Shown here: positions 1 through 32,000 of the stretch, piece after piece | How positions within the stretch are numbered: position 1 is the first letter of the stretch | How the letters are laid out: each line of letters starts with the position of its first letter | NCBI RefSeq assembly: GCF_016127575.1 | Contig: NZ_CP066020.1 | Coordinates: 150,001 to 182,000, forward strand | DNA from: Cupriavidus necator | Lineage (GTDB): Bacteria > Pseudomonadota > Gammaproteobacteria > Burkholderiales > Burkholderiaceae | DNA length: 32,000 nucleotides | Reading direction: 5' to 3' | Position numbers and translations under genes: made by a program | The notes under the pieces: model-generated | The model's database searches: none | What the model saw: the letters and a program-made list of their open reading frames with translations, nothing else | What the model was told of the DNA's origin: nothing

Positions 1-1138
1 GGATCAGGCCGAAGCCTTCGATGACCTGGCGGTTCTGCTCGGTATCGGCGTCCTTGAGGTCGACCGACAGGAAGGCCGGCTCCTCCATCAGCGCCAGGCC
101 TGGGAACAGCCGCGCCAGGTCCGGCAACAGCGGACGCAGCACGCGGTTGACGTGCATGGCGCTTTCCAGCTCGTACCAGGCGTTCTTGCGCACGCAGTTG
201 GTAATGCGGATGTTCAGCGACAGCTTGTAGAAGTACGGGTTGCCGGGCTGGTACAGGGTCCGGATCGACGAGGTGGGAAAGAAGTCCGCGCCCTGCGTGC
301 CCAGGTCCTGCAGGCGGCCGCTCGCCAGCGCATCGTGCACCAGCGGATGCTCGCGCAGGTAGCCTGCCTGCCAGGGGTGGACCGGTACCGCCACGCGGTC
401 GGCCGGCACGGCGGGGGCATTCGCTGCGATCAACTGGTCGCAACTGGCGTCGCGCAGCGACTGCTGCGCGATGTCGCCGCGCGGCACCGCGAACCATGCC
501 AGCGGAAAGCGGGTGCGCAACTCCGGCGAGTAGCGCAGCAGGTCATCGTCGGAGAAGCCCTGCCGGCTCTTCGGCGTGGGGTGGAACGGATGGCCGAAGG
601 TCAGCGATTGCTCGGAATCGATATAGGCCTCCACCGGATCGGCAGGAATCGTGGCGGGCACCGGCACGGACAGCACTTCCGTGCTCACGGCGACGCTGTT
701 GCGGATCTGCTCCATCAGCTCGGTGTTGGGCGGCAGCTCGTGCTGCTGCGCCATCTCGCGCAACAGCAGCGCGGCCAGCGCTTCCCAGTCGAGCAGTGCC
801 CACGGCTTGTTCTCGGCCTTGTGGAATACCGGCGAGAGGTAGCGGTAGTTGCCGGTCAGCCAGGCACCGCCGACCACGGACAGCAGCCGGCCGTGGATAT
901 GCGGCAGCTGCACTTCCAGCACTTGGGCCGGCTCGCGCTGCAGCGTCATGGCGATGGTCGCGGGCCAGTCGTTGTGCCCGGCGGGCGGGCCGACGCGCAA
1001 CTGGCCGGCGGGGGCCGCGACCTCGCGGCAGTAGCAGTTCAGCAGTGTTTCCTGGCAGCGCCGCGCGGCGGCCAGTTCCGCCAGTTCCGTCAATACGCGG
1101 CGCGTGCCGGCATGTTCCATCTTGGTTTGCACTTGCAT
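1..1138 (-). CDS. IucA/IucC-family NRPS-independent siderophore synthetase (3' end runs off the window)
   Basis: Absent from the ORF track because it is open at the window edge. Hand translation of the reverse strand from ATG 1138..1136 gives MQVQTKMEHAG...SLTFGHPFHPTPKSRQGF...VPVHPWQAGYL...FFPTSSIRTLY...YKLSLNIRITNCVRKN. These are the GHPxHPxxK, HPWQ, SxRT and KLSLxIRxTN motifs typical of IucA/IucC enzymes. The frame stays open to base 1. An alternative start is ATG 1120. Confidence 0.85.
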   Translation of the reverse strand, partial: MQVQTKMEHAGTRRVLTELAELAAARRCQETLLNCYCREVAAPAGQLRVGPPAGHNDWPATIAMTLQREPAQVLEVQLPHIHGRLLSVVGGAWLTGNYRYLSPVFHKAENKPWALLDWEALAALLLREMAQQHELPPNTELMEQIRNSVAVSTEVLSVPVPATIPADPVEAYIDSEQSLTFGHPFHPTPKSRQGFSDDDLLRYSPELRTRFPLAWFAVPRGDIAQQSLRDASCDQLIAANAPAVPADRVAVPVHPWQAGYLREHPLVHDALASGRLQDLGTQGADFFPTSSIRTLYQPGNPYFYKLSLNIRITNCVRKNAWYELESAMHVNRVLRPLLPDLARLFPGLALMEEPAFLSVDLKDADTEQNRQVIEGFGLI

Positions 1139-1166
1139 TGTCTTGTGACCTCGTTCTCGGGAGGGA

Positions 1167-2342
1167 TCAGAGTGCGCTTATGCGCTGTCGGGCGGTAAGG
1201 AGCAGGTAGGCGACGGCCGGCGCGAGCAGCGCGGCGCCTAGCAGGTAAGGCGCGCGCTGGCCGGCCAGGCTGACTGCCGCGCCGGCGCCAAGCCCGGCCA
1301 CCACGCCACCCCATTTGGAACTGCTTTCGAACCAGCCGAAGGTGCGGCCGGCGTTGCCGGCGTGCACCACGCTTGCGACCAGCGCATGCAGCGCGATAAA
1401 GCCGGCCGTCATGGCGATGCCCATCAGCAGGCGCCAGGCCACCAGCGCCGGCAGGCCGAGCGGCGCCGCTTGGGCCAGCAGGGCGATCACCAGCGTGCCG
1501 TAGGCGGTGGCGAGCAGCCCCAGCGACGGGGCCAGCCCCAGCCGCCGCGACAGCAACGGTGCCGCGGCCAGGTACACCAGGTGGGGCAGGCCGAACAGCA
1601 GGCCGGCCGTGGCCGCGGAGATGGCAGGCATGCGCTGCTGCATGTCGGGGATGAAGTACGGGAACGTCACCACGGTGGCGAACACGAAGGCGAACTGCAG
1701 CACGTAGATCTGCCGCGGCGTGGCTGGCGCCGATACGCTTGCGCCGCCCGCGCGTGTTGCCGGGCGCTTCGCAGCGCCGGTGGCTTCGCCGGCAGGCAGC
1801 CATGCGATCAGCGCCGCGGCGGCCAGCGGCAGCAAGGCCAGCCAGCGGTACAGCACGATCGGCGATTCCGCCCCCATCCACAGGCCCAGGCAGGCGGGCG
1901 CCGCTACCAGCGCGGCGCGCGCCGACCACTGCATCGCCGTCAGGCTGCGCGTGAGCGTGGTGCCGCTGGCGACCGTTGCCAGGTAGGCGTTGGAGGCCGA
2001 GAACGTGCCGCCCAGCACGCCCTGCAGAACCAGGGCCGCCAGGAACGCAAACGAGTTGGTCGCATAGCTGGCCAGCAGGAAGCTTGCCGCCAGCCCCAGT
2101 TGCGCGCGCATCAGCAGCGGCTTCTTGCCGAAGCGGTCCGCGAGCCGGCCCCACCATGGCGCCGACAGCGCCGCCAGCAGCGTCGGCACCACGTAGAACG
2201 CGCCCGCGAGCCACGGCACGTCGTTATGCAGCGAGCGCTGCAGGATCAGCGCGAAGAACGGCGGCATGCCCAGCGCCGCGAAGGCGGCGATGAAATGGCA
2301 TAGCATCACCACCGCGACCACCTGTCGCGTGCCCGCGCTCAT
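1167..2342 (-). CDS. MFS transporter, probable siderophore exporter
   Basis: The track ORF 1167..2858 is over-extended. An internal ATG at 2342..2340 (MSAGTRQVVAVVMLCHFIAAFAALGMPPFF) overlaps the upstream TGA by 4 nt (ATGA). The product is 391 aa, hydrophobic throughout, with the MFS loop motif GRLADRFGKKP. Confidence 0.85.
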   Translation of the reverse strand: MSAGTRQVVAVVMLCHFIAAFAALGMPPFFALILQRSLHNDVPWLAGAFYVVPTLLAALSAPWWGRLADRFGKKPLLMRAQLGLAASFLLASYATNSFAFLAALVLQGVLGGTFSASNAYLATVASGTTLTRSLTAMQWSARAALVAAPACLGLWMGAESPIVLYRWLALLPLAAAALIAWLPAGEATGAAKRPATRAGGASVSAPATPRQIYVLQFAFVFATVVTFPYFIPDMQQRMPAISAATAGLLFGLPHLVYLAAAPLLSRRLGLAPSLGLLATAYGTLVIALLAQAAPLGLPALVAWRLLMGIAMTAGFIALHALVASVVHAGNAGRTFGWFESSSKWGGVVAGLGAGAAVSLAGQRAPYLLGAALLAPAVAYLLLTARQRISAL

Positions 2343-4156
2343 GCGGCCACCCGCAGGAAGTTGGGCGCGCGCTTGCCGTAGAACTTGTTGACGTCGGTTG
2401 CGCCGGTCTGCGCCTTCTCCACCAGCGATGCAGCGGTCAGCAGGTACTTGAGGTGCAGGCGGTCGTCGTCGAGCAGCACCTGGCGGGCGAAGCCGGTGTC
2501 TTCGCCGGCGGCGGCCAGGTCGGCAAGCACGGCCGCCACGTGGTCCCGCACGCGCGCGTAGCCGGCGGCCGGATCGGTGCCACGACGCTGCGCAAGGCCT
2601 TCCACCAGCGCCGCGATATTCAGTTGCAGCGTGATGGTGACGAACATCTGCGCCAGCGGCAGCGCCTCGGCCACGCCGATGCGCTGGTCTTCCAGGCCGT
2701 CGAGGCGGGCCGCCAGCGCCGGCCAGCGGCGACCGAGCGTGCCGCGGTCGATGCGTGCCGCATCGTTGTCCTTCAGCAGCAGGCGCAAGCCATCGTCGGA
2801 GTAGACCAGCATCGAGTTCTGCTGGTTTGACTCCAGGGCAATGCCGTAGCGCAGCCATAGCGTCAGGTGCAGTTGCAGCGTGAGCGCGAGGTAGGCGTCG
2901 AACCAGGCATCGAGATCGCCGCCATGGTAGCGGCCGGCGAGTGCCTCGGCCACGCAGTTGCCGCTTGCGGTCTCGGCGAGCAGGCCGGCCACCGACACCA
3001 CGGTGGCGTTCGCCAGTTGCTGCTCGGGGTAGCGGCGCAGGATGTAGCCCAGGAACGGTCGCTGGTCCACATGGGCGCCGTTGGCTTCATCGGTGAACAG
3101 CACCTGTCCGTTGAGGCCCGGTTCGCGCCGGACGATATCGCCAAGCAGTGACTGGATGCGATGGCCGTCGCCGATGGTGCTGGGCTTGATGGTGCGGATG
3201 TTCCTGGCGCCCAGGGTGCGGATCGTGAGCGGCAGCTTGACGTGCCACGCGGGCGCATCGAGCAGGACCAGCGAGCGCACCGACAGGGTGGGCGACACGC
3301 GCAGGTATGTGCGCGGCGCGCGGATGACCTGGCAGTCGAGCCCGGCTTCGGCCATGAAGCCGTCCAGATGGTGCTGCCATACGAACGGATGCACGGGCAC
3401 CAGCGCATGCGATGCGGCGAGCGCGGGATCGAGGCCGACATCGGCGAAATCCGGCCAGTTCGGCGGCAGCGCGTCGCCGCTGGGATGATGGCGCTCGCGC
3501 GGCACCGCCAGCCAGTTCAACGCGAATGCGGGCTGGAACTCGGGCGCGTAGCGGGCGAGATCGCTGGCGGCAAAGCCCAGCTTGGCGCGCGCGGTGGGGT
3601 AGTAGGGGTGGTCGAGGAAGCCCGCGACGCGGTCATAGTGCAGCATGCGCTGGTCCCATGCCGGCAGCGCGTGGCCGTCTGCGCTGTGCGGCTGCGCGAA
3701 CCAGCGCGCGCGTTCGGCCATCGAAGCCTTGCGGTGCTCGACCGCCGCACGGCATTCATCGGCGTAGGCGGTGAACAGCCGTGCGTCTTCGGCAGGAAGA
3801 TCGCCGGCAAATGCGGCCAGGATGGCATCGACGTCATGCAGCGCGGCGAACGCTCCGGCGTCTTCGCGCAGCAGCGGCGGGCGGGTCAGGCGCCATTCCT
3901 GCATGTAGCGGGCGGGCGTTACCGGGATCCACACCGTCCCGGCGCCAAGGTGCGCCACGCGCAGCCACTGCTGGCCGGCGTCGAAACCATGCGCAGTGGC
4001 GGCGGGTATAGCGGCAGTGTCGCGTAGTTCGCCGCGGCTGGCGCATGCGCGGACATCTTCGCGCAGCAAGGTGTCGACGACACGAACGCAAATATAAGCC
4101 GCATCCGCATCCGGCGCGGCAGAGAGCCCCGGTTCTTCAGGCAGGCACGCGGTCAT
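2339..4156 (-). CDS. IucA/IucC-family NRPS-independent siderophore synthetase
   Basis: 605-aa ORF with HPYYPTARAKLGF, VPVHPFVWQHHL, TLSVRSLV, HVKLPLTIRTLGARNIRTIKP and ALESNQQNSML motifs typical of IucA/IucC. Its ATG overlaps the ATP-grasp gene stop by 4 nt. Confidence 0.9.
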   Translation of the reverse strand: MTACLPEEPGLSAAPDADAAYICVRVVDTLLREDVRACASRGELRDTAAIPAATAHGFDAGQQWLRVAHLGAGTVWIPVTPARYMQEWRLTRPPLLREDAGAFAALHDVDAILAAFAGDLPAEDARLFTAYADECRAAVEHRKASMAERARWFAQPHSADGHALPAWDQRMLHYDRVAGFLDHPYYPTARAKLGFAASDLARYAPEFQPAFALNWLAVPRERHHPSGDALPPNWPDFADVGLDPALAASHALVPVHPFVWQHHLDGFMAEAGLDCQVIRAPRTYLRVSPTLSVRSLVLLDAPAWHVKLPLTIRTLGARNIRTIKPSTIGDGHRIQSLLGDIVRREPGLNGQVLFTDEANGAHVDQRPFLGYILRRYPEQQLANATVVSVAGLLAETASGNCVAEALAGRYHGGDLDAWFDAYLALTLQLHLTLWLRYGIALESNQQNSMLVYSDDGLRLLLKDNDAARIDRGTLGRRWPALAARLDGLEDQRIGVAEALPLAQMFVTITLQLNIAALVEGLAQRRGTDPAAGYARVRDHVAAVLADLAAAGEDTGFARQVLLDDDRLHLKYLLTAASLVEKAQTGATDVNKFYGKRAPNFLRVAA

Positions 4157-5358
4157 TGTGTGATCTCCCAGGCGAGCTTGCTACTGGCCATCTCCACCGC
4201 TGCGGCAAGACCTTTGAGGTCGGGACCGCTGCCGCGCAGCACGCCCAGGTAATCCTTGTTCGAGTTGGTTAGCTGAATGGCGTCGCCCACCTTGCGCAGC
4301 GGCTGGTAGGTCAGGCGCACGCCGTCGCCTTCATGCTGGCTGTGGCACGGCGCATGCCTCAGCGTGCCTTCGGCCTGGGCCGTGAAATATCGGATCCAGG
4401 CCGCCCGCTTCGGTACCTCGAGCGCCGGCAGGGCTTCGCCCAGGTGCAGGCGCAGGACCTGCTCGAACAGCGGGAACTGCAGCGTGTCGGACAGCAGGAA
4501 CTCGCGGTAGTCGCCGATGCTGCGGTAGTTGATCTCGATGAGGCGCGGGCCCTTCGGGGTCAGCACGTATTCCGTGTGGCAGGCGCCGAAGCCGATGCCG
4601 AAGCGGCGGATGGTGTCCAGGACTTCGGCCTCGACCGACGCCGGCAGGCCGGTGCCCCATACGGCTTCCAGTTCTACGAAGTACGGCGGCGGCGACAGGG
4701 TCACGCGGAAGCCGCCCAGCGCGCGGATCTCCTTGCCATCGCCGAGCGTCTCCAGCGTGTACAGCGGGCCCTCCAGGTATTCCTCCAGCAGCAGCGCCTG
4801 GCCGGGGTGCCGGACCCAGATCGCGCCGCAATGCTCGGCCAGTTCGGCGTGGCTGCGCGCCAGGCTGACCTGCTGGCTGGCCACGCCTTCGCGCGGCTTG
4901 ACGATGCACGGCATCGGCACATCGGCGAGGGCAGTCAGGCCGGCGGTATCGCAGACCACCGCATGCCACAGCGTGTCGATGCCCGACTCCGCCAGCCGCC
5001 GCCGCATTTCCGCCTTGTTCTTGGCGGCGTAGGTGGTGCGCCAGTCCTTGCCCGGTAGGCCGAAGTAGGCCGCTGCAATCGCCGTGGCCGTCTGCAGGTG
5101 ATCGCTGTTGGAAAAGACTGCGCCGGGCTTGCCACCTCGTCTGGTGATGGCATCGATGGCAGCCAGCGGATTAAAGACATCGCACGGAACAATATCATCC
5201 GGGTAGGCGGGCAGCCCTGCGCTAGCGAAGTGAGCGCGATGGGCATCGGCGCAATCAGTCAGCATGACCACGGACAGGCCTAGTGCTCGTGCGGCAGGCA
5301 GAAAACCTTCGTTAATGGGGGCAGTAGGGACGTGGGCGAGTACAAAGATCTCTTGCAT
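4153..5358 (-). CDS. ATP-grasp domain protein, first gene of the siderophore biosynthesis operon
   Basis: 401-aa ORF with CIVKPREGVASQQV, LLLEEYLEGPLYTLE and ACHTEYVLTPKGPRLIEINYR segments (ATP-grasp fold signature E-x-N-x-R). It shares strand with, and overlaps, the downstream IucA/IucC gene. Confidence 0.8.
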   Translation of the reverse strand: MQEIFVLAHVPTAPINEGFLPAARALGLSVVMLTDCADAHRAHFASAGLPAYPDDIVPCDVFNPLAAIDAITRRGGKPGAVFSNSDHLQTATAIAAAYFGLPGKDWRTTYAAKNKAEMRRRLAESGIDTLWHAVVCDTAGLTALADVPMPCIVKPREGVASQQVSLARSHAELAEHCGAIWVRHPGQALLLEEYLEGPLYTLETLGDGKEIRALGGFRVTLSPPPYFVELEAVWGTGLPASVEAEVLDTIRRFGIGFGACHTEYVLTPKGPRLIEINYRSIGDYREFLLSDTLQFPLFEQVLRLHLGEALPALEVPKRAAWIRYFTAQAEGTLRHAPCHSQHEGDGVRLTYQPLRKVGDAIQLTNSNKDYLGVLRGSGPDLKGLAAAVEMASSKLAWEITQ

Positions 5359-5382
5359 CGATATGTAGCTTTATGAGAGATG

Positions 5383-5414
5383 TTGCAAATACAAATTGCA
5401 ATGATTCGTATTAC
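5383..5414 (-). promoter_or_regulatory. Possible Fur-box-like AT-rich operator upstream of the ATP-grasp operon
   Basis: Coding-strand sequence GTAATACGAATCATTGCAATTTGTATTTGCAA lies 25-56 nt upstream of ATG 5358. It contains AATCATT (about 11/19 to GATAATGATAATCATTATC) and two palindromic TTGCAA hexamers. It is an AT-rich patch in otherwise GC-rich DNA. Confidence 0.3.
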
Positions 5415-5545
5415 TGTCGATGGGTGAAATTTCGTCGCGGCCATGCGTTGATTGAGGTTGCCGGAGCTAGAGAAGGGACGGCCCTGAGAGCCGCCCTCTA
5501 GTGGCTTATGGCCTTACGACAAGTTTGTACTGCGGTGTGGATGCT

Positions 5546-7669
5546 TTACATCCGGTACCGCAGCGTCGCCATCACGCTGCGCGGGGCACCCGGCATGTTC
5601 AGGTTGGAGCTGGTGCCATGCGCCGACACGATGTAGCCCTTGTCAAACAGGTTGTACACGTTCAGCTGCGCCTCGAACGCGCCGCGGCGGTACCAGGCCA
5701 TGGCGTCGGCGGTGACGTAGCCAGGCAGCGTCACGGTGTTGAGCGGATCGGCATAGCGCGCGCCCACCAGGTTGAGGCCTGCGCCCACGCCGAAGCCGTG
5801 GCCCAGGTCCTTCGTCACCCACGCGTTGCCCGAGTGGCGCGGCGTGATGGTGGCGCGCTTGCCCTGCAGCGCGGCGGTGGACTTGGTGATGGTGGCATCC
5901 AGGTACGCGTAGCCCGCCAGCATGCGCCAGCCGCCGCCCAGCTCGGCCGCGCCGGAGATCTCGATGCCGTCGGTGCGCTGCTCGCCGATCGGCAGTAGTG
6001 CCGTGTTGGTGGCGTTGGCCACCTTGATGTTGCTGCGCTCCAGGCGGAACACCGAGATCGTGGTGCTGGCCTTGCCGTTCAGCCAGTCGTACTTGGCGCC
6101 GACTTCAGTGTTGTTGGTGGTCTCGGGCGCCAGGTCGGCGTTGTTGGCCGCCAGCGCAAAGGCCTCACCCGACGGCTGGAACGACTTGCTCCACGACACG
6201 TAGTACGACTGCGCCTTCGACGGCTGCCACACCAGGCCGGCGCGCGGACTCCAGGCGGTGTCGGTGCGCGACAGGTCGCGCTGGCCTGCGATCCGGTTCC
6301 TGGTCTCTTGCTGGAAGTTGTCGTAGCGCACCCCCACCAGCGCCTTCCACTGCTCGCTGAACTTGATCATGTCCTGGGTGTAGAACGCCAGGGTGTCGAA
6401 CACGCCCAGGTTCGAGGTGGTCGGGTTGCCCGGCGCCTTCAGCGGCAGCGTCATCAGCACCGGGTTGAACAGGTCGAACACTGCCGGGCGGCCGTTGGCG
6501 CCGAGCACCGGCTTGGTGTTGTTGACCTGGTCCTTGTTCTGCTGCCCGATCTCCATGCCGTACAGGATCTCGTGCTCCATGCCCAGGAAGGTGGCCTTCT
6601 GGGTCAGGTCGGTCTGGTTGAACCAGCCATGTTCCTCGCGGCGGACATTGCCGTGGTTCATGGTCAGCGTGCGCGCCGCTTCGTTGACCGCGGAGGTCAG
6701 CGTGTTGTTGCGGTCCAGCGAGTAGTGGTAGTAGCGCGTGGCGTTGCGGATCGACCAGTTCTGGTTGAAGCGGTGGTTGATCGTGGCAGTGCCGGAGAAC
6801 ACGCGCGACTGCGAGTAGTCGGCATCGCGCGCATTGGCCGCGCCGTAGTAGCGCGAGGCCGGCACGTCGACCGGGCGGCCCTGGTAGGCCGGGATGCCGA
6901 AGTCGGTGACGCGGCGGTCTTCCAGGTAGTCGGCCTGGAACAGCACGGTGGTCTCAGGTGCGACGCGCAGCTCCAGCGACGGCGCGATCGCCTTGCGGTC
7001 CAGGAACTGCTGCGAGCGATAGCTGTTGGCCTTCTCCACGGCGCCGGTGATGCGGAACGCGGCGGCGCCGTCGGCGAACACGCGGCCGACGTCGGCCTCG
7101 GCGCGGCGGTCGGCCCACATGCCGTAGCTCAGCGCGAAATCGGTGACGTCGATGCCAGGCTTCTTGGTGACGCGGTTGATCAGGCCACCGGCCGAGCCAC
7201 GCCCGTACAGCACCGCCGCCGGGCCCTTGACCACTTCGACGCGGTCCACGTTGGACAGGTCGCGGAAGTACAGCGCGTCATCGCGGATGCCATCGACGAA
7301 CTGGTCGGCGATCGCGGTGAAGCCGCGGATCGAGACCTGGTCGCGCTGGCCATCGCCATGTGAGAACGACACGCCGGGCACGTTCTTCAGCGCGTCCTGC
7401 ATCGACGTGGCGTGCTGGTCGCGCATTACCTCGGCGGTGACCACGTTGACGGTCTGCGGGACGTCGCGCAGCGGCGCTTCGGTCTTGGTTGCGCTGAGCG
7501 CGTTGGGCGGGTTGTAGCCGGCGCCCAACTCACGGCTGACGTCGGCCTTGACGGTGACCTCGGGCAGCTGCGCCGCTGCAGTCGGTGTCGCCTGCGACCA
7601 GGCTGCCATCGGTTGAAAAACGAAAGTCCCCGCCACCGCGGCGCAGATCGGGTGAAGCTTTATTCTCAT
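5546..7669 (-). CDS. TonB-dependent siderophore receptor
   Basis: The track ORF 5546..7750 is trimmed to ATG 7669 (alternative 7681). This gives a signal-peptide-like start, MRIKLHPICAAVAGTFVFQPMAAWSQA. Plug motifs are present (APLRDVPQTVNVV, VSIRGF, VEVVKGPAAVLYGRGSAGGLIN), followed by a long beta-barrel-type region. Confidence 0.9.
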   Translation of the reverse strand: MRIKLHPICAAVAGTFVFQPMAAWSQATPTAAAQLPEVTVKADVSRELGAGYNPPNALSATKTEAPLRDVPQTVNVVTAEVMRDQHATSMQDALKNVPGVSFSHGDGQRDQVSIRGFTAIADQFVDGIRDDALYFRDLSNVDRVEVVKGPAAVLYGRGSAGGLINRVTKKPGIDVTDFALSYGMWADRRAEADVGRVFADGAAAFRITGAVEKANSYRSQQFLDRKAIAPSLELRVAPETTVLFQADYLEDRRVTDFGIPAYQGRPVDVPASRYYGAANARDADYSQSRVFSGTATINHRFNQNWSIRNATRYYHYSLDRNNTLTSAVNEAARTLTMNHGNVRREEHGWFNQTDLTQKATFLGMEHEILYGMEIGQQNKDQVNNTKPVLGANGRPAVFDLFNPVLMTLPLKAPGNPTTSNLGVFDTLAFYTQDMIKFSEQWKALVGVRYDNFQQETRNRIAGQRDLSRTDTAWSPRAGLVWQPSKAQSYYVSWSKSFQPSGEAFALAANNADLAPETTNNTEVGAKYDWLNGKASTTISVFRLERSNIKVANATNTALLPIGEQRTDGIEISGAAELGGGWRMLAGYAYLDATITKSTAALQGKRATITPRHSGNAWVTKDLGHGFGVGAGLNLVGARYADPLNTVTLPGYVTADAMAWYRRGAFEAQLNVYNLFDKGYIVSAHGTSSNLNMPGAPRSVMATLRYRM

Positions 7670-7714
7670 TCTTCGGCTCATGTTTTGTAATGCTTCGTAA
7701 TATTTTTTGCAAAC

Positions 7715-7750
7715 GCGACGCATTATCATTTGCGTTTGTTGGAAGGTCAA
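7715..7750 (-). promoter_or_regulatory. Sigma70-like promoter with overlapping Fur-box-like site for the receptor gene
   Basis: The coding strand reads TTGACC (7750..7745), a 17-nt spacer, then GATAAT (7727..7722). GCAAATGATAATGCGTCGC (7733..7715) matches the Fur consensus at about 12/19 positions, including the ATGATAAT core, and overlaps the -10 element. Confidence 0.5.
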
Positions 7751-8099
7751 CCTTTTCTTGAACCAATTGGGGCCGCCGTCGTAATCTATGGGCGGACTTG
7801 CATAAGAGCCTTATGGAGCATATCCACCCGACCGGAAGAATTGCAGGACTCGGATTGTGGCCAAGTGCGCGCTACGGGGGGCGGACTCGGTTCAAGGTGG
7901 AAAAAGCTGCGTGTTGCGGGGGCGGATTGGCCGTAACGCCAGTTCGCGAGCGGATACAAAGGCTTACAACGCTCTCAACCGCGAGGGTCAACCGTGAAAA
8001 CCCACTGCCGTTACAGGAGGTAACCAGCTTTAGTTTCTGCACATACCAAACAGGACGAGGACGCTCTAAGGTATTGGCAGCATTCGACGGAATCGCATC

Positions 8100-8420
8100 A
8101 TGCAAAAGATCTTGGCAGTTTGTGCAATTGCAGCCGCGTCAATACTCGTGTCAGGTACCGCCCAGGCAAGGGTGGACGTGGGAATTGGCATCGGTATCCC
8201 TGGTGTCGTTATTGCTGCGCCGCCGCCCCCGGTGTACTACGAACCGGCCCCTGTCTATGTTGCACCACGCCCTGTAATCGTGGCACCCCCGCCCGGTTAT
8301 TACGACGACGATTGGCAAGCGCGCGCCTGGCGCGAGGAACAGTGGCGTGAACAGCGATGGAGGGAGCGTGAATGGCGAGAGCGCCATCGCAGGTGGCACC
8401 GCTGGCATGACGACGATTGA
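8100..8420 (+). CDS. Small exported protein with PxPV-type proline repeats and a W/R/E-rich tail
   Basis: 106 aa with a signal-peptide-like N-terminus, MQKILAVCAIAAASILVSGTAQA. Next comes PPPPVYYEPAPVYVAPRPVIVAPPPGYY, then WQARAWREEQWREQRWREREWRERHRRWHRWHDDD. The Shine-Dalgarno is weak. Confidence 0.6.
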   Translation: MQKILAVCAIAAASILVSGTAQARVDVGIGIGIPGVVIAAPPPPVYYEPAPVYVAPRPVIVAPPPGYYDDDWQARAWREEQWREQRWREREWRERHRRWHRWHDDD

Positions 8421-8467
8421 CGCTCCGGAGCGCTGTACTTTTGACGCGCCGGCGCTGTACTTGGATG

Positions 8468-8794
8468 TCAGGTCGCGTGCCAAAGACAGTGGGCGCCTTC
8501 AGACGAGATGGCGATGTCGCCGACGGCGGGCAGGAGGGTCCGATAAACCATGGCGGTGGTCCCGATTCGAAGTCCCAGGGCGCCTACTCCAAAGCTGGCG
8601 AAGGTCGCCGAGATGACCCGCCACCCATTTTGTATATGTCTGGACGCAGCCAGTAGAGGGTTCGAGCCTACATCAGCCGCCCGGCACACGGCACCACGGT
8701 ACGCATTCACCAAGCGGTAGCCCGCGTAGACCTCCTGAGAATTACGCACTGCATACGGCGCCTCGTCAACAGAAGGGCCTCTGCGGCCAGCCAC
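8468..8794 (-). CDS. Hypothetical protein (weakly supported)
   Basis: 108-aa ORF with a GTG start preceded by GAGGGG 4 nt upstream, 50 nt downstream of the lipoprotein gene on the same strand. It has one hydrophobic stretch (VISATFASFGVGALGLRIGTTAMV) and no recognisable motif. Confidence 0.3.
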   Translation of the reverse strand: MAGRRGPSVDEAPYAVRNSQEVYAGYRLVNAYRGAVCRAADVGSNPLLAASRHIQNGWRVISATFASFGVGALGLRIGTTAMVYRTLLPAVGDIAISSEGAHCLWHAT

Positions 8795-8844
8795 AAGGCC
8801 CCTCTAACAGAGACTTACTTTGCTTACGTCGAGTCCTTGAGTCC

Positions 8845-9045
8845 TCAGCGGGCAGTGCTTGATCCAGTCGCTGAGCCGCTTGCGCTGCCGGCTGAGCTAG
8901 AGCCCGTGCCCGACGCGCTAGATTGAGGGCTCACACTTCCGGAGCCGGATAGTGATCCGGTACCACTGGTGCTGCCCGCGGCCGTACAGCCGGCCAAAGC
9001 GCATACGATTACTAGTGCGAACGCAGTCGAGGTCGTCTTTCTCAT
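8845..9045 (-). CDS. Small Ser/Gly-rich lipoprotein
   Basis: 66 aa, MRKTTSTAFALVIVCALAGC, with the lipobox LAGC, followed by a low-complexity S/G/T tail. GGAG lies about 6 nt upstream of the ATG. Confidence 0.6.
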   Translation of the reverse strand: MRKTTSTAFALVIVCALAGCTAAGSTSGTGSLSGSGSVSPQSSASGTGSSSAGSASGSATGSSTAR

Positions 9046-9083
9046 CTTGTGCTCCGTTTATTGGGATCGGGCTCCACGGCATC

Positions 9084-9357
9084 GTAAGCGCGCGGTGATC
9101 CCGTCTTGACGACAGCGCCGCGGTCAGGACTGCGGGAGTTGCCAGTGATGAGGCAGAAGCTCCTCGAGGCGACTTGCGGGCTGCGTTGGCAGTCGTGTGA
9201 GAACGTCTTTGAGATAGGCGTAGGGATCGTGACCGTTCAGCCTGGCCGACTGAAGGAGGCTCATGGCCGCAGCAGCGCGACGGCCTGCCCGAAGCGATCC
9301 CGCAAAGAGCCAATTGCTCCGGCCGAGAGCAACCGGACGGATCTGGTTTTCGCACCA
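9084..9357 (-). mobile_element. IS66-family element, tnpC-distal end fragment (terminus GTAAGCG at 9084)
   Basis: The plus strand from 9084 reads GTAAGCGCGCGGTGAT, the GTAAGCG terminus typical of IS66-family inverted repeats. The fragment contains the last 77 codons of tnpC and is interrupted at 9357/9358. Confidence 0.7.
9124..9357 (-). pseudogene. tnpC: IS66-family transposase TnpC, C-terminal fragment (split gene)
   Basis: Hand translation of the reverse strand gives WCENQIRPVALGRSNWLFAGSLRAGRRAAAAMSLLQSARLNGHDPYAYLKDVLTRLPTQPASRLEELLPHHWQLPQS*. This is the conserved IS66 TnpC C-terminus and is in frame with ...WPISNN at 18982. Confidence 0.85.
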
Positions 9358-9487
9358 GTTATGCCGGCTCCCCGATTATGCCGCGTCGTGCACGCGCATG
9401 ACGGTGGGTATGGCCTTTCATGATCGCTGTGTCGGCATAAACATATGATGTCTCAGGCTGGCTAATGCGCTGGCCAGGAGAGATCAG

Positions 9488-10720
9488 ATGAATGCAACAC
9501 GCACAGTCAGCGAATCCGGCGGGCTGCCGGCCCATCACATCGATGCATTTCTTGATCGTCTACGGACGGCACACTATTCCGAGGTATCGCTTCGCAAGAA
9601 ACGAAGAGTCCTGTGCGTGTTCTCCGGGTGGATGAAGAACAGGAACATTGACCTGATCGATCTCGATGAGTCTGTCACGGCTCGTTTTATGAATCGCATG
9701 ATCGACGCTTCAAGAGACCGCGTCCAGCGTGCGCGTCCCACCTTACGGCAGTTTCTTGCCTATCTGCGCGCGGAAGCCATTGTGTGTTCGCCGACGTTGG
9801 GCGGCCAGTCCGAGATTGCGCGCATTTATCGCCGATACCTGGACCATCTGAGGCAGGATCGTGGACTCGCGAAGAACTCGCTGCTCGTCTACGGCCCCTT
9901 CATTCGCGACTTTCTCGACAGCCACTCGGCCAACGACGGAACGATATTGGCAGATGCATTTTGCGCCGTAACGATCCGAGATCATTTCCTTACCTACAGC
10001 GAAGGTCGATCGGCGGAGTACACGCGGCTGATGGCAGTTGCGCTTCGCTCGTTCTGCCATTTCCTCTTTCTGCGCGGCGATACGGCCCGAGACCTGTATG
10101 AGTCAGTGCCGTCAGTTCGTAAGTGGCGACAGTCAACTGTACCGACGTTCCTCACGCCTGAGCAGCAAGAAGCTCTCATTGCGTCCGCAGACCGGTCGAC
10201 TCCGACTGGGCGCCGTGACTACGCAATCCTGCTGTTGTTGGCGCGGCTCGGTCTACGTGCCGGAGAAATAGTTGCCATGCAGCTCGACGACATTCACTGG
10301 CGTTCGGGGGAACTCGTCGTTCATGGCAAGGGGCAGATGGTGGAGCACGTCCCCCTGCCATCGGAGGTCGGAGCAGCAATCGCTACATATCTCCGCGATG
10401 GTCGCGGAGCAAGTGCATCGCGGCACGTATTCCTTCGTAGATTGGCACCTCGGGTTGGTCTGGCGGGACCGGCGGCGATTGGCAAGATTGTTTGTCAGGC
10501 CTTCGCACGTGCAGGTTTCCGCCCCGCGTGCCGTGGTTCCGCACATCTGTTCCGTCACGGTCTGGCGACGACGATGATTCGCCACGGGGCCTCGATCGCA
10601 GAAATAGCTGAGGTCTTGCGGCACCGCTCACCGGACAGTACCGCGATCTATGCAAAGGTCGCGTTCGAGGACCTGCGCGGGGTCGCGCGCTCGTGGCCCA
10701 CGGCGGGAGGTGCAATATGA
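9488..10720 (+). CDS. Tyrosine recombinase, RIT subunit A (outer copy L)
   Basis: 410 aa with LARLGLRAGE (catalytic Arg region), HLFRHGLATTM (H-x-x-R box) and STAIYAKV (catalytic Tyr). The stop overlaps the next start (ATGA). Confidence 0.9.
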   Translation: MNATRTVSESGGLPAHHIDAFLDRLRTAHYSEVSLRKKRRVLCVFSGWMKNRNIDLIDLDESVTARFMNRMIDASRDRVQRARPTLRQFLAYLRAEAIVCSPTLGGQSEIARIYRRYLDHLRQDRGLAKNSLLVYGPFIRDFLDSHSANDGTILADAFCAVTIRDHFLTYSEGRSAEYTRLMAVALRSFCHFLFLRGDTARDLYESVPSVRKWRQSTVPTFLTPEQQEALIASADRSTPTGRRDYAILLLLARLGLRAGEIVAMQLDDIHWRSGELVVHGKGQMVEHVPLPSEVGAAIATYLRDGRGASASRHVFLRRLAPRVGLAGPAAIGKIVCQAFARAGFRPACRGSAHLFRHGLATTMIRHGASIAEIAEVLRHRSPDSTAIYAKVAFEDLRGVARSWPTAGGAI

Positions 10721-11664
10721 CTTCGATCCGTGACTCCCTCGCTCGGTACGTGGCGGTCCGCCGCGCTCTCGGGGCATCATTCTATGAACCTGCATTGGCA
10801 CTCGGTCATTTCGTTGATCTTCTGGAACATGAAGACGCAGAGTTCATTACTACCGATCTGGCTCTGCGCTGGGCGATGACGCCCGCACTCGTCGAACGCG
10901 CCACCTGGGGGCGGCGCCTCTCTCAAGTGAGAGGATTCGCCAGATGGATGAACGTCATTGACGGTCGAAACCAGATTCCTCCAGCAGGACTCCTGAGTGC
11001 CCGCAGACGGCGCAATGCCCCGCATATTTACACGGAGCAGGAAATTGATCTGCTTATGACCCGCGCCGCTCAACTGCGATCCCGAACCGGCATGCGAGCA
11101 CTGACCTATTCGACGCTCATCGGGCTTCTTGTAGCGACGGGCCTCAGGCCAGGCGAAGCGCTTCGGCTCGACCGGTCCGACGTTGACCTCGTCAGCGGGA
11201 TACTCTCCATCCGGGAATCGAAGTTCGGCAAATCGCGCTTTGTTCCTGTAGCAGAGTCGACCCGGGTGGCACTCGAACACTATGCCAAGAAACGCGATCA
11301 ACTCTGTCCTTCACGATTGAGCGAGGCGTTCCTGGTTAGTGAGCGCGGCAAGCGATTGAAGGCCGGAACTGCACGAAGCATGTTCGTCAGAATGTCGCGC
11401 GCTGTCGGTCTGCGATCGGCGACAGAGGATGGGCGCGATGGTTACGGCCCGCGCCTCCAGGACTTCCGGCATAGCTTCGCGACGGGAAGGCTGGTCGAAT
11501 GGTATCGCGCCGGTCTGGACGTAAGTCGAGAACTGCCGAAACTTGCCGCCTACCTCGGGCATGTCAACATCGGTCTTACGTACTGGTACATCGAAGCGGT
11601 TCCTGAGTTGCTTGAACTCGCGGCAGCCTATCTCGACAAGGACTGTCCGGGAGAACGGCCGTGA
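10717..11664 (+). CDS. Tyrosine recombinase, RIT subunit B (outer copy L)
   Basis: The start is trimmed to ATG 10717 (MTSIRDSL), overlapping the ritA stop. Motifs are ATGLRPGEA, QDFRHSFAT and GHVNIGLTYWYI. The stop overlaps the GTG start of the next gene (GTGA). Confidence 0.9.
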   Translation: MTSIRDSLARYVAVRRALGASFYEPALALGHFVDLLEHEDAEFITTDLALRWAMTPALVERATWGRRLSQVRGFARWMNVIDGRNQIPPAGLLSARRRRNAPHIYTEQEIDLLMTRAAQLRSRTGMRALTYSTLIGLLVATGLRPGEALRLDRSDVDLVSGILSIRESKFGKSRFVPVAESTRVALEHYAKKRDQLCPSRLSEAFLVSERGKRLKAGTARSMFVRMSRAVGLRSATEDGRDGYGPRLQDFRHSFATGRLVEWYRAGLDVSRELPKLAAYLGHVNIGLTYWYIEAVPELLELAAAYLDKDCPGERP

Positions 11665-12459
11665 GCGCCGCCAGCCTCCCAGCCCTGGTTCAGCGCTTCT
11701 TCACCCAGCGCCTGCTCGAGCAGCAAGGTCTGAGTTCGCATACGGTGGCAAGTTACCGTGACACGTTCCGGCTGCTGCTGGCGTTCGCCACTAAGCATAT
11801 CGGGCGCGCGCCGTCAAAGCTCCGAATCGAGGACTTCGACGTGTCGTTGATCGAGGAATTCCTGCAGCACCTCGAACACGGCAGAGGCAATTCTGTGCGC
11901 ACACGCAACACGCGGCTTGCCGCCGTGCATGCCTTCTTCCGGTTCGTCGCAGTCAGCGAGCCTGCGTTGTTTCTGCAGTGTCAGCGCATTCTTGCAATCC
12001 CATCCAAACGCTGCGAGCACGGCCCAGTTGAGTTTCTGACCGAGAGCGAGGCCGCCGCTCTGGTAGGGGCGCCTGACGTACGAAACTGGATCGGCAACCG
12101 CGACCGAACGCTGCTTCTTGTAGCGGTTCAAACGGGTCTGCGCAATAGCGAATTGACCGCACTCCGGCGTCAGGATGTGACGCTCGGCACAGGCGCCCAC
12201 GTTCGTTGCCTTGGCAAAGGCAGAAAGATGAGATGCACTCCGCTGCGACCGGATGTAGTTGCCGTCCTGAAACAGTGGCTGCTGTATCAACCAGGCGAAC
12301 CAGGTGATCCGGTCTTCCCCAGTTCGCGCGGTGGTCATCTCAGTGCCGATGCTCTTCAGCGACTCGTTTCGCGCAACGCTGAGATCGCGCGCCTCTCGTG
12401 CCCCTCGCTGAAGAAGAAATCAATAACGCCTCATACGCTTCGGCACTATATGCCCTTCC
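11661..12459 (+). pseudogene. Tyrosine recombinase, RIT subunit C, 3'-truncated (outer copy L)
   Basis: Identity with copy R ends after ...SITPHTLRHYMPF at base 12459. The region carrying the catalytic Tyr is missing. The track ORF runs on to 12596 only by reading into the inner element. Confidence 0.85.
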
Positions 12460-12576
12460 CGACTATGTCTTGTAATCGAAAGATAGCTCTCTATTTCATG
12501 GGCAAACGGATGCACGGAGATAGAGATAGTCTTGACTCCTTCCTTCAGCCCCAGAGCATCCGGGAAGGAGTCCATC

Positions 12577-13815
12577 ATGAGATACACCATCCATGACCGT
12601 GTCGTTCTCGCACACGCACCAGAAGGCCCGCTCGCGTCCCATATCGTCGCCTTTGCGAACTCGATCGCTGTGCAGGGATACAGTACGCAGTCACTGAAGT
12701 ACCACGTTAGGCTCGTTGCAGGTTTTAGCCGCTGGCTTGGCCGAAACGGAATTGACTTGCATAACGTCTGTCCTGATCACAGTGCGCAATACTTACGTTA
12801 TCGTGCGCGGCACGTGCGACCGGGTCCGGGAGACCGTGCTGCGCTCAGGCATCTCATTGATTTTCTCGATCGTGAGAGGCTGATTTCGGCGCAGAGAATG
12901 CCTGAGCGTCGGCTGACCCCTATTGAGTCCTGTACACAGGCTTACGTTGAGTATCTGCATGAGGCGCGCGCCCTGTCCAAAGCAACGATCGTCAATTACG
13001 TGCCGTTCATAAGGGAGTTTCTCGAAGATTGCTTTGGTGACGGGCGCATCAGGCTTTCGCGTTTGCGTGCCGGCGATGTCGTGAACTTTGTGCAATGTCA
13101 GGCACTGCGTCTGCATCTGAAGCGCGCGAAGCTCATGACTACAGCGCTGCGATCCTTCCTACGTTACGCGTGCTATCGGGGCGACATGACGCTCGATCTG
13201 GCCGCCGCTGTTCCCGTCGTGGCCAACTGGTCGATGCAGTCAATCCCTCGCGGGATTCCACCAGAGCAGATACAGCAACTGCTGGTCAGTATCAATCGAC
13301 GGACTGCCGTTGGTCGTCGTGATTACGCCATCATCCTGCTGCTCGCGCGCCTGGGACTGCGTTCTGGGGAAGTGGCATTTCTCGAGCTCGACGATATTGA
13401 CTGGAACACAGGAGTTTTAAGCGTGCGCGGCAAGAGTGGCCAGCGTAACGGGCTGCCTTTGCCCGCCGATGTTGGAAAGGCGATTGCAGCATACCTTCGA
13501 GACGGGCGACCGCAGAGCACCAGTCGCCGTGTGTTTTTGCGTGCAAAGGCGCCTGTTATCGGCTTTCGTGGTGCGAGTGGCGTGGGCTCCATCGTTCGGC
13601 ACTCGCTCCAGCGCGCCGGCATCGACGCCCCAACCACGGGGGCGCACCAGTTTCGCCATGGACTGGCCTGCCAGATGCTCAGTCACGGCGCGTCACTCAG
13701 TGAGATTGGTGAGTTGTTGGGACATCATCATCCGCAGACCACGAAGATCTACACGAAGGTCGACATCAAGGCATTGCGTACCCTGGCCGTACCGTGGCCG
13801 GGAGGTGTGCGATGA
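12577..13815 (+). CDS. Tyrosine recombinase, RIT subunit A (inner element)
   Basis: The start is trimmed to ATG 12577 (MRYTIHDRV), preceded by GGAAGGAG. Motifs are LARLGLRSGE, HQFRHGLACQM and TTKIYTKV. It is paralogous to outer ritA. Confidence 0.9.
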   Translation: MRYTIHDRVVLAHAPEGPLASHIVAFANSIAVQGYSTQSLKYHVRLVAGFSRWLGRNGIDLHNVCPDHSAQYLRYRARHVRPGPGDRAALRHLIDFLDRERLISAQRMPERRLTPIESCTQAYVEYLHEARALSKATIVNYVPFIREFLEDCFGDGRIRLSRLRAGDVVNFVQCQALRLHLKRAKLMTTALRSFLRYACYRGDMTLDLAAAVPVVANWSMQSIPRGIPPEQIQQLLVSINRRTAVGRRDYAIILLLARLGLRSGEVAFLELDDIDWNTGVLSVRGKSGQRNGLPLPADVGKAIAAYLRDGRPQSTSRRVFLRAKAPVIGFRGASGVGSIVRHSLQRAGIDAPTTGAHQFRHGLACQMLSHGASLSEIGELLGHHHPQTTKIYTKVDIKALRTLAVPWPGGVR

Positions 13816-14756
13816 ACACGCTGCGGCAGGCCGTTCAGGAGTATCTGGACCTCAGGCGGAGCTTGGGCTTCAAGCTTAAAGATGCCGGCAAGGCATTGCC
13901 TGATTTCGTCGCGTTTATGGAGAGGCACCGCGCTTCCTTCATCACCCAGGCATTGGCTCTTATGTGGGCCCAGCAACCTTCCAACGTCCAACCCGCGCAC
14001 TGGGCGCGACGACTCAGTATCGTGCGCGAGTTTGCACGTCATCGTAGTGCGACCGACCCACGCACACAGATTCCTGCACCGGGTCTGCTGCCGTTTTCGC
14101 CGAAGCGGGCCCGACCATACCTATACTCGAGCGATGAGATTCGCAGACTACTCCATGCTGCGCTTCAGATACCCTGCCGCTACGCGCGCGACGAACTGCA
14201 ACCATGGACCTATTACTGCCTGTTTGGCTTGCTGAGCGTTTCGGGCATGCGTCTGGGCGAAGCGCGCAATCTTGAGCTTCAGGACATCGATCTGACGGCG
14301 GCAATATTGACGATTCGCGGCGCCAAACTTGGCAAGTCCCGGTTCGTTCCAATGCATGCGTCGACCTGCAAAGTGCTCGCGGACTATATTGCACGACGCA
14401 AACGTCATTGGGCGGGGCGACCCGTGTCCTCCTACTTGTTCGTGTCTAACCAGGGCAATCGTCTGGATAGTGGAGAGATTCATCGACACTTCTATGCATT
14501 GTCCCGGCAGATCGGTCTGCGTGGCGCAGCCGACAGTCACGGCCCGCGTCTGCATGACATGAGGCACGTATTTGCGACGAATACGCTTTTACGCTGGTAC
14601 CGTTCCGGACAGGACCCCGAGCGCCGCCTGCCCATCCTGTCAGCTTACCTCGGTCACGTCCACATCGCGGATACGCAGTGGTATCTGAACGCCTCGCCGG
14701 AGCTGATGCGCGAGGCGATGCGCCGGCTGGAACAGCGCTGGGAGATTCAACCATGA
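13812..14756 (+). CDS. Tyrosine recombinase, RIT subunit B (inner element)
   Basis: ATG 13812 (MNTLRQAV) overlaps the ritA stop (ATGA). Motifs are VSGMRLGEA, HDMRHVFAT and GHVHIADTQWYL. Confidence 0.9.
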   Translation: MNTLRQAVQEYLDLRRSLGFKLKDAGKALPDFVAFMERHRASFITQALALMWAQQPSNVQPAHWARRLSIVREFARHRSATDPRTQIPAPGLLPFSPKRARPYLYSSDEIRRLLHAALQIPCRYARDELQPWTYYCLFGLLSVSGMRLGEARNLELQDIDLTAAILTIRGAKLGKSRFVPMHASTCKVLADYIARRKRHWAGRPVSSYLFVSNQGNRLDSGEIHRHFYALSRQIGLRGAADSHGPRLHDMRHVFATNTLLRWYRSGQDPERRLPILSAYLGHVHIADTQWYLNASPELMREAMRRLEQRWEIQP

Positions 14757-15751
14757 CTACTACCGCCAGTCTCGCTCCGTTGCTGGAGCGTTTTTTTACG
14801 CAACGCCTGATGCAGCAGCGCCAGGCGAGTCCCCACACGATCAGTTCCTATCGCGACACCTTTCGTCAGTTCCTGAAGTTCGCGCAGCAACGCCTGCACC
14901 GGCAGCCTTCACGCATGAATTTCGAGGAAATCGATGCCCCTTTGATCGTTGCATTTCTCGATGACCTGGAGCAGCGTCAGGGCGTGAGCGTTCGCAGTCG
15001 AAATCTTCGCCTCACGGCAATTCATTCCTTCTTTCGTTACGCGGCGCTCGAGACGCCGGCTCATTCCGCTCAGATCCAGCGGGTGCTTGCTATCCCCAGC
15101 AAGCGCTTTACCCGCACCCTGGTGCAATTCCTGACTCGCCAGGAAGTCGATGCCCTGCTTGCCGCACCGGACCAGCGTACCTGGGCCGGCCGACGCGATC
15201 ACGCCTTTTTGCTGGTCGCCGTGCAAACTGGCCTTCGCCTGTCCGAGATGACCGGACTCAAACGCGATGACCTTGTTCTCGGAACCGGTGCTCACGTGCG
15301 GGTGATTGGCAAGGGTAGGAAAGAGCGTTGTACGCCCATCGTCAGATCCACGCTCGCCGTACTGAAAGCTTGGCTGCGGGAACCCCAGCGCGGTGAGGAC
15401 GACGTGCTGTTTCCAAGCGCGAGGGGCGAACGCCTCACTGTTCATGGCGTGCAGTATCTGCTAAACAAGCATCGAGAGACCGCGTCAAAAATTTGTCCAT
15501 CGTTGAAGCAGAAACAGGTCACCGTTCACCGTTTGAGGCATACGATGGCCATGGACCTTCTGCAGGCGGGCGTTGATCGTTCCGTGATTGCACTGTGGCT
15601 CGGGCATGAATCGGTGGAAACCACGCAGATCTATCTCGAAGCGACACTTGCGATGAAGGAGCAGGCTCTTGCGAAGACATCTCTGGCTCACGGCAAGCCA
15701 GGACGCTACCGGCCGGCAGACGAACTTCTCGGCTTCCTGAATGGACTGTAG
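14753..15751 (+). CDS. Tyrosine recombinase, RIT subunit C (inner element, full length)
   Basis: ATG 14753 (MTTTASLAPLLERFFTQRL) overlaps the ritB stop (ATGA). Motifs are QTGLRLSEM, HRLRHTMAMDL and GHESVETTQIYLEA (catalytic Tyr present). Confidence 0.9.
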   Translation: MTTTASLAPLLERFFTQRLMQQRQASPHTISSYRDTFRQFLKFAQQRLHRQPSRMNFEEIDAPLIVAFLDDLEQRQGVSVRSRNLRLTAIHSFFRYAALETPAHSAQIQRVLAIPSKRFTRTLVQFLTRQEVDALLAAPDQRTWAGRRDHAFLLVAVQTGLRLSEMTGLKRDDLVLGTGAHVRVIGKGRKERCTPIVRSTLAVLKAWLREPQRGEDDVLFPSARGERLTVHGVQYLLNKHRETASKICPSLKQKQVTVHRLRHTMAMDLLQAGVDRSVIALWLGHESVETTQIYLEATLAMKEQALAKTSLAHGKPGRYRPADELLGFLNGL

Positions 15752-15849
15752 GGCCACGAAACTATGTCGGGTAGTGACGGGGGATGGCTCCACAACAAGT
15801 GCGCATCGGACGAGCACGGAGGCAAATCCCTCATTACCCGATATAGTCA

Positions 15850-16648
15850 GGAAGGGCATATAGTGCCGAAGCGTATGAGGCGTTATTGATTTCTTCTTCA
15901 GCGAGGGGCACGAGAGGCGCGCGATCTCAGCGTTGCGCGAAACGAGTCGCTGAAGAGCATCGGCACTGAGATGACCACCGCGCGAACTGGGGAAGACCGG
16001 ATCACCTGGTTCGCCTGGTTGATACAGCAGCCACTGTTTCAGGACGGCAACTACATCCGGTCGCAGCGGAGTGCATCTCATCTTTCTGCCTTTGCCAAGG
16101 CAACGAACGTGGGCGCCTGTGCCGAGCGTCACATCCTGACGCCGGAGTGCGGTCAATTCGCTATTGCGCAGACCCGTTTGAACCGCTACAAGAAGCAGCG
16201 TTCGGTCGCGGTTGCCGATCCAGTTTCGTACGTCAGGCGCCCCTACCAGAGCGGCGGCCTCGCTCTCGGTCAGAAACTCAACTGGGCCGTGCTCGCAGCG
16301 TTTGGATGGGATTGCAAGAATGCGCTGACACTGCAGAAACAACGCAGGCTCGCTGACTGCGACGAACCGGAAGAAGGCATGCACGGCGGCAAGCCGCGTG
16401 TTGCGTGTGCGCACAGAATTGCCTCTGCCGTGTTCGAGGTGCTGCAGGAATTCCTCGATCAACGACACGTCGAAGTCCTCGATTCGGAGCTTTGACGGCG
16501 CGCGCCCGATATGCTTAGTGGCGAACGCCAGCAGCAGCCGGAACGTGTCACGGTAACTTGCCACCGTATGCGAACTCAGACCTTGCTGCTCGAGCAGGCG
16601 CTGGGTGAAGAAGCGCTGAACCAGGGCTGGGAGGCTGGCGGCGCTCAC
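15850..16648 (-). pseudogene. Tyrosine recombinase, RIT subunit C, 3'-truncated (outer copy R)
   Basis: Same sequence as 11661..12459, ending ...HTLRHYMPF. The track ORF continues to 15485 only by reading into the inner element. Confidence 0.85.
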
Positions 16649-17592
16649 GGCCGTTCTCCCGGACAGTCCTTGTCGAGATAGGCTGCCGCGAGTTCAAGCA
16701 ACTCAGGAACCGCTTCGATGTACCAGTACGTAAGACCGATGTTGACATGCCCGAGGTAGGCGGCAAGTTTCGGCAGTTCTCGACTTACGTCCAGACCGGC
16801 GCGATACCATTCGACCAGCCTTCCCGTCGCGAAGCTATGCCGGAAGTCCTGGAGGCGCGGGCCGTAACCATCGCGCCCATCCTCTGTCGCCGATCGCAGA
16901 CCGACAGCGCGCGACATTCTGACGAACATGCTTCGTGCAGTTCCGGCCTTCAATCGCTTGCCGCGCTCACTAACCAGGAACGCCTCGCTCAATCGTGAAG
17001 GACAGAGTTGATCGCGTTTCTTGGCATAGTGTTCGAGTGCCACCCGGGTCGACTCTGCTACAGGAACAAAGCGCGATTTGCCGAACTTCGATTCCCGGAT
17101 GGAGAGTATCCCGCTGACGAGGTCAACGTCGGACCGGTCGAGCCGAAGCGCTTCGCCTGGCCTGAGGCCCGTCGCTACAAGAAGCCCGATGAGCGTCGAA
17201 TAGGTCAGTGCTCGCATGCCGGTTCGGGATCGCAGTTGAGCGGCGCGGGTCATAAGCAGATCAATTTCCTGCTCCGTGTAAATATGCGGGGCATTGCGCC
17301 GTCTGCGGGCACTCAGGAGTCCTGCTGGAGGAATCTGGTTTCGACCGTCAATGACGTTCATCCATCTGGCGAATCCTCTCACTTGAGAGAGGCGCCGCCC
17401 CCAGGTGGCGCGTTCGACGAGTGCGGGCGTCATCGCCCAGCGCAGAGCCAGATCGGTAGTAATGAACTCTGCGTCTTCATGTTCCAGAAGATCAACGAAA
17501 TGACCGAGTGCCAATGCAGGTTCATAGAATGATGCCCCGAGAGCGCGGCGGACCGCCACGTACCGAGCGAGGGAGTCACGGATCGAAGTCAT
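16645..17592 (-). CDS. Tyrosine recombinase, RIT subunit B (outer copy R)
   Basis: The translation is identical to 10717..11664. Confidence 0.9.
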   Translation of the reverse strand: MTSIRDSLARYVAVRRALGASFYEPALALGHFVDLLEHEDAEFITTDLALRWAMTPALVERATWGRRLSQVRGFARWMNVIDGRNQIPPAGLLSARRRRNAPHIYTEQEIDLLMTRAAQLRSRTGMRALTYSTLIGLLVATGLRPGEALRLDRSDVDLVSGILSIRESKFGKSRFVPVAESTRVALEHYAKKRDQLCPSRLSEAFLVSERGKRLKAGTARSMFVRMSRAVGLRSATEDGRDGYGPRLQDFRHSFATGRLVEWYRAGLDVSRELPKLAAYLGHVNIGLTYWYIEAVPELLELAAAYLDKDCPGERP

Positions 17593-18821
17593 ATTGCACC
17601 TCCCGCCGTGGGCCACGAGCGCGCGACCCCGCGCAGGTCCTCGAACGCGACCTTTGCATAGATCGCGGTACTGTCCGGTGAGCGGTGCCGCAAGACCTCA
17701 GCTATTTCTGCGATCGAGGCCCCGTGGCGAATCATCGTCGTCGCCAGACCGTGACGGAACAGATGTGCGGAACCACGGCACGCGGGGCGGAAACCTGCAC
17801 GTGCGAAGGCCTGACAAACAATCTTGCCAATCGCCGCCGGTCCCGCCAGACCAACCCGAGGTGCCAATCTACGAAGGAATACGTGCCGCGATGCACTTGC
17901 TCCGCGACCATCGCGGAGATATGTAGCGATTGCTGCTCCGACCTCCGATGGCAGGGGGACGTGCTCCACCATCTGCCCCTTGCCATGAACGACGAGTTCC
18001 CCCGAACGCCAGTGAATGTCGTCGAGCTGCATGGCAACTATTTCTCCGGCACGTAGACCGAGCCGCGCCAACAACAGCAGGATTGCGTAGTCACGGCGCC
18101 CAGTCGGAGTCGACCGGTCTGCGGACGCAATGAGAGCTTCTTGCTGCTCAGGCGTGAGGAACGTCGGTACAGTTGACTGTCGCCACTTACGAACTGACGG
18201 CACTGACTCATACAGGTCTCGGGCCGTATCGCCGCGCAGAAAGAGGAAATGGCAGAACGAGCGAAGCGCAACTGCCATCAGCCGCGTGTACTCCGCCGAT
18301 CGACCTTCGCTGTAGGTAAGGAAATGATCTCGGATCGTTACGGCGCAAAATGCATCTGCCAATATCGTTCCGTCGTTGGCCGAGTGGCTGTCGAGAAAGT
18401 CGCGAATGAAGGGGCCGTAGACGAGCAGCGAGTTCTTCGCGAGTCCACGATCCTGCCTCAGATGGTCCAGGTATCGGCGATAAATGCGCGCAATCTCGGA
18501 CTGGCCGCCCAACGTCGGCGAACACACAATGGCTTCCGCGCGCAGATAGGCAAGAAACTGCCGTAAGGTGGGACGCGCACGCTGGACGCGGTCTCTTGAA
18601 GCGTCGATCATGCGATTCATAAAACGAGCCGTGACAGACTCATCGAGATCGATCAGGTCAATGTTCCTGTTCTTCATCCACCCGGAGAACACGCACAGGA
18701 CTCTTCGTTTCTTGCGAAGCGATACCTCGGAATAGTGTGCCGTCCGTAGACGATCAAGAAATGCATCGATGTGATGGGCCGGCAGCCCGCCGGATTCGCT
18801 GACTGTGCGTGTTGCATTCAT
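17589..18821 (-). CDS. Tyrosine recombinase, RIT subunit A (outer copy R)
   Basis: The translation is identical to 9488..10720. Confidence 0.9.
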   Translation of the reverse strand: MNATRTVSESGGLPAHHIDAFLDRLRTAHYSEVSLRKKRRVLCVFSGWMKNRNIDLIDLDESVTARFMNRMIDASRDRVQRARPTLRQFLAYLRAEAIVCSPTLGGQSEIARIYRRYLDHLRQDRGLAKNSLLVYGPFIRDFLDSHSANDGTILADAFCAVTIRDHFLTYSEGRSAEYTRLMAVALRSFCHFLFLRGDTARDLYESVPSVRKWRQSTVPTFLTPEQQEALIASADRSTPTGRRDYAILLLLARLGLRAGEIVAMQLDDIHWRSGELVVHGKGQMVEHVPLPSEVGAAIATYLRDGRGASASRHVFLRRLAPRVGLAGPAAIGKIVCQAFARAGFRPACRGSAHLFRHGLATTMIRHGASIAEIAEVLRHRSPDSTAIYAKVAFEDLRGVARSWPTAGGAI

Positions 18822-18948
18822 CTGATCTCTCCTGGCCAGCGCATTAGCCAGCCTGAGACATCATATGTTTATGCCGACACAGCGATCATGAAAGGCCATA
18901 CCCACCGTCATGCGCGTGCACGACGCGGCATAATCGGGGAGCCGGCAT

Positions 18949-18984
18949 AACGCGGTTCATGCCGCTAGCGGCATGAACCGCGTT
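18949..18984. repeat. Perfect 36-bp palindrome at the right junction of the RIT composite
   Basis: AACGCGGTTCATGCCGC TA GCGGCATGAACCGCGTT, checked base by base and symmetric about 18966/18967. It spans the last 3 nt of the arm, 30 nt found only at this junction, and the first GTT of tnpC. Confidence 0.9.
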
Positions 18985-20334
18985 GTTCGAGATCGGCCAG
19001 GTTCCGTTCTCGATGTAGCGCACGAGCTTTGGCCACTGCCCATGCAGGTAGTGCAGCGCCTTGCCGAACAGGCTTTGCGGCAGTACGGTATGCAGGTGTT
19101 GCAGCAGCATCGTTTCGATCTCGGCCAGCAGCGGCTGGCTTTGTTCGGCGCGAACTTGCTGCCGTTGTTCCGGCCTCATCTCGAGCGTGTGGCGTTCGAT
19201 GGCAAACAGCTTGCCGATGCGCTGCAGGAATCCGGTGACCGTGTGGTCGGCGCGCTTGTCCTTGGGCAAGGCTTGCTCCGCCTCGACCAGGTAGCGCCGC
19301 GCGTGCGCCCAGCATCCGAGGTGCACCAACTGATAGGTGTTTGCGACGTCGTCGTATGGTGCATAGCCGTCGGTCATCAACACCGCCCCAGGCTTGATGC
19401 CGGCATAGAGAGCCGTAGCCTGCTTTGTCTCGCGTGTGGGGCTATAGGCAAACAACCGTACCGGCGGGCCCGTGCCATTCATCTGCGCCCATAGGAAGCT
19501 CTTTCTCTGGGCAGGCCTGCCGGGCTCCTTGAGCACCTGTACCGTTGTCTCATCACCGTACACGACGTCTGCTTCCAGCAGATGGTCACGCAGCAGGTTG
19601 ATGATTGGCTGCACCGCTTGGCCTACTCGCACTATGCTTGCGGCCAGGGTGCCGCGAGAGAGGTCCCCGCCGAAGCGATGCAGCAGCGCTGCCTGGCGGT
19701 ACAGCGGCAGGCCATCCTGATACTTCGAGGTGATGCACCAGGCCAGCGCCGATTCGGTAAGGAGTCCCTTGGGAATAATGCGTGCCGGTGCCGGCGTCGT
19801 CTTGATGCCGCCGTCGCAGCATGGGCAGGCGTACTTGACCCGCTGGTGCTGGATCACGCGGACCTGTTGCGGCACGATGTCGAGCTGTTCGCTGACCTCA
19901 ACGCCAATCTCGACCAGAGTCTGGCCATCGAGGGGGCAGACGCGTTCCGATTCGGGTAGTTCGTGACGAACCTCGACACGGGGCAGCGCCGGGTCGAGCG
20001 GCTTACGGCCACGCTTCTTGCGTGTGTGCCCGGCCACTTCGGTCTCGGGCGTACCTTCTTCTTCCTGCGCCGGCTGCGCGGCCGCTGCCGCCATGGCTTC
20101 GGCCTCATTGAGGAACAAGTCCTTCTGCTCCGAGCCTCGCGCCTCGCTCTTGGCGGCGAACAGCTTACGCTGGAACGCCTTGAGCTGTTCCAAGAGCAGG
20201 TCTCGCTGGACCGTCATCACACGCAGCTCGCCCTTGATTGCCTCGCGTTCCGCGAGTATTGCCTTGAGCTCGCGCTCGGCGTCTCGCAACAGTTGCAGCT
20301 CGGCGGCGGTAACGGTGACGGGCGTGGATGGCAT
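18982..20334 (-). pseudogene. tnpC: IS66-family transposase TnpC, N-terminal fragment (split gene)
   Basis: It starts MPSTPVTVTAAELQLLRDAERELKAIL (coiled coil), has Cys pairs VCPLDG...YACPCCDG, and runs on to ...YIENGTWPISNN. The track ORF tail (AVHAASGMNRVMPAPRL...) is read-through into the insertion. The 451 and 77 codons reconstitute a 528-aa TnpC. Confidence 0.85.
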
Positions 20335-20365
20335 GGCGGGTTAGACCGCTGCCGCCAAGCAGCGT

Positions 20366-20716
20366 TCACGCAGCGCGATGGTATTCTCGGTGCGGGTGCC
20401 GGCGCATCGCCTCGATGTCAATTCCCTCGAGCAGCCAGTGCAACTGTTCGACCGTCAGCGTGGCCACCGACGCCTCGCGTGGCCAAGCAAACCGGTCCGC
20501 CTCCAATCGCTTCAACAGTAGCCAGAAGCCGTTGTGATCCCAGCCGAGAATCTTGATGCGATCGGCCCGCTGGTTGCGGAACACAAATACAGCAGATGCA
20601 AACGGATCCAGCCCGAGCGCCTGCTCGACCAGCAGTGCCAGACCGTTGATGTTCTTACGGAAGTCCACAGCGTCGCGATGCAGGTACACCCGCAGCCCAG
20701 CGTCGAGGCGAAACAT
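20366..20716 (-). CDS. tnpB: IS66-family accessory protein TnpB (Orf2)
   Basis: The start is trimmed to ATG 20716. The product is 116 aa: MFRLDAGLRVYLHRDAVDFRKNINGLALLVEQ...VFVFRNQRADRIKILGWDHNGFWLLLKRLE, typical of IS66 Orf2. Confidence 0.85.
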   Translation of the reverse strand: MFRLDAGLRVYLHRDAVDFRKNINGLALLVEQALGLDPFASAVFVFRNQRADRIKILGWDHNGFWLLLKRLEADRFAWPREASVATLTVEQLHWLLEGIDIEAMRRHPHREYHRAA

Positions 20717-20753
20717 CAATGGCCTCCATTCAGGGCTTCGATCATTGCCCTTA

Positions 20754-20791
20754 GGGGTAATCGTCCTTTTCTTGCAGATTGATACGGTTAT
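20754..20791 (+). repeat. Tn3-family left terminal inverted repeat
   Basis: GGGGTAATCGTCCTTTTCTTGCAGATTGATACGGTTAT. It matches the reverse complement of 24079..24116 at about 32/38 positions. Confidence 0.85.
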
Positions 20792-20907
20792 CAATCAGCC
20801 CAGAGTCCCTTGTTGGCGTGGCGTTGCAGCCCATTCGTTGACCTTATTGCGGCCATCCGAGCACTTGTCGTACAGTTTTGACCCGAACGACACCCCGAAA
20901 AGTGTAG

Positions 20908-23847
20908 ATGTCGGCATTTGCGTATCGCTACGTTGGCAGGGAAGAGTTGCCTGCCCGCTTGACAGAATTTGACCTACGGCAGTTTTTTCAGCTCACCAGT
21001 GCTGACATCGCGGCAATACGGGAGCGGTTTCGGGCCGACAGATACGCCGCGGTCGGCCTACAACTCGTTTGCCTCCGGGCCTTCGGTCGGCCGTTGGACC
21101 GGTTTGCTGCCGTTCCGCGAAATCTCCTTCAGTACGTGTGCGAAACTTTTTCCGTGCCGCTGTTGTCGATTGCCAGTCTGAAGACGCTGTACCAACGACG
21201 CCCGACGTTGTACGAGCATCAGCAATGGGTCAAGGAGCACCTTGGCATCAAGCCGTTCGATGACACCAGCCAGGCCGCTTTGCTGGAAATGCTCCGCGTG
21301 CAAGCTGCCGCAGCGGCAGACGTGGATGAGCTTGTCACCACCGCTCAGCGATGGCTCTACGATCGCTGCCGCCTCATTCCCGGCCAGCGCCAGATCACCG
21401 ACATGGCACGGCATGCATTTTCCGCCTACGAGGCGCAAATGCTCGCAGCGGTTAACCGCGCAGTGCCGGCGGCCACGCTGCAGCACTGCATGGAATCCGT
21501 CCGCAGTCCACGGGCTGACGGCTCTGCAACGCACCTCGAGTGGATCAAGGCGCCGTCCAGGCGCAACGGCCCCAAGAACCTCGCTGAAACGCTGGACAAG
21601 ATCCGCTACCTGAAGTCCCTCGCTGTGCACGAGTGGAATCTGGATGACATCGCTTTGCCCAAACTGCGTGCCTATGCGCAGAAGGTGCAAGCAAGGCGTC
21701 CGGCCAAGACCAAAGCACTGAAGGAGAGCACCCAGGCGCTTGAACTGGTGTGCTTTCTACGGATGAGTTTGCTGGAACTCACCGATATCGCGATGCACCA
21801 GACTAGCCGACGCAGCCAGGATCTGTTCCGACGCGCGGCCAGCACGGCGCAGTCGACGCACACCCGCTCCGCCGTGGAAGACAGGCAGCAGGCGCTCAAG
21901 GCCAAGGCCGTCCTGCAAGACAAGAGCAAGTCGACCGAGCAGCGAGTGGATGAAGCCCTGAAGCACCTTGCCGTCGTCACCGACGCGGCGCATTCGAGCT
22001 TTGCGTCACACGTGCGCGCGGCGCTGACCGGTGACCATCAGCGGATTCACGCTCTGCTGTCGGGCCTGGAAGGCCTGGAATTCGGCGGCAGGGAGGACGA
22101 TCCCGGCTTTGCGAACCTCAAGGCATGGCGCGACCTGCAGACAAGGAAGCTCAATGCTCTGCCAGAAGACTTTACCGAAAGCGGCGTTGGCACGGCGTGG
22201 CATGACCTCGTCCATGATCCTGACCCAAAGCGCGGCTATCAGGCCTTCTCTGCCTGCACGATGATGTCGCTACGAAATAGCCTGCGTCGGGGCAGCGTAT
22301 GGATTGACCACTCGATGCGCTTTCGTGATCGCGACCAAATGCTCATCCCTGCCAAGGAGTGGGAGCGCGACCGTGTCAAGTATCTCGGGCTATTGGGCCT
22401 GCCAGCCGCGGCTGATACCTACATCGAACAGCTACTGGATACGCTTCGTGCTGGCGTGGCTGCTGTGGCCGAGGCCACCGCTAACGGCAAGATCGAAATA
22501 GGAGACGATGGCATGCTTCACCTGCCGGCGATTGTGCCGCTGGAGCAGGACGATGAACCGCGCCGCACACGCGACTTGATCTACAAGACAATCGGCGATG
22601 TGCAATTGCCGGACCTATTGCTGGAGGTCGACGCCTCGACCAATTTCAGCGAGGTGCTGCTCGGGCACCGGGCGAAGTCCGTGCCCGAACTGCTGTCGAC
22701 CTACGCGGCGTTGCTCGCCCATGGCACCGAGATCGATGCCAAGGGCATTGCTGCGATGATTCCCGGCATCGACACCGCCCAGGTGTCACTTGCCATGCGA
22801 GGGCTGGAGACCCATGGCCGTTTGCGCCGGGCCAACGAGGTGGTGGCTGAATTTCAAGGAAAGATCCCATTAGCCACGAACTGGGGCACCGGGCAGAAGG
22901 CATCGGCCGACATGATGTCGCTGGACGTTTCACGACATCTGTGGATCGCTCGTGTTGATCCACGTCGACGCACCTACGCGACCGGCATCTACACCCACGT
23001 GCTCGATAAGTGGGGCATCGTCTATGACCAACCGATTGTCTTGAACGAGCGTCAGGCTGGGGTGGCCATCGAGGGCGTAGAGCAGCACAACCGCTGCGAG
23101 GACCGTATCCGCCTGTCGTTACTGGCAGTGGACACGCACGGCTACACGAACGCCGCGATGGCCTGGGCAAAGGGCTTGAGTTTCGATCTATGCCCGCGGC
23201 TGCGCGATCTGTCGGAGCGCAAACTGTATCTGCCTGCAGAGTTTAAAGTGCCAGAAGGGATCGAGCGTGTCACCACGAAGCGCTTGTCCTTGAGAGCCAT
23301 ACGCCTGGGTTGGGACGATTTCCTACGGGTGCTGGCATCGATCCGTATCGGCCGCATTAGCGCTGAGCTCGCCATGCAACGGTTGGGCAGCGCTGCCCGG
23401 ACCAACAGGGCACACAAAGCTGCCGAGCATCTCGGCCGGCTGTTGCGTAGCATCTTCCTGTGCGACTACGTGACCATTGAAGACTTCCGCCGCGAAATCC
23501 ATACGTTGCTCAGCCGAGGGGAGTCGGTGCACCAGTTGCAGCGCGCGATCCATGCTGGCCGGGTGCCACACGAACGCGGCCGGCGAGGCGATGAGATGAC
23601 GGCGATCTCGGGGGCGCACGCGCTTCTGACCAACATCGTTCTGGCGTGGAATACCCACCGCATGAACGATGTCGTCGAGCGACTTCGCAAGGGCGGCACG
23701 AACATCGAGGACGCTTGGCTGCGCCGCATGGGGCCGGGGCATTCCGGGCACATCAACTTCCGGGGGATCCTCAGCTTCGGTGTCGAGCGCTACATTGACG
23801 CGCTGATCCGAGGCAGTGGCGCAACAACCCGACGGGCTATGGCATAA
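20908..23847 (+). CDS. tnpA: Tn3-family DDE transposase
   Basis: 979 aa. The N-terminus (LTEFDLRQFFQLTSADIAAIRERFRADRYAAVGLQLVCLRAFGRPL) resembles the Tn3 TnpA N-terminal domain. The size and position between GGGG-type 38-bp inverted repeats fit the family. Confidence 0.9.
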   Translation: MSAFAYRYVGREELPARLTEFDLRQFFQLTSADIAAIRERFRADRYAAVGLQLVCLRAFGRPLDRFAAVPRNLLQYVCETFSVPLLSIASLKTLYQRRPTLYEHQQWVKEHLGIKPFDDTSQAALLEMLRVQAAAAADVDELVTTAQRWLYDRCRLIPGQRQITDMARHAFSAYEAQMLAAVNRAVPAATLQHCMESVRSPRADGSATHLEWIKAPSRRNGPKNLAETLDKIRYLKSLAVHEWNLDDIALPKLRAYAQKVQARRPAKTKALKESTQALELVCFLRMSLLELTDIAMHQTSRRSQDLFRRAASTAQSTHTRSAVEDRQQALKAKAVLQDKSKSTEQRVDEALKHLAVVTDAAHSSFASHVRAALTGDHQRIHALLSGLEGLEFGGREDDPGFANLKAWRDLQTRKLNALPEDFTESGVGTAWHDLVHDPDPKRGYQAFSACTMMSLRNSLRRGSVWIDHSMRFRDRDQMLIPAKEWERDRVKYLGLLGLPAAADTYIEQLLDTLRAGVAAVAEATANGKIEIGDDGMLHLPAIVPLEQDDEPRRTRDLIYKTIGDVQLPDLLLEVDASTNFSEVLLGHRAKSVPELLSTYAALLAHGTEIDAKGIAAMIPGIDTAQVSLAMRGLETHGRLRRANEVVAEFQGKIPLATNWGTGQKASADMMSLDVSRHLWIARVDPRRRTYATGIYTHVLDKWGIVYDQPIVLNERQAGVAIEGVEQHNRCEDRIRLSLLAVDTHGYTNAAMAWAKGLSFDLCPRLRDLSERKLYLPAEFKVPEGIERVTTKRLSLRAIRLGWDDFLRVLASIRIGRISAELAMQRLGSAARTNRAHKAAEHLGRLLRSIFLCDYVTIEDFRREIHTLLSRGESVHQLQRAIHAGRVPHERGRRGDEMTAISGAHALLTNIVLAWNTHRMNDVVERLRKGGTNIEDAWLRRMGPGHSGHINFRGILSFGVERYIDALIRGSGATTRRAMA

Positions 23848-24078
23848 CTGCCATCGAACGCCGCAGAGCAAAATCTGCCACAGATTGGCACACCGCAGTG
23901 GCTCGAGGCCGAAATACGGCAGTACCTTCGCAGCGGCAGCTACGACAGCAGCTTCGCAGGCCGGCCAGGCATACTGGCGAGACAGTGCCTGCCAACCGCG
24001 TACCAATCCGCAAAGAAAGGACGGTGCAGCGCGAAACGAAGAACCGCTAAGTCATTGTTCTAGAACGTCTTTTTAAGC

Positions 24079-24116
24079 CTGACCGTATCAATCTGCTGCA
24101 AAAGGACGATTACCCC
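24079..24116 (-). repeat. Tn3-family right terminal inverted repeat
   Basis: Its reverse complement reads GGGGTAATCGTCCTTTTGCAGCAGATTGATACGGTCAG. Confidence 0.85.
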
Positions 24117-24118
24117 AC

Positions 24119-24784
24119 GATGAGCAGGCGCGCAAAACGGTCATCAACCTGCGCGACCAGTTCAACAGCTTCCAGGACACGGCGACCCAGCGAATTGAGC
24201 AGAACAGCCGCACCACGCTCGACCTGCAGAACCAGCTCGAAGGTCTACGCCAGGAACTGGCGCGGCTACGCGGCCAGAACGAAGTGCTGCAGAACACGGT
24301 GGCGACGCTGCAGAAGCAGCAGAAGGACTACTACGCCGATCTGGATGCGCGCCTGAAGAAATTCGAGCCGCAGCACGCTTCGGTCGAAGACCGCCAAGGC
24401 ACGTCGCAGCCGGGCGAGAAGCCCGAATACGATGCCGCGCTCAAGCATTTCCAGGCGGGCGACTTCAAGAGCGCCGGGAATGCGTTCTCGTCGTTTATCA
24501 AGAAGTATCCGCAGAGCCCGTACCTGCCGCTGGCCCAGTACTGGCTCGGCAACTCGCTCTACGCGCAGCGCGACTATAAGGGGTCCACCTGGGTGCTGCA
24601 CAAAATGATCGATGCCAACCCGAGGCATCCCAAAGTGCCGGACGCCATGATCGCGGTGGCCAATAATCAGCTCGAGTCCGGCCAGAAGGCTGCCGGGCGC
24701 GAAACGCTGGAACAGGTGGTGGCCAAGTATCCCGGTACCGAAGGCGCGCGTGCGGCGGACAACCGGTTGAAGACGCTGAAGTGA
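24119..24784 (+). pseudogene. cpoB: Tol-Pal system protein CpoB/YbgF, 5'-truncated by the Tn3-family element
   Basis: The frame is open from the inverted-repeat boundary: DEQARKTVINLRDQFNSFQDTATQRIEQNSRTTLDLQNQLEGLRQELARLRGQNEVLQNTVATLQKQQKDYYADLDARLKKFEP (coiled coil). A TPR-like C-terminus follows (YDAALKHFQAGDFKSAGNAFSSFIKKYPQSPYLPLAQYWLGNSLY...). The signal peptide and start codon are absent. Confidence 0.75.
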
Positions 24785-24789
24785 GCGGG

Positions 24790-24808
24790 GCGGCTTCCAG
24801 CAAGCCGC
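24790..24808 (+). terminator. Hairpin just after the cpoB stop (no U-tract)
   Basis: GCGGCTT CCAGC AAGCCGC, a 7-bp stem that starts 6 nt after TGA 24782..24784. Confidence 0.3.
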
Positions 24809-25147
24809 ACCACGCGCCGAAGGCCTGCTTTAGGTGGATTTTCAGATTCTTACGAACCCTACATTTTCCGGAGTGTGGGGTCTACGATGACCCTGAAAAG
24901 GTCCTGCCGGCTGGCTATACGGGGGGATCGTGCTTTCGCTGCAAAATGATACGCCTGCGCACGAAATTCTCGTTTGAAATCAACAATTTGCACACAACGA
25001 CTTTCCCACGAAAAGCTCTGTGCATAACTCGTTGATACAGAACGGTTTTCTTGCTGAAACCGTGGCAATCAGCACCGAAAGCACGATAACCCCTTATTGG
25101 GGGTACGATCGCTGGTCGGCGGCTACGCCCGGTTTGTGGAGCACTTG

Positions 25148-25906
25148 ATGGCGACCTTTGACGATCTGATGGATGATGCTGCCCTGCGTGGCAAGCTGCT
25201 TCTCGCGATGAGGAAGGCGCTCGTCGCTAGATTCGAAAAACTGGATTGGATTGACCTTGGATTCGAGCATGAAATTGGCATTAAGCAACGGATCCTTCAG
25301 GGTAGCCAGTTCAAGAGTAATGACGACTATCCCGATCTTGTGCATGACTTGCTGGTGCGCTTGTATAGCGAGAAGCCCGCGGTGCTGAAAGCGCTGGTGC
25401 TGCATCCGCGCTTGCAGTCGGCCATCGAGGCCGATGTGCCACAGGTGGTTGCGGCCGTGAGCGGGACGCCCCATGTCACTGTGGCGGCCGCAGACGCTGA
25501 GTCGTCGAGCGAGATCGTGGTGCGCGCGCTGCGCGACGCGGAAACACTGATTCGGTCCGGTGGCGGCGCCGAGAGCGCTGTCGACCGGCTGCATACCGCC
25601 CTGCATGGCTATCTTCGCCACGTCTGTTCGGAAGCGGGCTTGTCTTATGCGGACGGTGCGACCATCGGCGACCTCTTCAAGCTTCTCCGGGAACGGCATC
25701 CGGCGTTTGCGAACGACGGCCCGCACAAGAAGGAGGTCGATCGCATCCGGCGTGGCATGGGCCAGATCCTCGACACGCTTGGGACGCTGCGTAACCATGC
25801 CAGCATGGCGCATCCCACAGAGGCGCTGCTGGCGCGCGTGGACGCGGAGTTGACGCTAAATGCTGCGCGCACCGTCTTTAACTATATCGCGGCCACGATC
25901 GCGTGA
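25148..25906 (+). CDS. Abi_C / HEPN-like abortive-infection domain protein, paralogue 1
   Basis: The start is trimmed to ATG 25148 (GGAG 6 nt upstream). The C-terminal half, AVDRLHTALHGYLRHVC...LFKLLRERHPAF...LGTLRNHASMAHPTEALL...NAARTVFNYI, carries the RNxxSxAH (R-x6-H) HEPN-type motif that I associate with Pfam Abi_C. Confidence 0.75.
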   Translation: MATFDDLMDDAALRGKLLLAMRKALVARFEKLDWIDLGFEHEIGIKQRILQGSQFKSNDDYPDLVHDLLVRLYSEKPAVLKALVLHPRLQSAIEADVPQVVAAVSGTPHVTVAAADAESSSEIVVRALRDAETLIRSGGGAESAVDRLHTALHGYLRHVCSEAGLSYADGATIGDLFKLLRERHPAFANDGPHKKEVDRIRRGMGQILDTLGTLRNHASMAHPTEALLARVDAELTLNAARTVFNYIAATIA

Positions 25907-25953
25907 CGTCACCCGGCCTGTACCGCACCAGTATGCGGAGCCACATTCGCGCT

Positions 25954-25992
25954 GGCGCGCGGTGGGTGGGGTTGGTTCAGGTAGGTTCTGGG
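25954..25992 (+). repeat. GGCGCGC plus G/T-rich junction repeat, copy a
   Basis: GGCGCGCGGTGGGTGGGGTTGGTTCAGGTAGGTTCTGGG. The first 24 nt match copy c at 20/24 positions. Confidence 0.7.
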
Positions 25993-26033
25993 CGCCGCCA
26001 TGCCCAGTAAATGGATAACAATTCAGGGAAGAT

Positions 26034-26804
26034 ATGTTCTTGGCACTTGAAAAGCTGTTGGGGGACGATGCGAAGCGCAACAAGGCCTTTGCAACCTTTG
26101 CAAAGGTACTCGAAAGGCGGTTCTCGGAATCGGACTGGGCCAGTTTCGGGCACGAGCACAACATTGAGGAGATCTATGGCAACGACCATCTCCTGCGGTC
26201 GGCCCAGTACGGGAACTCGGACTATAGGCTGTGCATCTTGCGAACGCTCGAATTCCTTTTCGATGACTACGCCAAGGCGCTCAAGGCGTTGCTGACCGAT
26301 GCGTCGTTGCACAACACGCTCAAACGAGAGGACCCGGATCTCTACGCCATTGTGACGGATGAAGAGGTCCCGCATGTCCCCGCGAAGAAGCCACGCCGTT
26401 CGAAGCTGGAGGTGGTCAGGAAGGCTTTGCATGATGCGGAGACGCTGCTCGCATCCGGTGGCCCCACGAGTGCCGTGGATCGGGTGCATACGGCGCTCCA
26501 CGGCTACCTCAGGGAGGTCTGCGACAAGGCCAAGCTCTCGTACGGGGCGCAGCCGACAGTGACCGAGCTCTACAAGCTGATCCGCACGGAGCACCCGGCT
26601 TTCGATGCAAAGGGCACCCATGCCGAGGCGATCAAGAAGGTTGCTAACGGTATGGCCAGTACGCTCGATGGGCTGAATACGTTGCGCAATCAGGCCAGCG
26701 TCGCGCATCCGAACGAAGATCTGCTGGACGATGTCGATGCGGGACTTGCCGTGAATGCCGCGCGCACTGTATTCAACTACGTGGCCGGTAAGGTCGGCGA
26801 CTGA
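26034..26804 (+). CDS. Abi_C / HEPN-like abortive-infection domain protein, paralogue 2
   Basis: 256 aa. The C-terminal half, AVDRVHTALHGYLREVC...LYKLIRTEHPAF...LNTLRNQASVAHPNEDLL...NAARTVFNYV, is collinear with paralogue 1. The N-terminal halves have diverged. Confidence 0.75.
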   Translation: MFLALEKLLGDDAKRNKAFATFAKVLERRFSESDWASFGHEHNIEEIYGNDHLLRSAQYGNSDYRLCILRTLEFLFDDYAKALKALLTDASLHNTLKREDPDLYAIVTDEEVPHVPAKKPRRSKLEVVRKALHDAETLLASGGPTSAVDRVHTALHGYLREVCDKAKLSYGAQPTVTELYKLIRTEHPAFDAKGTHAEAIKKVANGMASTLDGLNTLRNQASVAHPNEDLLDDVDAGLAVNAARTVFNYVAGKVGD

Positions 26805-26848
26805 AGAGCCTTCTAGTGTGCAAAAAAGCCGGCGGGGCAGGGGATCTC

Positions 26849-26914
26849 GGCGCGCGGTGCGAGTCCAGCCGTGGCCGGCTGGGGTGGGTTGGGGTTGGTT
26901 GCTGGTTGGTTGGG
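26849..26914 (+). repeat. GGCGCGC plus G/T-rich junction repeat, copy b (split by about 21 nt)
   Basis: GGCGCGCGGTG ... GGGGTGGGTTGGGGTTGGTTGCTGGTTGGTTGGG. It is followed by the hairpin AATGCC-N17-GGCATT and a TTTTT run (26915..26946). Confidence 0.65.
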
Positions 26915-27046
26915 AATGCCGGCGAGTGGTCCCGGAAGGCATTTTTGAGGGACCGTGGAAGGTGAGGGGAAGCGAGATGGATCTCGTGAGCGAGAGTCCG
27001 TCTGGCGAGGGGGCGACCTGACGGCGCGCCGGGCAATTGGGCGCGT

Positions 27047-27080
27047 GGCGCGCCGTGGGTTAGGTTGGTGTGGCTGGTTG
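27047..27080 (+). repeat. GGCGCGC plus G/T-rich junction repeat, copy c
   Basis: GGCGCGCCGTGGGTTAGGTTGGTGTGGCTGGTTG. Its GGCGCGCCG can pair with CGGCGCGCC at 27022..27030 (9-bp stem, 16-nt loop). Confidence 0.7.
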
Positions 27081-27136
27081 AGACACCACGCTCGTCCAGC
27101 GTATTTACGGCTTCAGGAATAGCGAGATCGGCACGC

Positions 27137-28069
27137 ATGGAGATACAGACCATTAGCACGCAAGACGGCGTCACGCGGATCGATCGACGCGATTCCGAGC
27201 CGAGGATCCGTTTTTCACCGTTCCATGGCGATACCAATGCCGAGGCGTCCGAGCGGCGTGCGGCTGCCATCTTCGGCCCGGTGGAGATTTGTGACCCGTG
27301 GACGAGTGCGCCGCCGTCGCCGGAGCAGATCGCCCGCATTGTGGTCCTTCATGGCGTCTATCGGCCTCCCAAGACGTTTCTTCCGTCCTCGCCATTCCAG
27401 CTCGTGCCATCCGAGTTTTTGCGGGTCGCCAAGCAGCGGCCACCCCGGCAGCCGGGGGCGTCCGCCTCCGCGTTTGCGCAATGGATCTACTCGCTCTACG
27501 CCAGTAGCGAGGGCAGTGACGATGACCGCGAGAGCGGTCTGGCGGCGGAGCCCGAGATTCTCGCTTTCCGGCATCGCGCCTTGCGCCTTGTTGATGCCGA
27601 CTATCTGCACCAGCAGCACGCGGCGTGGGAACTCGCGCATTGTGGCCTGCACCACGGCGCTGACACGATGGTGTCTTACTTCCATCTCGATGACCTGCGG
27701 GTCAACGGGGAACCGTTGCGCGCGTCCCCCGATCTCGTGTATCGCCACAAGACGACCGGTGAGGTGATCGTGGTGGAGATCAAAATGTCGAGGATGGCCA
27801 TTCCGAGCAACCTGTGGCCCAACGTCTGGGGCCAGCTGTGGTGCTACGCGCAGCTGCCGGTGGTGCGCGCAGCCAGTCGGGTGACCGTCGTCGGCGAAGT
27901 ATGGGCGGAGCGATCCGAGCATTCGCGCGGGCAGGGTGACGATTGGCAGCGTTTGCCGCCGTATCTCTACCTGCGGGCCTCTGTGCGCCGCGATCCGCGC
28001 GAGGCGGTCTACGATCGCTTCTTCCGGGCGCTCTTTGACATTTATCGAGGCGCTGGCGGCGGGCGATGA
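27137..28069 (+). CDS. RecB/Cas4-like PD-(D/E)XK nuclease-domain protein with an uncharacterised N-terminal half
   Basis: The track ORF starts at TTG 27065; the first ATG is 27137 and the true start is uncertain. The C-terminal region reads SPDLVYRHKTTGEVIVVEIKMS...NVWGQLWCYAQL, giving D...E-x-K plus the QxxxY motif of the RecB nuclease family. The antisense ORF 27215..27922 is R/H/P-rich shadow. Confidence 0.65.
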   Translation: MEIQTISTQDGVTRIDRRDSEPRIRFSPFHGDTNAEASERRAAAIFGPVEICDPWTSAPPSPEQIARIVVLHGVYRPPKTFLPSSPFQLVPSEFLRVAKQRPPRQPGASASAFAQWIYSLYASSEGSDDDRESGLAAEPEILAFRHRALRLVDADYLHQQHAAWELAHCGLHHGADTMVSYFHLDDLRVNGEPLRASPDLVYRHKTTGEVIVVEIKMSRMAIPSNLWPNVWGQLWCYAQLPVVRAASRVTVVGEVWAERSEHSRGQGDDWQRLPPYLYLRASVRRDPREAVYDRFFRALFDIYRGAGGGR

Positions 28070-28323
28070 TCTCGCGCCTTTATCGGCGATGGGGCGGCCA
28101 CTGACAATTCAGGGATGGGGAATCGGCACGAATGGAGACACCAATCACTATTTCGCGTGGTGGGCTTACGCGGACCTAGGGGTCATCGTACCTTTGGTGC
28201 GAAATCTGGTGCTTGGAAGCTGGAAAGCTGCTTGCCGCAAGGCTTTCCAGATTACTTCGCGCCGCCCGTGAGGATCGAACTCAAGATCCCTTGACCCCAC
28301 CGCCCACGGGTGGGACGCGTTCA

Positions 28324-28361
28324 TTTCAATTCGTCCTTCTCGAGCAGATTGATACGTTGTT
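28324..28361 (+). repeat. Degenerate third copy of the Tn3-family terminal inverted repeat (lacks the GGGG tip)
   Basis: TCGTCCTTCTCGAGCAGATTGATACG (28331..28356) matches the reverse complement of the right repeat at 24/27 positions, including an exact 14-mer AGCAGATTGATACG. It matches the left repeat at 23/27. Its orientation is that of the left repeat. Confidence 0.6.
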
Positions 28362-28617
28362 GCTCCAAAAACGCTTGTGATTCAAGAGCTTGCAGAAGAA
28401 GCAATTTCTCAAGCGAAGCGAACCGGAAAGCCTTGCTGGAAGCAGCTTCCCATGGACCGTTACATTTTGCACGTTTCGAACGTTTACCCCTGATGCGGGG
28501 ACGTCTCTGGTGATCACCGCCGCGCAACACCGCCCAACCGATGCTCCCGTTCTCCGCACAGTGTAGCGACGCCCTTATGCGATCATGTGCCCTTTACCGT
28601 CAGTCCCCCATTTGTCA

Positions 28618-30333
28618 ATGACTCGCTTGCGCAAAATCGAGATCCGCCACTTTCGCGGCATCCAGCATTTCACCTGGTGGCCGGGCCCTGGCCTCAACGC
28701 GTTGATCGGACCTGGTGACGCGGGCAAGTCGAGCATTCTTGACGCCATCGATCTGTGCCTGGGCGCGCGGCGCACCGCGCAATTCGGCGACCATGATTTT
28801 TTCCGCATGAATGTCGACCAACCCATCGTGATCGAGATTACCGTGGGCGAGCTCGACGACGCGCTCAAGAACTTTGAGGCGTATGGCCTGTACTTGCGCG
28901 GCTTCCGGGCGGAGGACGGCGCCGTGCTCGAGGAGCCTGACGCGCACTGCGAGACGGTGCTGACGATTCGACTGACGGTCCAAAGCGACTTGGAGCCGCA
29001 ATGGCAGTTGATTTCCGAGCGCGCTGCGGCGCAGGGGCTGACCCGGCACCTGGCCTGGGCCGACCGGCTTCGGATCGCGCCTGGCTGGCTCGGCGCAAGT
29101 GGTGATCAGAACCTGAGCTGGCGCCGCGGCTCGGTGCTGAACCGGCTTTCCGACGAAAGAGCGGATGCGTCGGCGGCGTTGGTGCGCGCCGGACGCGACG
29201 CGCGCCTGCGCTTCGGTGATGAGGCTCAGAATCAATTGGGGCAAGCGCTGCAGCAGGTGCTGGCCACTGCCACCGAGCTCGGTGTGCCAGTCGGTGGCGA
29301 GGTCAAGGCGTTGCTGGATGCCCACGCCATTTCGGTGACGGGCGGCGCGATTGCGCTGCACGACGCCGCAGGCGTGCCGCTGAGATCCCTAGGGCTCGGC
29401 TCGGGCCGATTGCTGGTGGCCGGACTGCAACGGGCCGCCGCAATGGAGACCTCAGTGGTGCTAGTCGACGAGATTGAGACCGGACTAGAGCCGCATCGAA
29501 TCTACAGGTTGCTCGTTACCCTGGGGGCCAAGGAACCGGCACCGCCGCTACAGGTGTTTCTGACCACCCATTCGCCCGTGGTGGTGCGCGAACTCTCGGG
29601 CGCGCAACTCTACGTGCTGAGGCAACGCGATGGCGTGCATGTCGCGCATTGCTGCGGAACCAGCGACGACGTGCAGGGCACGATGCGCCGACACCCGGAA
29701 GCGCTGCTGGGAAAAAGCGTCATGGTGTGCGAAGGCGCAAGCGAAGTTGGCCTGGTGCGCGGACTGGACCAGTATTGGTCTGGCTCGCCTTCCATCTCGA
29801 CGTTCGGCGTGGTCCTGGTCGACGGCTCTGGATCGTCCGCCGTGCAACGCGCCATGGCGTTCCAAGCGCTCGGCTACCGGGTGGCGCTCTTGCGGGACAG
29901 TGATGTGCCGCCCAAGGTGGACGAGGTGAGTTTCAAGGCGGCCGGGGGAGAGGTATTTGCTTGGCGTCAGCCGAATGCGCTGGAAGACGAGCTGTTTCAA
30001 TCCCTGGCCATCGAATCTGTCACCCAGCTTTGGCAACTGGCCAAAGAGAAGAAGGGGGAGGATCTGGTTGACGCGCACCTCCGGTCAGCGAGCGGGAACA
30101 AACTCACTTTGCCCGAAATCGAGAAGCAGCTGTATGTGGATAGGGTGATCACTAATGAAGCGCGGCTCGCTCTCGGCCAGGCCTCACGCAATAGCAAGAA
30201 TCCCTGGTTTAAGAGCGTTACGGCCATGGAGGAAGTTGGCTTCACAATTGTCGGGCCAGGGTTCGAGAGCGCTGAGCCCGCCTTTGGCACTGAGGTGGCT
30301 AAACTGTTCCAGTGGTGTCACCACCATGGCTAA
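28618..30333 (+). CDS. gajA: OLD-family ATPase + Toprim nuclease (GajA-like)
   Basis: The start is trimmed to ATG 28618 (MTRLRKIEIRHFRGI). Walker A is GPGDAGKSSILDAI and Walker B is VVLVDEIETGLEP. The C-terminal Toprim signatures are VMVCEGASEVGLV (Glu) and LLRDSD (DxD). The product is about 571 aa. Confidence 0.8.
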   Translation: MTRLRKIEIRHFRGIQHFTWWPGPGLNALIGPGDAGKSSILDAIDLCLGARRTAQFGDHDFFRMNVDQPIVIEITVGELDDALKNFEAYGLYLRGFRAEDGAVLEEPDAHCETVLTIRLTVQSDLEPQWQLISERAAAQGLTRHLAWADRLRIAPGWLGASGDQNLSWRRGSVLNRLSDERADASAALVRAGRDARLRFGDEAQNQLGQALQQVLATATELGVPVGGEVKALLDAHAISVTGGAIALHDAAGVPLRSLGLGSGRLLVAGLQRAAAMETSVVLVDEIETGLEPHRIYRLLVTLGAKEPAPPLQVFLTTHSPVVVRELSGAQLYVLRQRDGVHVAHCCGTSDDVQGTMRRHPEALLGKSVMVCEGASEVGLVRGLDQYWSGSPSISTFGVVLVDGSGSSAVQRAMAFQALGYRVALLRDSDVPPKVDEVSFKAAGGEVFAWRQPNALEDELFQSLAIESVTQLWQLAKEKKGEDLVDAHLRSASGNKLTLPEIEKQLYVDRVITNEARLALGQASRNSKNPWFKSVTAMEEVGFTIVGPGFESAEPAFGTEVAKLFQWCHHHG

Positions 30334-31744
30334 TTATGACCTTGACCTTCTTGAACTAGCCGGCGCGCGGGTAGAAGCGCCGGCCGGTTGCGGCAAGACG
30401 CAGATGCTGACGAATGCCCTAATGCGTCACGGGCAATCCAAGCCGATCTTGTTGCTCACCCACACCAACGCGGGCGTGGCCGCGCTGCGCAAACGTCTTG
30501 AGCATGCTCGGGTGGACCCGAGCCGATACCGGCTCGGGACTGTGGATGGCTGGGCGATGAAGCTGGTCGCGACGTTCCCGGCGCGCGCGGGCATCGACCC
30601 GGCGCTCCTTGCCGCCCTACGGCCCGACTACAACGCCATCCGCGAGGCCGCGGCACGGCTGCTGGCGGGAGGTCACGTGGGCGACGTGCTGGCGTCGAGC
30701 TACGCGCGCCTCTGGGTCGATGAATACCAGGATTGCTCGGTCCGCCAGCACGCCATTATTCAGGCGGCTTCGGCATTTCTGCCAACCTGTGTTGTCGGGG
30801 ATCCGTTGCAGGCAATCTTCGGTTTCGGCGGCGATCCGCTGGCATCGTGGCAGGACGACGTGTGTCGACATTTCCCGAGGCTCTTCACGCTCGATCGACC
30901 TTGGCGCTGGATCAATGCCGGTGCAGAGGTCCTCGGTCAGTGGCTTTTGCAGGCGCGCCAGGTCTTGCTGAATCGGCAGCCGATCAACTTGGCGAGCGCG
31001 CCCCCCGCCGTGCAATGGGTGCAGCTCGATGGTTCGGCTGGGGATCACGCTCGCCTTCTCCAGGCAGCTGGCACCGCGGCGCCGCATCGGGACGGCACGG
31101 TACTCGTTATCGGCGACAGTACCAGTCCTCAGAGCCAGCAACGGATGGCAAGTCTTGTGCCGGGAGCCGTCACGGTCGAAGCCGTGGACTTGCGCGACTT
31201 GGTTGACTTCGCGACCGGTTTGCAGCTGGCAGCTCCGGAGGCGCTCAGGCGCGTCGTCGAATTCTGCGGCCGGCTGATGACCGGGGTCGGCGTTGCCGCA
31301 CTGCTGGAGCGAGTGGAAATCCTGCGGCGCGGCACAGCACGGCGAGAACCGAGCCTGGCCGAAGCCGCCGCGCTAGCGTTCGAAGCCGAACGCTCGCTAC
31401 CCGCCGTCAAGCGGCTCATTGAGGCAGTTCGCCAGCAGCCGGGGACACGAGTCTTTCGCCCTATTGTGCTGCGCGCCTGCTTGACTGCGCTCGACACCTC
31501 TAGTACAGGCGGCACGACGCTGCAGGAAGCCGCGATTCGGATTCGCGAGCAGGGCCGCATGCAAGCGAGAGCGCTGCCACGGCGGGCGGTGGGTAGCACG
31601 CTGTTGCTAAAAGGACTGGAGGCACACGTCGCGGTCGTTCTCGCTGCGGACACCTTGAACGCGTCAAACCTTTATGTCGCCCTGACGCGGGGCTCGACCC
31701 AACTGGTGGTGTGCTCACGCACTCCGCAACTGCTGGGACGTTGA
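30326..31744 (+). CDS. gajB: UvrD-like superfamily-1 helicase (GajB-like)
   Basis: The start is trimmed to ATG 30326 (MANYDLDLL), overlapping the gajA stop by 8 nt (ATGGCTAA). Helicase motifs are APAGCGKTQ (Walker A), WVDEYQD (motif II), VVGDPLQAIFGFGG (motif III) and YVALTRGSTQLVV (motif VI). The product is 472 aa. Confidence 0.8.
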   Translation: MANYDLDLLELAGARVEAPAGCGKTQMLTNALMRHGQSKPILLLTHTNAGVAALRKRLEHARVDPSRYRLGTVDGWAMKLVATFPARAGIDPALLAALRPDYNAIREAAARLLAGGHVGDVLASSYARLWVDEYQDCSVRQHAIIQAASAFLPTCVVGDPLQAIFGFGGDPLASWQDDVCRHFPRLFTLDRPWRWINAGAEVLGQWLLQARQVLLNRQPINLASAPPAVQWVQLDGSAGDHARLLQAAGTAAPHRDGTVLVIGDSTSPQSQQRMASLVPGAVTVEAVDLRDLVDFATGLQLAAPEALRRVVEFCGRLMTGVGVAALLERVEILRRGTARREPSLAEAAALAFEAERSLPAVKRLIEAVRQQPGTRVFRPIVLRACLTALDTSSTGGTTLQEAAIRIREQGRMQARALPRRAVGSTLLLKGLEAHVAVVLAADTLNASNLYVALTRGSTQLVVCSRTPQLLGR

Positions 31745-31804
31745 CCTCTCGGGAAAGGACGTGGCGGCCGTAGAATCGCGGATTCCTTTGCCTGCAATGC
31801 CAAT

Positions 31805-31834
31805 AAAAAAGCCCTGCAACAGCAGGGTTTTTTT
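31805..31834. terminator. Bidirectional rho-independent terminator
   Basis: AAAAAAGCCCTGC AACA GCAGGGTTTTTTT, a GC-rich stem flanked by an A-run and a T-run. It lies between the convergent gajB-like gene and the reverse-strand gene at 31860. Confidence 0.85.
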
Positions 31835-31859
31835 ATTGAGCAAGCGCATCTACCAATCG

Positions 31860-32000
31860 TCAGCGACGTGCGCCGGCGTAGACGCTGAAGGGACCGTGTT
31901 CGGCTTCCCACTTGCGAGCGATCTCGGCACGCTTTTTCAACGCCTCCACGCTCATTTCCGGACGGGCGAACAGAGCGCGCACGCGCGCGACGGCGGCCGA
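31860..32000 (-). CDS. Hypothetical protein, C-terminal 46 codons (5' part beyond the window)
   Basis: The reverse-strand frame is open to the window edge: ...SAAVARVRALFARPEMSVEALKKRAEIARKWEAEHGPFSVYAGARR*, with the stop at 31862..31860. I do not recognise the product. Confidence 0.5.
   Translation of the reverse strand, partial: SAAVARVRALFARPEMSVEALKKRAEIARKWEAEHGPFSVYAGARR

Follow-up and report, generated by a model that had tools for sequence, protein, structure and literature searches.

RIT (recombinase-in-trio) elements are little studied and occur commonly on the plasmids and in the genomic islands of bacteria; those of Cupriavidus and other bacteria are reportedly treated in Van Houdt et al. 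2009 and 2012 and Ricker et al. 2013. Known RITs consist of three tyrosine recombinase genes on the same strand (ritA ~410, ritB ~315, and ritC ~330 aa) with 4-bp overlaps, are bounded by terminal inverted repeats, measure about 3.4 kb, and occur as several identical copies per replicon. The plasmid pHG1 was described as the one richest in RITs, with "complex combinations" of truncated RIT genes, and a search for RIT repeats was called unconvincing (PMC3414803); RIT target specificity and movement have been listed as not tested (PMC10214605). In the published RIT literature, Ricker et al. 2013 and the 2003 pHG1 paper aside, we found no target rule, attachment-site model, or account of the block described below, and, Ricker et al. 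2013 aside, no experimentally shown RIT recombination reaction. Some of these details may already be described in Ricker et al. 2013.

Here we analysed a 32,000-nucleotide stretch (hereafter, the window, to which positions refer) that includes a 9.6-kb mirror-image block on the pHG1 megaplasmid of Cupriavidus necator H16. The block has all of the above features in common with known RITs, but differs from them in the nesting of one RIT within another at a fixed codon, in the presence of the host RIT twice as a mirror image, and in a nested RIT that has no palindrome. It is a genuine, rearranged member of this known element class and a recombination fossil.

A perfect mirror-image block in three assemblies

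Base-by-base alignment of 9358-12459 with the reverse complement of 15850-18951 gave identity at 3102/3102 positions, bearing out the 3102-bp inverted copies of the preliminary description, and no similarity was found past the outer ends of the arms in this comparison. A repeat finder extended the arms to 3119 nt, solely via 17 imperfect bases, and the inserted block reaches 18982. The same structure is present in three deposited complete assemblies (NC_005241.1/AY305378, NZ_CP039289.1, and CP196502.1). NZ_CP039289.1 has a single C-run indel at window 17402, inside one arm and private to that assembly, and CP196502.1 is without the ISAe1 insertion that is present in H16 at another pHG1 locus. 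Short-read contigs of the region end at the repeat borders.

The outer RIT copies and an intact allele

The left outer RIT copy (9359..12439, plus strand) comprises ritA (9488-10720), ritB (10717-11664), and the 5' part of ritC (from 11661), and starts with a 27-bp terminal repeat, TTATGCCGGCTCCCCGATTATGCCGCG (9359-9385). It is separated from the left flank by the 6-bp spacer CACCAG (9353..9358), which corresponds to the target codons after ..NN and has the same position and length in outer-RIT relatives. The right copy (15870..18950, minus strand) is inverted, with the ritC 5' part to 16648, ritB at 16645-17592, ritA at 17589-18821, and the ritA-side terminal repeat once more at 18924-18950. 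Each arm thus carries ritA (410 aa), ritB (315 aa), and a truncated ritC, as first described. The A/B/C order on one strand, the short overlaps, and the terminal inverted repeats (27 bp in the outer element, 18 bp or more in the inner, against about 28-34 bp for the class) identify the trios as RITs. All RIT proteins of the block have a Phage_integrase domain and their genes overlap by 4 bp; on inspection of the motifs, box II (xxRH) and the LGH…Y region were present in all six intact RIT proteins.

The ritC 5' part of the left copy ends at codons ...H-T-L, and RitC reads on to ...HTLRH through the junction spacer TCGGCA (12440..12445), which holds the L/R-H codons of box II and is the crossover region common to the outer ritC and the inner RIT. 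Its reverse complement, TGCCGA (15864..15869), forms the mirror junction. The residues YMPF that follow HTLRH, previously assigned to the outer ritC, are encoded by the inner element; with HTLRH as its last residues, the truncated outer RitC is devoid of the catalytic His and Tyr.

The left outer RIT is 93-96% identical to intact RITs of Paraburkholderia and Caballeronia plasmids, which align up to 12446 and no further, and four copies of the outer type were detected in P. humisilvae. A genome scan for intact outer ritC found copies in Paraburkholderia and Burkholderia only and none in Cupriavidus, and no contig >1 Mb encodes an identical RitA. The true 3' end of the outer RIT, for which an intact copy had been proposed as the source, was found in a read-set contig (L027, a 5-kb short-read contig from one run). 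This contig is 100% identical to window 8228-12446, has the same left junction, and carries an intact outer RIT with a RitC of 331 aa; past 12446 come the ritC 3' part that is absent from the block, the second terminal repeat, and the 3' part of an IS66 element (IS66-beta, below). The 27-bp terminal repeat has one mismatch between the two ends in L027 and is perfect in relatives.

The inner RIT

The inner RIT (12446..15863, plus strand; ritA 12577-13815, ritB 13812-14756, ritC 14753-15751) has terminal repeats, CTATATGCCCTTCC..., at both ends of this interval and no flanking palindrome, and a motif search found no inner-type palindrome in the window. The preliminary description rightly took the element to be complete (412/314/332 aa) but placed its ends 13-18 bp too far in: its size is about 3418-3426 bp, not 3390 bp, because other copies align to window 12442-15867 and outer relatives stop at 12446. 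The terminal repeats are imperfect, as stated there, out to about 35 bp; their first 18 bp (GGCACTATATGCCCTTCC) are perfect and had been counted as part of the arm.

A 100% identical copy of the inner RIT is present at pHG1 29-46 kb (locus 2), and 99.7% identical copies with other flanks were detected in metagenome and read-set contigs. At locus 2, the element interrupts a paralogous ritC, and both the palindrome and the remaining 3' portion of that gene follow on its far side. This is the simple insertion for which a one-sided ritC 3' part had been predicted; a further copy of the inner RIT, as had been looked for, therefore exists on pHG1, but within another ritC. The identical copies in differing contexts, of both inner and outer type, suggest that a RIT moves as a unit.

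The two arms are flanked by different IS66 elements

The left flank is the 3' remnant of an element termed IS66-alpha (9084..9352, minus strand), with the last ~76 tnpC codons (WCENQIRPVALGRSNWLF...) and the IS end GTAAGCG at 9084; the flank encodes WCENQIRPVALG…, and its C-terminal region and this end place it in the IS66 family. The right flank is the 5' part of IS66-beta (18983..20753, minus strand), with tnpC codons 1-451 (…WPISNN), tnpB (20366-20716), and a tnpA stub, and is assigned by three Pfam domains (LZ, zinc-finger, and DDE_Tnp_IS66) together with tnpB. IS66-beta is cut exactly at the end of the Tn3-family element IS882 (20754..24116, plus strand; inverted repeats 20754-20787 and 24083-24116; tnpA 20908-23847), which bounds it and shows no 5-bp target duplication (CCTTA vs ACGAT).

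Both flanks are thus of IS66 type, as previously recognised; that they are non-identical had been missed. No nucleotide match of the IS66-alpha flank to the right-flank IS66 was found, and their C-parts are identical at 31/77 aa (40%). The IS66-alpha flank adjoins the outer RIT also in P. graminis and C. oxalaticus plasmids. IS66-beta is 99.5% identical to an intact IS66 of C. metallidurans BS1, in which TnpC reads ISNN-PCENAIRPF. The flanks meet at a homologous IS66 codon, yet stem from two different members of the family, and the arms are therefore two separate insertions. A single IS66 split by the whole block, with an in-frame ISNN-WCEN join, was rejected when the intact relative showed that the flanks differ, and a homologous crossover of sister plasmids after in-situ flips was dropped since the flanks are different IS66 elements. 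The flanks do not both come from one locus, as in a single-locus inverted duplication; nor do they match each other or show a duplicated target, as they would around a composite transposon inserted at a single site, and the palindrome of the block is one-sided.

Target sites and junction layout

Inner-type RITs abutted the L-R-H codons of box II in tyrosine recombinase genes in 8/8 independent contexts, which include identical or 77-94% related inner-type RITs: two at pHG1 locus 2, one common to four metagenome/read-set contigs, the window itself, and plasmids of Paraburkholderia, Aromatoleum EbN1, Cupriavidus KK10, and Rhizobium. The targets include ritC and ritB of other RITs, and insertion at box II removes the catalytic His and Tyr of the target recombinase. 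Both arms of the block are cut at the same nucleotide because the inner RIT has this strict target, the R-H codons of box II. The outer-type RITs occupy tnpC of IS66-family elements, where the IS66 matches on both sides broke at TnpC residues 450-456 in 10/10 loci, at the spot …NN-xx-E(N/R)xIRP (residue ~450).

A normal RIT insertion reads target – 6-bp spacer – [IR…trio…IR] – 6-bp spacer – 20-bp palindrome – 6-bp spacer – target. The 6-bp spacing was constant at every IR–spacer–palindrome unit (10 or more junctions), and the trio was found in either orientation with the palindrome constantly on the same side of the target. In the block, the palindrome and its spacers are present on the right side only (18951..18982: spacer CGCGGT, the 20-bp palindrome TCATGCCGCTAGCGGCATGA at 18957-18976, and spacer ACCGCG). 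The same 20-mer adjoins outer-type RITs in six other loci (L002, L004, L033, L034, L037, and L038). Each junction type was also found by itself: the left one in P. graminis (L002), and the right one, with the palindrome beside the ritA end, in Caballeronia (L004). Two other loci, L027 and L035, likewise have palindrome-less RITs with mirrored flanks; palindromes that are solo or double were detected in L003 and L034, the double in L034 being possible. A metagenome scan for a circle junction (IR-6-PAL-6-IR) returned one 1.1-kb contig (L040), which terminates in a 124-nt perfect palindrome, both sides showing the ritA-side end, and represents either a head-to-head pair or a fold-back artefact.

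From these sequence patterns we tentatively suggest, with somewhat less than even confidence, that the attachment region used by RITs is dif-like and double (IR–6 bp–20-bp palindrome–6 bp–IR), with the same core site occurring twice in opposite orientation, and that RIT lineages are specialised for catalytic-motif codons in the genes of other mobile elements (IS66 TnpC residue ~450, or box II L-R-H of tyrosine recombinases, rival RITs included). If true, this would explain the insertion in either orientation with the palindrome on a constant side, and one intact site would remain in each integrated copy. Recombination of that site with further targets could give rise to palindrome-less, mirror-flanked RITs (the window, L027, and L035), and secondary recombination could also yield the solo and double palindromes (L003 and L034). 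Target specialisation, if true, would allow a RIT to disable the element it enters.

Origin of the mirror-image block

We consider it likely that two originally separate outer RIT copies were joined head-on across a single inner RIT by recombination, which was probably a deletion. One outer RIT lay in IS66-alpha and another in IS66-beta, each at the conserved TnpC ~450 spot, and the inner RIT would have entered the L-R-H codons of box II in an outer ritC. Each IR–6 bp–palindrome-arm unit resembles a dif/lox-type core site, and an integrated RIT would thereby retain one intact core site. In the proposed event, (a) an inner RIT already inserted in one outer copy may have used its intact site to recombine with the vacant L-R-H target of the other outer copy, or (b) RecA may have recombined two inner RITs, one per outer copy and in opposite orientations; the two routes would be alike in sequence. 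By either route, the inner palindrome, both ritC 3' parts, and all DNA between the copies would be lost, immediately (convergent copies, deletion) or via an inversion and then an IS882-adjacent deletion. Both outer copies would be left without an active RitC, and the inner RIT could at most flip, since only inverted junctions are present.

A fusion of two copies, one of the events listed in the preliminary description, is supported because the flanks differ and the junction of the right arm is, palindrome included, that of a normal independent insertion. The loss of intervening DNA is suggested by the absence of the ritC 3' and IS66-beta 3' parts from pHG1, by the cut of IS66-beta at IS882, and by the lack of a target duplication. 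BLAST of pHG1 1-150 kb found no ritC 3' part, IS66-beta 3' part, IS66-alpha 5' part, or L027 spacer DNA, and pHG1 was not among the matches of plasmid-wide searches with the ritC 3' and IS66-beta 3' parts. Because L027 has the IS66-beta 3' part and the block has the 5' part, both halves are tied to the outer RIT. The IS66-beta orientation in the right flank of L027 is opposite to that in H16, so an extra inversion or IS882-adjacent deletion must be assumed. The spacer at the IS66-beta flank, ACCGCG, differs from the IS66-beta target sequence CAGGGA, and the right arm may for this reason have reached its flank by an earlier exchange and not by direct insertion. The reciprocal product was not found on pHG1, nor an ancestral plasmid with both outer copies in our searches, and the order of events is thus a reconstruction.

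The inversion-duplication, hairpin, or replication-fork event on a single copy that had been proposed earlier does not fit two different IS66 flanks. In one form, replication of a single nested element would have passed through the inner RIT, switched template at its 18-bp repeat, and copied ritC'-ritB-ritA back outward; this perfect inverted repeat could mediate such a switch and would give exactly the junction seen. However, the IS66-alpha 3' flank would then be expected in reverse at the right arm, where we instead found a spacer–palindrome–spacer junction and the 5' part of a different IS66, so that the strand would have had to switch precisely once more, into another element. The palindrome-less state with mirrored flanks also occurs elsewhere without duplication (L027 and L035), and we regard fold-back replication as very unlikely. 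Also unlikely is a one-step RIT transposition, in which one inner molecule with two oppositely oriented attachment sites joined two targets with no prior insertion. The proposed circle junction would hold two copies of the core site in opposite orientation, and palindrome-less and possibly double-palindrome RITs occur elsewhere (L027, L035, and L034), but the scheme is purely conjectural, the circle junction or intermediate was not recovered (L040 being ambiguous), and two outer copies are still needed; sequence alone does not separate it from route (a).

An assembly artefact, also raised at the outset, would make the block a chimeric or collapsed palindromic contig. Assemblers are known to fail at large perfect inverted repeats, and the short-read contigs are broken at the repeat borders; this explanation is nevertheless effectively excluded, and its chance in our view vanishingly small, because three complete assemblies have the structure. 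One of them has a private 1-nt difference within one arm and another represents a lineage with a difference at another pHG1 locus (ISAe1), and the two outer and two inner junctions follow site rules known from unrelated genomes.

The proposed fusion of two outer copies gives a plausible route to mirror-image rearrangements. The block is of interest for the rules of target choice and the dif-like arrangement of sites, and the locus and its relatives supply directly testable RIT rules, namely two fixed targets, a constant 6-bp spacing, a one-sided palindrome, and both insertion orientations. In H16, a widely used production strain, pHG1 is likely to undergo inversion at the 3.1-kb perfect inverted repeat, which is also a trap for genome engineering and short-read assembly.

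Comparison with other site-specific recombination systems

By sequence pattern, the putative RIT sites resemble those of Xer/dif, Cre/loxP, and FLP/FRT in their short inverted arms around a 6-bp centre. The outer RIT core (…CGGCATAA-NNNNNN-T(T/C)ATGCCG…) is close to E. coli dif (…GCGCATAA-TGTATA-TTATGTTA…). RitA, RitB, and RitC scored best against XerC/XerD models of NCBIfam, below the cut-offs; NCBIfam has no RIT-specific models, and the Xer matches were sub-threshold only. RIT recombinases have been classed as Xer-like simple tyrosine recombinases (PMC8138268). RITs differ from these systems in having three recombinases instead of one or two, two putative sites back to back with a common 20-bp palindrome, and targets in IS66 and recombinase genes that are not obviously palindromic.

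Like the coupling sequences of Tn916/CTnDOT, the 6-bp spacers beside the palindrome are often unlike the local target. In L004, the spacer agrees with the target sequence of a different IS66, as would be expected if it had travelled with the element from an earlier site; such carry-over is suggested by a few junctions. Unlike Tn916/CTnDOT, RITs are without conjugation genes, measure 3.4 kb, and are strict in target choice. The Tn554 family, GInts, and strand-biased circularizing elements (SEs) also combine several tyrosine recombinases with site-specific integration (PMC10214605, PMC5385486). They differ from RITs by a fourth small protein and cargo genes, and the recombinases are not homologous subfamily by subfamily. 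To our knowledge, no one-sided palindrome has been reported for them. Finally, RecA-mediated IS-IS deletion or inversion and Tn3-family adjacent deletion would yield the same final architecture, including an IS66-beta cut at IS882, but the exact symmetry of the block comes from site-specific RIT nesting and not from recombination.

Structure of the mirror block

The window at 9000-19400 is 100% identical to positions 127856-138256 of C. necator H16 megaplasmid pHG1 (NC_005241.1; window position = record position minus 118856). It contains two inverted, truncated copies (arms) of one recombinase-in-trio (RIT) element, hereafter the outer RIT, enclosing a complete inner RIT; the whole is referred to as the mirror block. 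Base-by-base alignment of 9358-12459 with the reverse complement of 15850-18951 confirmed that the arms are identical (3102/3102 positions), with no similarity past their outer ends. Each arm encodes ritA (410 aa), ritB (315 aa) and a truncated ritC, and the inner RIT a complete trio (412/314/332 aa). Every Rit protein of the block has a Phage_integrase domain, and the genes overlap by 4 bp.

The preliminary description had allowed for an assembly artefact. This is not the case, as the same 10.4 kb was found in a second H16 assembly (NZ_CP039289.1), with only one difference, a C-run indel at 17402 in the right arm, and the block is also present in CP196502.1. The latter represents a different lineage from H16, because it is without an ISAe1 insertion that H16 has at another locus. 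Short-read contigs end at the repeat borders, as expected. At 17402, within the right-arm ritB, NZ_CP039289.1 is one C shorter, which splits ritB and makes its arms non-identical; this is either a true variant or a homopolymer error.

The boundaries of the inner RIT differ from those first assigned. Copies of this element in other contexts (identical or 99.7%) align to 12442-15867, whereas the alignment of outer-element relatives and of the intact outer allele stops at 12446, and the inner RIT is therefore ~3418-3426 bp long. The earlier figure of 3390 bp was too short since its perfect 18-bp terminal repeat (GGCACTATATGCCCTTCC) had been taken as part of the arms. Likewise, the outer RitC stops at …HTLRH, and the "YMPF" formerly placed at its end is encoded by the inner element. 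At the junction, GGCAC is common to both elements and lies within TCGGCA (12440-12445), mirrored as TGCCGA (15864-15869). In the window, neither end of the inner RIT adjoins a palindrome, and the ritC 3' part is missing.

The inner RIT targets box II of tyrosine-recombinase genes

One end of the inner-type RIT adjoins …L-R-H codons, box II of a tyrosine-recombinase gene, in 8/8 independent contexts: the window, two at pHG1 locus 2, one common to four metagenome/read-set contigs, and four plasmids (Paraburkholderia FT54, Aromatoleum EbN1, Cupriavidus KK10 and Rhizobium). At the opposite end, most of these contexts have a palindrome, which in close copies reads CTATATCGT-NN-ACGATATAG, with the rest of the interrupted gene (its 3' part) beyond it. 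The interrupted genes include ritC of other RITs (pHG1 locus 2, EbN1), and one target appears to be ritB, judged by gene positions. That both outer trios were cut at the same nucleotide is thus explained by the constant L-R-H target, and insertion according to this rule deprives the host RitC of its catalytic His and Tyr.

A second nest is located on pHG1 at record positions 29-46 kb (locus 2; L006, L008 and L011), where a paralogous RIT consists of ritA, ritB and a truncated ritC. An identical inner RIT is found there as a simple insertion, with both palindrome and ritC 3' part present; after it comes an oppositely directed inner-type RIT, 94% related, within another recombinase fragment. The ISAe1 (ISL3) copy in the left end of this inner RIT is present in H16 and absent from CP196502.1.

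The outer RIT and its IS66 targets

Both flanks of the mirror block carry minus-strand IS66 TnpC sequence, joined in frame at …ISNN/WCEN…. The right flank (IS66-beta, 18983-20753) shares 99.5% identity with an intact IS66 of C. metallidurans BS1, whose TnpC reads on as …ISNN/PCENAIRPFVIGRRNFLFCDT…. The left flank (IS66-alpha) encodes WCENQIRPVALGRSNWLFAGS…, with 31/77 residues in common with the BS1 IS66 and no nucleotide match to it. The flanks are from different IS66 elements, and the arms are therefore two separate insertions rather than one duplicated in place. The IS66-alpha 3' remnant together with the ritA end of the outer RIT (9182-9357; L002 from P. graminis; H14, C. oxalaticus plasmid) shows 94-97% identity in three species, and the disrupted IS66-alpha and the outer RIT may travel together.

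An intact outer RIT, which the preliminary description had proposed to search for to learn the true 3' end, was found in contig L027 (run SRR36125207). The contig has 100% identity to window 8228-12446, and past the equivalent of 12446 it continues with the missing ritC 3' part, giving a RitC of 331 aa, then the other terminal repeat, the spacer TCCCTG and the IS66-beta 3' part in plus orientation (98.8% aa and 99.7% nt identity to the reference). Both halves of IS66-beta are thereby tied to the outer RIT. Beyond are the IS end, 180 bp of unknown DNA and the left end of IS882. Like the inner RIT of the window, the RIT in L027 lacks a palindrome and lies between mirrored flanks, in its case IS66 3' parts. 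A P. humisilvae RIT (L035) is likewise palindrome-less with mirrored flanks.

In ten outer-type RIT loci from Paraburkholderia, Caballeronia, Burkholderia and Cupriavidus, the flanking IS66 matches are interrupted at TnpC residues 450-456. In order, the parts are IS66 3' part, 6-bp spacer, the element (TTATGCCG…trio…CGGCATAA), 6-bp spacer, the palindrome TCATGCCGCTAGCGGCATGA, 6-bp spacer and IS66 5' part. The trio orientation varies, with the palindrome adjoining ritC in L002 and ritA in the Caballeronia locus L004 and the window, and the palindrome is always toward the IS66 5' part. It is brought in by the RIT, because intact IS66 has none.

Several loci showed variants of this arrangement. 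The palindrome-adjoining 6-bp spacers (window 18977-18982; L004 7089-7094) often mismatch the local IS66 target, and that of L004 is the target sequence of another IS66. On a P. sabiae plasmid (L003, 7089-9735), 2.6 kb with another integrase gene separates the RIT from its 20-bp palindrome while the order of the IS66 halves is still normal; something may have integrated at the predicted intact site of the RIT. In an outer-type P. humisilvae RIT (L034, 4967-7415), the 20-bp palindrome occurs at each end, a possible counterpart to palindrome-less RITs; an IS66 5' part forms the right flank, and the left flank ends in …SNN codons but is too short for confirmation. Another from P. humisilvae (L036, 347-1937) was reduced to 1.6 kb between terminal repeats by internal deletion, and an IS66 3' part still adjoins one side. 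A perfect 124-nt palindrome ends metagenome contig Ga0137363_10420363 (990-1115), in the order ritA-side repeat, 6-bp spacer, 20-bp RIT palindrome, 6-bp spacer, ritA-side repeat; this is either a pair of RITs placed head to head or a fold-back introduced by the assembler.

Origin of the mirror block

Most likely, the mirror block represents two outer copies joined across the inner RIT. Fold-back replication of a single copy, which would also generate inverted arms, fits neither the flanks from two different IS66 elements nor the right-hand junction, where the palindrome is placed as usual. Joining of two copies would have started from one outer copy in IS66-alpha and another in IS66-beta. An inner RIT in the first copy could then have used its intact site to recombine with the L-R-H target, still empty, of the second, or RecA could have recombined two inner RITs inserted in opposite orientations in the two copies; the observed junctions would follow exactly from either route. 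The DNA once between the two outer copies would have been lost, and neither the outer ritC 3' part nor the IS66-beta 3' part was found on pHG1. Neither an ancestral plasmid with both outer copies nor the reciprocal product was found.

IS66-beta ends within tnpA, exactly at the inverted repeat of IS882 (Tn3 family, 20754-24116). No 5-bp target duplication flanks IS882 (CCTTA left vs ACGAT right), consistent with an adjacent deletion. In the window its left end meets the IS66-beta tnpA interior, and in L027 different DNA, suggesting an IS882-adjacent deletion or inversion.

A site model and comparison with known systems

Judged from sequence, each unit of terminal inverted repeat, 6 bp and palindrome arm appears to have the form of a dif/lox-type core site, and that of the outer RIT resembles E. 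coli dif. If the RIT leaves as a circle, the circle junction would hold the same core site twice in opposite orientation, which would account for insertion in either orientation, for a palindrome that keeps to one side and for the one intact site per integrated copy. The Rit proteins had their best scores against Xer models, all below the model cut-offs, and have been classed as Xer-like (PMC8138268).

pHG1 has been named as the RIT-richest plasmid, and "complex combinations" with truncated RIT genes were reported, with no convincing RIT binding sites beyond the inverted repeat and an overlapping palindrome (PMC3414803). Hairpin intermediates were a speculation (PMC5737581), and RIT target specificity and movement were given as not tested (PMC10214605). 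The mirror block is a rearranged member of a known element class; as far as could be checked, the target rules, the 6-bp spacing and the palindrome-less state have no earlier description. The spacers beside the RIT palindrome resemble the coupling sequences that Tn916-type elements carry from their previous site.

Follow-up and report, generated by a model that had tools for sequence, protein, structure and literature searches.

The combination of an AbiJ-NTD5 domain with an AbiJ-HEPN domain was described in 2013 by Anantharaman et al. (PMC3710099), and the prototype of this AbiJ (Abi-859) family is the E. coli plasmid protein w0043. The NTD5 type is rare, accounting for 13 of 2,815 Abi_C proteins in a survey (PMC13590631). 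The Abi_C HEPN domain has been reported as an RNase in defence in Staphylococcus aureus, where it is carried by SadR and other Abi_C RNases (PMC13590631). Two further groups of enzymes are close to the locus described here: the Cas4/RecB-family nucleases, among them Cas4 SSO0001 (4ic1), Argonaute-associated ACE1 (9iab), AddB, AdnA, MGME1 and Exo5, and the Gabija system, which pairs the OLD-family ATPase-nuclease GajA with the UvrD-like helicase GajB. Tn3-type miniature elements (TIMEs) and the composites formed from them (TIME-COMPs) are also documented (PMC4133298, PMC13367494).

The window analysed, 32,000 nucleotides from Cupriavidus necator, matches the H16 megaplasmid pHG1 (NC_005241.1) with 100% identity. 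The initial annotation placed three same-strand genes next to a Gabija-like pair, namely two HEPN proteins and a nuclease, and proposed that they form an uncharacterised defence module. The RefSeq gene calls coincide exactly with these three genes, all on the + strand, followed by GajA and GajB. The predicted enzyme classes are likewise borne out by profiles, motifs and a fold model: HEPN (Abi_C) for two of the proteins and RecB/Cas4-like PD-(D/E)XK for the third. The spacers AbiJ1/AbiJ2, AbiJ2/gene 3 and gene 3/GajA measure 133, 332 and 548 bp, and one tight operon is thus disfavoured. We consider it likely that independent conflict genes have accumulated in this segment, a part of pHG1 rich in mobile elements, and that it holds no single operon-type system.

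AbiJ1 (25148..25906, + strand, 252 aa; ‘abortive infection family protein’ in RefSeq) consists of an AbiJ_NTD5 domain (~25178-25441; 71.2 bits, cut-off 26.7) and an Abi_C/HEPN domain (~25679-25888; 57.6 bits, cut-off 24). The second AbiJ-family protein, AbiJ2 (26040..26804, + strand, 254 aa, with an alternative ATG at 26034), has the same two domains at ~26067-26336 (85.5 bits, cut-off 26.7) and ~26574-26783 (61.5 bits, cut-off 24). Both assignments use the Pfam models PF18865 (AbiJ_NTD5) and PF14355 (Abi_C) with their curated cut-offs; the PADLOC AbiJ model matches with E 6.8e-6 and 7.6e-8, in the C-terminal half of the proteins only. The conserved HEPN catalytic motif R-x(4-6)-H is present in both proteins, as RNHASMAH in AbiJ1 (25790-25813, + strand) and RNQASVAH in AbiJ2 (26685-26708, + strand). 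The RNxxSxAH motif noticed earlier in the two proteins holds up well, its residues R215, N216, S219 and H222 being invariant in a family alignment of 32 sequences.

On the evidence of their sequences, AbiJ1 and AbiJ2 are members of an already named single-gene abortive-infection family. They share with the AbiJ (Abi-859) family an identical domain order, the conserved R-x6-H HEPN motif and a plasmid location, and the relatives in that family are solitary genes. The two HEPN proteins thus do not lack a name, the AbiJ-NTD5 plus AbiJ-HEPN combination having been described in 2013 (PMC3710099). The pHG1 proteins nevertheless differ from the described members: identity to enterobacterial AbiJ proteins is only 30-36%, they carry a Cupriavidus-specific G/T-rich leader, and they form two diverged tandem copies, an arrangement found at no other locus examined. 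With SadR and the other S. aureus Abi_C RNases they have the Abi_C HEPN domain in common, whereas the N-terminal domain is unlike theirs (PMC13590631). Each protein is probably a self-contained abortive-infection protein. Family work (PMC3710099, PMC13590631) suggests that the N-terminal AbiJ-NTD5 domain would both keep the enzyme restrained and recognise a phage component, and that a dimer of the Abi_C/HEPN domain, with its R-x6-H site, would cleave RNA and so halt growth of the infected cell.

The tandem arrangement raises the question of whether the two proteins work together. HEPN enzymes act as dimers with the active site built across the dimer. An obligate heterodimeric RNase made of AbiJ1 and AbiJ2, with gene 3 unrelated to it, would fit such a site, as it would fit the tandem position of two paralogues whose catalytic motifs are identical and whose spacer is only 133 bp. 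We judge it decidedly unlikely, since the tandem pair occurs at no other locus among about 200 and the family evidently functions from one gene. AbiJ1 is also nearer to the single-copy proteins of other plasmids than to AbiJ2: it is 50-52% identical to P0122 and P0123 and 43-44% identical to AbiJ2, and in a neighbour-joining tree it clusters with P0122 and P0123, away from AbiJ2. Because AbiJ1 is closer to these proteins than to its neighbour, AbiJ1 and AbiJ2 are, as judged from sequence, diverged members of the family and no recent duplication.

The wider distribution of AbiJ is that of a single gene: some 200 AbiJ loci have one intact copy and lack a relative of gene 3. On 113 other plasmids there is one AbiJ copy each, and the three closest relatives are single-copy with no gene-3 relative at the locus. 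Neither a tandem pair nor a relative of gene 3 was seen at 82 AbiJ loci from metagenomes or viruses. An E. coli IncI/K plasmid has neither a second AbiJ gene nor a gene-3 relative beside its AbiJ gene. The same is true of the context in Comamonas, where opposite-strand genes lie on the flanks of the AbiJ gene. One locus, L112, shows two adjacent AbiJ-like matches that look like fragments of a single gene broken by a frameshift.

A repeat composed of GGCGCGC and a G/T-rich tract had been reported at each gene junction. The repeat is real: TGGCGCGCSGTGGGTKRGGTTGGT occurs at 25953-25976 and 27046-27069, two matches against none expected by chance. The first copy (25953..25976, + strand) lies upstream of AbiJ2 and the second (27046..27069, + strand) 68 nt ahead of the start of gene 3. 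It therefore marks the AbiJ1/AbiJ2 and AbiJ2/gene-3 junctions, only two of the four, with no copy ahead of AbiJ1 or in the gene 3/GajA spacer. A degenerate G/T-rich copy (26874..26900, + strand; 74% identity to copy 1) is also located in the AbiJ2/gene-3 spacer and corresponds to block 1 of the AbiJ-type leader. A block homologous to copy 1 stands directly upstream of the AbiJ genes in loci L026, L027 and L029, and 26837-26923 aligns with positions 6719-6805 of L029 at 80% over 89 nt. The repeat is a leader that precedes AbiJ genes in Cupriavidus, and its interpretation as a mark of modular assembly does not survive. Among the rare AbiJ proteins of NTD5 type, these observations document a Cupriavidus clade whose G/T-rich leader is conserved. 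Gene 3 sits behind a spacer homologous to that leader, and with the same leader upstream of AbiJ2 and gene 3, local shared regulation could operate in pHG1, where the genes could also be co-transcribed or functionally coupled.

Gene 3 (27137..28069, + strand, 310 aa) encodes a predicted stand-alone Cas4/RecB-like PD-(D/E)XK nuclease of an unnamed family. Searches of Pfam, NCBIfam, PADLOC and PHROGs gave no match (E<=0.1 for Pfam and NCBIfam), nor did a sequence-level search against Pfam and PDB entries. The family comprises 406 clusters at E<=1e-3 (clustered at 50% identity), mostly from alpha- and betaproteobacteria, and its members are labelled ‘hypothetical’ or mislabelled ‘RNase E inhibitor RraB’ by annotation pipelines. 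The D, ExK and QxxxY motifs on which the RecB-like assignment was first based are supported by family conservation as well as by AF2 and Foldseek. They lie on the + strand as PD (27728-27733, with D199 at 27731-27733), E214-x-K216 (27776-27784) and Q233xxxY237 (QLWCY, 27833-27847). None of D199, K216, Q233 and Y237 varies among 43 relatives of ~25% identity, and E214 is conserved in at least 90% of them; in a closer set all five residues are invariant. Three of the 43 distant relatives reach PDDEXK_1 and three reach VRR_NUC, at E ~2e-3 and below the cut-off. AF2 models of gene 3 were obtained with pLDDT 80 and 85.5. In the latter D199 precedes a strand, the next one carries ExK, and QxxxY falls in the helix that follows. 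Foldseek matched the model to Cas4 SSO0001 (4ic1) with probability 0.99-1.0, and also to ACE1, AdnA, AddB and MGME1; the TM-scores are modest, 0.34-0.47, and the fold call leans on the probability scores together with the invariant motifs. Against BFVD there were 16 matches at E<=1e-3, the named ones being Cas4, PD-(D/E)XK or related exonucleases.

The order of motifs, D...ExK...QxxxY, is that of the Cas4/RecB-family nucleases, and Cas4 aligns over its full length with the whole 226-aa domain of gene 3 (residues ~85-310, ~27389-28066, + strand), a boundary drawn from family conservation and this alignment. The motif-free N-terminal half of about 200 residues proposed in the initial annotation consequently shrinks to some 85 variable residues. 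Gene 3 differs from Cas4 sensu stricto, which has a 4-Cys iron-sulphur cluster; only one cysteine, C236, is invariant in the gene-3 family, and gene 3 thus lacks the cluster. It also differs from the Cas4/RecB-family nucleases in having no CRISPR, Argonaute or helicase partner, and no cas genes were found in any gene-3 neighbourhood examined. A further difference is the N-terminal RraB-like domain found in many of its relatives (~40% of those sampled), which may be a sensor or auto-inhibitor that regulates the nuclease. Gene 3 would be a metal-dependent nuclease, most likely degrading DNA ends or flaps.

At 15 genome loci and five further distinct loci the gene-3 relatives have no AbiJ, GajA or GajB nearby, and two plasmid loci likewise have no AbiJ or Gabija gene. 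The 63 ORFs neighbouring gene-3 relatives include no recurrent partner, and Abi_C is not one of the families listed for them; phage integrase is the most frequent family (4). This sample covers ~25 loci of a ~400-cluster family and could miss a rare conserved pairing. No known defence genes adjoin the relatives outside pHG1 in the neighbourhoods examined, so it is only the pHG1 neighbourhood that points to a role in defence. Gene 3 may instead be a nuclease of DNA repair, recombination or element maintenance that is here by chance and has no defence role, a reading that we regard as possible, if somewhat doubtful. Its structural relatives Cas4, AddB, AdnA, MGME1 and Exo5 are end-processing enzymes, and relatives of gene 3 occur in housekeeping or integrase contexts with no known defence neighbours. 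Set against this, the family is solitary and patchy in distribution; its members adjoin integrases, transposases or prophages; their third-position GC tends to be lower than that of neighbouring host genes; and many have the extra N-terminal domain. Such a combination of features is typical of conflict genes. No relatives were found in phage genomes.

Our best guess is that gene 3 would be an element-borne conflict or defence nuclease. The fuller proposal, that it typifies an undescribed family of conflict or defence nucleases, stand-alone proteins with a Cas4-like fold but no iron-sulphur cluster, the pHG1 copy standing behind an AbiJ-type leader and perhaps being induced with AbiJ2, is tentative and rather doubtful. 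The analysis flags a moderately large, unnamed, Cas4-like family in either case.

The neighbouring pair proved to be genuine Gabija, as had been suspected from its likeness. GajA (28618-30333, + strand; PADLOC E 5.9e-224, positions 1-569 of 570) and GajB (30326-31744, + strand; E 3.5e-176, positions 4-467 of 471) overlap by 8 nt, and the pair at 28618-31744 matches the models end to end. Relatives of GajA/GajB are found on 292 other plasmids. In the two inspected, no AbiJ or gene-3 relative lies upstream and other genes are present there. Gabija is a separate two-gene system, an independent neighbour outside the trio.

These comparisons bear on whether the three genes could form a single new defence system, combining a pair of RNases with a DNase and possibly accessory to Gabija. 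The trio is contiguous, on the same strand and beside Gabija, and an identical leader repeat precedes AbiJ2 and gene 3. Whether searched from gene 3, AbiJ or GajA, the three genes were found together at no other locus examined, and because their homologues do not co-localise the single uncharacterised three-gene module fails. Relatives of each gene occur as solitary genes, and the spacers are long. We regard the one-system reading as highly improbable and have removed the candidate from the list of new systems; adjacency within one defence-rich plasmid segment is no evidence of a system.

The trio and Gabija, as independent conflict genes, were probably brought together by local rearrangement. 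The block formed by the trio lies between two miniature elements of Tn3 type, with IS882 next to it. IS882 (20754..24116, + strand) is a Tn3-family insertion sequence with no passenger genes. Its tnpA (20908-23847; Pfam DDE_Tnp_Tn3 E 1e-111) is annotated in RefSeq as ‘Tn3-like element IS882 family transposase’, and its 35-nt inverted repeats (20754-20788 and 24082-24116) are 91% identical. Element A (24921..25093, 173 bp), on the left flank of the block, has terminal inverted repeats related to that of IS882, its ends matching the 35-nt repeat at 25 and 27 positions. Element B (28324..28490, 167 bp), on the right flank between gene 3 and GajA, has Tn3-type inverted repeats with a degenerate left outer end. 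Both resemble TIMEs and TIME-COMPs in being non-coding, ~170 bp long and present in multiple copies in the genus, and in having terminal inverted repeats that begin with GGGG and are related to those of a Tn3-family element resident here.

The trio could, on this basis, be the cargo of a composite non-autonomous transposon (TIME-COMP) bounded by A and B and moved by the IS882 transposase in trans, which would explain the co-location with no functional link. The IS882-like inverted repeats of A and B, the outward orientation of their outer GGGG ends (24921 and 28490), the presence of IS882 800 bp away and the precedent of documented composites all speak for it. We think it unlikely, however. 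No 5-bp target-site duplication is present, either around element A (outer flanks TATAC/TTATT) or around the composite, which is flanked by the non-matching TATAC and TGATG. The two elements differ from each other, B has a degenerate left end, and neither flanks trio genes in its other copies. The presence of Tn3-type miniature elements next to an IS882 that looks active suggests a possible route for moving genes of this kind. Copies of element A (81-92% identity) are found in six other Cupriavidus replicons, and those of element B (72-89% identity) in six Cupriavidus replicons with up to five per record. Element A is also predicted to fold into a long hairpin (z = -4.6).

The segment 24785-28580 shows 100% identity to NC_005241.1, the megaplasmid pHG1 of Cupriavidus necator H16. 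RefSeq places five genes here, all on the forward strand: two annotated as 'abortive infection family protein' (AbiJ1, 25148-25906; AbiJ2, 26040-26804), a 'hypothetical protein' (gene 3, 27137-28069), an 'ATP-binding protein' (GajA, 28618-30333) and a 'UvrD-helicase domain-containing protein' (GajB, 30326-31744). The first three calls agree exactly with the genes that the initial annotation had located upstream of an OLD/UvrD pair. The AbiJ1/AbiJ2, AbiJ2/gene 3 and gene 3/GajA gaps are 133, 332 and 548 bp; GajA and GajB overlap by 8 nt. A promoter scan gave no sigma-70-like site. The terminator scan gave a single terminator-like site, within AbiJ1, which is below chance and says nothing about transcription units.

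AbiJ1 and AbiJ2 both score above the Pfam cut-offs, with 71 and 86 bits respectively for AbiJ_NTD5 (cut-off 26.7) and with 58 and 62 for Abi_C (cut-off 24). The RNxxSxAH motif (R215, N216, S219 and H222 in AbiJ1 numbering) is invariant in an alignment of 32 relatives, as is a DRxHTAxHGY block upstream of it. The Abi_C scores and the invariant motif bear out the HEPN/Abi_C assignment made at the outset. Anantharaman et al. 2013 (PMC3710099) defined this architecture, AbiJ-NTD5 plus AbiJ-HEPN, and proposed for it an N-terminal domain that senses a phage component and restrains a C-terminal suicidal RNase. Judged by this architecture, the two proteins are new members of the already named AbiJ family, not of an unnamed class. 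The AbiJ of lactococci is an Abi system consisting of one gene, its mechanism not yet established (PMC13064643). Abi_C proteins of S. aureus were recently reported to be defence RNases, and the NTD5 type is rare in that survey (PMC13590631). AbiJ1 shares 44% identity with AbiJ2 and 50-52% with proteins of other plasmids; it is thus closer to the latter, so the pair is not a recent duplication in place.

Gene 3 has no match in Pfam, PADLOC, NCBIfam or PHROGs, and a PDB sequence search with both gene-3 family profiles gave no score below E 0.28. Gene 3 nevertheless belongs to a family: a 90%-identity collection gave 249 relatives at E ≤ 0.001 (120 of them listed, every listed one at E < 1e-63), and a 50%-identity library gave 406 clusters at E ≤ 1e-3. 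No relative was found in phage genomes by tblastn or on viral contigs. Close relatives all share D199, E214-x-K216 and Q233-x-x-x-Y237, which stay essentially invariant even at around 25% identity. In the full-length AlphaFold model (pLDDT 80) D199 opens a strand, ExK sits on the next strand and QxxxY on the following helix; its top PDB matches are ACE1 (a Cas4-family protein), AddB, Exo5 and MGME1. Residues 85-310 modelled alone (pLDDT 85.5) matched Cas4 SSO0001 over the whole length with a Foldseek probability of 0.99-1.0, followed by ACE1, AdnA, AddB and MGME1. A viral structure library yielded 16 matches at E ≤ 1e-3, the named ones being Cas4, PD-(D/E)XK or related exonucleases, and three distant family members each carry a weak PDDEXK_1 or VRR_NUC match. 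Structure prediction supports a Cas4/RecB-like fold; this and the invariant motifs are in line with the original RecB-like PD-(D/E)XK proposal. Given modest TM-scores (0.34-0.47) and the lack of a match to any curated sequence profile, we filed gene 3 under 'Cas4/RecB-like PD-(D/E)XK fold, unnamed family' and not as Cas4. It also differs from Cas4 in that the family has a sole invariant cysteine and is thus without the iron-sulphur site.

An N-terminal half of some 200 aa had been put forward as a possible sensor domain of gene 3; this does not hold up, as both conservation and the Cas4 alignment already start at around residue 85. The variable part of the family is the region before this point. 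An RraB-like N-terminal domain (PF06877) is present in 13 of 33 sampled relatives (around 40%; P0017, P0020, P0027, P0038, P0057, P0070 and P0072 are among these proteins), which are roughly 400 aa long. Because of this domain several relatives are misnamed 'ribonuclease E inhibitor RraB', while their conserved core is the PD-(D/E)XK nuclease. A literature search on RraB fusions found nothing relevant.

Co-occurrence was examined from three starting points. Around gene-3 relatives, 15 genome loci were taken together with the 8 kb to either side where the contig allowed (four were shorter on one or both sides), and tblastn found no AbiJ, GajA or GajB in them. Low-GC3 island genes escaped GC3-based calling, and the loci were read from called genes plus a laxer ORF filter. 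The relative in Paraburkholderia tropica stands alone between opposite-strand housekeeping genes, that in Pseudoroseomonas (annotated Roseomonas sp. M0104) is preceded by an integrase, that in Sphingomonas adjoins a prophage and that in another Cupriavidus lies amid hypothetical genes. The relatives on plasmids of Burkholderia and Variovorax are solitary and have genes of the opposite strand or a transposase as neighbours. No recurrent partner emerged from the 63 neighbouring ORFs scanned; phage integrase is the commonest family (four), and Abi_C is not among the 25 commonest Pfam families. A UvrD helicase near one Cupriavidus relative (locus L025) was rejected as a conserved partner, the matches being to generic helicase motifs only; its neighbours have no PADLOC match. 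Starting from AbiJ, 113 other plasmids carry one copy each, and the three closest relatives are single-copy with no gene-3 relative nearby. Gene-3 relatives are likewise absent from 82 metagenome or viral AbiJ loci (513 kb), just one of which has two adjacent AbiJ-like matches, resembling one frameshift-split gene. GajA relatives occur on 292 other plasmids, and both of the two inspected have other genes upstream. Homologues therefore did not co-localise in any of the three search directions, which speaks against the single three-gene system envisaged in the initial annotation. The two AbiJ genes, the Cas4-like nuclease of an unnamed family and Gabija are probably independent modules that have come to lie side by side at this locus, a junkyard of mobile elements. 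Outside pHG1 we found nothing tying the gene-3 family to known defence genes; roles in defence, repair and element maintenance are all possible. The remaining novelty lies in this uncharacterised nuclease family.

Two of the gene junctions carry a leader repeat, made up of a palindrome, GGCGCGCC, and runs of two to four G with T between them. The window has two copies of the 24-nt sequence TGGCGCGCSGTGGGTKRGGTTGGT (at 25953 and 27046), where 0 would be expected, and a degenerate leader copy lies at 26874; the blocks span 25949-25990, 26860-26920 and 27039-27080. Such repeats had been described at each junction. They are indeed found between AbiJ1 and AbiJ2 and between AbiJ2 and gene 3, but are missing upstream of AbiJ1 and from the gene 3/GajA gap. 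At three other AbiJ loci (L026, 6650-7000; L027, 960-1350; L029, 6719-6990) one to three copies lie directly upstream of AbiJ, with the one nearest the gene immediately ahead of the ribosome-binding site, and none elsewhere in the flanks; in L029 four GGG tracts immediately precede that site. In L029 the spacer that precedes AbiJ is colinear with the 332-bp spacer between AbiJ2 and gene 3. These observations identify the repeat as an AbiJ-associated leader, and the colinearity indicates that gene 3 occupies the position expected of an AbiJ gene. A dispersed plasmid repeat was also considered and rejected, as PLSDB gave no match outside pHG1. Folding of the three spacers showed no significant structure (z = 0.17, -1.5 and -1.4) and thus lends no support to a structured leader RNA. 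Its composition might allow the leader to act as an operator array or to form a G-quadruplex.

To the left of the AbiJ genes lies IS882 (20754-24116), a Tn3-family insertion sequence with 35-nt inverted repeats and the transposase as its sole gene. Between its right end and element A is a 5′-truncated ybgF/cpoB-like ORF (24284-24784) encoding part of the TolA-binding trimerisation domain and TPR repeats; it has no entry in the gene table of PLSDB and is probably a fragment of a pseudogene. Element A (24921-25093) is non-coding, 173 bp long, with GGGG-initiated terminal inverted repeats akin to that of IS882, and forms a long hairpin when folded (z = -4.6). Copies with 81-92% identity sit in unannotated spacers of six other Cupriavidus replicons. 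These features suggest a Tn3-derived miniature element. Element B (28324-28490, 167 bp) differs from A; it has Tn3-type ends, the left one degenerate, overlaps a wider inverted repeat (28221-28452) and recurs in other Cupriavidus replicons, with up to five copies per record. The ends of both elements, each around 170 bp and together bracketing the three genes, resemble the IS882 inverted repeat, and both agree with Tn3-derived miniature elements as described in PMC4133298. Composite transposition of the A-to-B block was rejected, there being no matching target-site duplication. Rfam gave no match for the whole window at gathering score or for 24700-28700 at E ≤ 1; the flanking hairpins are thus not known RNAs. 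We note a solo IS882-like end further along pHG1 (window-equivalent 36035-36069; L001 23251-23285). An IS110-family transposase gene lies around 70 bp downstream of one element A copy, on C. pinatubonensis p2 (L036 6336-6489); the copy may be a favoured insertion target, or the proximity may be purely coincidental.

Going by no more than the ORF list and the names in RefSeq, tyrosine-recombinase ORFs form three successive groups of three further upstream (9488-18821; two groups on the forward and one on the reverse strand), which resemble 'recombinase in trio' elements and are followed by an IS66-family element at around 18886-20716. On an IncI/K plasmid of E. coli a DUF3800 gene adjoins the AbiJ-NTD5 gene (L033 5918-7051), and in an integrative element of Ralstonia another sits immediately upstream of the GajA relative (L038 3909-4964); DUF3800 may be a recurrent defence-island neighbour. 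On pHG1 past the window end, downstream of Gabija (L001 20591-22227), are a HipA-family kinase gene and then a hypothetical gene, so that the conflict-gene cluster reaches beyond the window; an H-NS-like gene and another IS66 element follow.
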